Sequence record: OR670062.1
Direction: 5' to 3' (one strand)
Length of the DNA stretch: 37,572 bases
Source of the DNA: Escherichia phage SKA5
Part shown: positions 1 to 37,572 of the stretch, in pieces
Position numbering within the stretch: position 1 is the first letter of the stretch
How the letters are laid out: each line of letters begins with the position of its first letter
Position numbers and translations under genes: made by a program
Notes under the pieces: model-generated
What the model was told of the DNA's origin: nothing
Seen by the model: only the letters and a program-made list of their open reading frames with translations
Databases searched by the model: none

Positions 1-1734
1 TCATAGAATTAAGAGATCATCGTCCGGATCAAGAGATGAGAGGAAATCGTCAGGTTCTTTGAGCATTGCCCGACCGATCGTCATAATCAGTGCAACCGCA
101 CCATCGATTTTGTTTTCCGCCTGCTCCTTGACGGGCTTCACTAAATCATCGTTACCAGGCATGTTTTTGCCGACCACATTGCCGATACACCAGGTCATGA
201 TGGGATTGCCGTCATGATGAAAGCGCCCCGATTCAATCGCTGCTTCCAGCTCTTTCATCGGGTCGGACATATTGGCGAAGTTCTGGACGATAGTAACGGG
301 ATTCAGGTCTTCATCAGCAAGGTCATGTGACAGCCCGGTCGCCCCGAAAGGGTCGATGGGTGACTCACTGACCGGGCTGATTTTGTTCGCCGCTTTGGCC
401 TCTTCGAGGATGTAGCGATAATCCACCTCTGCACCATCGGTAACGGTCAGGACGCCCATTTCCACCCATTTCTGAAAGCGTTCGGCTGTCCGGCGATCTT
501 CATTTTTCTCGACGCTGTACACCGTGTCATACGGTACCCAGAAGCGCGGGGCCACACTGTAGTAATGCGTTTTACCGTCAATCTCGCGGGTATAAAGTCG
601 CGCCATGCTGTTCATATCCAGCTTACGCGCCAGGTCAAAGGCCAGAATGCACGGTTGCCCCTCGAACTGCTCAAGGGTCAGTGATTTATCCTCGCAGCTC
701 TGCCAGCTCACCAGATTAAAATAAGCCGAACGCGCCGACACCCAGATATTGAGGTGTTTTGTTTTAAAGACGTTTGCCAGACGGGCGTTATTTTTCGCAC
801 GCTGCTGCTGACTTAACAAAAATTCGCGATAAACCGACACGCCAATATTTGGATTGGCTTTTTCCAGCACCTGCGGGTCGGTCCAGTCGTCACCTTCGTC
901 AACGGTATAGATGATCCCGAACAGTTCATCGTTAGGCACCGAGCCGTTGAGCATCTCGATGACTTCCCGCCGCTTGTCGTAGCACGGCCCCTCAATGTTG
1001 TACCCGGCGGTGGTGATGGCCCACATCAGTGGCTGACGTCGCGCCCCCATCCCGGTAAGCATCGTGGTGTAAAGCGCATCGGTGGCGTGCTCGTGATATT
1101 CATCCACCACCGCACAGTGGGGTGATGAACCATCACCGGGGTTACCGATCAGCGGTTCAAACCGCGCGCCATCCTCCGGACGGTTCATGTTTGAAGCGTT
1201 AACCTCAATCCCGAACGCTTCCGTCAGCATGGGTGTGCGTTTACACATCAGTCGCGCCGGGCGAAAGACTTCCCACGCCTGTTTCTCTGTCGTGGCACCG
1301 GAATACACTTCCGCGCCAAACTCGTTATCACAGGCAAAACAATACAGGGCAACACCGGCAGAGATTGCTGATTTGCCGTTCTTACGGGGGATTTCGGTAT
1401 ACACCTCCCGGAAGCGGCGCAACCGGGTGCCTTTATTGACCCAGCCAAACGCACAGCAGATCACAAATAGCTGCCACGGCTCCAGCGTGATGGGCATCCG
1501 TTTGAATGCCCACTCACCCTTGGTGTGCGGCAACAGCTGAATAAATTTCGCGGCCCGTTCAGCCAGGTCCTTGTCGAAGCGGTAACGAAACGACTTACTT
1601 TTTTCCGCCATCAGGTCATCAAGATGGCGCTGGCAGGCCTGAATCACAAACTGGCAGGCCACAATCTTTCCGCGCACGACATCACGGGCATACTGATTGG
1701 CAGCATTTACGTTGGGGTAAGATTTCCGGCTCAT
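1..1734 (-). CDS. phage terminase large subunit
   Basis: 577-aa ORF, complete (stop codon is the reverse complement of nt 1-3). Start overlaps the stop of the upstream small terminase (ATGA). Sits after an HNH gene and a P27-type small subunit, as in HK97-like packaging modules. Confidence 0.9.
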
Positions 1735-2225
1735 GATTCGATGATTTTCAGAAACGGGTTAGTGGCTTTCTTCTGCCCCGCCAGGCCAATCAGACGCTGG
1801 CGGCTGCTGGGGTCGAGTCCGAGCATTGCCCCCGTGCTGCTCATCTCGGACTCCTGTTCTTTTTTGGCGGTCAGCTCCGGATTTTTGACCATACCGCCCA
1901 TTGCACCGGTGATGGTGTTGCCCTGTCTGGCAATATTTTTCACGGCACGTCGCCAGAACTCGTAGGCCACGCACCACCGCTCAAGCACCGCGAGGTCAGT
2001 CACGCACAGCAGGCCCTGACCGCAGAGTTCTTTAGTTGTCAGTTGCCACATGATCGTAGCGAGAGGGAGATCTTCTTCAGCGAACCACTCCGGTGGCTCA
2101 ACACCTTTGATGGGCGTAAAAACAGGTTCATCTTTATTCAGGGCTCGCTTGCCGGGGTTTCCGGCCAGCGCCTTGCGCGCCGTTGGCTTGGGGCGACGCC
2201 CGGAACGCCCCGCCGTTCCAGCCAT
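1731..2225 (-). CDS. phage terminase small subunit (P27-family-like)
   Basis: Basic N-terminus [14 protein letters not shown] typical of P27-type small terminases. ATG at 2225 has AGGAG 8 nt upstream; the ORF-track start at 2234 is GTG without a Shine-Dalgarno (SD) sequence. Confidence 0.8.
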
Positions 2226-2350
2226 ATGCGGCACTCCTGGTTAAATTTCATTTTTCGCGGGTATAAAAAAACGATGGGGCGGGCAGTCCGGAAGACGTCA
2301 GGCTGCAGGGATTTGACCCGCCCCTCCCCTCAGACAGTTGAGAATTATTA

Positions 2351-2701
2351 TCACTTTAACCGTTCACGGGCCGTCTTCGCCTTATGACACGGCCAGCACA
2401 GACTCTGCAGATTACTGTCAGCATCAGTGCCGCCATGCGCTTTAGGGATGATGTGGTCAACAGTTTTCGCCTCACGCACCACACCAGCACGCAGACATAA
2501 TTGACACAGGCCTTTGTCACGCTTCAGAACACGCGCGCGGATACTGTCCCACTTCGAACCGTAGCCGCGCTGATGACGGGATTGTCCAGGTTTGTATTGC
2601 TTCCAGCCTTCGCTTTTGTGGCTTTCGCAGTAGCCTGAAGGGTCAGTAGTGGTATGGCGGCAGCCGCGAACACGGCAGGCTTTCGGGGTTCGTGGCGGCA
2701 T
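2351..2701 (-). CDS. HNH endonuclease (packaging-associated)
   Basis: 116 aa with Cys-rich zinc motifs and an HNH signature (DHIIPKAHGGTD...N...CWPCH). Lies immediately upstream of the terminase genes, as in HK97-like cos phages. Confidence 0.85.
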   Translation of the reverse strand: MPPRTPKACRVRGCRHTTTDPSGYCESHKSEGWKQYKPGQSRHQRGYGSKWDSIRARVLKRDKGLCQLCLRAGVVREAKTVDHIIPKAHGGTDADSNLQSLCWPCHKAKTARERLK

Positions 2702-2747
2702 TAATGCTTCCCTTTAAGTTATTACGATGGAACAGACCATAGAAATG

Positions 2748-2775
2748 GCAATAAAAAACCGCCCGGAGGCGGTTC
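2748..2775 (-). terminator. rho-independent terminator downstream of moron ORF 2794..3114
   Basis: On the minus-strand transcript: hairpin CCGCCTCCGGGCGG followed by a U-run. Confidence 0.55.
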
Positions 2776-2793
2776 AATTATCATCTCGATAAA

Positions 2794-3114
2794 CTAAATC
2801 AGATCACCAATGTATTTTGCACTAATTGAAATTTGCATCTGAGGCATTCCGACCACAGATCCATTTAACAGGTAATCACGTCCTCGTTCCTGCAAAGAAA
2901 GACTCAATTCAAAGTTCTTTACCCCAGGGAAAACCGAGGTGACATTTAAATCATGCTGCGATACGCGCAGAATAAGTTGGCTACCGTCAATTTTTCCCTG
3001 ATACGTAAAACCAAAATCTCCGCCGTTTACTGCATTGTTTTTGACAACTACGGTACCATTACCAAAATCACGTTGATTGCTTCTGAAAACAACAAAATAG
3101 ATACCATCTTTCAT
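2794..3114 (-). CDS. hypothetical protein (AT-rich moron between lysis and packaging genes)
   Basis: 106-aa ORF with no signal peptide, its own terminator, and visibly lower GC than the flanks. No family recognised. Confidence 0.5.
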   Translation of the reverse strand: MKDGIYFVVFRSNQRDFGNGTVVVKNNAVNGGDFGFTYQGKIDGSQLILRVSQHDLNVTSVFPGVKNFELSLSLQERGRDYLLNGSVVGMPQMQISISAKYIGDLI

Positions 3115-3206
3115 GTGTAAAGCCCTTTAAAAGAGTCACCAAAATCAGGTGCTTTGTATCTATTGGGCCATCACATATCAAATCAAGGAACAAAACAAAG
3201 TTAACA

Positions 3207-3476
3207 TCATTTTTTTTGCATGATGTGACCACGCTCAACTTCAATCCTTCTGATGTCAGCTTTATCGGTATTACACTGCGCCAATGCAGACAACAAGGCG
3301 ACATTCAGATCTAAGCTCGAGCCCCACGTAAAATGATCAGGTAAATCAGGCTGAGGGGTTTCAGCCGTCAGGCTGGCTGGTAACGGAACTACCGGAACCT
3401 GGACGTAAACTGTTCGCGTACTTCCGCAACCGGTCAGCAGCGGCAGCAGGCACAGGACGTGAAGCACAATCATCAT
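3207..3476 (-). CDS. Rz1-like outer-membrane spanin lipoprotein
   Basis: ORF in an alternative frame overlapping the 3' end of the Rz-like gene. From the MM start: signal peptide with lipobox LLTGC followed by a Pro-rich segment. Confidence 0.55.
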   Translation of the reverse strand: MMIVLHVLCLLPLLTGCGSTRTVYVQVPVVPLPASLTAETPQPDLPDHFTWGSSLDLNVALLSALAQCNTDKADIRRIEVERGHIMQKK

Positions 3477-3753
3477 CCGCAACAGCCACTTTGATATCTT
3501 CCTGGGTTCTCTGTGACTCCAGTGCGATCTGCTGTTTTGCATGTTGATTCGCCTCCTGAATGATGTTCGTTATTGCCATAGTACGCAGAACATTCGCGGT
3601 GATAGCCTCAGTAGAATCAGCTCGCTGTTCCGCAGCATCAGCACGCTTCTGCTCCTCCAGAAACTTTCCATGATAGTGATTCGCTGACCAGACAAGACCA
3701 CCAGCGACACAAGCAATAAACGTTAAAATGAGCGCCCAATAACTCATCTTCAT
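3361..3753 (-). CDS. Rz-like inner-membrane spanin
   Basis: 130 aa with an N-terminal TM helix then a charged, coiled-coil-like region. Follows the endolysin with an ATGA overlap and contains the overlapping Rz1-like ORF. Confidence 0.7.
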   Translation of the reverse strand: MKMSYWALILTFIACVAGGLVWSANHYHGKFLEEQKRADAAEQRADSTEAITANVLRTMAITNIIQEANQHAKQQIALESQRTQEDIKVAVADDDCASRPVPAAAADRLRKYANSLRPGSGSSVTSQPDG

Positions 3754-4364
3754 ACCAGCAGCGCCGCCCGCGCCTTGTTGTATCGGACCTTACGATCCTC
3801 AATACCGTTCAAACCGCCGTTAATGATGCGCGTAACACGGTTAATATCGGCACCGTAGATCATGCAACCTTTAGAGGTGTAGAACCATGCAGCTGAGCGC
3901 GCAGCCTGTAGTTCCTGTTCCAGTTGTTCAGGTGAAGTCACCAGATCTAACTTCAGCGCCGCGCCACAGATGCGATAATTATGGAGGCCAGTGATTTGAA
4001 TTAATCCTCTACCACGATATTTCCAGCCATCACCTGGTGCTTTGTTACCCAGTCGGTTGCTATACACCAGATTGGCAATAGCATCCTGACGAGCTGCATG
4101 TCCGGATGTTCTGCCAAGGGCATCAGCCTGCTGCTGTGTGATCCTCTTTCCGAACGTCGCCACAAGCGCAGATGGTGTGTAGTTAAGATTTTCAACTACG
4201 GCGCTAAACCCCATCGACTCATGGCCTACCTGAGCGATAAACATTGCCTGATCCGCTGGTGCTGTAATGCCGAATTCCTTCATCGCCGCATCAATGTGCG
4301 GAAACCAGCGCGCAGCCAGCCCGGCGCTAATACCAGCCGCCTTTTGAAATAATTGTTGGTTCAT
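3750..4364 (-). CDS. endolysin, glycoside hydrolase family 19 type
   Basis: 204 aa with a GH19/chitinase-like catalytic region (AQVGHESMGF, GRGLIQITG, NY). Follows the holin-like genes. Confidence 0.85.
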   Translation of the reverse strand: MNQQLFQKAAGISAGLAARWFPHIDAAMKEFGITAPADQAMFIAQVGHESMGFSAVVENLNYTPSALVATFGKRITQQQADALGRTSGHAARQDAIANLVYSNRLGNKAPGDGWKYRGRGLIQITGLHNYRICGAALKLDLVTSPEQLEQELQAARSAAWFYTSKGCMIYGADINRVTRIINGGLNGIEDRKVRYNKARAALLV

Positions 4365-4645
4365 TAGTGCCTCAGATGATCAACCAGACGTGCAACGTTG
4401 CCTCTGACGGCCACCAGCACGGAAAGAAAAATAGTGTTCGCCACGATAATGGGCCATGAGGAATGAGGATAAATCCCACAGAGATAGGCCAACGGAACAG
4501 CACTGTATGTAACAGTAATCAGCCAGGCTAAACGTGAAACCCAAGGACGATGCCGCGAATCACCACGACGATAAAACATCAGAGTAATAACAACACAAGC
4601 ACATAACAGCGCATTTATAGTTGCTGTCGGGTCATTTAGCTCCAC
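4364..4645 (-). CDS. small membrane protein, holin/antiholin-like
   Basis: 93 aa with 2-3 predicted hydrophobic helices, located between the holin-like gene and the endolysin. Confidence 0.5.
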   Translation of the reverse strand: MELNDPTATINALLCACVVITLMFYRRGDSRHRPWVSRLAWLITVTYSAVPLAYLCGIYPHSSWPIIVANTIFLSVLVAVRGNVARLVDHLRH

Positions 4646-5018
4646 CTGAACCTCCCCGGCGCGTTATGAGCGCCACCAGCGAGCCGATATCCTGATTATT
4701 CAGGAACGTCAGGATTTTAACGGCTAAAGCAGAGACGATTACGGCACCAATAGCATCCAGAGGTTTATCACTGTATCCGGTCAAGTTCGCCAGCTTGGAG
4801 CCAACCAACCCAGAGCAAAGAATCCCGGCAATATATGACACGATAAAATATGCCAGTCGGCGCGATGCACTCAGATCTGCTGCTGTTGCTATGTAGAATA
4901 CAGCCCCTGCAAATGCGCCAAATACAACGCCGTAATCAGTTCCGGTCAGCAGTCCATAAACACTGGCACCCGTCAGGGCACCACCAGCCAGCCCAGTACC
5001 GGAAATCGGATCGGACAT
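4632..5018 (-). CDS. holin-like membrane protein
   Basis: 128 aa with Gly/Ala-rich hydrophobic helices and a charged C-terminus. Strong SD (AGAGGGGG). First gene of the lysis cassette. Confidence 0.55.
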   Translation of the reverse strand: MSDPISGTGLAGGALTGASVYGLLTGTDYGVVFGAFAGAVFYIATAADLSASRRLAYFIVSYIAGILCSGLVGSKLANLTGYSDKPLDAIGAVIVSALAVKILTFLNNQDIGSLVALITRRGGSGGAK

Positions 5019-5097
5019 TTAGCCCCCTCTTAATTGCTGTTGGTCCTCTCAGATATGAGGGGAAGGGATCTTAATGACAGTCTGTTTATTATTTCAG

Positions 5098-5355
5098 TCA
5101 AATACTACCCTGTTGATGATTTCTCAGAAGCGAACTTGACTCCCAGGGGAAACTCAACTTTCCGTTAAAACCACCAGCAGACATTCGTTCAATTTCCACA
5201 GAAATATCACTGAGCCGTTCTTCAAGCTCTGCTTTTTCTTTTACCAGACGGTTATAGCGGCTTAGATGAAGCTTTTGCTGCTCCAGCCAGTCTTCAAGCT
5301 GTTCAACAGTCATACCAGGGTTAAAAAAATATGGCTGCTGCTTTTCGCCCTGCAT
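5098..5355 (-). CDS. hypothetical protein (first ORF downstream of the late terminator)
   Basis: 85 aa from the ATG at 5355 with a GGAGG SD. The longer ORF-track start (5424) would lie upstream of the terminator hairpin, so the shorter start is preferred. Confidence 0.45.
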   Translation of the reverse strand: MQGEKQQPYFFNPGMTVEQLEDWLEQQKLHLSRYNRLVKEKAELEERLSDISVEIERMSAGGFNGKLSFPWESSSLLRNHQQGSI

Positions 5356-5370
5356 TATTGACCTCCAGAA

Positions 5371-5398
5371 AAGCAAAAACCCCGCCGAAGCGAGGTTT
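5371..5398 (-). terminator. tR'-like intrinsic terminator (expected target of Q antitermination)
   Basis: Hairpin CCTCGC-TTCG-GCGGGG followed by UUUUU on minus-strand RNA, roughly 65 nt downstream of the predicted late promoter. Confidence 0.5.
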
Positions 5399-5445
5399 GT
5401 TATGATTTCGTTAACGGCAGACATACAAAGCCCATCGTTAGGAGA

Positions 5446-5474
5446 ATCCTAACCATATTTTTTGAAAAATGCAA
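5446..5474 (-). promoter_or_regulatory. putative late promoter (pR'-like)
   Basis: TTGCAT-N17-TAGGAT on the minus strand, immediately downstream of the Q gene. Confidence 0.35.
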
Positions 5475-5505
5475 GCATCATGCCGCCATCTTCGGCGAAA
5501 ATCAT

Positions 5506-6258
5506 TTATCTTGTCACTTTTCTCAATTGTGTCTCTGCATATGCTTCTTCCTGCCAGCACTTTGTAACCAGTTTATCAATGACATCTGCATATCCTTTGT
5601 ACCACTGATAATCCGTCAGGTCCGGTACCAGCTTCTGGACATGATGCCGCGCCAGTGTGGTTGGTAAACGGCTAAACCGGTTGCCATTGCAACGCCCACA
5701 AATCTTATAAACAGGCACACCATGAAGCCGGGTTCTTTTTTCATCCAGGACAATACCTTTACCCTTACACCCTCTGCACGCTGTGCTGACTTCTCCCTTA
5801 CCATGGCAATGCTGACATAGTTCCTTCACCCACTCTTCCTTGATAACAGATTCCCCGCTTCTGGAGTGTTTCACCACTTCGCGCAATACATTATGAAATC
5901 CAGTACCAGCACAATGCTCACAGCGAGCCTTACTTGCCGCAGACCTGGAATAATCAGCAAAGGCAAAATTCACAAGGTAAGGGATGATCTGTAACCGGGT
6001 TTCTTCACTCAATTTGTTCAATGTCGGGTTATCCAGTGCCATCGCGTAATTGAGCAGACCTTCAATCGCAAATTGAGGATCCTGAACACCAACTTTTGCC
6101 AGGAATAAGGCAAACCCAAGCGGTGCTTTCGACTGCACCATCCCCTGCGCAGCCATCACATCCGTAATCGTTAAACCACCTGAGCCTGTCGCCGGTGCGT
6201 CATCGCTCAATTTTGGAGATTTTGGGGAGTAATATTTTGGTAAGGCTTCAAGGTTCAT
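5506..6258 (-). CDS. late-gene antitermination protein Q
   Basis: 250 aa from MNLEALPKYY. Four CxxCxGxG zinc-finger repeats. Sits directly upstream of the late promoter and lysis genes. From memory it resembles the Q protein of E. coli cryptic lambdoid prophages (QuuD-type). Confidence 0.75.
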   Translation of the reverse strand: MNLEALPKYYSPKSPKLSDDAPATGSGGLTITDVMAAQGMVQSKAPLGFALFLAKVGVQDPQFAIEGLLNYAMALDNPTLNKLSEETRLQIIPYLVNFAFADYSRSAASKARCEHCAGTGFHNVLREVVKHSRSGESVIKEEWVKELCQHCHGKGEVSTACRGCKGKGIVLDEKRTRLHGVPVYKICGRCNGNRFSRLPTTLARHHVQKLVPDLTDYQWYKGYADVIDKLVTKCWQEEAYAETQLRKVTR

Positions 6259-6271
6259 GCTCGTTCTCCAC

Positions 6272-7267
6272 TTACGCCAGTACGCCAATTGCCAGCGCAC
6301 GATCGATAAAACGAAATATCAGCTCCAGCTGGGAGCCATACTTCTCTTCAAATGCCACGGTATCCGCATGCAGCTCGTCGTGATGCTTTCTGCACAAAGG
6401 CAACACAAAGAGGTCATGCGCTTTTGTACCCATTCCACCCTGACCGTGGCCTATCAGGTGGTGGGGATCATCAGCAGGCTTTCCACAACATGCACACGGC
6501 TGTGTCTTAACCCAGCGCGTGTACTTTTCATTAACCCAGCGGCGGCGTTTTGGGCGTAACATAAAAGACTCCGGCGACTCCGGATCCACTTTCAGCGCCA
6601 GCACCTTTTTTGCCTTATCCTGGATGATGCTGGTGGCAGGAACCGAAGGCACAAGGTCACTTTCCCGGGTGACAGACGGCACAACAGGCTTTGGTAATCT
6701 CAGTGCCTTACGGGCTGCACTTTCCGGTAAGGCATCCGCCAGGTCATTACGAATCAGCCACCAGCACAGTTCCGGCATTGTCACAACGTGACTATCATCA
6801 AAACCGAGATCCCGACGCACAACAGACAACACCCAGCGGGCACAGTTATCCGTTGCCATTGATTCCAGCCGTTCCGTGAACTGATCGCGCAGCTGGTTAT
6901 CGCAGTGCCAGCACAGACGGATTGCGCCCGGAGCGTGTCGCATTGTGGTCATGTTCTCGCTGTGCCAGTCGGAATGAGGCCACTGGCAGCCTTTTTCACG
7001 AAGTAACCAGCTTTCAAGACATTCCACGCCACCAGCACGACGGATCACTGCCTCATTGCGGAACACGGCCCGAACGGCAGGATCATCCGCCAGCGGTTGT
7101 GATGCCGCCGGAACGGCACCACTGGCGAAAGATGAATAACGTTCCGGCTCAGGCTCCAGCAGAACACGCCCCTGCATAAACAGGGGCATCAGCTCTGAAC
7201 CTGGCCTGAACAATACGATCCCCATACGCGGGGCAATTTCAGGGGTCAGTAGTGCTCTCACGGTCAC
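6272..7267 (-). CDS. DUF968-like prophage protein with C-terminal HNH-like zinc motif
   Basis: 331 aa; C-terminus CACCGK...HHLIGHG...CRKHHDELH. Typical nin-region position between the KilA-N gene and Q. Confidence 0.5.
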   Translation of the reverse strand: MTVRALLTPEIAPRMGIVLFRPGSELMPLFMQGRVLLEPEPERYSSFASGAVPAASQPLADDPAVRAVFRNEAVIRRAGGVECLESWLLREKGCQWPHSDWHSENMTTMRHAPGAIRLCWHCDNQLRDQFTERLESMATDNCARWVLSVVRRDLGFDDSHVVTMPELCWWLIRNDLADALPESAARKALRLPKPVVPSVTRESDLVPSVPATSIIQDKAKKVLALKVDPESPESFMLRPKRRRWVNEKYTRWVKTQPCACCGKPADDPHHLIGHGQGGMGTKAHDLFVLPLCRKHHDELHADTVAFEEKYGSQLELIFRFIDRALAIGVLA

Positions 7268-7268
7268 C

Positions 7269-8078
7269 TCAATGAACGGTATCGAGCAGCTTTAACAGCT
7301 CAGGGAATCGGGATTCGAAGAAATGCGGCTGCGTCTCGCGCGGATTTGCAGGACTGGTGATGTTCTTGCCGAACATGCAGCCTTTCGCCGTCAGCGACCA
7401 GAATTTTTTGATGTTGTTAATCGCGGTACGGCTGTATCGTTCGCGTTGTTCAACGATCCCCAGCTTCACCATCTGGTGATATGCCTGATTAGCCGTCAGG
7501 CGGATACCATACTGCTTCAGCAGTGCACTCAGCGACAGCGTGGGGCGACTTGAGCCATCAGGCGCGTCAGCAGGAGCATCAATGGCATAGCGCGGTGCCA
7601 GATTCGGTAAGCCAACAGCCTCCTGAAGCTTCTGACAGGCTCCAAGCACTGATGAGTTAGACAGATTTAATTCCCGGCGCATAAAGTCCAGCAGGATCAC
7701 GCCAGCCTGCATCTTGTCAGCAGCCTGTCCGGATAATTTTTCCGGTGCGCTGGTTACCATGTCGAAAGTACGGATCACCTTCAGATGGAATGACGGGCTG
7801 ATCCACATTGCATAGGCATACACCAGTTCCTTGCAGACATAAGTTCCCCGTTCATTTCCCCCATGAATCACACTCACCGGGTCAACACCCAAATTCTGGG
7901 TGTTGGTCAATTCATGAACGAGTTCAACAGTTTGTTGGCTGGAAAGAAACTTTCCTGGCTCCTTGGTTCTGGCATTTGCACCAGATGCTACTGCTGCGCG
8001 ATGCAGATCGTTCAGGCTGTAACGCCCATAAGCATCACGACGAACTTCAATACCATCAATGACCATCAGATTATTCAT
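7269..8078 (-). CDS. KilA-N domain protein
   Basis: N-terminal KilA-N-like domain (MVIDGIEVR, YSLNDLH). The ATG at 8078 has an AGGAG SD; the ORF-track start is 8111. Confidence 0.65.
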   Translation of the reverse strand: MNNLMVIDGIEVRRDAYGRYSLNDLHRAAVASGANARTKEPGKFLSSQQTVELVHELTNTQNLGVDPVSVIHGGNERGTYVCKELVYAYAMWISPSFHLKVIRTFDMVTSAPEKLSGQAADKMQAGVILLDFMRRELNLSNSSVLGACQKLQEAVGLPNLAPRYAIDAPADAPDGSSRPTLSLSALLKQYGIRLTANQAYHQMVKLGIVEQRERYSRTAINNIKKFWSLTAKGCMFGKNITSPANPRETQPHFFESRFPELLKLLDTVH

Positions 8079-8097
8079 ACTTCGTTTCTCCTCTTGA

Positions 8098-8487
8098 TCA
8101 GGCGGCTGCACCCGCCGTTTTCTCGTACTTACTGATAGTGATCTCGACCTTCCCTTCCGGGATAACCGGTCCCCACTCCACCAGCATTCTTTTCACCTGG
8201 CTGTCGTCTTCCCACACACCCGCGTGGGTCAGGGCGTCAAACAGTGCCTTGTTATAGTTGTCCAGATCGCGGATCCGGTTATCCGGAGGAAACAACACAA
8301 TCTCCACTGAAGCAGGTGCCGACGTTGGTTTCGGCAGACGACGTAACTGCTCAACTATTGCTGCGCACGCCGCGCTCTGGAATTTTCGCCCCGCCGCACT
8401 TATCAGGCTCTTACCAGCAAATGCCCCTTTGTTGGGGTGTCGCCAGTAGGTGTTCACGCTGGGTGGAAAAGGCAGAATCAGCTTCAT
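8098..8487 (-). CDS. rusA: Holliday junction resolvase RusA
   Basis: 129 aa with RusA hallmarks (PPSVNTYW, RDLDNYNKALFDALT, acidic catalytic cluster). Confidence 0.85.
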   Translation of the reverse strand: MKLILPFPPSVNTYWRHPNKGAFAGKSLISAAGRKFQSAACAAIVEQLRRLPKPTSAPASVEIVLFPPDNRIRDLDNYNKALFDALTHAGVWEDDSQVKRMLVEWGPVIPEGKVEITISKYEKTAGAAA

Positions 8488-8810
8488 ACTTTCAGCCCCC
8501 TCTCATGTAACCAGTGGGTTGCACGCAGCCTGGCGTTTTCCTCACCGGCAAGCAGTGAGCGGATAATCCCGACCGCCTCGCTGTCGTCATCCTTCACCGC
8601 GGTATGAAGCGTGATGCCCCGGGCCACGCCACGCTTTATCGTGATGACGCCTTTTTTCTCCAGTGCGCGAAGATGCTCCACCGCTGCATTCACTGAACGG
8701 TATCCCAGCATGGTTGCCACCTCCTGATTGGTTGGCGGGAAGCCACGTTCTTTCTGATAAGAAATCAGCATATCCAGCACCTGCTGCTGGCATTGAGTTA
8801 ACGTCGTCAT
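8484..8810 (-). CDS. LexA N-terminal DNA-binding-domain-like protein (no peptidase domain)
   Basis: 108 aa strongly resembling the LexA winged-helix domain (QQQVLDML, GFPPTNQEVATMLGYRSVNAAVEHLRALEKKGVI). Lacks the S24 autoprotease region. Confidence 0.65.
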   Translation of the reverse strand: MTTLTQCQQQVLDMLISYQKERGFPPTNQEVATMLGYRSVNAAVEHLRALEKKGVITIKRGVARGITLHTAVKDDDSEAVGIIRSLLAGEENARLRATHWLHERGLKV

Positions 8811-16830: not shown

Positions 16831-17250
16831 TTACTCATCATCAATAGATGATACGCAATATTTATTTTTAAATTTAAGGTTCTTTGGCGTAACTTCATCA
16901 GAGATATCAAAACCGTCCAGAATTCTATTGAATGTAGCTTCTGGCATATCATCATGAACAGAAATCTCACCCGATCGCTGCTTTCTAACCATGTTATCCA
17001 CTCGCCAAATTATAGCTTCAGCGTAAACAACATAACTTGGATGCTTGATAAAGCGATGATCACCAGAATTCAAGACGCAAGACGGATCGTGGGGGACACC
17101 ATCCTTGATACTAGAAATATTAACAACTAAAACACAATAACAATCGTTAACGGGGTAATAAACAGGATCATTACAAATCACATGAAGATGATTGCATGGC
17201 CCAGTTGGGGCAAGCACAGTTCCTTTCCTGTATGGCTGATAATCCGTCAT
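16831..17250 (-). CDS. hypothetical protein; candidate toxin/effector partner of the Panacea-domain protein
   Basis: 139 aa, Cys/His-containing, AT-rich codon usage. Its start overlaps the stop of the upstream Panacea-like gene (ATGA). No family recognised. Confidence 0.5.
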   Translation of the reverse strand: MTDYQPYRKGTVLAPTGPCNHLHVICNDPVYYPVNDCYCVLVVNISSIKDGVPHDPSCVLNSGDHRFIKHPSYVVYAEAIIWRVDNMVRKQRSGEISVHDDMPEATFNRILDGFDISDEVTPKNLKFKNKYCVSSIDDE

Positions 17251-17819
17251 GATAATTGCAAAGAAAATTCCTTAAGTTTCTGAGATTCTTCCATTTTGCC
17301 AATTATGCGATTAGCCTCATCCTCGCTTTTACCCTCACTGATCAGCATTTCTTTCAGGTCTATAGGCTTACGAGAATTGCCAGGATCGTGCCACTCTGGA
17401 CAAACGCTTTCTAAATGCGTCATATTTGCGAGATCAAATCGGTTCATATGCCCATACCGAGAATAGATTTCATCTAAAATCCGGATATCTGCACGACTCA
17501 ATTCATCAAAGACCTCGTCTGCATCCATTTCCCTCGGATCTGAACGCAACGATACATTATGCCCGTTCGTCTCTATCAAGTTGTACCAGTAGTCACCAAT
17601 GCCTTCAGCCTTACCGCGAATCAAGTTCAGCGTATTCGACATGACTGGTCCAAATTTCATAGAGTAAAGGCTATCTTCGCCGATCATCCTGCCATGCTTC
17701 AAAATCGACTGGCGGTTAGACAGATAGAGCAACTTCATCAATTTCAGATATGCCATGCGCCCACCTCGCTTAAGAAGTAGGTATGCAGCCATTTGAGCTA
17801 CTTTTTCTTCGCAAAACAT
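17247..17819 (-). CDS. Panacea (DUF4065, GepA/SocA-like) domain protein; candidate antitoxin
   Basis: 190 aa with motifs I associate with DUF4065 (AAYLL, KLMKLLYLSNRQS, FGPV, ILDEIYSRYG...LANMTHLESVCPEW). First gene of an AT-rich minus-strand unit. Confidence 0.6.
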   Translation of the reverse strand: MFCEEKVAQMAAYLLLKRGGRMAYLKLMKLLYLSNRQSILKHGRMIGEDSLYSMKFGPVMSNTLNLIRGKAEGIGDYWYNLIETNGHNVSLRSDPREMDADEVFDELSRADIRILDEIYSRYGHMNRFDLANMTHLESVCPEWHDPGNSRKPIDLKEMLISEGKSEDEANRIIGKMEESQKLKEFSLQLS

Positions 17820-18011
17820 ATAAGAAACCTCAAAGATAGTGAACTTTATAATTATTCTCGATACTTCATGGGTTGCTTCATCACCAACACGAGCTTCTTA
17901 TGGTGTGCCCACTTGGGCCTAAGCAACCAGTTACCTCGTTTGTCAAGTTTATAGCTGGCTTTAACCATGGTCAATTGAAGTGATGAGCAAATGATGCTTT
18001 CTAAGAATAAC

Positions 18012-18246
18012 AGGTTCCCAATAGGATCCCACAAAGTGTATAACTAGTTGTTTTTCAAAAACGGTACATCCTATCGAGCATAGGAGCAATGCTAAACCGA
18101 GAATTCCAGTAAACACCAGTTTTTTCAGGCATCACGCTGGTTTGATTAATTTTTTGTGTTTCATGATTATCGTGCATTTTTGAACATTTCAGGCTATTTT
18201 TCTCGCATTAGGTTCCCGCACAGGTTCCCACGTTTTATGGGAACCC
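18012..18246. repeat. clustered (A/G)GGTTCCC(A/G) repeats; candidate integrase arm-type sites / attP region
   Basis: Copies at 18012-18020, 18023-18031 (one mismatch), 18210-18218 and 18222-18230, with an inverted copy at 18238-18246, in the AT-rich non-coding stretch just upstream of the integrase gene. Confidence 0.35.
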
Positions 18247-18265
18247 GAAATAACGAGGTCGTGTA

Positions 18266-19363
18266 ATGGCGTACTATAACATAGAGAAACGACTAAAATC
18301 CGATGGCACACCACGCTATCGCTGTAATGTGATTATCAAAGAAAAAGGTGTTATCACTTACAGGGAAAGCAAAACATTCCCTAAACATGCTCATGCCAAA
18401 ACATGGGGCACACAGAAAGTGATGGAATTAGATCTATATGGCATTCCATCATCAAATGCAGTTGACGGACTTACAGTCCGTGACTTACTACACAAATATT
18501 TAAATGACCCAAATGCCGGAGGTAAAGCAGGCCGTACTAAAAGATATGTGCTGGAACTGCTTATGGATAGTGACATCTCCGCGATCAAACTATCTGAACT
18601 GACAGAAAATGACGTAATTGAACATTGCAGGCTAAGAAACAACGCTGGCGCAGGTCCAGCAACAGTCAGCCACGATGTTAGTTATCTTGGCAGTGTTCTG
18701 GATGCGGCCAAACCTGTATACGGAATTAATTACACATCAAACCCGGCGAAAAGTGCTCGTCCATATCTACTTAAACTTGGTTTGATTGGTAAATCAAACC
18801 GTCGTAATCGTAGACCAGCATCTGATGAACTGGACATGCTCATTGAAGGCCTTCAACAACGATCTACTCATAAATGCTCAAAAATTCCGTTCGTTGATAT
18901 CCTCAAATTTTCTGTGTGGTCCTGTATGCGAATCGGAGAAGTATGCCGGTTACGATGGGAAGATCTCGACCAGGAACAAAAATCTATACTCGTAAGAGAC
19001 AGGAAAGATCCACGCAAAAAGGAAGGCAACCACATGAAAGTAGCCTTGCTTGGGGAAGCCTGGGATATCGTCCAACGACAGCCCAAAAAATCGGAATTCA
19101 TTTTTCCATATAACAGCACTTCTATTACTGCGGGATTTCAGAGGGTAAGAAGCAAATTAGGTATTAAGGATCTGCGATACCATGATTTGCGTAGAGAAGG
19201 GGCAAGTCGCTTATTTGAGGCTGGTTTTAGTATTGAGGAAGTAGCCCAGGTTACAGGGCATCGTTCATTAAACGTGCTATGGCAGGTATATACCGAACTG
19301 TATCCGAAATCTTTACATAATCGTTTTGAAGAGCTCCAAAGGAGCAGAAATAAGACCCCTTGA
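18266..19363 (+). CDS. tyrosine-type site-specific integrase
   Basis: 365 aa with C-terminal catalytic-domain motifs (HDLRREGASRLF, GHRSLNVLWQVY). Confidence 0.9.
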   Translation: MAYYNIEKRLKSDGTPRYRCNVIIKEKGVITYRESKTFPKHAHAKTWGTQKVMELDLYGIPSSNAVDGLTVRDLLHKYLNDPNAGGKAGRTKRYVLELLMDSDISAIKLSELTENDVIEHCRLRNNAGAGPATVSHDVSYLGSVLDAAKPVYGINYTSNPAKSARPYLLKLGLIGKSNRRNRRPASDELDMLIEGLQQRSTHKCSKIPFVDILKFSVWSCMRIGEVCRLRWEDLDQEQKSILVRDRKDPRKKEGNHMKVALLGEAWDIVQRQPKKSEFIFPYNSTSITAGFQRVRSKLGIKDLRYHDLRREGASRLFEAGFSIEEVAQVTGHRSLNVLWQVYTELYPKSLHNRFEELQRSRNKTP

Positions 19364-19409
19364 CACTGTTTATCCATACAGTTAAAAATAATACTGTATA
19401 CAAACACAG
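19360..19409 (+). promoter_or_regulatory. SOS-regulated promoter region with two LexA boxes
   Basis: TTGACA at 19360-19365, then two CTGT-N8-ACAG boxes (CTGTTTATCCATACAG at 19366-19381; CTGTATACAAACACAG at 19394-19409), directly upstream of the dinI-like ATG. Confidence 0.6.
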
Positions 19410-19424
19410 TATAGAGGGACTTTT

Positions 19425-19673
19425 ATGCGTATTGAAATCTGCATAGCCAAAGAAAAAATGACTAAAATGCCAACCGGTGCTGTGGATGCGTTAAAGGAAG
19501 AATTAACCCGACGCATCAGTAAACGTTATGACGATGTAGAGGTGATCGTAAAAGCCACCAGCAACGATGGCCTTTCTGTTACACGCACCGCAGATAAGGA
19601 TTCTGCAAAAACTTTTGTTCAGGAGACTCTGAAAGATACCTGGGAATCTGCTGACGAGTGGTTTGTTCACTAA
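19425..19673 (+). CDS. DinI-family protein (SOS-inducible RecA modulator homolog)
   Basis: 82 aa; [10 protein letters not shown]-terminus and [16 protein letters not shown]-terminus closely resemble DinI. Confidence 0.85.
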
Positions 19674-19816
19674 TTAACACGTAAAATCGGTAACGGCTGG
19701 AAATCATTCAATAATCGCACTATCGAAAGTTCGCCAGCCAGCCGCAGCACGTTCTTGCATACGACGTGGCTGCGGCTTCCAACATTAGACAAATAACTCT
19801 TTAAATTGCTTTTAAA

Positions 19817-20380
19817 TTATTTCGTTTGAATGCCAGTAACAGGAAATCGTTTATATAGGGTTGATAGCCCAACGTTATAGATACGTGCAACATAACGCCG
19901 TGATTTCCCTGCCGCTATGAGCGCTCCCATCTGTTGCCACTGCTCGTCGCTAAACTTCGGTCTACGCCCACCAATCCGGCCTTTGGATCTGGCAATAGCC
20001 AAACCAGCTAAAGTTCGCTCGCTATTCAAATCAGATTCATACTGCGCAGCAGAAAGAATATTACGGAAATTATAGCGACCACTTGCTGTTTTCAGGTCTA
20101 CGCCATCTGTAATACTCCGAAAATTAACACCTTTTTCGTGCAGATTTTGAAACATCAATAGCGCATGCAGCACATTTCTCCCTATCCGATCTAACTTCCA
20201 GACAATCAACTCATCTCCACTTTTCATCACCGTAATTAATTCCTTTAACACAGGGCGATTAGCTGTTCTGCCACTGGCATATTCTTCATAAATTCGCTCA
20301 CAGCCAGCTGACTCAAGTGCAAGACGTTGCAACTCTGTATCCTGATGATTTGTTGATACACGAACATACCCGTAAATCAT
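19817..20380 (-). CDS. serine DNA invertase (Pin/Gin/Hin family)
   Basis: 187 aa; N-terminal resolvase catalytic domain (GYVRVSTNHQ with the Ser nucleophile) and a C-terminal HTH. Adjacent to the invertible tail-fibre segment. Confidence 0.9.
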   Translation of the reverse strand: MIYGYVRVSTNHQDTELQRLALESAGCERIYEEYASGRTANRPVLKELITVMKSGDELIVWKLDRIGRNVLHALLMFQNLHEKGVNFRSITDGVDLKTASGRYNFRNILSAAQYESDLNSERTLAGLAIARSKGRIGGRRPKFSDEQWQQMGALIAAGKSRRYVARIYNVGLSTLYKRFPVTGIQTK

Positions 20381-20439
20381 GAGTACTTCTCCTGTTGTAA
20401 AAACAGGAGAAGAGGCGAAATATCACCTGATTCAGAAAA

Positions 20440-20465
20440 ATATTTGAAAGGTTGGTTTGGGAGAA
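20440..20465. repeat. inversion crossover site (left), hix/gix-like
   Basis: ATATTTGAAAGGTTGGTTTGGGAGAA; inverted copy of the core TTCTCCCAAACCAA found at 22271-22296. Confidence 0.6.
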
Positions 20466-20918
20466 GGTTCGGCATTACCCGTTGGTGTGCCTGTCCCGTG
20501 GCCTTCCGCCACTCCGCCAACAGGCTGGCTAAAATGCAATGGTGCGGCTTTTTCTGCTGAAGAATACCCGGAACTGGCAAAGGTTTATCCGACAAATAAA
20601 TTGCCTGATTTACGCGGTGAATTTATTCGTGGCTGGGATGACGGACGTGGAGTGGATGCCGGGCGACAATTATTATCTTCACAGGGGGATGCAATAAGAA
20701 ATATTGAGGGATTCGCAGATGGCGGGATCGGTATGTCTTTTGATGCAATCAGAGGGGCTTTTTACGATGCAGGAACACGATCAGCGAGAATGCCGAATAA
20801 CACAACTACTATAGACAAAACCGATGACCTTGGATTCGACGCCTCTCGTGTCGTGCCAACAGCTAATGAAAACCGTCCACGTAACATCGCCTTTAATTAT
20901 ATTGTGAGGGCTGCATAA
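20457..20918 (+). CDS. alternative tail-fibre C-terminal segment (silent orientation)
   Basis: Open frame starts exactly at the crossover site (LGEGSALPVG) with a stop codon just upstream. It would fuse to the constant fibre N-terminus after inversion. Confidence 0.6.
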   Translation: MGEGSALPVGVPVPWPSATPPTGWLKCNGAAFSAEEYPELAKVYPTNKLPDLRGEFIRGWDDGRGVDAGRQLLSSQGDAIRNIEGFADGGIGMSFDAIRGAFYDAGTRSARMPNNTTTIDKTDDLGFDASRVVPTANENRPRNIAFNYIVRAA

Positions 20919-21511
20919 TGAAACCTGTTTTTGATGAAAATGGGCTGGCTACAGTGCCGGGTGATATGCGTTGTTTTTATTATGATGCAGTAACGTCTGA
21001 ATATACGGGCTGGTCTGATGAATATATTAATACTGGCGTAAGTATGCCCGCCTGTTCCACTGGTATTGACCCGGGCGAATACATTCCGGGGAAAGTGGCA
21101 GTATTTACGGGTAAGGGATGGAGCCATGAAGAAGACCACCGCAATGAGACTGTTTACTCAATCGAAAATGGCGCAGCTGTTACAGTGGATTATATCGGTG
21201 CCATCAAAGACGGTTATGTCACGCTTTCACCGTTAACGCCATACGATAAATGGGATGGTGAGAAATGGGTGACAGATACTGAGGCACAGCATAGTGCCGC
21301 ACTAGACGCGGCAGAAGCACAGCGCCAGTCGCTGATTGATGCTGCAATGGCTTCCATCAGTCTGATTCAACTGAAATTACAGGCCGGGCGGAAGCTGACG
21401 CAGGCAGAAACAACCCGACTTAACGCCGTGCTGGATTATATTGACGCGGTGACGGTAACAGATACCAGCACTGCGCCGGATGTCATCTGGCCTGAACTGC
21501 CGGAGGCGTAG
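20918..21511 (+). CDS. tail fibre assembly protein (partner of the alternative fibre)
   Basis: 197 aa; conserved Tfa C-terminus (LDYIDAVTVTDTSTAPDVIWPELP). Confidence 0.75.
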   Translation: MKPVFDENGLATVPGDMRCFYYDAVTSEYTGWSDEYINTGVSMPACSTGIDPGEYIPGKVAVFTGKGWSHEEDHRNETVYSIENGAAVTVDYIGAIKDGYVTLSPLTPYDKWDGEKWVTDTEAQHSAALDAAEAQRQSLIDAAMASISLIQLKLQAGRKLTQAETTRLNAVLDYIDAVTVTDTSTAPDVIWPELPEA

Positions 21512-21923
21512 GCCATTCAATATCTGGCGCACCGGAAGTATCGACCAGTTCCAGTGTGTCCAGATAATCCAGCCACAAATTATATTGCGCCAGTTCCTCA
21601 CCTTTCAGGCGACCAATCGCCGCTTTACCAGGCCATTGCTTACTGTTTATGTATTCGTTGACCTGATTAATCAATTGCTGCTTTTCCAGTTCGGCTGCGG
21701 CAATTTGTTCCTCATGAGTTGGCGGTGGAATATCAATCCATGCAGGCATTCCGTCGATGACACCTCTGTATTTTCCTTCTGGTGCTTCCTTCATAAATTC
21801 GGCGGCAACAGTGTCGTCAATTTCGATTCCATCATCGGGCCATTCGCCGGATTCCTGATAAGCGATTTTAAGCTCCACAGGGAAAAACGCATTTTTATCG
21901 GCACTGAAAATATATTTCTGCAT
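21483..21923 (-). CDS. tail fibre assembly protein
   Basis: 146 aa with the same Tfa C-terminal motif (LDYLDTLELVDTSGAPDIEWPTPP). Convergent with the other Tfa gene and overlapping it by 29 nt. Confidence 0.75.
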   Translation of the reverse strand: MQKYIFSADKNAFFPVELKIAYQESGEWPDDGIEIDDTVAAEFMKEAPEGKYRGVIDGMPAWIDIPPPTHEEQIAAAELEKQQLINQVNEYINSKQWPGKAAIGRLKGEELAQYNLWLDYLDTLELVDTSGAPDIEWPTPPAVQAR

Positions 21924-21925
21924 TT

Positions 21926-22573
21926 CTACCGTCCTATCGAAATATAACTGAATCTGTATTGCTGTGAGATATCACTGGTTGCCACACGCCACGCTGAATT
22001 ACTGATATGTTCAAAATTTACAGACAAAACCTGCGGGGCAGGATGCGACGGATCTGACTGAACGGCATCAGACATAACACTGACTGAAACCATCGGCTGA
22101 TTAGGGAATGGTATAGGGAAGTGTCCACTGATAAAGCGGGTCGTGTTTCCTGAAAAAGTGCCAAACTGAACAATATATCCACCTGGTAGCCTGAACCATC
22201 CCGAACCAGAAGCGAATGCTCCCATATCCGGTATCTGATTATCTCCTGTGCCCACATCCCTTTTCGCCGCTTCTCCCAAACCAAGGTTTTCGAGAGCCGT
22301 TTGCACAGTGCCATCCGATTTGATATCGCCAAACGGATTCTTGCGGCTTAACAGCAGCGCACGAAGTGCGGTAAGCAGCTGGTCGTGCCGCGCCTTCTCG
22401 AGACTGGCACCGGATGCCTCTACAACGCTGCAAAGCTCCTCCTGCAACATGTCAAAGTAGTCATCATCCAGATCGGTGGCAGGCGTGCCAGTCTGGGGGT
22501 TACCACGGGTAAAACCGTTCTTACCCGCGCCGAACTTATCCTTCTGCGCGGTTTTCGTGTCTATACGATGCAT
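21926..22573 (-). CDS. tail fibre protein (constant N-terminus plus currently expressed variable C-terminus)
   Basis: 215 aa, last gene of the tail operon. The inversion crossover site lies inside the gene at 22271-22296. Confidence 0.7.
22271..22296. repeat. inversion crossover site (right), hix/gix-like
   Basis: TTCTCCCAAACCAAGGTTTTCGAGAG inside the tail-fibre gene; resembles the hixL pattern. Confidence 0.6.
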
Positions 22574-22576
22574 GGA

Positions 22577-23161
22577 TTACTCCGGATATTTAAAAATTAC
22601 GTAGGTATGCGACGGGCAGAGTTTGTTAAGCACACATTCGACGACGGTGTCACCCCAGATACGCAGTGCGGAATCACAGGGATCGCCACATGTCATCCAG
22701 GTGGAGTTGGTGGTGGCTGGCATGTTGACCTGCCAGTAATACCGCCATTCCGGCGCATTCACCGCGTCAGTACAGGCCGATGAGCAGGTGAAAGTGCTTT
22801 TGTCGTATCGCGTGATGGTGGCATCTGGTCTGCCCAGGGCAGCAAGCTGTGCAAGGTAAAAATCCTCATTGATGCCGCCCGCCAGATTAACCTTCGCATC
22901 CAGCCGTTGCTGACGCTGGCGAAGGGTCTGTGTCCCTGCGGGAATACATTCATCCGGCAGACCGCACAGACGCTCCCAGCGGTTTATCAGTTCAGTGGTG
23001 GTGCGCGGATCCAGCTCCCGCATCAGGGCATCCGCACGCTGATGAACGCGGGTTAATGACGGTGCAGCACCGGCAATCGCCGGATCGCTGGCTGACCACG
23101 CCGGACCGGGCGGCAGCAGTGCCGACAACAGACGGATGTAATCATCGTTTGTCACGTCCAT
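22577..23161 (-). CDS. baseplate wedge/tail protein (Mu gp48 / e14 YmfQ-like)
   Basis: 194 aa; position and sequence type consistent with Mu-like baseplate protein gp48. Confidence 0.65.
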
Positions 23162-24210
23162 GAAATCGTCCCCAGAACCGCCAGTTCATTTTTTGCAATG
23201 GAGATATTGTCCGCCGGTGCAAGCAACTGATGGCTGTATTCCCCGTTCGCACCGGAAATCGCTTCACTGATACGTGACACCTTCAGTTCTCCCTGCGGAT
23301 AACCATCACGCAGCAGGAACGAACGCAACTCGGCGGTGATGGCAGCCCGTATTTCCGGTGTGTCCGGCGTCACGCGGATATGAAAATCCACCGTATGTGC
23401 CACCGGCCTGAACACATACAAATCAGAGCCTGCCACCGGGGCCAGTGGCTCGATATGTTGTCTTGCCGCCGTTTCCGTTGATTCTTCCGGAATGGGATTA
23501 ATCAGGTCACTGCTGGCAATCATCACACCGACAGTTCCCGTTCCCATCCAGTGACGGTATGTCCATGCGCGGGTAATGCCGGGCACTTCTTTAGCCCAGA
23601 CGACATAGTCCCCGTCAGCCCCGCCCTGCGGCGTCCAGTAATACCGCTCAATGACGCGGGCGCGCCACGTTTCCAGATCTTCAGTATCGAATCCGCCAGT
23701 CAGGGTATCTGCAACACCGGAAGACGGCAGACCATTCACCGGCGTGACCAGGATTAATGCCGTACCGTCGTCAGCGTTACCGACCGCGCCTGCACTTGAG
23801 CAAGTGATCGGCACGCGCAGGACACCACCGGAGCTGGTTGCATCAGCAGTTGCCGTGTACTGAACCAGGTCATCGCGCTGAATCACGCTCCCGGCGGTCA
23901 CCTTCAGGCCATCGCTGACACCTTCCCAGCGCATATACCCGCTGGCAGCCGTGGCCCCCTTGCGCGGACACCGTTTCATCGCAGCATGTCGCGCCAGCCA
24001 GGACTCATCGCACAGGTCAGGCAGCATATTCATTGCCAGATAATCGATGTACCCGTAGACCGTATGCAGCGCCGCCGCATACACCTTTGCCCGCACGTCT
24101 TCATCCATGCGCCGGAGCGTGTTGCTGACGTCCAGCCTGGCGAATAAATCGTTACGGAGCATACTGATATTTTCTGCCAGCGTCGGGCGCTGAAATTCAC
24201 TGTCCGCCAT
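23152..24210 (-). CDS. baseplate J-like protein (Mu gp47-like)
   Basis: 352 aa; gene order and size match baseplate J. Confidence 0.75.
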
Positions 24211-24625
24211 GCGTTATCGCACTCCACAGATCATCAAAAGAAATCATTACCGGTCCGTCACGACGCCAGAGAGTGATACTGTTACCCAGTTCATTAATCC
24301 CGGTACGGCGGATATCCAGATCAATACGGGACACCACGCCGTCATCAATCATCCATTGCAGGCATTCGCGGATATACCCCCTTACCGTCTGCACCAGCTG
24401 ATTGGTCAGTTTGCTGCGCTGAAGCAGCCACAGTCGGGAGCCGTAACGGTCATTCTGTACCGCAGGCCAGGTATCCCCCCACCATCCCATCGGGACGTCG
24501 GCGTTGTCATCAGGCTCCGCCCGCCGCCAGGTAAACAGGGAAATCACCACGGCGCGGGTCAGCGGATCCAGCGGTGCGCTGGCGCAGGTGCGTTTACCGT
24601 TCACCGTCAGCCACAGTTCCATCAT
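24197..24625 (-). CDS. baseplate protein (Mu gp46-like)
   Basis: 142 aa between the spike and baseplate J genes. Confidence 0.65.
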   Translation of the reverse strand: MMELWLTVNGKRTCASAPLDPLTRAVVISLFTWRRAEPDDNADVPMGWWGDTWPAVQNDRYGSRLWLLQRSKLTNQLVQTVRGYIRECLQWMIDDGVVSRIDLDIRRTGINELGNSITLWRRDGPVMISFDDLWSAITHGGQ

Positions 24626-25170
24626 GCCTCCATCGCTTTATCAGGTTTGTCGGTGTTACTGCCCTGACCGTTCTCTCTGTGACGATGCCCGTTATAGGCA
24701 AGCCGCATCGCTGACATGGTGGTGCCGCTGGAGTCGCACAGGTCTTTCACCTGTCCTGTCACTTCCAGGTCCATTTCAAAACGTGCCTTAGGCGCATTGC
24801 GAAACGTGATCGTTTTACCTGCACCGTCCACCACGATCCCCTCCCGGGTCAGCGTCACGGACTGCCCCTGATCGTCATAGACAGCCACCTCACCCGTCTG
24901 CAGCCCTTTCAGGCGGTAGCGCCGGTCCGACACCGTAACAACCACCGCATGAGAACGGTCGCCATCCGGAAACAACACCACCGCTTCCGCACCGCTGTTT
25001 GCCCTTGCGGTAAAACCGTAGGGTTCAAGATGTTCAATCCCGGCTTTGGGTTCACCGGCAATCAGGGACACATCCACGGTCTGACATTTCGTGGCGGCAC
25101 TGATGCTTTTCACCACGGCCCGCCCAATCAGGCCGAGGAGTTGTCGCTGCATGGCTTCAATCGTCCTCAT
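24622..25170 (-). CDS. baseplate spike/assembly protein V-like (Mu gp45-like)
   Basis: 182 aa; position in the operon is the main evidence. Confidence 0.65.
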   Translation of the reverse strand: MRTIEAMQRQLLGLIGRAVVKSISAATKCQTVDVSLIAGEPKAGIEHLEPYGFTARANSGAEAVVLFPDGDRSHAVVVTVSDRRYRLKGLQTGEVAVYDDQGQSVTLTREGIVVDGAGKTITFRNAPKARFEMDLEVTGQVKDLCDSSGTTMSAMRLAYNGHRHRENGQGSNTDKPDKAMEA

Positions 25171-26249
25171 CAGAACGGGTCCTCCTGTACTCTGGCTTTT
25201 TTCTTTTTCCGCGCGCCGGGGGCTTCGGGTTCAGGCAGATAAGCATCAGGCGGGCCGACACGGATTTCCGTCAGGGTGCCGTTCTGGTCCTGAGTAAACG
25301 TGACTTCCGAAACAAGCAGTTCGGTATTGTCGAAACCACAGACCGGATCAAAGACAATCACCCGCTGGTTGGGCTGCCACAGCGTACCGTTACCCTGTCG
25401 CCAGCCCTGCACCACATAGGTGGTTTCATCCGTCCGCGCCGCCCGTTGTCGGGCTTCAAAGTCAGCACGGGCAATACAACCTGCCCCCGTAGCCTGCCCT
25501 GTCTGCCTGATATACATCGGACGGTAACGGGCAATAAATGCGTCCTCTGTGCGGGCCCGCAGCGCGGTGGTGGTGGCCTCACCGAAATCATCGTCGTTTC
25601 CGGCACGCTGCCCCGCCACCTGGTAAACAGAAAATCGCTCCCGGATACTCTTCTCCGTATCGCAGGAAAGGATGTTTTCCCCGAGTACCAGCGCGGTATG
25701 TGCCCGCGTTGAGCCAATACCGCCAATCACCAGCCTGCCGTGCGGGTCGTCGTAAGCCAGTGCCTGCTGCTGACCGAGTATTTTGTTAATCACCTCGATC
25801 ACCGTTTCACCGTGATCAGGCTGGACATCAGGAATAACACCCGACGGCGCACCGCTGTTCACCACCTCAATGCCGAAGGGCGCAGCAAGCGCCTGCGCAA
25901 TCTGTACCAGCGATCGTCCGTTAAACTGTGTCGGTTCGGCTGCACAATCAATCAGGTCAGCGGTCAGACTGCGTCCGGCAATACCGGTGCTGACCGAACG
26001 GGCATCGTAACGAACGGGCGTCGCCTCCACCCAGCCGGTGATCACCAGCTCATCACCAATCAGCACCTCCACTTTTGAACCGTTTTTAATGCGCGGCTGA
26101 AGCGTGGTGATACCCTCATCACCCGGCCACTGGCGGGTGATCTCCACACTGAAATCCCGCGCCAGCCGTTCAATACCGGCACCGATGCGCACCGATGTCC
26201 AGCCATTCCACTCCCGGCCATTTACCCGTAGCGTGACATTGTCGTTCAT
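25170..26249 (-). CDS. baseplate hub protein (Mu gpP / gp44-like)
   Basis: 359 aa downstream of the DNA circularisation protein. Confidence 0.7.
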   Translation of the reverse strand: MNDNVTLRVNGREWNGWTSVRIGAGIERLARDFSVEITRQWPGDEGITTLQPRIKNGSKVEVLIGDELVITGWVEATPVRYDARSVSTGIAGRSLTADLIDCAAEPTQFNGRSLVQIAQALAAPFGIEVVNSGAPSGVIPDVQPDHGETVIEVINKILGQQQALAYDDPHGRLVIGGIGSTRAHTALVLGENILSCDTEKSIRERFSVYQVAGQRAGNDDDFGEATTTALRARTEDAFIARYRPMYIRQTGQATGAGCIARADFEARQRAARTDETTYVVQGWRQGNGTLWQPNQRVIVFDPVCGFDNTELLVSEVTFTQDQNGTLTEIRVGPPDAYLPEPEAPGARKKKKARVQEDPF

Positions 26250-27574
26250 TGCACTGGCACCTTCAGAGGGATCACCGGCACAAAGCCGGGATGCGTAATG
26301 GCATTACGCCGAATAATGTCCGCGTCACGCGCCGCGTTATCAAACCAGGTCGCCGCCAGCACCAGCGCGGGTAAAACCTCATCCGGTGTGCGCTGAATGA
26401 TCCGTGCAGACTGTTCAAGGCGCGTGTTGATATCCGCATTCAGATCTGCTTTCACCCGGCGCAGCGCCAGAAACAGCGCATCACTGGTTGTACGGGACAA
26501 CTCCTTATCAATTGCCGTATTCAGTGTGTCGCGAATGTCAGTCAGTTCTTCCCACGTCGGCAGGTCAACTGTGTTTTTCACCGCCGGTGCATTGTTCAGT
26601 GCCGGATGCGTGACGGAAGGCCAGCCAGTGCTCTGCGCAGGTGTTGTTGCCTGCCCCACTGCGGCATTCTGCATCACCGCGGAAGTTGTTGGCGCAGGCA
26701 ATCGGGTGACGGCATACGCCGCTTCGCTGATTGCGGTCGTACGAAGGGTGCTGGCAACCACGTTACGCTGCTGCGTCGCCGTGGCGGTGGTTTTACTGTC
26801 CGTTTTCCAGACGCCGCGCGGTTGCAGATCGCTGCCAAGGCTGACACCAGAAAGCGTTTTGATCATGGTGACCAGGTCGCTGGCGTTACCGTAAAGGCGT
26901 TTCCCGGTACGCCACATTTTCTGCACCTGCTCAACGAAATTTTTGCCTGACGATGGTGGCGGCAGAAGTACCGAGATATCCCCCTGCAACAGCCTGGCCG
27001 CATCCGATACGGCAGAATCCACCACTTTCATCGCATCAGAAACATACCCCAGCATTATGCTGGCATTACCGATAACGTCGTTCTGCACGAAATCCGCCAC
27101 ACCATCGATACTGAAACCGCTGAAGCTGTCACTGATGCAGTCATCCAGTGCAGAACAGGATGACATCAGCGTCTGCGCCGTCGCCGCACCTGATGTGGGG
27201 TAAGAGAGTTCTCCTGCTTCGACAAACTTCAGGTCAAAGCGGACAATACGCCCTTCACTTTTCGATGTGCTGACCCGAACTTCCCCGTCAACACAGACTT
27301 TCAGCTCACCATATGTCGGGTGGACAAGCGTGCCTGGACCGGGTTTATTCAGCGCGTCAATCAGGCGATCGCGCTGGTCAAAGCAGTCATCTCCTACCAC
27401 ATAAGCTGTGATGGACGGGCGGAAAGTGACTTTTCCCAGATCTTCGGTATAGGGCTTGTCGCGGTTCGGATATTCGTGTGTTTCCACACGGCGACCGGTT
27501 CCCGCACTTTCTTCTTCAACCTTAAACGGTACGCCGCGAAATGACGCATCCTGAAGCCTGTCTTTCCACGTCAT
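26246..27574 (-). CDS. DNA circularisation protein (Mu gpN / gp43-like)
   Basis: 442 aa; N-terminus (MTWKDRLQDASFRGVPFKVE) typical of the family. Confidence 0.75.
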   Translation of the reverse strand: MTWKDRLQDASFRGVPFKVEEESAGTGRRVETHEYPNRDKPYTEDLGKVTFRPSITAYVVGDDCFDQRDRLIDALNKPGPGTLVHPTYGELKVCVDGEVRVSTSKSEGRIVRFDLKFVEAGELSYPTSGAATAQTLMSSCSALDDCISDSFSGFSIDGVADFVQNDVIGNASIMLGYVSDAMKVVDSAVSDAARLLQGDISVLLPPPSSGKNFVEQVQKMWRTGKRLYGNASDLVTMIKTLSGVSLGSDLQPRGVWKTDSKTTATATQQRNVVASTLRTTAISEAAYAVTRLPAPTTSAVMQNAAVGQATTPAQSTGWPSVTHPALNNAPAVKNTVDLPTWEELTDIRDTLNTAIDKELSRTTSDALFLALRRVKADLNADINTRLEQSARIIQRTPDEVLPALVLAATWFDNAARDADIIRRNAITHPGFVPVIPLKVPVQ

Positions 27575-27664
27575 ATAAACTCCGGATATAAAAAACCCGC
27601 CAAATCTGCTTTGTCAGTTATTTACATCGCAGAAGATGTGGCGGGAACCTAATATTTTTAATTA

Positions 27665-28159
27665 CTATCTGAGTTGAACATCAATGGAATAAATATCACC
27701 ACTCTTTATAAATTTAGAATCTGTCCTTTCATCAAAAGATTCAAATGACTGTACCTTTAAAAACTTTTTCATTTTATTTTCAAAAATACTTTCATTAACA
27801 CCAGTTAAATACTTGAATGCTCTACCAGCAAGGACCTCATTACTTAAATCCATTGTGTTTTTATTGTCTTTGAAAAACCAAACAATAACCTTTTGTGGGC
27901 ATGATGGATTATAAACAGATATATAAAACTGCGGTTCATATTTTTCATCAGCGTCATCACTAAGCATTTCTTCAGAAGATAATTCTCTTCTGAATTCATA
28001 TTGCCGCTTAGTTATTCCTTCATCCTTTATTATCTCTTGCTTAACTGGTGCAATACCTATAGAAGAGATTAATTCTGACTCATTAAAGCTGAACTTACAC
28101 TCTTCCGCAGCCAAGTTAAAAGATAAAAGTGCAGATATAAAAAAAACAAAGATACGCAT
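27665..28159 (-). CDS. secreted hypothetical protein (AT-rich moron inside the tail operon)
   Basis: 164 aa from MRIFVFF with a GAAGGG SD; the ORF-track start is 28177. N-terminal signal peptide (FISALLSFNLAA / EECK) with no lipobox. Strongly AT-rich. Confidence 0.6.
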   Translation of the reverse strand: MRIFVFFISALLSFNLAAEECKFSFNESELISSIGIAPVKQEIIKDEGITKRQYEFRRELSSEEMLSDDADEKYEPQFYISVYNPSCPQKVIVWFFKDNKNTMDLSNEVLAGRAFKYLTGVNESIFENKMKKFLKVQSFESFDERTDSKFIKSGDIYSIDVQLR

Positions 28160-28258
28160 AATCATCCCTTCAATCATTTGTAAGGAATGATTATATTAAC
28201 TACTTAAATCTGAAAACCCAAATTATGCCAGACAAAAACACATTAATCATTTTGTACA

Positions 28259-30091
28259 CTACCTGAACCGCGTATAGCCAACATCATGGCTGACATCAAA
28301 ACCGCTGGATCGCGTTTCCATAACCCGCATACCCGGAGGCGAATTCACAAAAGATACCTTGATCTCACCATCAACTTTTGGCACAGAAGCTTTGTTAATC
28401 ATGAAGGGATTCGAGCCTGTGGCATCGGAGGCGTTGTTTGCCTGAGCCGGATCCACCGCCGGATAAGGAGTGTATCCCCGTGGCGGTATTCCCGTCCCAT
28501 AAGCATCATAAGCACCCGCGCCCCACTGCGCCGAGTTAATGGCATCGACCGTGTCACCGGAACTGTCGGTAAACCATTCAATAATCGGCTTCAGCTTACC
28601 CCACATATCCTGAAACCACTTAACAACCGGTCCCCAGTTATTGATCACCATCCCCAGCGGCGACCAGGCAAAAACCTTCTTCAGAAGTTCCCAACCTGCC
28701 TCAAAATAAGGACCAATGGTTTCCCAGAGCTTCTTGAAATAAGGTCCGACAACATCCCAGTTAGTGATAATTAATCCCGCAGCCAGAGCAATCGCCGTCG
28801 CAATCATGCCAATCGGCGTCATCGACATGATCCTGCTGACAATACTGATGGCACTGCCCACGCCCATCAATCCCAGTTTCAGAATCGCAAGACCGGCAGC
28901 AAGCCCGACGACGCCGCGAATAACCCGGGGATTTTCATCCGCAAACTTCGTGAATTTCTCCCCCAACTCCCCCAGCCATTGTGTGATATTTTTAGCGTCA
29001 CCAGAAAATGCGCCGCCAATAGCCGCAAGGCCGTTAGTTGCGGTCCCTGTCATTGCCTCCCACAGGTTGGACAGCGTACCAAGCTGTGCCTGAACACGTT
29101 TATTCAGGCTGGCCTGTTTATTCATCTTCTGCTGGATCTGATCGTAGCCATCCTTTCCTTTATCGATTAGTGCATTGACCACCTGAAGGGTTTCGGCATC
29201 ATCACCAAATATTGCCTTAAGTACACCTGTTCGCTTAACGTCGGTCAGTTTTCGCAGCTTTGCCAGTTGCCTGAACATGTTATCAAGACCGCCAAAACTT
29301 CCTTTGCCGTCAGTAAAATCGAGCTGTACCCCGAGTTTCTGGCGGGCCATAACTTTATTAACGTCCCTGATTTTCTTAACGCTTAATCCGGACTGGATAA
29401 CTTTTCGCAGGGCATTACCTGCCGACTCCCCGTTCATCCCCATCTGATCCATCATGACGCTGATGGGGGCAAGGCTCTGTGCAGCCTGAAGACCATCCTT
29501 GTTCACCATCTTCAGAACAGAACTGGTTTTAGTGAAGAAGGACAACATGTTGGTATCGTCAACGCCCAGATAAAACGCCTTCTGGATAGTGTCGAACAGC
29601 CCCATCATGTCTTCTGACGCCGTTCCGGTAGCATCCTGCATCTTTGCAGCAAACTCAGCAGCCGCTTCCGGTGTTTTTTTCAGTTGTACCGCAAGATAAG
29701 CTGTCGCTTTACCCACACCACCCAGAATGTTTTCTGCCGGGATCCCCTGACGCACCAGCATCTGCATCATGTTCTGGAAATCAGCCGTTGTACCGGGTAG
29801 CTGGTTACCCAGGCCAATAGCCAGTTTATTGATGTCCTGAAAGCTCTTTCCAACCTCGCCGTTCGCATCCATCATGGCGACTTTCAGCCCGGTGGCGGCG
29901 TTTTCCTGATCGGCATAAGATTTCAGGGAAAGCGTCAGACCCGCTGCCAGTCCGCCACCAAGCGCCAGCCCACCCTGTGACGCTTCTTCCGCCTGGCGTT
30001 TAAATCCCCGGATTTTCTTTTGCATTTTCGACAGCGCGGGAGAAAGCCTGTCGACACCGGTGATCAACGCCTTAAGCTCAAATTCAGCCAT
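28259..30091 (-). CDS. tail tape measure protein
   Basis: 610 aa, Ala/Gly-rich with hydrophobic stretches, downstream of the frameshifted chaperone genes. Confidence 0.85.
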   Translation of the reverse strand: MAEFELKALITGVDRLSPALSKMQKKIRGFKRQAEEASQGGLALGGGLAAGLTLSLKSYADQENAATGLKVAMMDANGEVGKSFQDINKLAIGLGNQLPGTTADFQNMMQMLVRQGIPAENILGGVGKATAYLAVQLKKTPEAAAEFAAKMQDATGTASEDMMGLFDTIQKAFYLGVDDTNMLSFFTKTSSVLKMVNKDGLQAAQSLAPISVMMDQMGMNGESAGNALRKVIQSGLSVKKIRDVNKVMARQKLGVQLDFTDGKGSFGGLDNMFRQLAKLRKLTDVKRTGVLKAIFGDDAETLQVVNALIDKGKDGYDQIQQKMNKQASLNKRVQAQLGTLSNLWEAMTGTATNGLAAIGGAFSGDAKNITQWLGELGEKFTKFADENPRVIRGVVGLAAGLAILKLGLMGVGSAISIVSRIMSMTPIGMIATAIALAAGLIITNWDVVGPYFKKLWETIGPYFEAGWELLKKVFAWSPLGMVINNWGPVVKWFQDMWGKLKPIIEWFTDSSGDTVDAINSAQWGAGAYDAYGTGIPPRGYTPYPAVDPAQANNASDATGSNPFMINKASVPKVDGEIKVSFVNSPPGMRVMETRSSGFDVSHDVGYTRFR

Positions 30092-30502
30092 GTGTGCGTT
30101 TCTCCTGCTCTATCCTGTTTGCCTGACTGACCAGTAAGGGAATTTCACTGATCGGCATATTCAGCAATTCGAAAGGATTAATGCGCCAGTAGCTGGCGCA
30201 GTCAAAGAAGCGATCAGTGAGGTATTCAGCCGTCAGGCCTGGAGGAAAAAACCAGCCACAAGCCACGCCGCTGCATTCAGGTCTGCCGGAGACATCTGGT
30301 CGACAGAGCTTTGCGGCACTTTCGCCAGCCGCACAATGTATTTCGATACCACATGCGCCAGAAGTCTGACGGACTCATCCTGATTCATCTGGTAGGGATA
30401 TCCCAGCTCGCGGACATCTTTCCCGGTGGGTTCATCAAACTCCAGTACGGAGAGTGTCTCGCCATGAGCAGTAATCGGTTTCTTTAACTCAAGCTCTTTC
30501 AT
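30084..30502 (-). CDS. tail assembly chaperone, predicted -1 frameshift fusion product
   Basis: Slippery T-TTT-TTC heptamer in the overlap of ORF 30233..30502 with the -1-frame ORF 30084..30266, in the conserved position between tail tube and tape measure. Confidence 0.5.
30233..30502 (-). CDS. tail assembly chaperone (short product)
   Basis: 89 aa, acidic, immediately downstream of the tail tube gene. Confidence 0.7.
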   Translation of the reverse strand: MKELELKKPITAHGETLSVLEFDEPTGKDVRELGYPYQMNQDESVRLLAHVVSKYIVRLAKVPQSSVDQMSPADLNAAAWLVAGFFLQA

Positions 30503-30858
30503 TACTGGTAATCCCCTTCTTCACCGTGGAACTCAAGATCAACCGTGCCTTCTTCGGCATTATGGTTCGCTTCGCCGTGCAGCCAGGCAGACGACAGTAC
30601 ATAGACCTGACCGTTAGCCAGCTCGGCAGTGATGGTCATCTCATCAGACGAGGTGATTTTGCTCACCGGAAAATTCTTCGGCACCTTGAAGGTCCCTTTG
30701 ACATAAGGTGCACGGTGAGTTTCCTTGCGGTCCACTGAACCGTCCAGGCCGATGATGTCATCATTAACCGTCCTGTTCATGGGCACTTCAATGCCGCCGG
30801 TCAGCGATAGCTGCTGACCGTCAATTTTGAAATAACAGGTTCCCCCGATACGGGCCAT
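30502..30858 (-). CDS. tail tube protein
   Basis: 118 aa immediately downstream of the sheath gene. Confidence 0.75.
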   Translation of the reverse strand: MARIGGTCYFKIDGQQLSLTGGIEVPMNRTVNDDIIGLDGSVDRKETHRAPYVKGTFKVPKNFPVSKITSSDEMTITAELANGQVYVLSSAWLHGEANHNAEEGTVDLEFHGEEGDYQ

Positions 30859-32354
30859 TATGCAGACTCCTCTGAATACTGAAGACGGAACTGGTTAACC
30901 ACGGCAAAGACACGCAACTGGTTAACATAGTCAGGCGGGAACAGCGTGTTCAGGCGGTTCGGATCGCTGGCATCACGCTCCACAACCAGGTACTGCTTAA
31001 ACAGTTCGTAGTTTTCCACGATCCCCGCACGCTCAAGCTGACGGTAGGTTGCCAGCAGTTCCCCTTTGATCACCGCCGGGGTGACAATCGCCTGACCGGG
31101 ACCAAAGCGGGTACCGTCACTGGCAAGCTTGTGACGCCCGTACTTACTGGTAATGACGGATTTCAGTTTGCGCAGTACATACGCGCTGGTATGCAGCGTC
31201 TCACTGTCGAGGTAGCTGTTATCCGCAACCCCGTAAGCGTTTTTCCTGTACGTGGTGACATCACGCTGAATGCGTAGTACCCCGCTTTCGACATACGCCG
31301 TTGCCACGCCATGAGACAGCAGGGTCTGTTGTTCGGTCATCGTGAACCGTTTCCCCTTCGGCGCAGGCAGCATACCCACCAGCTCACCGGTCTGCGTGGG
31401 ACGTGCCGGATCGTTGCGAATAAACACCGCTGCGCGGGCGGTACGGCTTGCCGCCAGCTCGTCGGCAGGCGTCTGGGTCTCTTTTTCGTACCCCGCCAGG
31501 GTAATGTGCTGCTGGTTAAACTGATCACCTGCGGTCACCAGTTCTGACAGCGTGCCGATCTTTGCCGTATACACATGACCATACAGCTGACGTGCATAGC
31601 TCCAGCGACCGCTGGTATCGTTCATCTCGGTCACCAGCGTGTTAACGGAGGCCGTGTCGTTGAACGGCAGACCGATATAATCAAACGGCTCATCCGCCAT
31701 TGCAGCCACCGCGCCGGTGAGAACAGGAGCGCCCGTTCCGGCGGTCCCCGCCGCCACGGCAATCTGTACGCCCGCTGGCAGCACTTCGCCCCCACCAAAG
31801 CCGTAGTAATTGAGGCTGACAGGAATTTCATTCCCGCAAAGCCCCTTATGACGCGCGGTCAGCGTGACCACGCCTGCCGAAGATGAGGCCGTAAACGGCA
31901 GAGCCGGAACGGCATTGATGGCATCCTTGATACTGCTGGCAATCGTCGCGACGTTATCGCCGTTGGTCACCGGTGCCTGCACGCGGGTACGTCCCACATA
32001 AACATTTACCGTGCCGGTTTCGGTTGCCGCCCCGGTCACCGTCAGCGTAACCGTTGCCGCCGCGCCCGTGGATTCAGGAACGGCAATCACATACAGCTCA
32101 CCAAACGGGTCGGTCTGGCGATAAGCCTCGACCATACGCGCCAGCTGACTTCCCGCACCACAAATCTGACGTGCATAGTCTGCCGACGGCATCAGCACCA
32201 GACTGTTGGCAACAATCTCTGCACCGTTATTGGCGTGACCAATCAGCAGCGATGCCCCGCTATCCTGGGCGGTGTTCGCCGCCGAGTTATCCATTTCCGC
32301 ATAAAACAACGGAACCAGCGTATTCGACGGAATGGTGTTAAAGCTTATCGTCAT
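30858..32354 (-). CDS. tail sheath protein (contractile tail)
   Basis: 498 aa; size and position match Mu-like sheath proteins. Confidence 0.85.
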   Translation of the reverse strand: MTISFNTIPSNTLVPLFYAEMDNSAANTAQDSGASLLIGHANNGAEIVANSLVLMPSADYARQICGAGSQLARMVEAYRQTDPFGELYVIAVPESTGAAATVTLTVTGAATETGTVNVYVGRTRVQAPVTNGDNVATIASSIKDAINAVPALPFTASSSAGVVTLTARHKGLCGNEIPVSLNYYGFGGGEVLPAGVQIAVAAGTAGTGAPVLTGAVAAMADEPFDYIGLPFNDTASVNTLVTEMNDTSGRWSYARQLYGHVYTAKIGTLSELVTAGDQFNQQHITLAGYEKETQTPADELAASRTARAAVFIRNDPARPTQTGELVGMLPAPKGKRFTMTEQQTLLSHGVATAYVESGVLRIQRDVTTYRKNAYGVADNSYLDSETLHTSAYVLRKLKSVITSKYGRHKLASDGTRFGPGQAIVTPAVIKGELLATYRQLERAGIVENYELFKQYLVVERDASDPNRLNTLFPPDYVNQLRVFAVVNQFRLQYSEESA

Positions 32355-32508
32355 CGGTGTTCACCTTTTTATTCACGCGCCGGATATCACCCGCTGCTTC
32401 ACGGCGCAGCCAGTAGTTGTTCTCATCAACATTTCGCCCCTCGGCGGGCAAAAGGTCGCCGCGGGCAGGGTCAGGCACTGACCGCCCTTTAACAGGTTTC
32501 ACAAACAT
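32338..32508 (-). CDS. DUF2635-like small protein (Mu gp38-like)
   Basis: 56-aa ORF below the track threshold: MFVKPVKGRSVPDPARGDLLPAEGRNVDENNYWLRR. GAGGA SD; overlaps the sheath start. Confidence 0.55.
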   Translation of the reverse strand: MFVKPVKGRSVPDPARGDLLPAEGRNVDENNYWLRREAAGDIRRVNKKVNTDDDKL

Positions 32509-32516
32509 GAGGATCC

Positions 32517-33077
32517 TCAGGAAGGAAGGGTTATTTCGGTGTGATGTTCGATATCGCCGTCAGGCCCGTTACCGGGATCGAGATAATCAACATCAATCGC
32601 CAGCGTTTGCAGTTCATCCAGACTGTTCAGGTCATCCTGCTGGCGGGTATCGTCTTCGGTCAGCTCGCTGATGACCGAAAAATCGAACTGATAAATCAGC
32701 TCATGACGATTCAGATCCAGCAGCGTGCCGCCGTCATAGGTAATCGGGTTACCGCACGCTTCCGGGTTCCAGCCCAGCAAGGCCTTAAAGAGCATCTGCC
32801 GGACATCGTCCACCACATCATACGAAGCAAACTGACCGCGCTCATCACGCCCGTTACTCAGTATGACAACCACGGAGAAGCCCTCTTTCAGCTCCTGCCA
32901 GTAGTCGGTCTGGCTTTTGTTTTCTCCCGGAGAGTCATCACCCGGTACCACATACGCCGCCGGGAGTCTCAGCTTTCCGACCTCCGGCAGATTTTTGAAC
33001 TGTGCCGCGCCTGCCACCCGGTTTTCAAAATACGGGCAGCGGGCACGCAGCGCAGCAATAACAGGCGTCAGTTTCAT
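32517..33077 (-). CDS. tail terminator/completion protein (Mu gp37-like)
   Basis: 186 aa upstream of the DUF2635-like and sheath genes. Confidence 0.55.
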   Translation of the reverse strand: MKLTPVIAALRARCPYFENRVAGAAQFKNLPEVGKLRLPAAYVVPGDDSPGENKSQTDYWQELKEGFSVVVILSNGRDERGQFASYDVVDDVRQMLFKALLGWNPEACGNPITYDGGTLLDLNRHELIYQFDFSVISELTEDDTRQQDDLNSLDELQTLAIDVDYLDPGNGPDGDIEHHTEITLPS

Positions 33078-33580
33078 CTGCGTCGTCGCTCCGGCTTCAG
33101 TGATTTACGTAATTCTCGCGCCAGAAAATAGCGTGTCCAGCTGCGGTTCTTTTCAAGAGTTTCCACCATAAAGTTATTACGTGGAGCCAGCCGCCAGCCG
33201 CTGCCACCGGATGCACCACGATGATGACTACGACGACGTTTTGCTCCTCCCCGGACACCAAAAAACAGAAACGCCGGATAGAAGTCACCAGAGATCATCC
33301 GGTTCCCCTTCCCGTTGCGCTGGTTAGGGGCAATGCGTGTCATAAAACCGGCTCGCTTTTTACTGGCTCTCGGCACCATGTAACCAATCGAACGAGCCAG
33401 GCGTCCGGTCTGATAACCGGGGTTTTCACCCGGTGCCGACCGCGCACGGCGCATCACCAGCCGACGGGCATCACGCATATGACGCTGCCCAATCGTGACA
33501 AACGCCCGCCGGACACGGGCGCGGTTAAAGCGCATCTCGGCGGGCTGCTGAACATCAACGTGAAAAAAGGGAGTCGCCAT
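33074..33580 (-). CDS. HK97 gp10-family-like neck/tail-completion protein
   Basis: 168 aa, basic; position between the head-tail adaptor and tail terminator. Confidence 0.5.
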   Translation of the reverse strand: MATPFFHVDVQQPAEMRFNRARVRRAFVTIGQRHMRDARRLVMRRARSAPGENPGYQTGRLARSIGYMVPRASKKRAGFMTRIAPNQRNGKGNRMISGDFYPAFLFFGVRGGAKRRRSHHRGASGGSGWRLAPRNNFMVETLEKNRSWTRYFLARELRKSLKPERRRR

Positions 33581-33965
33581 TGCTGCCTCCGTGACTCTGC
33601 GTAAATTCGCCCAGTTCCGTACACTCCAGCAGCAGAAAGCGCCGCGCCCCGTTCAGATCGCGCTGACGTTTCACCCGGTACACACTGTCATCACAGACCA
33701 CCTCATAATCAGCAGTGATCCCGCGGCGGTAGCGAATGGTGATGTAATGGGTGATGGCATCTCCGGTCTGCGCGGTTTCCTGCCAGGTGGTGGCACTGGT
33801 CTGGATAACCTTCGCCCATGCCCGGAACGCAACCGGGTATTGAGGCTCCACGCCAAAGTTATCCGCGGGCATATCCACCCGCTGGCGGATCAGGACGCGT
33901 TTATTCAGTTCGCCGGGGTCCGGCAGTATGTAGGTTGCGCTGGTCTGCGCCTGACGAATTTTCAT
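33555..33965 (-). CDS. head-tail adaptor (head closure) protein
   Basis: 136 aa; ATGA overlap with the connector gene. Confidence 0.6.
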   Translation of the reverse strand: MKIRQAQTSATYILPDPGELNKRVLIRQRVDMPADNFGVEPQYPVAFRAWAKVIQTSATTWQETAQTGDAITHYITIRYRRGITADYEVVCDDSVYRVKRQRDLNGARRFLLLECTELGEFTQSHGGSNGDSLFSR

Positions 33966-34285
33966 AGTGGTATAAGGCGATAAGGAGCAACCAACCAGTT
34001 AAAGCTCATTGGCAACTCCATTTTCTCAACGTCTGTAACCGTTGAGCGGTTTTCGTAGAAATGGCTGACAAGTAGCAGGAGCGCCAGCTTCACATCATCA
34101 GATATCACAAGCCCATCAGGATCATCCGCAGGCCTGTCATCTGCGGTTGCATACAACGTACGGTTAAGGAAGTTTTCCGTCCGACTCTGAGCGGCCTTCC
34201 CAAGTAGTTCAAGCAACTCATCTTCATCAGAGAAATCATCATCCAGACGAAGCTGAAGCTTAATCTCTTCCATTTTTAACAGCAT
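33962..34285 (-). CDS. head-tail connector protein (gp6-like)
   Basis: 107 aa from MLLKMEE with an AGGAGG SD; the ORF-track start is 34330. Acidic helical protein after the major capsid gene. Confidence 0.6.
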   Translation of the reverse strand: MLLKMEEIKLQLRLDDDFSDEDELLELLGKAAQSRTENFLNRTLYATADDRPADDPDGLVISDDVKLALLLLVSHFYENRSTVTDVEKMELPMSFNWLVAPYRLIPL

Positions 34286-34363
34286 AAAACCTCCTGTGCC
34301 CGCCAGAACGCGGGCACAAAAAAACCGCATTACGCGGCGTGCTGTATTACGTAAAAAGACTAA

Positions 34364-35593
34364 TCAACCACCAACGCTACCTTTCCCCACCAGCGCTTTA
34401 ATGGCAGAGGTGTCTTCCAGAATACAGTCAAAACGATGGAAGGCCAGAAAACCGGTCTGATCATATTCTGCGTAACGCTCAACCAGACGTTTAAGAATCA
34501 TGTATCGCACACGACGGATAATGAAGCGATCAAAGTCACCACAGAACATGAATTTTTTACCCGCCCCGATATCATCAATTTCCTGATCAATGACATACGG
34601 TACATTCAACACTGAAGCAGGTGCCACACCAACAATATCCGGCAACCATAAAGGGCGTCCCTGACCGTCTTCCATCTCACTGATCAGTTTCAGCGTATTA
34701 TCGTTAAACGCCAGGCGGAATTTCGGTCCGCGACGATATGCAGGATCAATGCTGTGTTTCAGAGCCAGAATTTCCTGCCACTTCACCGCATTTGCCGCGG
34801 CAGTCTGTGTTGTGCCGGTCACTGATGCTGCCAGCCCTTTGGGTTGTTTAGGCGTACCAGCCCCCGTCCCCTGAATCAGATAACGGGCTTCACCACGACC
34901 AATACGTTCAGCAATGCGACGGGCAAGATAAGCTTCCATATCGATCGCACTGTCCTGCAGCAACTCATTAGACACACGAATTATTTTCGATGTCATTTTG
35001 AGCGCCCCAAGGCTTCCCATACCGAAATCGGTGTCTTCTTCACCGGCTTCTTCATTTTCGCCCAGCAGAACACCAACTTCGGAAGTACCATCAGCTGTTG
35101 CCCACTCCATAGTGCGACCGTCAGAAGTGGTAAGAATCTGCGCCACACTGGCGATGCCACCGTAGGATTTCATCTTCTCAACAACTTTCGCCAGGAATGT
35201 TTCTGGTACGGTATATCCGCCCTTTTCATCCTGAGCTACGCCCTGGGCACGAAGTTCACGCAACGCCTTTCGTTCTTCTGATGTCAGCTCACTGGCACCG
35301 TGACGCATCCACTTATCAAAAACCTGAGCTCGTTTCTCATCCTGTTGCGGATTGTTTTCCGGATCAAGATTCTGACGCTGCTCTTCCTCATTGCTTTCAA
35401 TGTACGCCTGATCCTGACGACGCAGTTCTTCTTCGCGTGCAATTCGTTCATCAAGCGCTTCCAGTTCGGATTTTGCTTTGTTCCACTCAGTGCGCTGCTC
35501 TTCCGTCCATGCGTTATCACCAATTTTTTCATTCAGGGCGCGCATGTCAGTTGCGATAGTATTACGTTTCTGTTTCAGTTCATGCAGTTTCAT
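34364..35593 (-). CDS. major capsid protein (HK97 fold family)
   Basis: 409 aa with an N-terminal coiled-coil delta-domain-like region and a C-terminal capsid domain. Follows the prohead protease. Confidence 0.9.
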   Translation of the reverse strand: MKLHELKQKRNTIATDMRALNEKIGDNAWTEEQRTEWNKAKSELEALDERIAREEELRRQDQAYIESNEEEQRQNLDPENNPQQDEKRAQVFDKWMRHGASELTSEERKALRELRAQGVAQDEKGGYTVPETFLAKVVEKMKSYGGIASVAQILTTSDGRTMEWATADGTSEVGVLLGENEEAGEEDTDFGMGSLGALKMTSKIIRVSNELLQDSAIDMEAYLARRIAERIGRGEARYLIQGTGAGTPKQPKGLAASVTGTTQTAAANAVKWQEILALKHSIDPAYRRGPKFRLAFNDNTLKLISEMEDGQGRPLWLPDIVGVAPASVLNVPYVIDQEIDDIGAGKKFMFCGDFDRFIIRRVRYMILKRLVERYAEYDQTGFLAFHRFDCILEDTSAIKALVGKGSVGG

Positions 35594-35603
35594 GATGTTT
35601 CCT

Positions 35604-37572: not shown

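What the first reader, a model, noticed from the sequence alone, without database searches (positions are those of the whole stretch)
2235..2350. Candidate cos / packaging initiation region between HNH and small terminase
HK97-like phages with an HNH-terS-terL arrangement cut their cos site close to the small terminase gene. This 115-bp intergenic stretch is GC-rich with short G and C runs (GGGGAGGGGCGGG, CCCGCCCC) and has no ORF.
Basis: inference. Interest (0 to 1): 0.2.

Follow-up and report, generated by a model that had tools for sequence, protein, structure and literature searches.

The report
Known cos site of SfV-like phage
The stretch between the HNH and small-terminase genes is the cohesive-end (cos) site where this SfV/HK97-type phage cuts its DNA for packaging; it carries the same 10-base end sequence already measured in its close relative phage SfI, so it is real but ordinary.

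Summary
All genes here lie on the minus strand: HNH (2351-2701), P27-family terS (1731-2225) and HK97-type terL (1-1734). The window is about 96-99.6% identical over this module to Shigella phages SfV, SfII, SfIV and SfI. Sequencing of SfI virion ends (PMC3636060) found a 10-nt cos, 5'-TGCCCGCCCC-3'. That exact 10-mer lies at 2285..2276 on the minus strand. The cos-site annotated in phage phiP27 (CGCCCGCCCC), the right end of the HK97 genome record and the ends of the Edwardsiella phage EPP-1 record all align to the same columns.

Comparison of about 100 related loci shows three parts. The first is a G-run plus TCAAATC box (2306-2329), which sits a fixed 21 nt before GAC and is shared even with HK97. 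The second is the cut site, GAC|TGCCCGCCCC| (2276-2288). The third is a T-tract followed by CGCGAAAAATGAA (2247-2271), which changes with the TerS subtype and lies where HK97 TerS binds its DNA.

The 8-bp inverted repeat shows no covariation, and no terminator is called. Only the central 55 bp is GC-rich (71%); the interval as a whole is 50% GC.

Novelty: already known. Interest is low. Side findings are strong, oriented Chi enrichment near the right genome end, and satellite islands that carry this cos without any terminase genes.

The parts
2351..2701 (-). HNH endonuclease gene, the terminase accessory nuclease (counterpart of HK97 gp74 and SfV orf53)
   Evidence: Pfam HNH E=2.3e-16. 38% identity to HK97 gp74 over 65 aa, E=8e-11. 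Full-length match to the PDB 5h0m HNH endonuclease, E=3e-12.
2306..2329 (-). Left element of cos: a G-run plus TCAAATC box (GGGGAGGGGCGGGTCAAATCCCTG). Its function is not established; it is a candidate docking or termination element, placed like lambda cosQ.
   Evidence: Nearly invariant in 14 aligned phages, including HK97 (GGGGGGGGGATCAAATC). A G-run is present upstream of 105 of 115 usable IMG/VR pattern hits and absent from the 10 chance hits. The element is also kept in five loci found through TerS protein rather than DNA pattern.
2289..2305 (-). Spacer that varies in sequence but not in length. Together with CCTG (2306-2309) it forms the 21 nt between TCAAATC and GAC.
   Evidence: The spacer is 21 nt in 9 of 11 independently sampled phages, including HK97, and 20 and 22 nt in the other two. 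Its sequence is not conserved.
2276..2288 (-). Cut site GAC|TGCCCGCCCC|. The 10-nt cohesive end is 2285..2276. The inferred top-strand nick lies between 2276 and 2275. The inferred bottom-strand nick lies between 2285 and 2286 (plus strand reads GGGGCGGGCA^GTCC), giving 3' overhangs.
   Evidence: Exact match to the 10-nt gap found at SfI virion ends. The phiP27 annotated cos-site CGCCCGCCCC aligns here. The SfI, HK97 and EPP-1 records are linearised at this column. The 3' polarity is inferred from the 'gap' in run-off reads and from HK97's 10-nt 3' overhang.
2241..2271 (-). Right element of cos: T7 tract, ATACCCGCGAAAAATGAAATTTAA. The invariant core CGCGAAAAATGAA is 2259..2247, at +17..+29 from the top-strand nick. 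This is the candidate small-terminase binding site, placed like lambda cosB.
   Evidence: The core is invariant in phages whose TerS is 65-100% identical to the window's, and it stays at a fixed +17. It is replaced by a different motif where terS belongs to another P27 subfamily. HK97 TerS binds +15..+29, contacting a G:C pair at +21 and an A/T tract at +24..+29.
1731..2225 (-). Small terminase gene (P27 family). A GGAG ribosome-binding site lies at 2237..2234.
1..1734 (-). Large terminase gene (HK97 gp2 type)
   Evidence: Pfam TerL_ATPase and TerL_nuclease. 26% identity to HK97 gp2 over 520 aa, E=7e-31. 99.6% DNA identity to SfV over the shared 693 nt.

Best explanation
This is the cos site of a complete, circularly permuted SfV/e14-like temperate myophage genome. 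It is the place where terminase (P27-family TerS plus HK97-type TerL), helped by the adjacent HNH endonuclease, cuts concatemeric DNA to start and to end packaging.

Shown by identity or alignment to sites with experimental or annotated support: the cohesive end is the 10-mer 5'-TGCCCGCCCC-3' on the minus strand (2285..2276). DNA is packaged from the terS side, so the left genome end starts at 2275 and runs towards 1.

Inferred: the ends are 10-nt 3' overhangs, as in HK97. The top-strand nick lies between 2276 and 2275, and the bottom-strand nick between 2285 and 2286.

Inferred from comparative footprinting and the HK97 structure: TerS recognises the element T7-ATACCCGCGAAAAATGAA just inside the left end. 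Its core lies at +17..+29, the same place as the HK97 TerS site at +15..+29. There TerS arrests and positions TerL.

More speculative: the conserved G-run/TCAAATC box lies exactly 21 nt (42 nt, about four helical turns, from the top-strand nick) on the other side of the cut. It may be a docking or termination element for the TerL-HNH part of the enzyme, placed like lambda cosQ. The HNH protein may make the bottom-strand nick at CA^GT while TerL makes the top-strand nick.
For: (1) Over window 1600-2900 the DNA is 98-99.6% identical to SfV, SfII, SfIV and SfI across the shared terS/terL side and 96% identical to E. coli phage vB_EcoM-720R4.
(2) Run-off sequencing of SfI virion ends found a 10-nt gap, TGCCCGCCCC (PMC3636060). 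The identical 10-mer occurs once in the window, at 2285..2276.
(3) The phiP27 record annotates CGCCCGCCCC as 'cos-site', and it aligns to the same columns.
(4) The SfI, HK97 and Edwardsiella phage EPP-1 records all end or start at this column.
(5) The gene order is HNH-cos-terS-terL, with TerL E=7e-31 and HNH E=8e-11 against HK97 gp2 and gp74. HK97 gp74 stimulates cos cleavage and HK97 has 10-nt 3' overhangs.
(6) Footprint: the G-run/TCAAATC box and GACYGCC are conserved with a fixed 21-nt spacer in 9 of 11 sampled phages, including HK97 and five loci anchored on TerS protein.
(7) The right element tracks the TerS subtype. Class A (CGCGAAAAAT) goes with TerS 77-100% identical to the window's. 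Class B (CGCCGCAGGTT...) goes with a TerS that shows no more than 33% identity to the window's where any alignment is found, although HNH stays 66-81% identical.
(9) The bottom-strand nick context is CG^GT in HK97 and phiP27 and CA^GT here. Terminase-linked HNH nickases nick CG^GT, with CA^GT as a star site (PMC3592412). The window HNH matches the PDB 5h0m HNH endonuclease over its full length.
(10) Chi sites: 18 against 1.5 expected, 16 on the phage top strand, and 11 of those 16 within 9.6 kb of the proposed right end (P=3.5e-4). This is the orientation and position expected if the right cos end is the free end.
(11) The site is present in 1,129 of 5,426 complete E. coli genomes, always annotated between HNH and a P27-family terS in the 10 rows listed.
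Against: No virion DNA from this particular phage was examined, so whether it is active is unknown. The polarity of the overhang is inferred, not measured here. The SfV cos was only 'postulated' according to the SfI paper. I could not read how the phiP27 and EPP-1 termini were determined.

The IMG/VR scan required GGTCAAATC and GACNGCC, so conservation of those bases in that set is by construction. Only the BLAST-anchored and protein-anchored sets are independent. HK97 gp74 has been described as non-specific.
Confidence: 0.92

Rival explanations
1. The GC-rich inverted repeat (GGGGCGGG at 2324..2317 and CCCGCCCC at 2283..2276 on the minus strand) followed by a U-run is an intrinsic terminator or attenuator hairpin that separates the HNH/lysis transcript from the terminase genes. 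Alternatively it is a cruciform needed for cutting.
For: A perfect 8-bp inverted repeat with 33 nt between the arms. It is followed 4 nt later by T7 on the coding strand. The minimum-free-energy RNA fold pairs the two arms.
Against: The terminator scan does not call it, because the loop is far above 3-8 nt, whereas it does call a canonical terminator upstream at 2775..2756. The fold energy is ordinary (z=-0.12; 87 of 200 shuffles fold as well). Across 59 distinct G-box/cut-site combinations, cognate pairs form no longer stems than non-cognate pairs (Watson-Crick 5.86 vs 5.58; with G-U 8.49 vs 8.58). The repeat drops to 4-6 bp in Klebsiella-type, phi467-type and HK97 sites. The late operon has to read through into terS and terL.
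Confidence: 0.04
2. The sequence is a cos-like relic. The prophage packages by a headful (pac) mechanism, or is defective, so nothing is cut here.
For: No virion data exist for this exact element. Many E. coli prophages of this type (e14-like) are cryptic, and the relative in strain 720632 carries an IS3 insertion and pseudogenes.
Against: The window holds a full set of intact-looking packaging, head, tail, lysis, immunity and integration genes in a 37.6-kb circular permutation. TerL is of the HK97 cos type. The cos 10-mer and both flanking elements are identical to those of plaque-forming or inducible phages (SfI, SfV, vB_EcoM-720R4). The SfI and SfIV papers contrast these terminases with the pac-type terminases of Sf6 and SfX.
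Confidence: 0.04
3. The conserved blocks are transcription or translation signals for terS (promoter, operator, leader) rather than packaging signals.
For: The right element lies 15-45 nt upstream of the terS start and travels with the terS subtype.
Against: No sigma-70-like site is found in 2226-2350 on either strand. In the Providencia-type locus L137 a KilA-N gene is inserted between the site and terS, yet the right element stays next to the cut site, about 800 nt from terS. Satellite islands keep the whole site, right element included, with no terS downstream.
Confidence: 0.03

Closest known systems
cos site of Shigella flexneri serotype-converting myophages SfI, SfV, SfII and SfIV
   Same: The identical 10-nt cohesive-end sequence TGCCCGCCCC. 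The same position between the HNH gene (SfV orf53) and terS. An identical right flank through the terS start. Terminase DNA 98-99.6% identical.
   Different: Only a few substitutions, in the variable spacer and in the HNH gene (SfV spacer CTCTGTGACC against CCCTGCAGCC here). No end mapping has been done for this element itself.
cos-site of Stx2e phage phiP27 (the type member of the P27 small-terminase family)
   Same: The annotated 10-bp cos-site CGCCCGCCCC aligns to the same columns. The G-run/TCAAATC box, the 21-nt spacer, GAC and the T-tract plus ACCCGCGAAA motif are the same.
   Different: The first overhang base is C, not T. TerS is only 49% identical. The A/T pattern after CGCGAAA differs (ATTAAAAAT against AATGAAAT).
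HK97 cos with gp74 (HNH), gp1 (TerS) and gp2 (TerL)
   Different: TerS has no detectable sequence similarity to gp1. The overhang sequence differs (CGCCGCCAAA against TGCCCGCCCC). The right-element sequence differs (CTAACCCGATTTTTT against ATACCCGCGAAAAAT, with the A/T tract on the other strand). HK97 is a siphovirus, while this phage has a contractile Mu-like tail.
Bacteriophage lambda cos (cosQ-cosN-cosB)
   Same: The three-part logic: an element upstream of the nick site, a nick site, and a TerS-binding element between the nick site and the terS gene. The cut is cos-specific and unit-length. The interplay of Chi orientation with the free right end is also shared.
   Different: Lambda makes 12-nt 5' overhangs, uses a Nu1-type TerS and IHF, and has no HNH partner. 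There is no lambda cosN sequence here beyond chance. TerS here is Pfam Terminase_4, not Phage_Nu1.

Membership tests
SfV/SfI-group cos site | 10-nt cohesive-end sequence 5'-TGCCCGCCCC-3' | tested here: met
   Exact match at 2285..2276 on the minus strand, the only exact copy in the window.
SfV/SfI-group cos site | Located between the HNH gene and a P27-family terS, with SfV-type terminase genes | tested here: met
   Pfam assignments. 98-99.6% DNA identity to SfV, SfII, SfIV and SfI over terS/terL.
SfV/SfI-group cos site | Virion DNA of this phage has defined cohesive ends at this site | not testable with these tools
   This needs virion DNA or raw reads. Only relatives have such data (SfI).
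HK97-type HNH-assisted cos packaging | Gene order HNH - cos - terS - terL | tested here: met
HK97-type HNH-assisted cos packaging | TerL homologous to HK97 gp2, and HNH homologous to gp74 | tested here: met
   TerL 26% identity over 520 aa, E=7e-31. HNH 38% identity over 65 aa, E=8e-11.
HK97-type HNH-assisted cos packaging | TerS related to HK97 gp1 | tested here: inconclusive
HK97-type HNH-assisted cos packaging | 10-nt 3' overhang | not testable with these tools
   Inferred from the 10-nt 'gap' in SfI run-off reads and from the in-register alignment with the HK97 ends.
HK97-type HNH-assisted cos packaging | TerS site about 15-29 bp inside the left end, made of a G:C contact plus an A/T tract | tested here: inconclusive
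   An analogous conserved CGCG-A5 lies at +17..+25 and co-varies with the TerS subtype. There are no binding data.
Lambda-type cos | Nu1-type TerS and the 12-nt 5' end GGGCGGCGACCT | tested here: not met
   TerS is Terminase_4. No cosN match beyond chance: 4 hits with up to 2 mismatches against 2.9 expected, none of them in this region.
Intrinsic terminator | GC-rich stem, a 3-8 nt loop, a U-run directly after the stem, and unusual stability or covariation | tested here: not met
   Not called by the scan. The loop is 33 nt. z=-0.12. No covariation.
Headful (pac) packaging signal | A pac-type terminase, and permuted, redundant ends | tested here: not met
   TerL groups with the cos-type HK97 gp2. 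The SfI and SfIV papers separate these terminases from the pac-type terminases of Sf6 and SfX. The ends themselves cannot be tested here.

The most novel reading that the evidence does not exclude
The cos of this widespread HK97/P27-type family may be a two-module site whose halves evolve and recombine independently. The right half (T-tract plus CGCG-A5) would be read by the cognate TerS. The left half is the G-run/TCAAATC box, held exactly 21 nt from a conserved GAC^YG. It is shared from HK97 to SfV-like phages even though TerL identity falls to 26-36%. It would be read by the HNH-TerL nuclease complex, with HNH itself making the bottom-strand nick at CR^GT. That would give the HNH partner a defined strand-specific role and give HK97-type phages a cosQ-like element. 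Satellite islands copy the whole site to parasitise these terminases.
Probability: 0.3. Interest if true: 0.45.

Novelty: already known. Interest (0 to 1): 0.15.

Why it matters
For annotation, this fixes the true genome ends and the packaging direction of a very common E. coli/Shigella prophage type, found in about 21% of complete E. coli genomes. It also gives a simple DNA signature, G-run-TCAAATC-N21-GACYGCC, for finding HK97/P27-type cos sites and the satellites that borrow them. The site itself adds nothing new, because it equals the published SfI cos. The comparative anatomy yields testable hypotheses for an open question in HK97-type packaging: which protein cuts which strand, and what lies on the non-TerS side of the cut.

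Tried and rejected
(1) Hairpin, terminator or cruciform reading of the 8-bp inverted repeat. Rejected because the fold is ordinary, the scan makes no call and cognate arm pairs fare no better than shuffled pairs.
(2) A composition argument. GGGGCGGG and one-mismatch copies of the 10-mer are not enriched in the window, so chance cannot be excluded from this sequence alone.
(4) A full-text search for the 10-mer returned unrelated eukaryotic papers.
(5) The primary papers for SfV (Allison 2002) and for HK97 gp74 (Kala 2014) are not held. Statements about them come from papers that cite them.
(6) The antisense ORF 2043-2387 has no Pfam hit. Openness of its reading frame in relatives is uninformative for 36 codons of GC-rich sequence.
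(7) An IHF site in the TCAAATC box was considered only by eye against the consensus WATCAANNNNTTR, and it does not fit. This was not tested further.

Full report
WHAT IS THERE. The genes around the finding all lie on the minus strand. They are an HNH endonuclease (2351-2701), a P27-family small terminase and an HK97-type large terminase (1-1734). The mechanical ORF for terS starts at a GTG at 2234. The ATG at 2225, preceded by GGAG, is the start used in the SfV record and by PGAP in an identical E. coli prophage. The non-coding stretch is therefore 2226-2350 (125 bp).

Read on the coding strand it is: TGA(HNH stop)-TAATAATTCTCAACTGTCTGA-GGGGAGGGGCGGGTCAAATCCCTG-CAGCCTGACGTCTTCCG-GAC-TGCCCGCCCC-ATCG-TTTTTTT-ATACCCGCGAAAAATGAAATTTAACC-AGGAG-TGCCGCAT-ATG(terS).

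'GC-rich' holds only for the central 55 bp (71% GC). The interval as a whole is 50% GC, the same as the window. A 114-aa antisense ORF crosses the region but has no family match. The G/C octamers alone are not beyond chance.

IDENTIFICATION. The 1.3 kb around the site is 98-99.6% identical, over the shared terS/terL part, to Shigella phages SfV, SfII, SfIV and SfI. It is 96% identical to E. coli phage vB_EcoM-720R4. For SfI the cohesive ends were determined by sequencing outward on virion DNA and comparing with the prophage: ten nucleotides, 5'-TGCCCGCCCC-3', were missing from both reads (PMC3636060). That 10-mer is present once in the window, at 2285..2276 on the minus strand. The SfI record is linearised exactly after it.

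Three further records agree. The phiP27 record carries a 'cos-site' feature, CGCCCGCCCC, that aligns to the same ten columns. The HK97 genome record ends (...GAC CGCCGCCAAA) and begins (GTTTGAA...) at the same column. The virion-derived record of Edwardsiella phage EPP-1 ends ...TAC TGCCCGCCTC and begins CCCCAATTTTTATGACCGCGAAAAAT. The SfIV paper states that SfI, SfII, SfIV and SfV share this cos and package like lambda, by site-specific cutting.

GEOMETRY (inferred). A gap, rather than an overlap, in run-off reads from both ends means that the 5' ends are recessed. The ends are therefore 3' overhangs, as in HK97, which has 10-nt 3' overhangs. The top-strand nick then lies between 2276 and 2275. 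The bottom-strand nick lies between 2285 and 2286, where the plus strand reads GGGGCGGGCA^GTCC. The left genome end begins at 2275 and runs into terS.

ANATOMY FROM COMPARISON. I used three sets of relatives:
- (a) 14 phages found by BLAST and aligned.
- (b) 115 usable IMG/VR sites matching GGTCAAATC-N21-GACNGCC. Of these, 105 carry a G-run immediately upstream and 10 chance hits do not.
- (c) Five loci reached only through TerS proteins that are 65-77% identical to the window's, from Providencia, Xenorhabdus, Gilliamella and two metagenomes.

Three blocks emerge.

Block 1 is a G-run plus (G/A)TCAAATC (2306-2329). It is nearly invariant and is shared with HK97 (GGGGGGGGGATCAAATC). Block 2 is (G/T)AC followed by a C-rich 10-mer. 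The spacer between blocks 1 and 2 varies freely in sequence, but it is 21 nt in 9 of 11 independently sampled phages, including HK97 and four of the five set (c) loci. That puts TCAAATC 42 nt, about four helical turns, from the top-strand nick.

Block 3 is a T-tract followed by CGCGAAAAAT(G/C)AA. Its CGCG sits at +17..+20 in every phage with a window-type TerS. Phages with a different P27 subfamily TerS carry a different block 3, CGCCGCAGGTT(A/C)GAAAAC-T8. Their TerS shows no more than 33% identity to the window's where any alignment is found, and their TerL is only 36-42% identical. Their HNH is nevertheless still 66-81% identical, and blocks 1 and 2 are kept. The right half thus travels with terS and terL, and the left half with HNH.

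In locus L137 a KilA-N gene separates the site from terS, yet block 3 stays beside the cut. This argues for a packaging signal rather than an expression signal.

MECHANISM. In HK97 the small terminase binds base pairs +15..+29 just inside the left end. It contacts a G:C pair at +21 and needs the A/T tract at +24..+29. It is thought to arrest the motor so that the cut site sits in the TerL nuclease. The HNH protein gp74 stimulates cutting, and the authors raise the possibility that TerL cuts one strand and gp74 the other (PMC11331095, PMC9410871, PMC13595911).

The bottom-strand nick context is CG^GT in HK97 and phiP27 and CA^GT here. Terminase-linked HNH nickases of Gram-positive phages nick CG^GT, with CA^GT as a star site (PMC3592412). 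The window HNH matches the PDB 5h0m HNH endonuclease over its full length. This fits a model in which HNH nicks the bottom strand, but it does not prove it (probability about 0.3-0.35). Block 1 has no assigned function in the papers I could read. Its position recalls lambda cosQ.

RIVALS. The perfect 8-bp inverted repeat (GGGGCGGG / CCCGCCCC, 33 nt apart) followed by T7 looks like a terminator. The scan does not call it, the fold is ordinary (z=-0.12), and cognate arm pairs across 59 variants pair no better than shuffled pairs. The repeat is a by-product of a G-rich box facing a C-rich end. Headful packaging, or a dead relic, cannot be excluded for this individual element without virion DNA. 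The complete gene set and the exact identity to working phages make both unlikely.

CONTEXT AND SIDE FINDINGS. The window is a circular permutation of a whole 37.6-kb genome. The portal gene starts at 37473, 99 nt 'after' the terL stop at 3..1, the same gap as in SfV.

Chi (GCTGGTGG) occurs 18 times against 1.5 expected. Sixteen copies are on the phage top strand, and 11 of those lie within 9.6 kb of the proposed right end. This is the pattern recently described for Chi-rich lambdoid phages, in which RecBCD enters at the free right cos end (PMC12315714). It is an independent consistency check on the position and direction of cos.

The cos region occurs in 1,129 of 5,426 complete E. coli genomes. 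Several loci (L076, L097, L124, L073, L142) carry a complete site of this type with no HNH, terS or terL nearby. In E. coli 1EC213 the site lies at the end of an approximately 11-kb integrase-primase-capsid island next to a tRNA-Ile gene. That is the layout of a phage satellite that borrows its helper's packaging signal.

VERDICT. It is identical to one already determined experimentally in a close relative. Novelty: already known. Interest: low (0.15). The modular left-half/right-half anatomy and the CR^GT nick context are modest, testable additions.

Noticed in passing
window 1-37572 (junction 37572/1): The window is a circular permutation of a complete 37.6-kb SfV/e14-like myophage genome. 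The portal gene starts at 37473 (minus strand), 99 nt after the terL stop at 3..1, exactly as in SfV. Integrase (18266-19363), a CI-like repressor (12142-12795), and sheath, capsid and lysis genes are all present. There are no tRNA genes.
   Followed up: partly
window 3698-11777 mainly; all Chi positions are listed: Chi (GCTGGTGG) occurs 18 times against 1.5 expected, and no shuffle of 100 reaches 18. Sixteen copies are on the phage top strand (P=7e-4), and 11 of those 16 lie within 9.6 kb of the right cos end (P=3.5e-4). GC content there is not raised. This matches the Chi-rich, right-end-clustered class of lambdoid phages in PMC12315714.
   Followed up: partly
L076 5306-5342(-), L097, L124, L073; L142 at about 14811 (E. 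coli 1EC213, NZ_CP061101): These loci hold complete SfV-type cos sites (G-run, TCAAATC, 21-nt spacer, GACTGCC(C/A)GCCCC, T-tract, ATACCCGCGAAAAATGAAA) with no HNH, P27 TerS or TerL within -1.5 to +3.5 kb. In L142 the site lies at the end of an approximately 11-kb island that ends beside tRNA-Ile. The island encodes an integrase, an Icd-like protein, a DUF927 primase, SSB, a major capsid protein, a decoration protein and a Nu1-like TerS. It is probably a phage satellite that borrows the helper's cos. A Chi site (CTTCACGCTGGTGG) follows the cut by about 45 nt.
   Followed up: partly
window 2794-3114 (-) and 2756-2775 (-): A GrlR-like gene (Pfam GrlR, type III secretion negative regulator; 26.7 bits, just under the 26.8 cut-off) sits between the lysis cassette and HNH. 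PGAP names it 'GrlR family regulatory protein' in an identical prophage. It is followed by a canonical intrinsic terminator (GAACCGCCTCCGGGCGGTTT-TTTAT). It looks like a moron inserted just upstream of the packaging module.
   Followed up: no
window 2043-2387 (+): A 114-aa TTG ORF runs antisense across the terS 5' end, the whole cos region and the HNH 3' end. It has no Pfam hit and nothing suggests it is a gene.
   Followed up: partly
window 2206-2217 vs 2270-2281: A second imperfect inverted repeat (10 of 12 positions) pairs the cut-site flank (CGCCCCATCGTT on the coding strand) with AACGGCGGGGCG in codons 4-7 of terS. The first roughly 40 nt of terS are unusually conserved at the DNA level even in Klebsiella phages. 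This may mean the packaging signal extends into terS, or it may just reflect the conserved basic N-terminal arm.
   Followed up: no
L137 327-1200 (Providencia-type prophage, GCA_051695105.1): A KilA-N gene is inserted between the cos site and terS. The whole cos, right element included, stays next to HNH, about 800 nt from terS.
   Followed up: partly
L042 3498-3534 and 6369-6405 (IMGVR_UViG_2711768073_000020): One viral contig holds two copies of the cos site 2.9 kb apart, each preceded by an HNH gene. The first copy is followed by only a 62-aa TerL match. This may be a tandem duplication of the packaging module or an assembly artefact.
   Followed up: no
window 19817-21947 and 16831-17819: A Pin-like serine invertase (19817-20380, minus strand) lies next to opposed tail-fibre or fibre-assembly ORFs (20457-21947), which suggests an invertible host-range segment. 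A SocA/Panacea antitoxin-domain gene (17247-17819) with an unannotated 139-aa partner lies near the integrase.
   Followed up: no

Follow-up and report, generated by a model that had tools for sequence, protein, structure and literature searches.

The DNA immediately 3′ of the Q gene of Escherichia phage SKA5 very probably holds the cassette that controls the late genes of a temperate lambdoid phage of the SfV/ST64B-like kind, together with the first gene under its control, an 85-aa ORF. The sequence analysed, referred to below as the window, is the whole 37,572 nt stretch of record OR670062.1. Every gene in this part of the window is read from the minus strand, and coordinates are given in that direction. 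A Q cassette is by definition composed of a Q gene, the late promoter pR′, a sigma-dependent pause element, a terminator and the late genes (PMC9388147). The elements 3′ of Q are ordered ...GCATGATGC TTGCAT TTTTCAAAAAATATGGT TAGGAT TCTCCT AACGATGGG CTTTGTATGTCTGCCGTTAACGAAATCATAAC AAACCTCGC TTCG GCGGGGTTT TTGCTTTTCT GGAGG TCAATA ATG, and the lambdoid pR′-qut-tR′ layout proposed for them in an earlier note is supported by a Q protein of the lambda family, by homology to the lambda pR′ and by the terminator. The cassette is of the known, textbook kind and differs from that of lambda mainly by its compact leader and by a second zinc module in Q.

The Q antiterminator

The Q gene (6258-5506, minus strand) encodes a 250 aa protein that is assigned to the lambda-Q family by matches to Pfam (Antiterm PF03589, E=2e-54), to the PHROGs (phrog_127, annotated as 'Q-like') and to the Q-lambda structure 7UBM in the PDB (E=8e-38). 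The blocks aligned with Q-lambda are residues 1-120 and 160-250, and between them lies a 39-residue, CxxC-rich insert (~residues 121-159). The additional Pfam match of the protein, to DnaJ_CXXCXGXG, results from the two extra CxxC motifs that this insert contributes. Lambda Q belongs to the same family (PF03589) but is only ~35% identical to the window Q, and the insert with its two extra CxxC motifs is a feature of the window protein. As the insert falls in what is, in lambda, the DNA-contacting arm, the geometry of binding may differ. The Q proteins of SfV and of the Stx2c phage are, in contrast, 98-99% identical to that of the window. The Q stop codon occupies 5508-5506, and the −35 hexamer of the predicted late promoter follows 32 nt further on.

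The predicted late promoter and pause element

The TTGCAT-N17-TAGGAT sequence that had been put forward as a promoter candidate downstream of Q is present on the minus strand at 5474-5446. Its −35 hexamer, TTGCAT (5474-5469), aligns with TTGACT of lambda, with the TTG invariant among relatives, and its −10 hexamer, TAGGAT (5451-5446), likewise aligns with those of lambda and the relatives. Scored against the consensus, the hexamers match at 3/6 (−35) and 4/6 (−10) positions, neither was called by a generic sigma-70 scan and, taken alone, they are not above chance. The composite TTG-N20-TANNNT-N6-AACGAT, with at most one mismatch allowed, occurs once where 0.27 occurrences are expected, which is only mildly improbable. 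The promoter is credible because it has ungapped homology to the lambda pR′ and because its frame is retained behind diverged Q genes. The lambda counterpart reads TTGACT TATTGAATAAAATTGGG TAAATT TGACTC AACGATGGG, and from the −35 hexamer to +9 the two sequences align without a gap with 29 of 44 bases identical, including all of the last nine (direct reading; MAFFT was also run).

These nine bases, AACGATGGG, begin six bases past the −10 hexamer and have the same sequence and spacing as positions +1 to +9 of the lambda pR′. AACGAT with its GGG, six bases past the −10, is the strongest feature of the cassette and was missed in the earlier reading of the sequence. In lambda, the AACGAT at +1 to +6 is a −10-like element at which sigma70 re-binds, resulting in a pause at +16, and the GGG that follows is a discriminator-like enhancer of the pause element (PMC4005639). 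Based on identity to lambda, AACGATGGG at 5439-5431 is therefore predicted to contain the +1 (5439) and to form a sigma70-dependent pause element. By analogy, a promoter-proximal pause at +16/+17 is predicted at 5424-5423, where Q would putatively be loaded. Both the +1 at ~5439 and the pause at ~5424-5423 are placed by homology to lambda, and the former agrees with a transcript start near 5440 as previously suggested.

The lambda Q-binding element (QBE) lies between the −35 and −10 hexamers. The corresponding 17-nt spacer of the window, TTTTCAAAAAATATGGT (5468-5452), agrees with the lambda spacer TATTGAATAAAATTGGG at 11/17 bases and differs at 6/17 (direct reading), and it is nearly invariant across phages having this type of Q. 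This similarity makes the spacer the presumed position of the Q-binding element, the lambda QBE having been described as lying within the late promoter or next to it (PMC9388147).

The low hexamer score and the silence of the consensus scan would also be expected if the hexamers were present by chance, the downstream hairpin then merely ending an early, Q-containing transcript and the late genes being transcribed from elsewhere. A second promoter-like sequence, TCAACA-17-AATAAT at 5116-5088, is indeed located just ahead of the holin gene. However, with one such site found where 3.0 are expected, it is not significant and was rejected as a holin promoter. Chance hexamers would also have to be reconciled with ungapped homology to the lambda pR′ that ends in an identical pause element, with an exact frame kept behind diverged Q genes and with abundant short 'orphan' RNA that ends at the homologue of the terminator in the K-12 prophage Qin (see below), and we regard this explanation as extremely improbable. 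Assignment of the sequence as pR′ is followed in the remainder of the text.

Recurrence of the cassette in related phages

Related Q genes are followed by the same layout in SfV, in Stx2c phages, in Qin of K-12 (ydfT/quuQ) and in more distant relatives. The TTG...TGG.TA...T-N6-AACGATGGG frame stays invariant across Q genes with identities of 99%, 67%, 65% and 35%, and it is present in two metagenomic phages with Q proteins just 65-67% identical to that of the window. The invariant alignment columns are the TTG of the −35, the TGG preceding the −10, the TA...T of the −10 and AACGATGGG. AACGAT with its GGG is invariant in all seven cassettes compared (the window, SfV, the Stx2c phage, Qin, loci L061 and L063, and lambda), and the −10 hexamer varies, being TAAGAT in SfV and the Stx2c phage, TAAAAT in K-12 Qin and TAGTAT in L061.

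In megablast comparisons Q, the promoter and the first ~27 nt of the leader are common to the window, SfV, mEp460 and many Stx2c phages at 98% identity, with the identity ending at position 5413 of the window, shortly before the terminator begins. Up to this point Qin is likewise nearly identical to the window in promoter, pause element and leader, but in SfV, the Stx2c phage and Qin the hairpin sequence and the cargo beyond it differ from those of the window. In the same place, each relative has a hairpin that folds at between −10 and −17 kcal/mol and differs in its stem: ACCCGC...GCGGGT in SfV, the Stx2c phage and Qin, and CCCTGCC...GGCGGGG, GCTCGC...GCGGGC or GGCTGCC...GGCGGCC at other loci. 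Structure, rather than sequence, has therefore been kept at this site, and in the SfV record the hairpin is annotated as a rho-independent terminator. The full region, from promoter through the 85-aa ORF, is present in 101 of 5,426 complete E. coli genomes.

The leader and terminator

The GC hairpin and U5 terminator that the earlier note placed about 65 nt downstream of the promoter are present at 5398-5369. The hairpin, AAACCTCGC-TTCG-GCGGGGTTT (5398-5377), has nine base pairs, five of which are G-C, a TTCG loop and a folding energy of −13.1 kcal/mol, and was the best terminator-like site of the region when scanned. It is followed by a U-tract made up of T5 (5379-5375), GC and then T4 up to 5369. 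On the basis of this fold and of the equivalents in relatives, 5398-5369 is taken to be the tR′ intrinsic terminator. Counted from +1, predicted at 5439, as far as the U-tract, the leader is ~65 nt long, whereas that of lambda is ~194 nt. Lambda and the window both have an intrinsic terminator ahead of the first late gene; in the window, a protein gene follows directly after the terminator.

The fold of the 71-nt leader (−19.5 kcal/mol, z=−2.0) has three parts: a small hairpin at the 5′ end, a linker rich in A/U that is left unpaired, and the terminator. The 5′ hairpin occupies 5439-5413 and ends, on its 3′ side, where the mosaic junction with phages of the SfV type lies. Sequestration of the translation start site by the leader, as in the IsrK locus, was considered and rejected: in the fold of the read-through RNA, leader nt 9-17 pair with the AUG region but with a z-score of −1.27, which is not significant. 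Screening the window against Rfam at the gathering threshold matched no family, IsrK, StxS-like and STnc100 RNAs included, and at a permissive threshold only sub-threshold matches driven by the terminator were obtained in the region 5000-5560.

Predicted short RNAs terminated at tR′

Evidence that transcripts end at a terminator of this kind comes from Qin. The Term-seq table for MG1655 lists an 'orphan' 3′ end at 1642356(−), within the U-tract of the Qin terminator (Adams et al. 2021), and the flanking sequence of this 3′ end, ...AAAACCCGCTGATGAGCGGGTTTTGTGC, is the Qin terminator. Read counts of ~104,000 and ~55,000, from two listings in the table, were obtained from uninduced cultures (Adams et al. 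2021) and apply to Qin, the terminator of which is of the SfV type, unlike that of the window. If homology is used to set the Qin +1 at 1642422, this RNA has a predicted length of 67 nt. In the published K-12 transcription-start data examined, no 5′ end was found for this RNA, its 3′ end being the only one found. The 3′ end fits a pR′ that is constitutively active and terminated, as in lambda and Stx phages (PMC7547250).

StxS of Stx phages and IsrK of Gifsy-1 are similarly short RNAs made in lysogens from a constitutive promoter followed by an early terminator, as proposed here, and at the IsrK locus a small ORF also lies directly after the terminator. The window leader has, however, no sequence or Rfam similarity to either, and StxS differs further in that it derives from a 144-aa Q class and is processed out of a 258-nt precursor. 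As StxS establishes that terminated pR′ transcripts can regulate (PMC7547250), the ~65-nt pR′-tR′ transcript might itself be a functional, constitutive prophage sRNA, with the ORF being of secondary importance. The abundance of the homologous Qin RNA 3′ end in uninduced K-12 and the three-part fold of the leader are in keeping with this idea. However, the leader has no match in Rfam, its fold has a z-score of just −2.0, and the single-stranded linker that would have to provide the seed is the part least conserved between leaders of the window and SfV types. A short terminated RNA is, moreover, an unavoidable by-product of Q control for which no function is required, and an sRNA role is, in our judgement, quite unlikely.

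The 85-aa ORF is a conserved coding gene

An 85-aa gene preceded by a GGAGG Shine-Dalgarno sequence had been reported beyond the terminator, and both are present. The ORF occupies 5355-5098 on the minus strand, and the GGAGG (5366-5362) is positioned six bases ahead of the ATG at 5355 and is kept with the ORF in diverged loci. The statement that the gene has no recognisable family holds for Pfam, NCBIfam and PADLOC, none of which gave a match, but not for the PHROGs, as residues 1-84 of the 85 match phrog_3501 (annotated function unknown) with E=1.3e-54, nor for the Sb50 protein of Salmonella phage ST64B, which is 75% identical over 84 of the 85 residues. The ORF thus belongs to an existing, uncharacterised family, PHROG 3501/Sb50. 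A total of 59 homologues were found in Escherichia, Salmonella, Citrobacter, Enterobacter, Kluyvera and Pectobacterium, the ORF is likewise present in Klebsiella and Salmonella phages, and the exact 85-aa sequence is encoded on at least 1,000 contigs, labelled as hypothetical throughout. The family is, nevertheless, narrow: when 1.84 billion representative proteins (50% clustering) were searched with a profile, only 32 close relatives were returned, none of them with a longer match, and a few longer proteins apparently just start further upstream.

The conservation and coding signal by which the earlier note proposed to judge this gene are both evident. Pairwise dN/dS values, calculated from 66 ungapped codons, range from 0.09 to 0.26, with dS between 0.8 and 2.9 except in a single pair of near-identical sequences and, with dN/dS at ~0.1-0.25, the ORF is a real coding gene under purifying selection. 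Conservation begins at the annotated Met. An alternative, 108-aa version initiated from an ATG at 5424 was rejected, as that start lies inside the leader, 5′ of the terminator, without a Shine-Dalgarno sequence, and the added extension is not conserved. Three blocks are kept in distant members: PYFFNPG(M/L), a central ELEDWL...EKAAL..RL helix and LSFPWEPSPLL. The protein has a conserved peptide motif at each end, PYFFNPGM and LSFPWxPSPLL.

An AlphaFold2 model built with an alignment consists of a single long helix, residues 17-60, with pLDDT of ~90 (above 85) and poorly ordered ends, and has a mean pLDDT of 77. The helix is charged, and by direct count the protein as a whole is net acidic. When searched with Foldseek against the PDB, this model gave no match, a single helix being uninformative. 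Of the homology and structure searches advocated earlier, the former identified a family and the latter no known fold. The product lacks a signal peptide, a membrane segment and any toxin domain, and a 'Phage membrane protein' label carried by one UniRef entry was rejected since the model has no hydrophobic segment. A QQPYFF sequence in the protein resembles what we take to be a sliding-clamp-binding motif, a reading that was set aside. On the basis of the model, the product is probably a soluble, acidic protein with one long helix that oligomerizes as a coiled coil, and it most likely acts late in infection, as an accessory factor that is not essential and that binds a partner. Here, we commit only to a presumptive late-expressed, soluble accessory protein.

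Genomic context of the 85-aa ORF

In all 80 loci assembled from IMG/VR, the 85-aa homologue is downstream of the antiterminator region. It nearly always heads the late operon, just past a terminator, regardless of the type of Q or holin. In L061 and L063 an extra gene and a second terminator separate tR′ from the ORF, and in one further group the homologue follows a tRNA-Thr. In 10 representative loci, the ATG is located 16-41 nt past the U-tract of the terminator, and GCTTTTCTGGAGGTC, present between U-tract and ATG, recurs slightly changed in most of them. A scan of genome contigs for relatives yielded no confirmed locus.

The genes on either side are of many kinds. The neighbouring Q may be a PF03589 protein that is 99%, 65-67% or 33-39% identical to the window Q, a DUF1133/PF06530 protein or the Sb49 type, a 207-aa protein for which Pfam gives no match. 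The holins downstream belong to four Pfam families, and tRNAs, an IS element or STnc100 RNA are often inserted between the homologue and the holin. Sb50 of ST64B has the same location, between the Q-like sb49 and the holin sb51, but both its Q neighbour (207 aa, without a Pfam match) and its holin are of other types than those of the window, and among ST64B variants SB50 is retained while SB49 and SB51 swap. The ST64B protein, its function annotated as unknown, is also annotated with a longer N-terminal extension that is not conserved.

Some copies of the gene are pseudogenes. A run of seven T residues in codons 9-12 (5329-5323 in the window) is a frameshift site, having contracted to T6 in loci L051-L053, which also have premature stops, and expanded to T8 in L054. 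The gene is therefore dispensable in some prophages. Sibling phages with the same Q (SfV, mEp460 and Stx2c phages) do not have the ORF.

The slot between terminator and holin

The earlier suggestion that the ORF occupies the position in which stx cargo is found is confirmed directly by Stx2c_2409. Its Q and pR′ are 98% identical to those of the window and are followed by a terminator, two small ORFs, an N6/N4 DNA methylase, two tRNAs, a RIP-domain gene (stx2A) and an SLT_beta gene (stx2B) and then, past stx2B, by STnc100, an ORF with a sialate-esterase domain and a P21-type holin. The stx2AB genes are thus placed ahead of the holin, behind the same Q/pR′ module, which explains why the same allele controls stx2c in other phages. 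The slot has other contents elsewhere, orf47 and a methylase in SfV and cold-shock csp genes in Qin, and was considered a moron site by the authors describing SfIV (PMC3851460). Sharing this slot says nothing as to whether the 85-aa ORF encodes a toxin, and nothing suggests that it does. No RIP, SLT_beta or other toxin domain was found in the ORF with Pfam, NCBIfam or PADLOC, and the same domain scan does detect RIP and SLT_beta in the slot of the Stx2c phage.

The ORF could still be lysogenic-conversion, moron-like cargo that benefits the host, expressed at a low level in lysogens by leakage past tR′ in the manner of other genes in this slot. Its location in a recognised cargo and moron slot (stx2; SfIV, PMC3851460) and its patchy distribution, being missing from phages with the same Q, would be consistent with this, as would its GC content (43.8% as compared with 50.7% for the window), which is its sole moron-like trait. 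However, the ORF has no promoter of its own, with just ~17 nt separating the U-tract from the ATG, and there is no terminator-like site between 5098 and 5018, that is, between the ORF and the next late gene, a holin (Phage_holin_8; 5018-4632, minus strand) that begins 79 nt past the ORF stop codon. The product also has none of the signal peptide, membrane segment or toxin domain sought, and a place at the head of the operon with many different Q and holin modules, in several genera, is better suited to a phage function. Cargo of benefit to the host is, on balance, unlikely, and the gene is discussed below as part of the phage late programme.

Proposed regulation

By homology with lambda, the sigma70 RNA polymerase of the host would initiate constitutively at pR′, with +1 near 5439. 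Sigma region 2 would then re-bind the −10-like AACGAT(GGG) at +1 to +9, and the polymerase would pause near +16/+17. Without Q, transcription would terminate at the tR′ hairpin and U-tract (5398-5369), releasing a ~65-nt RNA that would be the counterpart of the lambda 6S RNA. Following induction, Q would bind its DNA site in the promoter spacer and be loaded onto the paused polymerase, which would become resistant to termination. Read-through past tR′ would then extend transcription into the 85-aa ORF, into the genes for two holin-family proteins, a GH19 endolysin and the spanins, and on into those for terminase and head. The binding of Q in the spacer, the Q-dependent read-through and the late expression of the ORF are features that we infer for this phage. 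As the ORF has no promoter of its own, its product would be made as the first late protein.

This order of expression also allows a more specific, and in our view rather improbable, proposal, namely that the 85-aa protein represents a new class of 'first late protein', a small acidic coiled coil that is made as soon as Q antitermination sets in and that, through its conserved terminal motifs, binds and neutralises a host factor. The target may, for example, be an abortive-infection sensor that is triggered by late proteins, or a regulator of lysis timing. If true, the fixed place of the gene after the terminator, retained with several kinds of Q and four holin families, would reflect selection for being expressed first, ahead of the terminase, portal and capsid. 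This proposal and an sRNA role of the leader could both hold.

Identification of the cassette is mainly of use for annotation, and it indicates where the late transcript is likely to begin. The compact variant, in which a ~65-nt leader is combined with a Q that has a second zinc module, occurs widely in E. coli, and the Sb50/PHROG 3501 protein encoded immediately downstream is common and under clear purifying selection. With a homologous RNA abundant in uninduced K-12, this class of Q can be tested for an StxS-like sRNA.

Terminator, leader and mosaic junction

The short leader RNA predicted to extend from the late promoter pR′ to the terminator is crossed at window position 5413 (minus strand) by a mosaic junction with the related phages SfV, mEp460 and the Stx2c phages. 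This junction lies at the 3′ end of a small hairpin in the 5′ part of the leader, ~15 nt ahead of the terminator. It thus appears that Q and pR′ form one mobile segment and that the terminator belongs to the other, together with the cargo behind it. When the read-through RNA (5300-5439, minus strand) is folded in silico, leader nucleotides 9-17 are paired with the AUG region of the 85-aa ORF that follows, and the Shine-Dalgarno of the ORF may be partly sequestered. This pairing resembles the IsrK-orf45 arrangement, though z is only -1.27.

In the Qin prophage of E. coli K-12 MG1655, ydfT (quuQ) has this pR′ behind it, along with the pause element and the terminator (~1642356-1642422, minus strand). 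Among the RNA 3′ ends in published Term-seq data from uninduced cells is one at 1642356 that is abundant and classed as 'orphan'. We found no name for the ~67-nt Qin RNA in the literature searched.

CxxC motifs in Q

Lambda Q has a single zinc ribbon, whereas the Q encoded in the window (5506-6258, minus strand) has four CxxC motifs, together with a match to DnaJ_CXXCXGXG. There is also an insert of 39 residues, at about residues 121-159, located in the arm that in lambda contacts the Q-binding element. Given the additional CxxC motifs and the position of this insert, a second zinc site and a DNA footprint different from that of lambda Q are plausible by analogy.

The 85-aa ORF and its downstream region

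Codons 9-12 of the 85-aa ORF include a run of seven T residues (5323-5329, minus strand) that is T6 or T8, with the frame shifted, in four IMG/VR copies (L051-L054), and the L051-L053 copies additionally contain stop codons. The length changes in the four copies reflect either decaying genes or homopolymer sequencing errors.

In distant phages, the Rfam sRNA STnc100 is located between the homologue of this ORF and the holin gene (L066, 4740-4935; L057, 5702-5935; also L072, L074 and L081), and in a Stx2c phage (L085, 4079-4290) directly after stx2B. STnc100 is absent from the window, where the ORF-holin gap is only 79 nt. In several Enterobacteriaceae prophages (L071, 4801-5847; also L075 and L079), the homologue is separated from the lysis genes by an IS element, whose transposase carries an rve and an HTH domain.

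The sole site called by a generic sigma-70 scan, TCAACA-17-AATAAT with an upstream TG (5088-5116, minus strand), overlaps the final codons of the ORF immediately ahead of the holin gene. As 3.0 such sites were expected and one was observed, this is probably a chance match.

Genome form and a possible moron

The window has the look, from its sequence, of a complete, circularly permuted phage genome and its length, 37.6 kb, is similar to that of SfV (37.1 kb). The final 682 bases (36891-37572) match the portal gene of an ETEC H10407 prophage, in which that gene is immediately 3′ of the terminase gene (window 1734-1). No counterpart of 18180-36891 was found in the 39-kb H10407 prophage stretch.

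A 106-aa ORF (2794-3114, minus strand), flanked on one side by the spanin genes and on the other by the HNH/terminase genes, has a weak match to GrlR (NCBIfam E=2e-10, under the curated cut-off), and its H10407 homologue carries the RefSeq label 'GrlR family regulatory protein'. GrlR is a negative regulator of the LEE island. The 106-aa ORF may be a late-operon moron.

What the first reader, a model, noticed from the sequence alone, without database searches (positions are those of the whole stretch)
17830..18265. Candidate attP: two clusters of (A/G)GGTTCCC(A/G) arm-type repeats upstream of the integrase gene
Direct copies at 18012, 18023 (one mismatch), 18210 and 18222, plus an inverted copy at 18238, form two clusters about 190 bp apart in an AT-rich non-coding region ending at the integrase start. 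This matches the P-arm / core / P'-arm layout of tyrosine-integrase attP sites, so the core would lie around 18030-18210. I could not recognise a tRNA or host-gene fragment there.
Basis: partly seen in the sequence, partly recalled or inferred. Interest (0 to 1): 0.45.

Follow-up and report, generated by a model that had tools for sequence, protein, structure and literature searches.

The report
Phage attachment site inside dusA
This is the phage's chromosomal attachment site (attP) for inserting into the host dusA gene, and the five short repeats are most likely the integrase's "arm" docking sites; it is a well-understood kind of element, though these docking sites had not been described for this integrase family in the papers I could search.

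Summary
Window 18010-18248 is the attP of a dusA-specific tyrosine integrase (int, 18266-19363). Comparing attP, attB and both prophage junctions places strand exchange in TCGAGCAT (18074-18081), between the two repeat clusters as predicted. The integration site, the core and the PrtN-type excision factor are already published for this family. The papers I read do not mention arm-type sites.

The five AGGTTCCC-type words sit at fixed offsets from the core: -62, -51, +136, +148 and an inverted copy at +165. Eight diverged elements from three virus types keep the direct-repeat offsets but use a different word each. Across 76 loci the word follows the integrase N-terminal domain and not the rest of the protein. 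Natural N-domain swaps change the word.

The best explanation is lambda-like arm-type integrase-binding sites (confidence about 0.8). The main rival is binding by the excision factor RdfN. 17830-18009 is not part of attP. Verdict: a new member of a known kind, of modest interest.

The parts
18012..18020 (+). P1 arm-type word AGGTTCCCA (unit ACAGGTTCCCA from 18010); starts at -62 from the first core base
   Evidence: It marks the left edge of homology with mEp460 and with other intact attP copies. The equivalent site lies at -61 to -63 in 8 elements.
18023..18031 (+). P2 arm-type word AGGaTCCCA (AGGcTCCCA in most relatives); starts at -51, 11 bp after P1
18041..18053 (-). IHF-like site AAACAACTAGTTA (one mismatch to WATCARNNNNTTR) between P2 and the core
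   Evidence: It is the only hit with at most 1 mismatch in the window's attP. Perfect matches lie at the identical offset (-33, minus strand) in YeP2 and EKP1. It is not found in the marine elements. Function is inferred.
18069..18085 (.). Core: inverted core-type half-sites TCCTA (18069-18073) and TAGGA (18081-18085) around the crossover segment TCGAGCAT (18074-18081)
   Evidence: In alignment A1 of attP, attB and both junctions, parentage switches inside TCGAGCAT. About 70 junctions all have phage DNA starting right after ...GCAT. The published core and attB TCCAGTCGAGCATGGGAGC are in PMC6328086.
18074..18177 (-). Replacement dusA 5' end (dusA'): ATG at 18177 reading down to the core; in the free phage it is a 40-codon ORF, 18055-18177
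   Evidence: The dusA CDS of lysogen STEC1575 starts in phage DNA. 78/96 nt are identical to K-12 dusA, then 8/8 in the core, then 11/34; the fusion is in frame. The displaced native 5' fragment is annotated at the far junction.
18210..18218 (+). P'1 arm-type word AGGTTCCCG; starts at +136
   Evidence: 0 of 9 positions vary among 33 distinct close relatives.
18222..18230 (+). P'2 arm-type word AGGTTCCCA; starts at +148, 12 bp after P'1
18238..18246 (-). P'3 inverted arm-type word GGGTTCCCA; forms a palindrome with P'2 around a 7-bp spacer, 20 bp before the int ATG
   Evidence: The spacer varies at 6 of 7 positions while the arms are conserved. It is present in enterobacterial lambdoid relatives and absent in several other lineages.
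18266..19363 (+). int, a dusA-specific tyrosine integrase (365 aa). Residues 1-58 (18266-18439) form a predicted 3-strand plus helix N-terminal domain, followed by a flexible linker, the core-binding domain and the catalytic domain
   Evidence: Pfam PF00589. 99.5% aa identity to the 1720a-02 Int. Structure models. Shine-Dalgarno GAGG at 18255-18258 (read).
16262..16570 (+). rdfN-like gene (PrtN domain, PF11112), the probable excision directionality factor; the true start is probably the internal ATG near 16289
   Evidence: The homologue abuts attP in YeP2 and EKP1. RdfN was shown to be the RDF of dusA elements in PMC8409611.

Best explanation
Window 18010-18248 is the attP of a temperate lambdoid phage whose tyrosine integrase (18266-19363) inserts the phage into the 5' end of the host dusA gene.

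Shown: strand exchange takes place within TCGAGCAT (18074-18081), which is flanked by short inverted core-type half-sites. The phage carries its own copy of the first 104 nt of dusA on the minus strand (18177 to 18074), so insertion rebuilds an in-frame dusA.

Inferred: the five AGGTTCCC-type words are arm-type sites bound by the small N-terminal domain of Int. Two are direct copies on the short P arm (-62, -51). Two direct copies and one inverted copy lie on the long P' arm (+136, +148, +165). The central and C-terminal domains of the same Int molecules bind and cut the core. An IHF-like site at -33 would bend the short arm back onto the core. The result would be a lambda-type intasome about 240 bp long.

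More speculative: because P'1-P'3 lie 20-56 bp upstream of the int start codon and upstream of the divergent dusA' start, Int bound there may also regulate int and/or dusA'. The PrtN-type protein encoded at 16262-16570 would act as the excision factor.
For: Integration site and core:
- Hundreds of E. coli chromosomes carry window 18074-18300 joined to dusA, and window 17830-18073 joined to a displaced dusA 5' fragment.
- The four-way alignment switches parentage inside TCGAGCAT. About 70 junctions agree.
- PMC6328086 reports the same core, 100 bp into dusA, and Int-dependent excision for phage 1720a-02.
- dusA' is 78/96 nt identical to K-12 dusA and fuses in frame.

Arm sites:
- YeP2 and EKP1 (Int 67-68% identical) have the same 2 + core + 2 + 1 inverted layout but use CAGCACCCC and AGTACACC.
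- Eight elements from lambdoid, P2-like and PM2-like viruses keep P1 at -61 to -63, P2 at -50 to -52, P'1 at +135 to +137 and P'2 at +146 to +148, each with its own word.
- Across 76 loci, word distance correlates with N-domain distance (r = 0.58). The partial correlation controlling for the rest of Int is 0.54, and 0 of 2000 permutations reach it. The reverse partial correlation is -0.13.
- Rosenbergiella L098 and L099 have about 96% identical Int from roughly residue 75 onward, but about 60% identical N-domains and different words (AGGACACC versus AGCACCCC).
- Among 33 distinct close relatives, P'1, P'2 and P'3 vary at 0/9, 1/9 and 2/9 positions, while the 7-bp spacer varies at 6/7.
- An IHF-like site lies at the same offset in the three enterobacterial elements.
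Against: - There are no binding data. Int binding to the words is inferred.
- One Vibrio element (VibA5) has a P arm with a different word from its P' arm and Int type. Strict matching of both arms is therefore either not required, or that element is defective.
- The within-window repeat statistic alone is only moderately unusual.
- No sigma-70 consensus promoter for int was found on the plus strand, so the regulatory part is speculative.
Confidence: 0.8

Rival explanations
1. The words are binding sites for the PrtN-type recombination directionality factor RdfN (16262-16570), not for Int. RdfN bound on both arms would shape attL and attR for excision.
For: RdfN-family genes are present in every element that keeps the layout. 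RdfN divergence parallels Int N-domain divergence (r = 0.85). In lambdoid relatives rdfN sits directly next to the P arm, so it could be swapped together with attP. Known RDFs often bind direct repeats (general knowledge).
Against: Vibrio F4/H01 and E11 have 81-83% identical RdfN, with the central segment nearly unchanged, but 66% identical Int N-domains and different words. Over 8 elements the word correlates better with the Int N-domain (0.38) than with RdfN (0.18), though this is weak. Int has an extra N-terminal DNA-binding-type module that would otherwise have no repeated target in attP. According to PMC8409611, a mini-element carrying only attP and int sits integrated at dusA, and RdfN is needed only for excision. 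The sites lie on both arms at lambda-like arm positions, whereas RDF sites are usually confined to one arm (general knowledge).
Confidence: 0.1
2. The words are operator or promoter elements only. They would control int and/or the phage-borne dusA' promoter, through Int autoregulation or another regulator, and would not be needed for recombination.
For: P'1-P'3 lie 20-56 bp upstream of the int ATG and upstream of the divergent dusA' start. P'2/P'3 form an operator-like palindrome. PMC8409611 reports a promoter for int and a new promoter for dusA in this interval of a related element.
Against: P1 and P2 lie on the other side of the core, more than 230 bp from int, and are moved to the far prophage end on integration. 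Even so, they are kept at -62/-51 from the core in eight elements. Homology between mosaic phages begins exactly at P1. The inverted P'3 copy is missing in many lineages, while the four direct copies persist.
Confidence: 0.06
3. The repeats are a chance cluster with no function.
For: 7 of 171 real tiles of the window reach the same repeat statistic.
Against: The layout and offsets are conserved with changing words in dozens of loci. Conservation is site-specific, with a variable spacer between sites.
Confidence: 0.01

Closest known systems
attP of dusA-specific integrases: PhiStx2dact/1720a-02 (PMC6328086) and the DAI family (PMC4482086)
   Same: Int is 99.5% identical in amino acids to that of 1720a-02. 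The core (TCGAGCA[T]) is the same, insertion is about 100 bp into dusA, and the phage supplies the dusA 5' end. Int-dependent excision was shown experimentally for 1720a-02. The family is defined by a 21-bp semi-conserved att sequence in the dusA 5' end.
   Different: Nothing substantive in the element itself. Those papers define only the core and junction sequence and do not mention arm sites (0 occurrences of 'arm'). The PhiStx2dact attP qPCR primers in fact anneal to the P1/P2 and P'2/P'3 words. In this window a two-gene Panacea-domain module is inserted between rdfN and attP.
Bacteriophage lambda attP (P1, P2 / C-O-C' / P'1-P'3 with IHF, Xis and Fis sites); details from my own knowledge of the lambda literature
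   Same: About 240 bp long. Five arm-type words, split 2 + 3 on either side of a core with inverted core-type sites and a 7-bp overlap. Adjacent words are about one helical turn apart. There is an IHF-type site between the short arm and the core. Int is built from an N-terminal arm-binding domain, a core-binding domain and a catalytic domain.
   Different: int is transcribed away from attP, with the three-site arm directly upstream of its start codon. The long arm is mostly coding sequence for a host-gene 5' end. One site is inverted. The target is inside a protein-coding gene. The RDF is PrtN-type, not lambda Xis. There is no detectable sequence similarity of the N-domain to the lambda arm-binding Pfam families.
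IMEVchUSA3 and other dusA-specific integrative elements with RdfN (PMC8409611)
   Same: Same integrase family and target. A PrtN-domain RDF is encoded across attP from int. The element supplies a promoter and a restored reading frame for dusA.
   Different: Those are plasmid-mobilisable islands with AcaCD-controlled rdfN. Here the element is a lambdoid phage. Arm sites were not analysed there.
AP2/ERF-type three-strand plus helix DNA-binding domains; the Tn916 and lambda Int N-domains are of this class (my own knowledge)
   Different: The scores are no better than those of unrelated folds. Membership is not established.

Membership tests
dusA-specific integrase (DAI) attachment site | Tyrosine integrase found next to the 5' end of dusA in lysogens | tested here: met
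   742 of 5426 E. coli genomes hold the region. The int-side junction is annotated 'dusA | tyrosine-type recombinase'. Gene order in STEC1575 is pspG-dusA-int.
dusA-specific integrase (DAI) attachment site | Crossover within the semi-conserved att sequence in the dusA 5' end | tested here: met
   attP CCTATCGAGCATAGGAGC versus attB CCAGTCGAGCATTGGTGC. The junctions switch inside TCGAGCAT. This matches the published attB and core.
dusA-specific integrase (DAI) attachment site | The element supplies a replacement dusA 5' end that keeps the gene in frame | tested here: met
   the fusion reads MHDNHETQKINQTSVMPEKTGVYWNSRFSIAPMLD|WTDRH..., and the displaced native fragment is at the other junction.
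dusA-specific integrase (DAI) attachment site | PrtN-domain recombination directionality factor (RdfN) encoded by the element | tested here: met
   Window 16262-16570 matches PF11112 with E = 4e-23. Homologues are present in all compared elements.
dusA-specific integrase (DAI) attachment site | Int-dependent integration and excision | not testable with these tools
   Shown experimentally for phage 1720a-02, whose Int is 99.5% identical (PMC6328086).
Lambda-type (heterobivalent) integrase attP with arm-type sites | Repeated words on both arms, different from the core-type sites, at fixed distances from the core | tested here: met
   The arm word is AGGTTCCC, against core half-sites TCCTA/TAGGA. 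The offsets are conserved in 8 elements.
Lambda-type (heterobivalent) integrase attP with arm-type sites | Int has a separate N-terminal arm-binding domain joined by a flexible linker | tested here: inconclusive
Lambda-type (heterobivalent) integrase attP with arm-type sites | Arm-word specificity resides in the N-terminal domain | tested here: met
   By covariation only: partial Mantel r = 0.54 (p about 5e-4) against -0.13 for the rest of Int, plus the natural swap L098/L099. A confound with RdfN is not fully removed.
Lambda-type (heterobivalent) integrase attP with arm-type sites | Physical binding of Int to the arm words, and their requirement for recombination | not testable with these tools
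   Needs EMSA or footprinting and mutant att assays.
Lambda-type (heterobivalent) integrase attP with arm-type sites | Sites for a DNA-bending host factor (IHF) between arm and core | tested here: inconclusive
   There is one IHF-like site (1 mismatch) at -33. Perfect sites lie at the same offset in YeP2 and EKP1, and none in the marine elements.

The most novel reading that the evidence does not exclude
The dusA-integrase family may be a natural library of mutually orthogonal arm-word and N-domain specificities (at least ten word classes were seen), all mounted on one rigid attP geometry and one shared chromosomal target. The cassette of P' arm plus N-domain appears to be exchanged by recombination (L098/L099, VibA5). 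This diversification could be driven by competition between elements that use the same attB, so that co-resident or tandem elements cannot assemble each other's intasomes. The system would also offer a readable recognition code for this beta-sheet DNA-binding domain. Because the P' sites also sit over the int and dusA' control region, Int occupancy might couple expression of a host tRNA-modification gene to the state of the prophage.
Probability: 0.25. Interest if true: 0.55.

Novelty: new member of a known kind. Interest (0 to 1): 0.35.

Why it matters
The finding defines the complete functional attP (about 240 bp, 18010-18248) of a widespread family of E. coli and Shiga-toxin phages that insert into dusA. 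Only the core sequence had been described before. The set of matched word and N-domain pairs on a fixed scaffold is a ready-made system for testing how arm-binding domains read DNA, and for building orthogonal integrase/att pairs. It also shows that the att boundaries of these prophages can be predicted from sequence alone. It does not change how this type of recombination is understood.

Tried and rejected
1. I first suspected the perfect palindrome at 18222-18246 (7-bp spacer) was the crossover site. Junction mapping puts the exchange at 18074-18081, so I rejected this.
2. I argued that the P2-like and PM2-like elements use different excisionases, so the words must follow Int. This was wrong: all of them have PF11112 RdfN-type proteins. 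I withdrew the argument and replaced it with the weaker Vibrio F4/H01 versus E11 comparison.
4. Pfam on the N-terminal 145 residues found no family. Arm-DNA-bind_4 appears only below threshold, and only in some homologues.
5. Mutual information between motif positions and N-domain residues was dominated by singletons and was uninformative.
6. The promoter scan found no sigma-70 consensus for int on the plus strand and no terminator. The promoters of int and dusA' remain unlocated.
7. The tRNA scan of 17000-19500 found none, so this is not a tRNA-targeting att site.
8. The IMG/VR scan with the alignment returned only relatives 98-100% identical. It was useful for micro-variation but not for divergence.
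9. M16-3 has a pseudogenised int and an uncertain right end, so its P-arm offsets did not fit and I did not use them.

Full report
**Observation**

Four of the five exact matches in the 37.5-kb window lie in this 235-bp stretch. The unit extends to ACAGGTTCCCA. The last two copies form a perfect palindrome around a 7-bp spacer.

A motif-agnostic shuffle test gives 3 of 500 shuffles with a family this large, but 7 of 171 real tiles of the window reach the same value. The sequence on its own is therefore suggestive, not conclusive.

**What the locus is**

The ORF at 18266-19363 is a tyrosine recombinase (PF00589). Its left neighbour on the minus strand is a SocA/Panacea-domain protein. dinI and a serine invertase follow on the right.

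Several prophage-derived phage records end at window position 18074-18077. In E. coli chromosomes, window 18074-18300 is joined to dusA (tRNA-dihydrouridine synthase A). Window 17830-18073 is joined to a short displaced dusA 5' fragment.

I aligned attP (window), attB (K-12 dusA), the int-side junction (STEC1575) and the far junction (strain I2). Parentage switches within TCGAGCAT, 18074-18081, with mismatches between attP and attB on both sides. About 70 further junctions agree. One is a secondary insertion outside dusA that still joins phage DNA right after ...GCAT. The segment is flanked by inverted half-sites, TCCTA (18069-18073) and TAGGA (18081-18085).

On the minus strand, an ATG at 18177 opens a reading frame that is 78/96 nt identical to the start of K-12 dusA, 8/8 in the core, and unrelated beyond it. 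Fusing it to the host gene at the core keeps the frame. In lysogens the annotated dusA CDS indeed starts in phage DNA. No tRNA is present.

All of this is already published:
- Farrugia et al. defined the dusA-specific integrases and a 21-bp semi-conserved att (PMC4482086).
- The PhiStx2dact/1720a-02 study mapped a 7-base core 100 bp into dusA, described the phage-borne dusA', and showed Int-dependent excision (PMC6328086). That phage's Int is 99.5% identical to this one.
- PMC8409611 showed that the PrtN-domain protein RdfN is the excision factor. The window encodes one at 16262-16570.

**The repeats**

None of those three papers mentions arm-type sites (0 hits for 'arm' in each). A search for 'arm-type' together with 'dusA' returned only generic statements.

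Comparative evidence for function is strong:
- Yersinia phage YeP2 and phage EKP1 (Int 67-68% identical) have the same layout: two direct copies 11 bp apart, the core, two direct copies 12 bp apart, and one inverted copy. Their words are CAGCACCCC and AGTACACC.
- I reconstructed attP from prophage-derived records of P2-like (ACA2, C5a) and PM2-like (Vibrio PE) elements. Measured from the first core base, P1 starts at -61 to -63, P2 at -50 to -52, P'1 at +135 to +137 and P'2 at +146 to +148. The window values are -62, -51, +136, +148, and +165 for the inverted copy. Each element has its own word.
- In 76 loci from different species, a pair of direct repeats 11-12 bp apart lies 35-69 bp upstream of int, and its word falls into classes that follow the N-terminal sequence of Int.
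- Word distance correlates with N-domain distance (r = 0.58) more than with the core-binding domain (0.32) or the catalytic domain (0.24). The partial correlation with the N-domain, controlling for the rest of Int, is 0.54 (0 of 2000 permutations reach it). The reverse partial correlation is -0.13.
- Two Rosenbergiella integrases are about 96% identical from roughly residue 75 onward but only about 60% identical in the N-domain, and their words differ (AGGACACC versus AGCACCCC). The DNA identity profile puts the breakpoint about 250-300 nt into int.
- Among 33 distinct close relatives of the window sequence, P'1, P'2 and P'3 vary at 0/9, 1/9 and 2/9 positions. The 7-bp spacer between P'2 and P'3 varies at 6/7.
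- Homology between mosaic phages that share this integration module begins exactly at P1. This sets the left edge of attP at about 18010 and excludes 17830-18009, which holds a minus-strand promoter-like site for the Panacea module.

**The protein**

An AlphaFold model of Int (pLDDT 83) has three strands (residues 2-38) and a helix (41-58). A low-confidence linker (about 59-66) follows, then a helical core-binding domain and the catalytic domain. The N-domain modelled alone has pLDDT 88.

**Mechanism proposed**

This is a lambda-type intasome (inferred).
- Int protomers bind the core half-sites through their core-binding and catalytic domains and exchange strands within 18074-18081 (crossover position shown).
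- Their N-domains would bridge to P1/P2 on the short arm and to P'1-P'3 on the long arm.
- An IHF-like site would bend the short arm. It is at -33 on the minus strand (18041-18053): one mismatch here, and perfect matches at the same offset in YeP2 and EKP1.
- RdfN would redirect the reaction towards excision.
- The P' sites lie 20-56 bp upstream of the int ATG and upstream of the divergent dusA' start, so they may also serve as an autoregulatory operator. This is speculative, since no promoter could be located.

**Rivals and weaknesses**

The main rival is that RdfN, not Int, reads the words. I first argued against this on the wrong premise that the RDFs differ between elements. In fact all of them are PF11112 proteins, and RdfN divergence parallels N-domain divergence (r = 0.85).

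The arguments that remain for Int are these:
- Vibrio elements with 81-83% identical RdfN but 66% identical N-domains have different words.
- Int has an otherwise target-less N-terminal DNA-binding-type module.
- A mini-element with only attP and int sits integrated at dusA, and needs RdfN only for excision (PMC8409611).
- The sites are positioned on both arms, as in lambda.

One element, VibA5, is a hybrid. Its P' arm and Int N-domain are of one type and its P arm, rdfN and body of another. Either some cross-recognition is tolerated or that element is crippled. This remains unexplained.

A purely regulatory role is unlikely. P1 and P2 are held at fixed distances from the core, yet they are carried to the far end of the prophage.

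**Verdict**

Refinements:
- The core is at 18074-18081.
- A host-gene fragment (the dusA 5' end) is present.
- The first 180 bp of the interval are not att.

The attP, its target and its RDF are already known for this family. The arm-type sites, their rigid geometry and their covariation with the Int N-domain appear to be undescribed in the literature I could search, but they are what one would expect of a lambda-like integrase. I rate it a new member of a known kind, interest about 0.35.

Noticed in passing
window 19817-22289: A serine invertase gene (19817-20380, minus strand; Resolvase + HTH_7) lies next to a segment of about 1.8 kb bounded by 20-nt inverted repeats (20447-20466 / 22270-22289, AAAGGTTGGTTTGGGAGAAG, 90% complementary). 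The segment contains tail-collar and tail-fibre C-terminal genes and tail-fibre assembly genes in both orientations. It looks like a Gin/Cin/Pin-type invertible host-range switch.
   Followed up: partly
window 16831-17819 (minus strand): A two-gene module (a 139-aa protein with no family hit, plus a 190-aa SocA/Panacea antitoxin-domain protein) is inserted between rdfN and attP. It is absent from mEp460, YeP2 and EKP1, where rdfN abuts attP. A sigma-70-like promoter on the minus strand at 17974-17946 could drive it. There is no PADLOC hit.
   Followed up: partly
L176 (Vibrio phage 10N.286.55.A5_PE002, PQ189363.1), joined ends: This is a hybrid element. Its P' arm and Int N-domain are identical to the E11-type (word AGTACCCC). 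Its P arm, rdfN and body are F4-type (word AGTACG[GT]A). The two arms therefore carry different words.
   Followed up: partly
L172, L175, L176, L177 (Vibrio PE elements), P' arm between the dusA' start and P'1: A LexA-box-like palindrome (for example TACTGTATATGCATACAGCA) sits in the P' arm upstream of int. This suggests SOS control of int or dusA' in these elements. No such box occurs in the window (read by eye).
   Followed up: no
One IMG/VR locus among L007-L086 (int-side junction): One prophage has its int-side junction in a non-dusA sequence (GCGCCCAGCCACGCAT|AGGAGC...). This is a secondary-site insertion that still joins right after GCAT. About 14 lysogens, and one intact attP, carry TCAAGCAT in place of TCGAGCAT in the core.
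   Followed up: no
L170 (Klebsiella phage Kp4882-1) and L145/L147 (Raoultella): Relatives with Int 52-54% identical keep a 2 + 2 arrangement of AG[GCA]ACCCCA words, but no dusA-type core was found nearby. This sub-lineage may have been retargeted to another attB while keeping the arm architecture.
   Followed up: no
L005 (E. coli GPEC1352 chromosome, NZ_CM142780.1 4548313-4548783): An intact attP-like junction (P arm, core, dusA', P' arm, int) lies inside a chromosome, between two sets of phage genes. This indicates tandem dusA prophages.
   Followed up: no
L090 (Escherichia sp. MOD1-EC7003), equivalent of window 18226 and 18242: P'2 and P'3 carry the same T-to-C change at mirror-image positions (AGGTCCCCA cgtttta TGGGGACCC), which keeps the palindrome perfect. 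P'1 keeps T at that position.
   Followed up: no

Follow-up and report, generated by a model that had tools for sequence, protein, structure and literature searches.

The stretch of DNA analysed here (the window, 37,572 bp) represents a temperate myovirus in circularly permuted form, and its features are collected in Table 1. A gene for a tyrosine integrase is followed directly by a short gene for a DinI-like protein, with a compact predicted promoter and two LexA boxes at the junction. Beyond the dinI-like gene lie a conserved 3'UTR segment and a GC-rich hairpin, and a convergent invertase gene comes after. A 5' fragment of dusA is found at window positions 18074-18177, with the other prophage end joined on its left. 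In E. coli strain 19-5, the same series of int, dinI, invertase, tail fibre, baseplate, head and terminase genes adjoins dusA.

Table 1. Features of the int-dinI region and the phage repressor gene, with their positions in the window
Feature	Position	Strand	Basis and remarks
Phage CI repressor, HTH + S24 peptidase	12142..12795	+	Pfam; lambda CI 3BDN, E 7e-25
Tyrosine integrase, dusA-targeting type	18266..19363	+	Pfam Phage_integrase, E 1.6e-20
-35 hexamer TTGACA	19360..19365	+	Promoter scan; also 5' boundary of the cassette
LexA box 1, CACTGTTTATCCATACAGTT	19364..19383	.	20.6 bits; in the -35/-10 spacer
Box 1 16-mer core, CTGTTTATCCATACAG	19366-19381		
-10 element TAAAAAT	19383..19389	+	Spacer of 17 nt if read as TAAAAA, of 18 nt if read as AAAAAT
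LexA box 2, TACTGTATACAAACACAGTA	19392..19411	.	22.5 bits; over the predicted transcription start
Box 2 16-mer core, CTGTATACAAACACAG	19394-19409		
Shine-Dalgarno GAGGG	19414..19418	+	6 nt 5' of the ATG; read from the sequence
dinI-like gene, 82 aa	19425..19673	+	Pfam DinI PF06183; predicted RecA-filament groove binder
Conserved 3'UTR segment	19674..19739	+	Stem GGCTGG/CCAGCC (19695-19739), core AATCATTCAATA(A/C)TCGCACTATCG; fold
GC-rich 14-bp hairpin, putative terminator and 3' boundary of the cassette	19740..19777	+	Fold; T tract missing in the window

The product of the dinI-like gene matches PF06183 at all 63 profile positions (E 1.1e-19), scoring 70.9 bits where the cut-off is 24.2, and it can be aligned over its full length with E. 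coli DinI (PDB 1GHH/7YWA; E 3.7e-13). On the NCBIfam DinI equivalog model NF007893 it scores 73 bits, below the cut-off of 111, and we therefore call it a DinI-like paralogue and not the host DinI. In E. coli DinI, the L2 loop of RecA is held by a hydrophobic pocket of L13, L21, W71, W77 and F78 (Gao et al. 2023, PMC9926225), and E24, E69 and D76 form an acidic patch (PMC9926225). Mapped through the 1GHH/7YWA alignment, the counterparts in the phage protein are M15, L23, W73, W79 and F80, and E26, D71 and E78, respectively. Five of these eight RecA-contact residues are thus identical, and the other three are conservative replacements.

The phage repressor, CI, is a full-length homologue of lambda CI, in which VQAG, GDSMT and KK align with the Ala-Gly cleavage site and the Ser/Lys dyad. 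It is thus a repressor of the cleavable lambda type and the likely RecA*-dependent induction switch of this phage, and induction should therefore proceed through RecA-stimulated autocleavage of CI.

The predicted promoter and its LexA boxes

In gammaproteobacteria, LexA boxes are CTG-N10-CAG palindromes that are AT-rich in the middle and resemble TACTGTATATATATACAGTA. The first-pass annotation had claimed a pair of CTGT-N8-ACAG sites upstream of the dinI-like gene, and both 16-mers are indeed present where it had placed them. They are the only matches to CTGT-N8-ACAG on either strand of the window, in which 0.40 would be expected, and 6 of 100 shuffled windows contained at least two such matches anywhere. 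Both boxes were also scored with a 20-bp LexA matrix, an approximate one made from known E. coli boxes, and their scores lie inside the range of the training boxes. The next best score in the window was 9.0 bits, and this matrix scan found no further LexA sites there, for example on an antirepressor gene or on cI. Across 500 first-order Markov simulations, sites of at least 15 bits averaged 0.056 per simulated window, and just 0.2% of the simulated windows had any site of at least 20 bits. Since the simulations rarely yield even one site of this quality, two of them 28 bp apart are far beyond chance; taken together, the shuffles and the simulations rule out a chance occurrence of both boxes. 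Box 1 has five mismatches to the 20-mer consensus and box 2 has three. Their heterology indices, about 5.2 and 2.9, are in the range of strong SOS boxes, these being approximate values that depend on the same box set.

The sites had further been described as starting at the integrase stop codon, beside a TTGACA -35 element. This description is accurate: the TGA of the integrase gene (19361-19363) lies inside TTGACA, and box 1 comes directly after. The promoter scan returned TTGACA-18-AAAAAT, with 10 of 12 matches. With a promoter of this geometry, the spacer is taken up by box 1, and the predicted transcription start, at about 19395-19398, lies within box 2. Box 2 begins 3 nt past the predicted -10 element. 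The distances from box to ATG are 41 nt for box 1 and 13 nt for box 2, and the 28 bp between the boxes is measured centre to centre.

In all, 31 distinct promoter variants show the order of -35 element, box, -10 element and box. They come from coliphages, Stx phages and Erwinia, Mixta and Pantoea prophages, and the genera in which the two-box layout was seen are Escherichia, Shigella, Erwinia, Mixta and Pantoea. In the 21 of these 31 variants that have the window's 12-nt spacing, substitutions occur only in the box centres, the outer flanks and the spacer between the boxes, and never in the CTGT and ACAG ends. AAAAAT is invariant in these 21 same-register variants, with the T that precedes it varying in about 5%, and the -35 and -10 elements are conserved to the same degree as the boxes. 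The CTG-N10-CAG of box 2 is intact in all 18 homologues compared; in BP-4795, box 1 has decayed, its CAG having become CAA. Both boxes are present in all 49 IMG/VR loci with sufficient upstream sequence.

Among homologues, the distance between the starts of the two 16-mers ranges from 24 to 29 bp. This variation rules out a fixed helical phasing, or a cooperative box pair that would depend on it. The spacing varies and does not keep to whole helical turns, and cooperative LexA binding is therefore not implied. The position of the boxes relative to the promoter elements is conserved and their phasing is not, which points to two independent occlusion sites.

A species-level scan, in which each species was represented by a single genome, yielded 80 DinI-family loci. 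In 73 of these, across the Enterobacterales, one or more LexA boxes lie within 150 nt of the start, and LexA control is therefore a trait of the DinI family. A single box, typically starting at -39, is the arrangement at 59 of the 80 loci, and two boxes of at least 12 bits are present at 14. The tandem layout accounts for 12 of these 14 two-box loci, all of them among the closest relatives (56-99% protein identity, with Erwinia, Mixta and Pantoea at 56-72%), and these 12 come from Escherichia, Shigella, Erwinia, Mixta and Pantoea, together with a few assemblies that carry odd labels. In every tandem locus but that of Pantoea (TTGAA), those of Escherichia, Erwinia and Mixta included, TTGACA directly adjoins the first CTG. 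To judge from the loci returned, the tandem layout belongs to a single clade.

Boundaries and distribution of the cassette

In a Blast search against phage genomes, the lambdoid phage mEp460 had int and dinI 98-99% identical to those of the window; the mEp460 record annotates a promoter and no LexA site. In phages with different genes upstream, namely phage cdtI, many Stx1 and Stx2 phages, BP-4795, P-EibC and PhiR12, homology begins at query position 58-61, which is TTGACA. Promoters could be aligned down to 72% nucleotide identity, and both boxes, the -35 element and the -10 element are kept in them beside unrelated upstream DNA.

At the 3' side, close relatives have some 105 nt of 3'UTR in common, which ends at the GC-rich hairpin, and homology to other phage backbones stops past it. 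The hairpin stem shows compensatory changes among 45 distinct cassette variants, and in mEp460 and several other copies T5CT5 follows it directly. As read from these variants, this is the behaviour of an intrinsic terminator. The terminator scan called no intrinsic terminator after dinI in the window, where the T tract has been lost at the point at which the cassette joins the invertase module. With the T tract missing, transcription may therefore continue past the hairpin, antisense to the invertase gene. BP-4795, P-EibC and PhiR12_1 have only the core of promoter and gene in common with the window, and their 3' ends are unrelated.

Homology between unrelated phages that begins exactly at TTGACA and ends after the 3' hairpin, as in cdtI, the Stx1/Stx2 phages and O157 prophage ends, suggests that the unit is a self-contained, mobile and LexA-controlled "moron". 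Its location differs from phage to phage. It follows int in the window and in mEp460; in phage cdtI it comes after orf31, next to the cdt genes; and in Stx/O157 prophages it is no more than about 200-270 bp away from the attachment-site duplication or from the ssrA end. Of 5426 complete E. coli genomes, 1408 contain the 426-bp cassette over at least 80% of its length. The number of matching places per E. coli genome reaches nine, and the two O157:H7-type genomes listed have eight.

In K-12, unannotated sequence between ecpE and ykgJ also matches the 3' end of the cassette (19616-19767). This match occurs in about 5100 of the 5426 E. coli genomes (about 94%) and is a decayed dinI-like pseudogene without a promoter.

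Proposed control and alternative readings

We consider it very probable that a LexA-repressed sigma-70 promoter drives a phage dinI paralogue here, and that promoter, two operators, gene, 3'UTR and terminator hairpin form a self-contained cassette placed directly after the int gene of a dusA-integrating temperate myovirus. The first-pass annotation had predicted that this dinI homologue would be SOS-inducible. The quality of the sites, their placement in the promoter, their conservation in the 31 variants and the existence of LexA-controlled homologues support that prediction strongly.

In an undamaged lysogen, a LexA dimer on box 1 would fill the spacer between the -35 and -10 elements and block the binding of RNA polymerase, and a second dimer on box 2 would cover the start site and block initiation. 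Both dimers would have to go before RNA polymerase could fire, and this need to vacate two sites predicts basal expression that is very low and an SOS threshold that is sharp and probably late. [quoted passage not shown] In this scheme we infer the binding of LexA, the transcription start, the timing of derepression and the effects on RecA*, CI cleavage and induction.

Several other readings of the locus deserve consideration. The main role of the boxes might be that of a LexA roadblock or insulator where int ends, halting int read-through into downstream DNA in the lysogen, and not the control of a dedicated promoter; the overlap of the -35 element with the int stop codon and the lack of a terminator between that stop and box 1 would suit such a role. 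However, the promoter and boxes also occur with no int upstream, both in cdtI and near the attachment sites in Stx phages, BP-4795 and P-EibC, and the boxes therefore travel with dinI and not with int. The equal conservation of the -35 and -10 elements is likewise at odds with a roadblock, and we think this role extremely improbable. Even less credence, close to none, can be given to the idea that both sites arose as palindromes by chance, or have decayed into relics, and are not bound by LexA. A consensus match is not proof of binding, which is a general caution, and box 1 of BP-4795 has decayed, but the site statistics and the conservation of invariant half-sites across genera argue strongly the other way. 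The cassette could also be a remnant or variant of a LexA-controlled antirepressor module, such as dinI-gfoA/gftA of the Gifsy phages or tum of phage 186, with its real role being induction via an antirepressor; the Tum protein does have a DinI-like half (PMC3121763). Against this, there is no plus-strand ORF of at least 20 aa in the interval from the dinI stop (19673) to the convergent invertase gene, and the cassette ends at the hairpin about 100 nt past the stop in all close relatives. Furthermore, the window protein consists of DinI only, its 82 aa leaving no fused antirepressor, and a CI with an intact S24 autocleavage domain needs none. We judge an antirepressor module very improbable.

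[quoted passage not shown] Most of the 45 cassette variants show high conservation of the 66-nt 3'UTR segment, whereas the terminator stem varies, and in the K-12 ecpE-ykgJ fossil the segment is 92% identical to the window, against 79% for the remnant of the coding sequence. This last contrast comes from few sites (5 mismatches in 66 against 12 in 58) and is statistically weak. Moreover, the diverged cassettes of PhiR12_1, P-EibC and BP-4795 have unrelated 3' ends, and no credible Rfam match was obtained in 19200-20000, the best being CssrB with 22 bits against a gathering score of 76. Action of a DinR-like sRNA on ftsZ was rejected, as the duplex with the K-12 ftsZ leader (-21.4 kcal/mol) is no better than the shuffled mean (-22.4 kcal/mol). 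An RNA as the key product therefore seems improbable to us, and we retain the LexA-repressed dinI cassette as the preferred reading.

What the protein does to the phage is a separate matter. DinI and lambda CI occupy the same groove of RecA (PMC9926225). Because the RecA-contact residues are kept and CI is of the cleavable type, an effect on induction is plausible; the suggestion that the phage DinI could tune CI autocleavage fits the anatomy of the locus and is structurally reasonable. DinI both stabilises RecA filaments and can block co-protease substrates. The DinI-like protein may accordingly either damp or prolong induction. [quoted passage not shown] However, these are the only published deletions of prophage dinI homologues, and the repressors of Gifsy-1 and Gifsy-3 are uncleavable and come with antirepressors (PMC3121763); the Gifsy result is therefore no test of the present phage.

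In its widest form, the proposal would make the cassette a portable governor of the RecA filament. Two LexA dimers would hold it off until LexA depletion was deep or sustained, and its product would then compete with cleavable CI in the RecA groove or prolong CI's access to it. Since there are up to nine matching places per E. coli genome, the copies might jointly set the threshold and timing of induction of CI-type prophages, Stx phages included, and the 3'UTR core could add an RNA output. We regard this wide form as speculative and unlikely.

If confirmed, LexA control of the cassette would provide a clear E. coli example of a phage gene that uses host LexA for its own control. The cassette is found at the ends of many Shiga-toxin phages, and a phage protein in the RecA groove that is used by LexA, UmuD and CI could shift SOS dynamics, mutagenesis and the threshold of prophage and toxin induction. 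A shifted threshold for the toxin would bear on antibiotic-triggered Stx release. We see the value of the present analysis in better annotation and in a testable handle.

Comparison with known systems

Precedents for LexA control of dinI genes exist in several hosts. [quoted passage not shown] 2011, PMC3121763). A genome-wide screen that combined boxes with transcriptomes confirmed this and found the Gifsy dinI to have one box 19 nt from its ATG and to be induced 4.6- to 23-fold (Merida-Floriano et al. 2021, PMC8072944). In Klebsiella, dinI was positive in LexA ChIP (PMC10907235). In one array study, a dinI-like gene of CFT073, c0943, falls together with sulA, dinI, umuD and recN (PMC2817434), which supports co-regulation indirectly. 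The supplements of an EHEC ciprofloxacin transcriptome contained no prophage dinI entries, and in the literature on the E. coli cassette we found no paper that describes it or its tandem boxes.

Chromosomal dinI is a classic SOS gene. Like the window gene, the chromosomal genes of E. coli, Salmonella and Klebsiella encode proteins of the same family and fold with conserved RecA-contact residues, and they are repressed by LexA, as is predicted for the window gene, through a box that overlaps the start site. Loci of the chromosomal type mostly have a single box starting at -39, whereas the window gene has tandem boxes and belongs to a mobile cassette. Tandem LexA operators, with more than one box per promoter and tight repression, are known from lexA, recN and the colicin genes. 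In contrast to those operators, the boxes of the window sit in the promoter spacer and over +1, and they form neither a fixed two-turn pair nor an overlapping one.

Among phages, the likeness to Gifsy lies in a DinI paralogue carried by a prophage, a LexA box in its promoter and, in Gifsy, induction by DNA damage. The differences are considerable. Gifsy dinI has its one box 19 nt from the ATG, whereas the window gene has two, at 13 and 41 nt; Gifsy dinI lies after replication genes and is followed by a co-transcribed antirepressor and irsA, whereas the window gene lies after int and is followed by nothing. The Gifsy repressors are not cleaved, unlike a CI of the cleavable lambda type, and the cassette also sets itself apart from precedents of the Gifsy type as an autonomous mobile unit. 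The tum gene of phage 186, with its p95 promoter, resembles the proposed LexA-repressed gene of the window in having a LexA-controlled phage promoter and a product with a DinI-like domain (PMC3121763). Tum, however, is a 146-aa fusion, an antirepressor that is essential for SOS induction of 186, whereas the window encodes a stand-alone 82-aa DinI.

LexA control of a prophage dinI has thus already been published. A specialist would expect a dinI homologue to carry a LexA box and would not be surprised, and the novelty of the locus is modest; only the tandem operators and the missing antirepressor partner are distinctive. Morons, in the sense of Hendrix, are autonomous units of promoter, gene and terminator inserted between phage genes. 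The cassette resembles them in its sharp homology boundaries and its presence in unrelated phage backbones and contexts, and it has a predicted promoter and a hairpin that is a candidate terminator. It differs from them in that this hairpin has lost its T tract in the window, and in that expression of the cassette would be tied to the SOS response instead of being constitutive in the lysogen.

Conserved 3'UTR core and a decayed chromosomal relative

Among 45 variants of the cassette, the core of the 3'UTR, GGCTGG-AAATCATTCAATA(A/C)TCGCACTATCG-...-CCAGCC, was strongly conserved, including in those that differed in the flanking sequence and the stem of the terminator. The core had no match in Rfam, and no special pairing was seen between it and the ftsZ leader.

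An unannotated and decayed dinI-like pseudogene, lacking a promoter, is present in approximately 5100 of 5426 E. coli genomes; the K-12 MG1655 copy lies between ecpE and ykgJ. Identity between the pseudogene and the window is 92% across the 3'UTR segment and 79% across the remnant of the coding sequence, which is frameshifted.

Coordinates of features in the window and in two retrieved loci, L010 (phage Stx2_499) and L091 (E. coli K-12 MG1655)
Feature	Coordinates	Strand	Remark
139-aa protein gene	16831-17250	-	no Pfam match
SocA/Panacea-domain antitoxin-like protein gene	17247-17819	-	
Replacement dusA 5' end	18074-18265		
3'UTR core	19674-19739		
Invertase gene	19817-20380	-	convergent to dinI-like gene
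Invertase gene together with invertible tail-fibre segment	19817-22573		
Tail-fibre tip and assembly genes, set 1	20457-21511	+	
Tail-fibre tip and assembly genes, set 2	21483-22573	-	opposed to set 1
DinI-like variant	L010 1477-1719		
dinI-like pseudogene	L091 2501-2649		matches window 19616-19767

Cassettes in unexpected or altered settings

Genome contig matches placed enterobacterial-type dinI cassettes in assemblies labelled Chryseobacterium, Saccharibacteria, Wohlfahrtiimonas and Vagococcus (loci L015, L016, L017 and L047), and these most likely reflect contamination or mis-binned contigs rather than true hosts. Stx2_499 and similar Stx2a phages carry a DinI-like variant whose N-terminus (MPHRYPAA...) is unlike the others. 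The 130 nt upstream of this variant contain no LexA box, an IS629 insertion is found in the same region, and the variant appears to be a cassette with a truncated 5' end.

Attachment region, invertase junction and tail-fibre segment

The phage bears a replacement 5' end for the host dusA gene. E. coli strain 19-5 has the same prophage gene series beside dusA, and the window is homologous to the dusA/int junction of that strain from 18074 onwards. Both prophage ends are joined in the window, which therefore represents the circle formed on excision of a phage that integrates at dusA. Adjoining the attachment region is a two-gene unit (16831-17819) that may be a toxin-antitoxin or defence moron.

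Where the cassette meets the invertase gene (19740-19816), the T tract of the terminator hairpin has been lost, and SOS-induced dinI transcripts might therefore read through, antisense, into the tail-fibre invertase. This Pin/Gin-type serine invertase adjoins the invertible tail-fibre segment, which carries the two opposed gene sets; at the same place, strain 19-5 has a variable segment that differs from that of the window.

Follow-up and report, generated by a model that had tools for sequence, protein, structure and literature searches.

The tail-fibre operon of Escherichia phage SKA5 carries, next to a gene for a DNA invertase, a second fibre end that lacks a beginning of its own, and the question raised by this locus is whether the phage is able to exchange one fibre tip for the other. 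The window, which is the whole stretch of DNA that was analysed, comprises the 37,572 nucleotides of sequence record OR670062.1 and appears to represent a complete phage, in which the modules for head, tail, lysis and lysogeny are all present in full. The locus is very probably a functional switch that alternates between two states by DNA inversion in the manner of the Hin/Gin/Cin/Pin (Din) systems, and it sits in the tail-fibre operon of a temperate, SfV/e14-like myovirus. It has the anatomy of such a switch, exchange between its two sites joins the alternative end to the fibre in frame, and precisely this inversion has occurred in nature in genomes where the same invertase and sites are present. 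The features of the locus are listed below by their positions in the window.

19817..20380, minus strand: DNA invertase, small serine recombinase of 187 aa (Pfam Resolvase 3.3e-36, HTH_7 7.3e-12)
20386..20412, minus strand: perfect 11-bp hairpin in the invertase leader, the 3' arm of which holds the Shine-Dalgarno sequence (AGGAG)
20440..20465: invertase-proximal 26-bp site, on the plus strand ATATTTGAAAGG TT GGTTTGGGAGAA
20452..22284: invertible segment of 1833 bp, counted between the two central dinucleotides
20457..20918, plus strand: silent alternative fibre C-terminus, Sv' (Pfam Collar 3.2e-15)
20918..21511, plus strand: Tfa chaperone of 197 aa for the Collar-type tip (Pfam Caudo_TAP 2.8e-26)
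21483..21923, minus strand: Tfa chaperone of 146 aa for the gp53-like tip (Pfam Caudo_TAP 2e-34)
21926..22573, minus strand: expressed tail fibre gene, 215 aa (Pfam Gp53-like_C 1.2e-08)
22271..22296: fibre-gene 26-bp site, TTCTCCCAAACC AA GGTTTTCGAGAG, encoding LENLGLGE

None of the five proteins is assigned to a specific family by NCBIfam, whose matches to the invertase all fall far below the cut-offs.

Recombination sites and the invertible segment

Both sites show the full 12-2-12 architecture of Din recombination sites; they share the central dinucleotide AA and lie in inverted orientation. On the reverse strand of 20440-20465 the proximal site reads TTCTCCCAAACC-AA-CCTTTCAAATAT, with a perfect inner half-site and a degenerate outer half-site, and the outer half-site of hixR is likewise degenerate. 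The proximal site can be aligned with the pinE-proximal site of the cryptic prophage e14 and with Mu gixR, and its sequence is the same in phage mEp237 and in two related E. coli genomes, M8 (L006) and SK6988 (L007). The fibre-gene site and its counterpart in e14 stfP agree in 26 of 26 bases; the core of the e14 site, CCTTCTCCCAAACCAA, has been shown by experiment to be the point of crossover (PMC12529663).

The sites also stand out from the remainder of the window. The longest inverted repeat within 18000-24500 has its arms at 20447-20466 and 22270-22289, which are 1803 nt apart and complementary at 18 of 20 bases. The exact 14-mer TTCTCCCAAACCAA occurs twice in the 37.5 kb, at 20452-20465 on the minus strand and at 22271-22284 on the plus strand, where 0.26 matches would be expected by chance even if up to two mismatches are permitted. 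When every 26-mer in the 37.5 kb is scored with a simple two-half-site model (maximum score 18), the two sites rank at the top with 17/18 and 14/18, followed by a next-best score of 12. The original prediction of a serine invertase and of inverted 26-bp hix/gix-like sites is thus borne out by domain matches and colinearity with Gin structures for the former and by the inverted-repeat search and site scoring for the latter, and the outer coordinates that it gave, 20440-22296, are the exact outer edges of the two sites. A multi-site shufflon, of which Min of p15B is the type, was considered and rejected, as the 14-mer search with two mismatches and the half-site scan both return two sites only.

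Fibre genes and chaperones

The 215-aa fibre gene is preceded on the same strand by baseplate genes corresponding to Mu gp48/YmfQ and gp47/J. The recombination site occupies codons 93-101 and separates a constant N-terminus (22285-22573) from a variable, gp53-like C-terminus (21926-22270). Residues 1-101 match e14 StfP at 100 of 101 positions, and the remainder of the protein diverges. The silent C-terminus at 20457-20918 lacks an ATG start, and its reading frame fits that of the fibre at the crossover; an in-silico exchange at the central dinucleotide produces an uninterrupted fibre of 251 aa. This predicted fusion exists as an annotated protein in two relatives of SKA5, where it is identical at 244 of 251 residues (L003) and 243 of 251 residues (L005). 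According to Pfam, the two tips have unrelated folds, a gp53-like C-terminal domain and a Collar domain. The silent C-terminus is 61% identical to e14 StfE, and the Tfa proteins of 197 and 146 aa share 63% and 55% identity with TfaE and TfaP, respectively. The two Tfa genes converge and overlap at their 3' ends by 29 bp, and the same 29-bp overlap is found in e14. The remaining anatomical claims of the original prediction hold up as well: a site at the boundary between the constant and variable parts of the fibre gene, an apparently promoterless alternative C-terminus that is in frame through the crossover, and two cognate Tfa genes, both of them Caudo_TAP proteins, which converge and overlap. 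A consensus scan found 5 promoters and 3 terminators against 5.1 and 2.8 in shuffled sequence, which is no excess, and the scan therefore says nothing about promoters of the invertase or of the silent genes.

Natural inversion in related genomes

Inversion of the segment in loci of the SKA5 type occurs in nature, as is seen from an orientation polymorphism among the genomes of SKA5's relatives rather than in SKA5 reads. E. coli M8 and SK6988 encode an invertase identical in protein sequence to that of SKA5 and also carry its two sites. Identity is 99.98-100% in the flanks, with 1 mismatch over 4767 bp in one of them and 0 over 4431 bp in the other, and their 1827-bp segments are 100% identical yet inverted, so that orientation is the sole difference between them. 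A second pair, L002 and L003, encodes a PinE-type invertase and has a segment that is 98.7% identical to that of SKA5; its flanks are 100% identical and the 1833-bp segment is inverted. The breakpoints of both pairs, which are complete E. coli genomes, fall inside the predicted core. In comparisons with SKA5 itself, precisely 20452-22284 matches L003 on the opposite strand, and L005 has flanks that are colinear at 98% and an inverted segment. Among 5426 complete E. coli genomes, the junction in the state of SKA5 is found beside the SKA5 type of invertase in 19 and the flipped junction in 43. Absence of the inverted orientation together with an inactive invertase, which the original prediction had named as the evidence against it, is contradicted by public genomes of relatives such as M8 and SK6988. 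In e14, inversion of the P segment has been demonstrated by whole-genome sequencing, PCR and qPCR (PMC4272514; PMC12529663).

A divergent invertase

The SKA5 invertase, encoded just outside the segment, has a catalytic Ser9 and a C-terminal helix-turn-helix, and its residues 1-181 align with the Gin structures 3UJ3/4M6F (E 1e-56). These features agree with those of Din recombinases, which are about 185-195 aa long and have their nucleophilic serine at position 9 or 10 of an N-terminal catalytic domain. Its identity to Gin, PinE and Cin is 50-55%, and to the invertase of mEp237 79%. All of the catalytic residues R7, S9, R42, D64, R65, R68, E121 and R122 are present, and they are conserved or nearly so across 115 representatives of its subfamily. 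Sequence comparison places the enzyme in an uncharacterised enterobacterial subfamily that is divergent at helix E and at the residues which contact Fis. Helix E reads Y-N-F-R-N-I...Y in 115 of 115 cluster representatives (77-99% identical), as opposed to F-F-F-H-V-M...M in Gin, PinE, Cin and the invertase of phage pro483. The asparagine of the subfamily occupies the position of Hin F105, and an engineered Hin F105N inverts faster than the wild type and functions in fis mutant cells. Six Hin positions (K47, R/K48, K/R51, Q151, R154 and L155) are reported to be uniquely conserved in invertases that depend on Fis and the enhancer (PMC3798978). The SKA5 enzyme has K, E, T, Q, A and L there, with three of the six changed, and positions 51, 151, 154 and 155 vary among the 115 representatives, i.e. 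the Fis-contact patch is not conserved. Because of these differences in helix E and the Fis contacts, the regulation of the SKA5 invertase may differ from that of Hin, Gin and PinE. By analogy with Hin and Gin, inversion in SKA5 would make use of Fis and an enhancer; the changed contact residues weaken the claim of canonical Fis-dependence, but not the claim of a working invertase.

In Din systems the recombinational enhancer comprises two Fis sites, spaced by about 48 bp, and lies within the first part of the invertase gene, at its 5' end; from the hin enhancer the two sites are presumed to lie at nt ~23-37 and 71-85 of the gene. At the presumed first position the SKA5 gene keeps TATCAACAAATCATC. 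At the presumed distal position, where gin and pinE have a candidate site, it reads CAGCTGGCTGTGAGC and has lost the G at -7; in mEp237 the C is missing along with the G. The A/T-rich enhancer segments ATTTA and TAATG that have been named for the enhancer fit the presumed hin positions (PMC3798978). Scanning four invertase genes with a crude Fis motif gave an ambiguous picture. In a noisy profile of synonymous variation, built from 14 genes of the subfamily and 5 canonical ones, codons 1-18 vary little and the distal site varies to an average degree.

The leader of the invertase gene is predicted to be strongly structured. The RNA of 20366-20440 (minus strand) folds at -25.3 kcal/mol (z = -4.8), a stability that is matched by none of 200 shuffled sequences. 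The hairpin is kept in L004-L006 and mEp237, and also in other genera, with one compensatory exchange of an outer pair from C-G to T-A. The predicted fold suggests that the hairpin probably limits translation of the invertase. A tentative reading, which is more doubtful than not, is that the enzyme represents a widespread enterobacterial branch of the Din family under a control unlike that of Hin and Gin, perhaps with a naturally relaxed need for Fis and the enhancer, or none at all, and restrained instead by a leader hairpin that buries the ribosome-binding site. Literature searches returned nothing specific on this subfamily or on natural Fis-independent fibre invertases.

Several invertases that act on one another's sites are often present in a single E. 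coli strain, and for this reason the natural inversions are no proof of catalysis by the enzyme encoded in cis. The switch could be a fossil or could be thrown in trans only, with an inactive or irrelevant SKA5 invertase and a polymorphism generated by other resident Din invertases (PinE, PinQ or Fin-like) acting on the conserved sites. The PinQ protein of the Qin prophage does invert the e14 segment (PMC12529663), a PinE-type enzyme acts on the closely similar segment of L002 and L003, and the departures of the SKA5 enzyme in helix E and at the Fis contacts would also fit. Such an explanation is nonetheless improbable given the intact and conserved catalytic residues and an invertase gene that is an intact reading frame with an identical protein product in L004-L007. 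Moreover, in many genera the subfamily adjoins a proximal site of the form ...AAACC AA CCTTT..., and an inverted partner of this site is located 1.7-3.4 kb upstream in Morganella, Erwinia and Kluyvera; this pairing of invertase and site across genera argues for long-term selection for a working pair. The cis-encoded invertase is probably the catalyst of segment inversion in SKA5.

Role of the switch

In e14, inversion of the P segment yields StfE2, a protein that blocks adsorption of T2 (Kirigo et al. 2025). The SKA5 segment is homologous to that of e14, and its main selected function might likewise be the defence of the lysogen rather than a change of host range, with inversion giving rise to an StfE2-like chimera which begins in the invertase-proximal flank and blocks adsorption of phages such as T2. 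This is very unlikely. In e14 and other loci of the PinE type the flank beside pinE contains a leader that begins with ATG and continues into the segment (the first residues of StfE are MPFACYFF...), and a 131-aa ORF is annotated in this flank of L003, whereas the corresponding frame of SKA5, which is that of the silent C-terminus, is closed three codons ahead of the crossover by a TGA at 20445-20447. The only start left on the invertase side is a TTG, and there is no clear promoter. In addition, since SKA5 is apparently a complete phage, its fibre genes are presumably used for building virions.

The idea that the inverted repeat arose by chance or as a recombination scar of horizontal fibre-cassette swaps, and not for programmed inversion, can be dismissed as the sole explanation, as the isogenic genome pairs differ solely by an inversion with breakpoints in the core and the sites have complete Din architecture. 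Homology to many phages and prophages does start or stop exactly at the sites: the P2-like phages 500465-2 and vB_EcoM-611R5 match only 20877-22289 of the SKA5 stretch, and L004 has the cassette, invertase and integrase in common with SKA5 but differs in the constant part of the fibre and in the baseplate. Cassette exchange at the sites is therefore real, but is additional to inversion and does not replace it.

For a switch of tail-fibre tips, the following mechanism is proposed. The minus-strand late operon would always transcribe the constant part of the fibre (the first ~97-101 residues), which would provide the attachment to the Mu-like baseplate, and transcription would continue into the end of the 1833-bp segment that happens to face the constant part. 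The sequenced orientation would give the 215-aa fibre with its gp53-like tip together with the 146-aa Tfa, the 197-aa Tfa being silent, and the inverted orientation would give the 251-aa fibre with the Collar-domain tip together with the 197-aa Tfa. The serine invertase, made from its gene just outside the segment, would bind both 26-bp sites and cleave at the identical central AA/TT dinucleotide, and rotation and religation would leave the segment flipped. Owing to this flipping, a population of lysogens would release two types of virions with different receptor-binding tips.

The two orientations of the Mu G and P1 C segments give rise to virions with different adsorption specificity. On the model of these two phages, swapping of the SKA5 tip probably alters the range of bacteria to which the phage can attach, and the two tips would be expected to confer different host ranges. 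Indirect support for this comes from the unrelated folds of the tips, each of which is paired with a chaperone of its own. A literature search found no test of host-range change for any SfV/e14-like phage.

SKA5 shows the form which the defective e14 P region takes in an SfV-like phage that is intact and apparently functional, and this cassette is known in both orientations from dozens of sequenced E. coli genomes. The locus serves as a warning for annotation, as a 'phage tail protein' fragment beside an invertase is half a gene, and its crossover site is at the same time a junction for the exchange of fibre cassettes between unrelated tail types. The practical value of the switch is modest and its specialist interest lies in the divergent invertase subfamily only, which, if Fis-independent, would offer a natural equivalent of the hyperactive Hin and Gin mutants with which the control of serine recombinases has been dissected.

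Comparison with known inversion systems

Conceptually the tail-fibre switch of SKA5 is nothing new and represents the textbook mechanism of the Mu G, P1 C and e14 P segments. Within this group, the locus is the intact-phage counterpart of the P segment of e14, a cryptic prophage of E. coli K-12. Gene order and orientation are the same (ymfQ-stfP-tfaP-tfaE'-stfE'-pin), the segments are similar in size (1797 bp in e14 and 1833 bp in SKA5), YmfQ is 99.5% identical, and the proximal sites agree in their inner half and central dinucleotide. Their outer halves differ, being CCTTTCAAATAT in SKA5 and CGTTTATGAAAA in e14. The variable tips and Tfa proteins share 55-63% identity, and the SKA5 invertase is 55.6% identical to PinE and belongs to a different subfamily. 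Unlike e14, SKA5 has no ATG leader into the segment from the invertase side and no mcrA. Furthermore, e14 is defective and resides at icd, whereas SKA5 is intact, encodes a different integrase and integrates at dusA, where its relatives are found. The possibility that the SKA5 stretch is e14 itself was rejected, as the invertase, integrase, attachment site and variable cassettes differ.

The G segment of Mu with its invertase Gin shares the layout of Sc, Sv-U-U'-Sv' and invertase following a Mu-type baseplate (gp47, gp48). The order S-U-U'-S'-gin is the same as in SKA5, the 26-bp gix site can be aligned, and in both phages the invertase is transcribed away from the segment. Unlike that of SKA5, the Mu segment is about 3 kb long and encodes much longer fibres, and U and U' do not overlap. 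The invertases are 50% identical, and the helix-E and Fis-contact residues common to Gin, PinE, Cin and the pro483 invertase are changed in SKA5. The C segment of P1 with its invertase Cin and the cassettes of P2-like phages follow the same switch logic. In the P2-like phage pro483 the layout of tfa, tfa', a Collar-type Sv' and the invertase is as in SKA5, and some P2-like phages have a cassette that is 96% identical to part of that of SKA5. Their constant fibre parts and virion types differ from those of SKA5, and the P1 and P2-like invertases are members of the canonical Gin/Cin/Pin group, 53-55% identical to the SKA5 enzyme. The Hin/hix system of flagellar phase variation in Salmonella, from which the mechanistic model of Fis/enhancer control derives, employs the same recombinase family and the same design of 26-bp sites. 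At the Hin positions F105, H107, M109, M115, R48, K51 and R154 the SKA5 invertase has N, R, I, Y, E, T and A, respectively, and whereas Hin flips a promoter, the SKA5 system flips coding ends.

Layout of the switch

The tail-fibre switch of the window is real and active in nature. Its six elements lie within 19817-22573, and two Mu-type baseplate genes stand upstream of the fibre gene.

Features of the switch locus
19817-20380, - strand, serine recombinase (invertase), 187 aa, Pfam Resolvase and HTH_7
20386-20412, perfect 11-bp hairpin CTTCTCCTGTT/AACAGGAGAAG (z = -4.8) burying the invertase Shine-Dalgarno sequence
20440-20465, invertase-proximal 26-bp site
20457-20918, + strand, ORF without promoter or ATG, phage tail Collar domain
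20918-21511, + strand, tail-fibre-assembly gene, Caudo_TAP match
21483-21923, - strand, tail-fibre-assembly gene, Caudo_TAP match
21926-22573, - strand, fibre gene, 215 aa, gp53-like C-terminal domain at its end
22271-22296, second 26-bp site, within the fibre gene
22577-23161, - strand, gp48/YmfQ, Mu-type baseplate gene
23152-24210, - strand, gp47/J, Mu-type baseplate gene

The original prediction of a serine invertase with inverted 26-bp hix/gix-like sites is borne out by the protein domains, the inverted repeat and the 12-2-12 design which both window sites have in common with hix, gix, cix and pix sites. The arms 20447-20466 and 22270-22289 form the longest inverted repeat in 18000-24500, the 14-mer TTCTCCCAAACCAA has exactly two copies in the window, on opposite strands, and the sites read in the same sense are TTCTCCCAAACC-AA-CCTTTCAAATAT and TTCTCCCAAACC-AA-GGTTTTCGAGAG. 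Inversion needs identical central dinucleotides in both sites, and those of the two window sites are identical. When all 26-mers of the window are scored by half-site, these sites rank first and second (17 and 14 of 18) and the next best reaches 12, so the switch is of the simple two-site type. As proposed, site 22271-22296 falls inside the fibre gene at the boundary of its constant and variable parts, and each variable part has its own tail-fibre-assembly (Tfa) gene, the two converging with a 29-bp overlap. The promoterless alternative C-terminus is likewise in frame through the crossover, as in-silico exchange of 20452-22284 yields an open 251-aa fibre running into the Collar domain. A TGA at 20445-20447, three codons upstream of the crossover, closes the silent Collar frame, which can therefore give no full protein in its present position.

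Inversion in related genomes

An inverted version was built in silico and both versions were searched against 5426 complete E. coli genomes, where each of them matches loci whose colinearity extends through both junctions. The predicted inverted orientation is seen in two isogenic pairs. E. coli M8 (L006) and SK6988 (L007) carry a prophage at dusA with the same two sites and an invertase protein 100% identical to that of the window; their flanks differ by one mismatch in 4767 bp and by none in 4431 bp, and the 1827-bp segment between is inverted and 100% identical. In strains 22AR0747 (L002) and WR3-3 (L003) an e14-type prophage sits at icd; its invertase is of the PinE type and its segment is 98.7% identical to that of the window. 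Here 1833 bp are inverted between adjoining flanks of 100% identity, and the breakpoints overlap in a 15-nt core. The two pairs settle that the segment inverts, and inversion at exactly these sites is shown in close relatives whose genomes encode the same invertase. The predicted 251-aa fusion is annotated as 'phage tail protein' in WR3-3 (244/251 residues identical) and in the related prophage locus L005 (243/251). With 200-nt queries specific to each junction, the window-state form turns up beside this invertase type in 19 genomes and the flipped form in 43.

Several draft-genome contigs stop some 80-240 nt past the invertase-proximal site (L012 at position 81 and L016 at position 82, both from Kluyvera sichuanensis, and L013 at position 239); assemblers break contigs in this way when the sequenced culture holds both orientations.

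By analogy with the family, invertase dimers would bind the two sites and then synapse; cleavage at the central dinucleotide, rotation and religation would follow. Late transcription coming in from the baseplate side would express the tip and chaperone facing the constant part, and the two tips would recognise different receptors. The tips have unrelated domains (gp53-like and Collar) and a dedicated chaperone each, which fits a change of receptor.

A divergent invertase subfamily

Gin, PinE, Cin and the pro483 invertase align far closer to one another than to the window invertase, which is 50-55% identical to them and 79% identical to the mEp237 enzyme. A database search returns more than 2000 relatives. 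The best 120 clusters, spread over Escherichia, Salmonella, Citrobacter, Klebsiella, Enterobacter, Serratia and further genera, show 77-100% identity across the aligned region, and almost all are named just 'recombinase family protein'. The window enzyme is not a canonical Gin/Pin invertase and belongs to a large, unstudied enterobacterial subfamily, which is the sole lead here worth an experiment.

In an alignment of 115 full-length representatives, helix E carries Y103, N104, F105, R106, I108 and Y114 in 115/115, at positions occupied by F, F, F, H, M and M in the canonical enzymes; the run is Y-N-F-R-N-I...Y throughout as against F-F-F-H-V-M...M in Gin, PinE and Cin. These positions correspond to Hin F104, F105, F106, H107, M109 and M115 (Gin residue numbers are one lower than those of Hin, and the window protein aligns with Gin gap-free), which places the subfamily Asn at Hin F105. 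In Hin, residues F105 and M109 hold the dimer in its inactive state, and roughly half of the substitutions at these positions relieve the need for Fis; Hin F105N inverts faster than wild type, is active in fis mutant cells and strongly induces SOS. At the residues said to be uniquely conserved among Fis/enhancer-dependent invertases (Hin K47, R/K48, K/R51, Q151, R154 and L155) the window enzyme carries K, E, T, Q, A and L; positions 51, 151, 154 and 155 vary across the 115 representatives, and the Fis-contact residues are not conserved. Across the subfamily the invertase leader hairpin is conserved, one pair having undergone a compensatory change in other genera; upstream of pinE and gin it is weaker or absent. 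The evidence allows, and does not show, a mode of control different from that of canonical invertases, which is at present doubtful.

Related loci in Morganella, Erwinia and Kluyvera share the proximal ...AAACC-AA-CCTTT... site of the window, and 1.7-3.4 kb upstream of it lies an inverted partner, so the subfamily is habitually paired with invertible segments. That the window switch is a fossil or driven solely in trans is conceivable given that cross-acting invertases exist, but this is argued against by the recurrence of the invertase-site pairing across genera and by the catalytic residues, which are kept or nearly so across the 115 representatives. A defence role of the StfE2 type, as in e14, is less likely here: a stop codon closes the invertase-side frame, which lacks the ATG leader seen in e14 and PinE-type loci, and the phage looks complete. 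A chance repeat is excluded by the inverted segments of both isogenic pairs.

Cassette exchange at the sites

In many phage and prophage matches homology begins or ends exactly at the recombination sites. Matches to the P2-like phages 500465-2 and vB_EcoM-611R5, among others, are confined to window 20877-22289 (~96%), and the related prophage L004 has the integrase, DinI, invertase and cassette in common with the window, diverges ~50 bp into the constant fibre part (L004 6572-6649) and has a different baseplate. The crossover site therefore doubles as a junction at which unrelated tail types horizontally exchange cassettes of fibre tip and chaperone. Such exchange is additional to inversion, not a substitute for it.

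The phage and its wider genome

The whole window is an SfV/e14-like temperate myovirus, to which SfV matches at 49% coverage and 96.7% identity and vB_EcoM-720R4 at 66% and 97.3%; the morphogenesis module is common to SfI, SfV and e14 (PMC3636060). Window 1-37572 resembles an entire SfV-like genome: position 1 opens the stop codon of a 577-aa gene with matches to annotated terminase large subunits, and near the far end a 424-aa gene (36199-37473) matches the portal region of SfV. A lambdoid CI-like repressor lies at 12142-12795 and a Rv2179c-like 3'-5' exoribonuclease gene at 15676-16080. In related E. coli prophages the 365-aa tyrosine integrase (18266-19363 in the window) adjoins dusA. Homology to L004-L007 (positions 1438-3664) starts at window ~18074-18079, within the dusA 5' end. 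The phage therefore seems to integrate into dusA and to supply it with a replacement 5' end, attP lying immediately to the left of the integrase. Beside this presumed attP, a two-gene module (16831-17819, - strand) encodes a 190-aa SocA/Panacea antitoxin-domain protein, its gene overlapping that of a 139-aa protein with no Pfam match; the module may be a toxin-antitoxin or abortive-infection pair. Between integrase and invertase lies a DinI-like (MsgA-type) gene (19425-19673, + strand), and DinI and invertase are also neighbours in mEp237. There the proximal recombination site occurs as a lone copy (L009 position 3916), and no partner turned up in ~3.9 kb of upstream sequence.

Comparison with e14 and Mu

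The switch belongs to a very well-known kind and is in essence a live phage's version of the e14 P segment. In K-12 e14 (L001), experiments have documented inversion at the core CCTTCTCCCAAACCAA (PMC4272514; PMC12529663), and the order ymfQ-stfP-tfaP-tfaE'-stfE'-pinE is that of the window. The stfP-internal site equals the window fibre site at 26/26 bases, 100 of the first 101 fibre residues agree and YmfQ is 99.5% identical, whereas the variable tips and Tfa proteins are merely 55-63% identical and PinE is 55.6% identical to the window invertase. Phage Mu has the same order, S-U-U'-S'-gin, and its gix site can be aligned with the window sites.

What the first reader, a model, noticed from the sequence alone, without database searches (positions are those of the whole stretch)
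27575..28258. Strongly AT-rich moron encoding a secreted protein inserted between the tape measure and DNA-circularisation genes
An insertion in the middle of a conserved tail operon is unusual. The gene (27665-28159) has its own SD, an AT-rich upstream region with promoter-like sequences, and a hairpin plus T-run downstream. Its product has a classical signal peptide (FISALLSFNLAA then EECK) with no lipobox and no family I recognise. Secreted prophage morons typically act in lysogenic conversion (virulence, serum or phage resistance) or superinfection exclusion at the envelope.
Basis: partly seen in the sequence, partly recalled or inferred. Interest (0 to 1): 0.6.

Follow-up and report, generated by a model that had tools for sequence, protein, structure and literature searches.

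The report
Exported-protein cassette in prophage tail slot
An SfV-type E. coli prophage carries, in a swappable slot between two tail genes, a small AT-rich gene for a protein exported to the periplasm; it is an ordinary kind of phage add-on ("moron"), most likely protecting the lysogen's envelope against other phages, but its protein family and fold are uncharacterised.

Summary
A 164-aa ORF lies on the minus strand at 27665-28159 in a 31% GC island; the flanks are 51-55% GC. It sits between the tape measure gene and the Mu-gpN-like "DNA circularization"/hub gene of an SfV-family prophage. It has a conserved signal peptide, two invariant cysteines and a downstream hairpin plus T-run.

Some details need correcting:
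- The site is a polymorphic slot. The flanks occur in about 1,100 of 5,426 E. coli genomes, but this gene occurs in only 84-86.
- Other states are empty (the commonest, including SfV, SfI, SfII and SfIV) or hold one of at least four unrelated cassettes. Every cassette encodes an envelope-targeted protein.
- One alternative cargo matches a PHROG annotated "superinfection exclusion Sie-like".
- This family (PHROG 8976, unknown function) is tiny and sits in this same slot in 8 of 9 contexts across Enterobacterales. It diverges in step with the tail genes, so it is an old resident, not a recent insertion.
- The hairpin/T-run belongs to the slot, because the empty state has one too. An own promoter is not supported beyond chance.

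The AF2 model is confident, but its fold matches nothing solved. The best reading is a periplasmic exclusion or envelope-protection factor, analogous to HK97 gp15. Function is untested.

The parts
27665..28159 (-). CDS of the cargo protein: 164 aa precursor, predicted 146-aa mature form of 17.1 kDa and pI 4.9. PHROG 8976, unknown function.
   Evidence: ORF. Full-length PHROG 8976 match, E = 3e-107. RefSeq annotates the same ORF as WP_001219112.1, hypothetical protein. dN/dS is 0.15-0.20 among E. coli copies. There are 39 invariant columns among 13 homologues. AF2 model pLDDT 88, pTM 0.80.
28106..28159 (-). Codons 1-18: predicted Sec signal peptide MRIFVFFISALLSFNLAA, with cleavage predicted before E19.
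   Evidence: The strongest hydrophobic 11-mer of the protein starts at residue 3, with no other TM-like segment. The -1 Ala is nearly invariant and -3 is small or aliphatic in all homologues. pLDDT is about 50 for residues 1-20, against above 90 for most of the rest of the protein. Only 3 of 58 window ORFs have such an N-terminus; the other two are a spanin and a holin.
28160..28258 (-). 99-nt AT-rich spacer between the TMP stop and the cargo start. It contains an SD-like GAAGGGA (28165-28171), a TATAAT hexamer without a -35, and TGGCATAAT.
   Evidence: Sequence. No consensus promoter. The extended -10-like match is expected in 39% of shuffles. The spacer is 72-134 nt in close relatives but 15-16 nt in AH07 and the P0024 loci.
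27590..27645 (-). Terminator-like hairpin (arms 27639-27645 and 27596-27602, with an inner 5-bp stem) plus a T6 run (27595-27590), directly upstream of the DNA-circ RBS.
   Evidence: Fold of -24.4 kcal/mol, z = -2.35. Equivalent hairpins (mostly ACCCGC-TTCG-GCGGGT plus a T-run) occur in allele A2, Kosakonia, L011, L023, AH07, L018 and cassette C. Cassettes B and D and the empty slot have a hairpin of different sequence at the same place. So this is a slot feature.
28259..30091 (-). Tail tape measure protein gene, the upstream boundary of the slot. Homology between slot states ends within its last 1-3 codons (...GYTRF).
   Evidence: PF10145 and PHROG 28/17727. Breakpoint alignment. The C-terminal ~200 aa are its most divergent part between relatives.
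26246..27574 (-). Mu gpN-like 'DNA circularization'/baseplate hub gene, the downstream boundary of the slot. Homology resumes at TTTTTTAT-N4-GGAGTTTATATG.
   Evidence: PF07157 and PHROG 184. Breakpoint alignment. The identical protein WP_000219915.1 flanks cassette A (L001, L029) and cassette B (L003).

Best explanation
The feature is one allele of a polymorphic accessory-gene (moron-type) slot. The slot lies between the tape measure gene and the gpN-like hub gene of SfV-family temperate myophages.

Shown:
- The slot is empty, or carries one of at least five unrelated small cassettes, in about 1,100 E. coli genomes.
- Cassettes are delimited by the last codons of the TMP and by a hairpin/T-run in front of the hub gene's RBS.
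- They have no transposon ends. Different cassettes lie next to an identical hub protein, which fits exchange by homologous recombination in the conserved flanks.
- This cassette encodes a protein under purifying selection. It has a conserved Sec signal peptide and two invariant cysteines. The confidently predicted alpha/beta fold has no solved counterpart.

Inferred:
- The precursor is exported by Sec and cleaved after Ala18. It then folds in the periplasm as a 17-kDa acidic soluble protein with one DsbA-made disulfide.
- It is made during late transcription, read through under Q antitermination. It is possibly also made in the lysogen.
- In the periplasm it interferes with a step of phage entry after adsorption. 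The likely targets are the tape-measure/hub proteins that an incoming tail ejects into the periplasm, or a host envelope factor they need. That would be superinfection exclusion.

The terminator-like hairpin would keep any cassette transcription in the lysogen from running into the baseplate genes.
For: Slot polymorphism:
- The flanks are in 1,097 of 5,426 genomes; this cassette is in 84-86.
- A 60-row spread sample gave: empty 27, cassette B 10, A 5, OB-fold 4, C 3, only the hub gene matched 10, one other.
- Examples were fetched for each state.
- SfV, SfI, SfII and SfIV are empty.

Cassette boundaries:
- Breakpoints defined by alignment; no TSD or TIR.
- The identical hub protein WP_000219915.1 lies next to A and B.

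Export:
- All six cargo proteins (five unrelated families) have their hydrophobic peak at residues 3-8, or a lipobox. Only 3 of 58 ORFs in the window do, and the other two are lysis proteins.
- Invariant C21 and C87.

Guilt by slot:
- The OB-fold cargo matches PHROG 8545, 'superinfection exclusion Sie-like' (E = 1.5e-49). It lies in the immunity-repressor operon of Burkholderia phage Carl1.
- The cargo C family lies in the accessory region of Fels-2, and directly upstream of the TMP in an Acinetobacter phage.

Precedent:
- HK97 gp15 is a moron next to the TMP gene. It is an envelope protein that blocks genome entry in a tail-dependent way (PMC3594210).
- Escape from Ltp and gp15 maps to the TMP/tail (PMC10883804).

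Maintained function:
- dN/dS is 0.15-0.20.
- The family is retained in the slot down to about 40% identity.
Against: - No experiment or expression data exist for this family, and the accession numbers appear in no paper searched.
- There is no sequence or fold similarity to any known exclusion protein or defence system.
- An own promoter is not demonstrated. In AH07 and the P0024 loci the gene is packed 15-16 nt behind the TMP, so expression there may be late-only.
- Genomes carrying this cassette more often hold a second copy of this tail region: 9 of 30, and 3 of 5 against 4 of 55. This was not corrected for clonality. It does not fit strong exclusion of phages with the same tail.
- The Sie-like label of PHROG 8545 is an annotation, not a tested function.
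Confidence: 0.45

Rival explanations
1. Lysogenic-conversion factor unrelated to phages. The periplasmic protein would change host envelope physiology or host interaction, for example stress, serum or antimicrobial tolerance, or colonisation. Lambda Bor and Lom are examples of this kind.
For: It has the same architecture as classical conversion morons and is an exported protein. Carriers come from diverse animal, human and environmental sources. One distant relative lies outside any phage, just downstream of an autotransporter gene.
Against: The family is otherwise confined to one slot of one tail type (8 of 9 contexts). That is hard to explain for a general fitness factor. It matches no virulence or resistance family. 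Carriage shows no obvious link to a pathotype.
Confidence: 0.17
2. A late-expressed helper for the phage's own lytic cycle. The protein would be made with the tail proteins and exported to the periplasm. There it would stop progeny, or other virions, from wasting their DNA on the dying cell and its debris (as T5 Llp does), or it would modulate envelope breakdown. It would not act in the lysogen.
For: The gene sits in the same orientation inside the late tail operon. It lies 15-16 nt behind the TMP stop with an SD in AH07 and the P0024 loci. No own promoter is demonstrable. It co-diverges with the tail genes over a long period.
Against: It is dispensable in most relatives, including viable phages. 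In the E. coli and Kosakonia clade it has 72-134-nt AT-rich spacers. One cargo (OB-fold) is on the opposite strand and therefore cannot be part of the late transcript. That implies independent transcription for at least one slot occupant.
Confidence: 0.2
3. Periplasmic immunity or inhibitor protein against a non-phage attack. Candidate attacks are a bacteriocin or tailocin, a type VI effector, or a lysozyme. Orphan immunity genes and the Ivy/Pli inhibitors are examples.
For: It is a small, acidic, disulfide-containing soluble periplasmic protein. This is typical of such inhibitors. Contractile-tail bacteriocins share the tail architecture encoded around the slot.
Confidence: 0.08
4. A virion structural or tail-assembly component of this tail type.
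For: It holds a conserved position between the TMP and hub genes across genera.
Against: It is absent from about 92% of E. coli prophages with these flanks and from the viable phages SfV, SfI, SfII and SfIV. It is replaced in the slot by unrelated proteins, including one on the opposite strand. The conserved cleavable signal peptide would take it out of the cytoplasm, where tails assemble.
Confidence: 0.02

Closest known systems
HK97 gp15 moron (Juhala et al. 2000; Cumby et al. 2012; reviewed in PMC3594210)
   Same: A small accessory gene with deviating GC content, inserted in the tail operon directly beside the tape measure gene. It is absent from close relatives. Its product is envelope-located. 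Its function is superinfection exclusion at genome entry, and specificity is determined by the incoming phage's tail/TMP.
   Different: gp15 is a YebO-like inner-membrane protein of a siphovirus and lies upstream of the TMP. Here the product is a 146-aa soluble periplasmic protein of unrelated sequence, lying downstream of the TMP in a contractile-tail phage. No homology was found. The function here is untested.
P1 Sim (superimmunity) protein - recalled from memory (Kliem and Dreiseikelmann 1989; Maillou and Dreiseikelmann 1990), not checked with tools
   Same: A Sec-processed soluble periplasmic protein of a temperate myovirus that blocks infection after adsorption. It is the closest mechanistic analogue for a periplasmic, non-membrane exclusion factor.
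   Different: Different size, genomic position and phage type. Sequence and fold were not compared here because I did not retrieve Sim. This is a lead, not a test.
TP-J34 Ltp and lactococcal Sie proteins
   Same: Prophage-encoded, exported and surface-anchored proteins that block DNA injection. Escape mutations map to the tape measure protein (PMC3952083 abstract; PMC10883804).
   Different: They are Gram-positive lipoproteins or membrane-anchored proteins encoded in the lysogeny module. There is no sequence relationship.
Accessory/defence hotspots of temperate phages (P2 tin/old and Z/fun regions; from memory: Rousset et al. 2022)
   Same: A fixed inter-gene position in a conserved backbone that carries alternative, unrelated, AT-rich cargo. 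Relatives of cargo C from this slot lie in the corresponding region of the P2-like phage Fels-2.
   Different: Cargo here is uniformly small envelope-targeted single genes rather than cytoplasmic defence systems, and none matches PADLOC. I found no description of this slot in the SfV-family papers or by full-text searches.
Lambda Bor/Lom, T5 Llp, phi80/N15 Cor
   Same: Exported proteins encoded by morons in or next to tail and late regions. They alter the lysogen's envelope, giving serum resistance, adhesion or receptor blocking (PMC3594210).
   Different: Those are lipoproteins or outer-membrane proteins. This protein has no lipobox or beta-barrel and no homology to them.

Membership tests
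Moron (Hendrix/Juhala definition) | Present in some but absent from otherwise homologous phage genomes | tested here: met
   Present in 84-86 of about 1,100 E. coli genomes that have the flanks. The slot is empty in SfV, SfI, SfII and SfIV.
Moron (Hendrix/Juhala definition) | Nucleotide composition differs from neighbouring genes | tested here: met
   GC is 0.31 (GC3 0.24) against 0.51-0.55 (GC3 0.56-0.59).
Moron (Hendrix/Juhala definition) | Own promoter | tested here: inconclusive
   No consensus sigma-70 site. The extended -10-like match is expected by chance in 39% of shuffles. There is no room for a promoter in AH07 and the P0024 loci.
Moron (Hendrix/Juhala definition) | Own terminator | tested here: inconclusive
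   A hairpin plus T6 is present. An equivalent element is also present in the empty slot and in other cassettes, so it is not specific to this cassette.
Moron (Hendrix/Juhala definition) | Expressed from the repressed prophage | not testable with these tools
   Needs RNA-seq, 5'-RACE or proteomics of a lysogen (for example ECOR29, which carries the cassette).
Sec/signal-peptidase-I exported protein | n-region positive charge, 10-15-residue hydrophobic core, small residues at -3/-1, no lipobox Cys | tested here: met
   M-R / IFVFFISALLSF / NLAA|EE. This is conserved in 13 homologues. Tested by heuristics only, because SignalP was not available.
Bacterial lipoprotein | Lipobox [LVI][ASTVI][GAS]C at the end of the signal peptide | tested here: not met
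   No lipobox match in the first 30 residues. The first Cys is residue 21, three residues after the predicted cleavage site, in the context AAEEC.
Known superinfection-exclusion families (HK97 gp15/YebO, P22 SieA, T4 Imm/Sp, Ltp, Cor, Llp, PHROG Sie families) | Sequence or fold homology to a characterised member | tested here: not met
Known superinfection-exclusion families (functional class) | Blocks infection after adsorption when expressed alone | not testable with these tools
   Requires plating-efficiency and DNA-entry assays.
Tail structural/assembly protein of Mu-type tails | Universally present in functional phages with this tail, and cytoplasmic | tested here: not met
   Absent from SfV, SfI, SfII, SfIV and most prophages. 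Has a signal peptide.
PHROG 8976 | Full-length profile match | tested here: met
   E = 2.8e-107, residues 1-164 of 164.
Transposon/IS-borne cargo | Terminal inverted repeats, target-site duplication or a transposase | tested here: not met
   No boundary repeats. Breakpoints coincide with the conserved gene ends.

The most novel reading that the evidence does not exclude
The TMP/hub junction of SfV-type myophages may be a dedicated 'entry-exclusion cassette' locus. Its interchangeable, unrelated, envelope-targeted cargo proteins would each block the trans-periplasmic injection machinery (ejected tape measure and gpN-like hub) of competing contractile-tail phages. Under this reading, the family studied here is a new-fold, soluble periplasmic inhibitor. 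It would have co-evolved with the variable C-terminus of the adjacent tape measure protein since before the Escherichia/Pantoea/Yersinia-type tail modules diverged.
Probability: 0.2. Interest if true: 0.65.

Novelty: new member of a known kind. Interest (0 to 1): 0.4.

Why it matters
Exclusion proteins acting on contractile-tail phages in Gram-negative bacteria are poorly known, and soluble periplasmic ones hardly at all.

If this family blocks entry, it offers three things. It is a small, well-folding probe (pLDDT 88) for what a Mu-type tail ejects into the periplasm. It is a natural allelic series of at least five unrelated cargo families on near-identical backbones, suitable for comparative tests. 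And the slot is present in roughly a fifth of complete E. coli genomes, so it may influence phage-therapy host range.

If it does not block entry, it remains an ordinary uncharacterised moron.

Tried and rejected
- Family searches for the cargo (Pfam, NCBIfam, PADLOC) returned nothing.
- PDB sequence-profile search returned only noise, best E = 0.004 over 48 residues.
- Foldseek against the PDB gave a best E of 0.05 at TM 0.2.
- The AlphaFold-DB library was not available.
- BFVD gave one significant neighbour: A0A8S5RVB8 from a gut siphovirus, labelled 'ABC transporter periplasmic binding protein', TM 0.63, 13% identity. I could not retrieve or examine it further.
- I tested whether cargoes A, B, C and D are hyper-diverged alleles of one family. 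hhalign rejected this, with probabilities below 2%.
- Rfam scan of the island found nothing meaningful.
- Search for transposon-like boundary repeats found none. A 19-nt, 84% direct repeat (27577-27595 / 28126-28144) lies inside the cassette, not at its ends, and is probably AT-rich chance.
- The extended -10 motif shared by cassettes occurs in 3 of 5 strict matches. By my estimate that has a chance probability of about 0.06, so I do not claim it.
- Literature: no paper mentions the RefSeq accessions or PHROG 8976. The SfIV and SfII papers describe other morons, not this slot. The SfV genome paper is not held. One search failed on a two-letter term.
- I did not retrieve P1 Sim for comparison.

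Full report
**1. What is in the sequence**

- The window is a lambdoid temperate phage with a Mu-type contractile tail.
  - The tail region matches phages SfV, SfI and SfII at 97-98% nucleotide identity.
  - A near-identical prophage lies next to dusA in E. coli PigCaeca_2.
- At 27665-28159 on the minus strand there is a 164-aa ORF.
  - Upstream is the tape measure gene (28259-30091; PF10145).
  - Downstream is the gene with the DNA_circ_N domain (26246-27574; PF07157; PHROG 184, baseplate hub).
- The island is 0.27-0.33 GC in 200-nt windows, against 0.51-0.60 in the neighbouring genes. It is the most AT-rich stretch of the window.
- The bias is strongest at synonymous sites: GC3 is 0.24 against 0.56-0.59.

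**2. The protein**

- The N-terminus is MR + IFVFFISALLSF + NLAA|EE.
  - The only strongly hydrophobic segment starts at residue 3.
  - There is no lipobox.
- In 13 homologues at 55-66% identity the -1 Ala is nearly invariant and -3 is small or aliphatic. Cys21 and Cys87 are invariant. This fits export and a periplasmic disulfide.
- In the window only 3 of 58 ORFs have such an N-terminus: a spanin, a holin and this gene.
- The predicted mature protein is 146 aa, 17.1 kDa, pI 4.9 and hydrophilic.
- AlphaFold2 gives a confident model (pLDDT 88, pTM 0.80). The signal peptide is disordered and is followed by a compact alpha/beta domain.
- The fold has no convincing counterpart.
  - The best Foldseek PDB E-value is 0.05.
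  - The PDB sequence-profile search gave only noise.
  - The viral structure library gives one neighbour, from a gut siphovirus (TM 0.63, E = 7e-6).
- The family matches no Pfam, NCBIfam or PADLOC model. It is PHROG 8976, unknown function.
- An exhaustive profile search of 1.84 billion representative proteins found only 12 members.
- dN/dS among E. coli copies is 0.15-0.20, so the gene is maintained by selection.

**3. The site is a polymorphic slot, not a one-off insertion**

- The flanks occur in 1,097 of 5,426 complete E. coli genomes. The cassette occurs in only 84-86.
- An evenly spaced sample of 60 records gave the counts below.

| Slot state | Records (of 60) |
|---|---|
| Empty | 27 |
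| Cassette B | 10 |
| This cassette (A) | 5 |
| OB-fold cassette | 4 |
| Cassette C | 3 |
| Only the hub gene matched | 10 |
| Other | 1 |

- Fetched examples show what each state contains.

| State | Content |
|---|---|
| Empty | About 60-nt gap; also empty in SfV, SfI, SfII and SfIV |
| B | 176 aa, N-terminal TM or signal segment |
| C | 225 aa, lipobox LLGGC |
| OB-fold | PF12869, N-terminal TM segment, opposite strand |
| D | 162 aa, signal peptide ...NSFA\|KP |
| A2 | 62%-identical allele of A |

- A, B, C and D are unrelated by profile comparison.
- All are AT-rich (GC3 0.26-0.41).
- All six cargo proteins (five unrelated families) are envelope-targeted.

**4. Boundaries and mobility**

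- Alignment of the states shows that homology runs to the last 1-3 codons of the TMP (...GYTRF). It resumes at TTTTTTAT-N4-GGAGTTTATATG, which is the T-run, RBS and start of the hub gene.
- There are no target-site duplications, terminal inverted repeats or transposase genes.
- The identical hub protein WP_000219915.1 lies next to cassette A (L001, L029) and cassette B (L003).
- I infer that cassettes are exchanged by homologous recombination in the conserved flanks.

**5. Regulatory signals**

- It is a property of the slot, not of the cassette.
  - A compact hairpin, ACCCGC-TTCG-GCGGGT plus a T-run, sits at the same place in allele A2, Kosakonia, metagenome and CP011078 loci, and cassette C. 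It appears with small changes in AH07 and the P0024 loci.
  - Cassettes B and D and the empty slot have a hairpin of different sequence plus a T-run there; the empty-slot version is ATCCCAC-TCCG-GTGGGAT + T6.
- An own promoter is not supported.
  - The consensus scan finds none.
  - The one extended -10-like match is expected by chance 39% of the time.
- The TMP-to-gene spacer is 72-134 nt in the E. coli and Kosakonia clade. It is only 15-16 nt in Pantoea phage AH07 and the P0024 loci. There the gene must be transcribed with the tail operon or from within the TMP gene.
- Expression in the lysogen therefore remains open.

**6. The family is an old resident of this slot**

- Every phage-borne homologue examined lies between a PF10145 TMP and a PF07157 gene of the same tail type. 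The examples are:
  - Kosakonia (L009, L010);
  - metagenome contigs (L011-13 and L018-20);
  - Pantoea phage AH07 (42% identity);
  - a 3.7-Mb genome, CP011078 (L023-25);
  - E. coli allele A2.
- The only exception is a distant copy without a signal peptide, next to an autotransporter gene.
- Identity of the cargo to the window protein follows the same rank order as the flanking proteins, about 15 points lower.
  - Cargo: 62, 61, 59 and 40%.
  - TMP: 76, 77, 78 and 56%.
  - Hub: 71, 76, 74 and 52%.
- So the AT-richness is not a sign of recent arrival; it has persisted. GC3 is 0.31-0.42 in distant members.

**7. Function**

- Nothing is known experimentally, and no paper mentions the accessions.
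- The inference rests on five points:
  - predicted export to the periplasm;
  - uniform envelope targeting of unrelated cargo at one slot;
  - the OB-fold cargo's full-length match to PHROG 8545, 'superinfection exclusion Sie-like' (E = 1.5e-49), and its position in the immunity-repressor operon of Burkholderia phage Carl1;
  - relatives of cargo C in the accessory region of Fels-2 and just upstream of the TMP in an Acinetobacter phage;
  - the precedent of HK97 gp15, the first moron. It lies beside the TMP gene and is an envelope protein that blocks genome entry in a tail-dependent manner (PMC3594210). Escape from Ltp and gp15 also maps to the TMP/tail (PMC10883804).
- I therefore commit to a periplasmic entry-exclusion or envelope-protection role, with confidence of about 0.45.
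- Against it:
  - there is no homology to any known exclusion protein;
  - the promoter is unproven;
  - cassette carriers more often hold a second copy of this tail region (9 of 30; 3 of 5 against 4 of 55; not corrected for clonality). That does not suggest strong exclusion of same-tail phages.
- Rivals:
  - a late-only helper for the phage's own cycle (0.20);
  - a non-phage conversion factor (0.17);
  - a periplasmic immunity or inhibitor protein (0.08);
  - a structural protein (0.02, effectively refuted).

**8. Novelty and verdict**

- The kind of element is well known: a moron in a tail operon encoding an envelope protein.
- New here are the protein family's lack of any fold or sequence relatives, and the recognition that the TMP/hub junction of SfV-type phages is a cassette slot with uniformly envelope-targeted cargo. 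I found no description of this slot.
- I rate it a new member of a known kind, with moderate interest (0.4).
- It is readily testable, because ECOR29 carries the cassette.

Noticed in passing
window 27590-27645; L002 about 880-930; L003, L004, L016, L008, L009, L011, L018, L023 at the equivalent place: A terminator-like hairpin plus T-run sits directly before the hub gene's RBS in nearly every slot state, including the empty one. It is often the same ACCCGC-TTCG-GCGGGT sequence in unrelated cassettes. It may serve as the right-hand recombination boundary, or as an internal attenuator of the late operon.
   Followed up: partly
L021 6001-6471 and L022 6001-6471: A distant family member (P0023, 156 aa) lies outside any phage, 60 nt after a 1,079-aa autotransporter gene and its terminator. 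It has no signal peptide and no Cys21, and its GC is 0.37 against 0.52 for the locus. This is the only non-slot context found.
   Followed up: partly
E. coli genomes: Genomes carrying this cassette more often contain a second copy of this TMP/hub region (9 of 30; 3 of 5) than other genomes with the region (4 of 55). This was not corrected for clonal relatedness, and the second loci were not inspected.
   Followed up: no
window 28259-28860 (TMP residues about 400-610): The C-terminal ~200 residues of the tape measure protein, next to the slot, are its most divergent part between relatives. Identity is 0.39-0.42 in the 500-600 bin, against 0.84-0.99 in the N-terminal 400 residues.
   Followed up: partly
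L014 3686-4749 (E. coli EBJ001): A prophage of this type is cut off by an IS1A insertion inside the OB-fold cargo gene. The TMP and everything upstream are replaced by host genes (LacI-family regulator, maltoporin).
   Followed up: no
L027 3130-4946 (Acinetobacter phage PhabP_R1): A relative of cargo C (47.6% identity) lies directly upstream of that phage's tape measure gene, beside a DUF4258 toxin / XRE antitoxin pair. This is another TMP-adjacent accessory cluster, in an unrelated phage.
   Followed up: no
window 2901-3350, 12601-13500, 16651-17400, 17801-18400, 19101-19550: Milder AT-rich stretches (GC 0.36-0.40). The last three lie around the integrase gene (18266-19363) and could hold further accessory genes.
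   Followed up: no
window 27577-27595 and 28126-28144: A 19-nt direct repeat at 84% identity links the hub gene's T-run/RBS region and the signal-peptide codons of the cargo (TTTTTTATATC...). It is probably chance in AT-rich DNA.
   Followed up: no
BFVD entry A0A8S5RVB8: This is the only significant structural neighbour of the model. It is a 180-aa protein of a gut siphovirus contig, labelled 'ABC transporter periplasmic binding protein' (TM 0.63, 13% identity). I could not retrieve its sequence or context.
   Followed up: no
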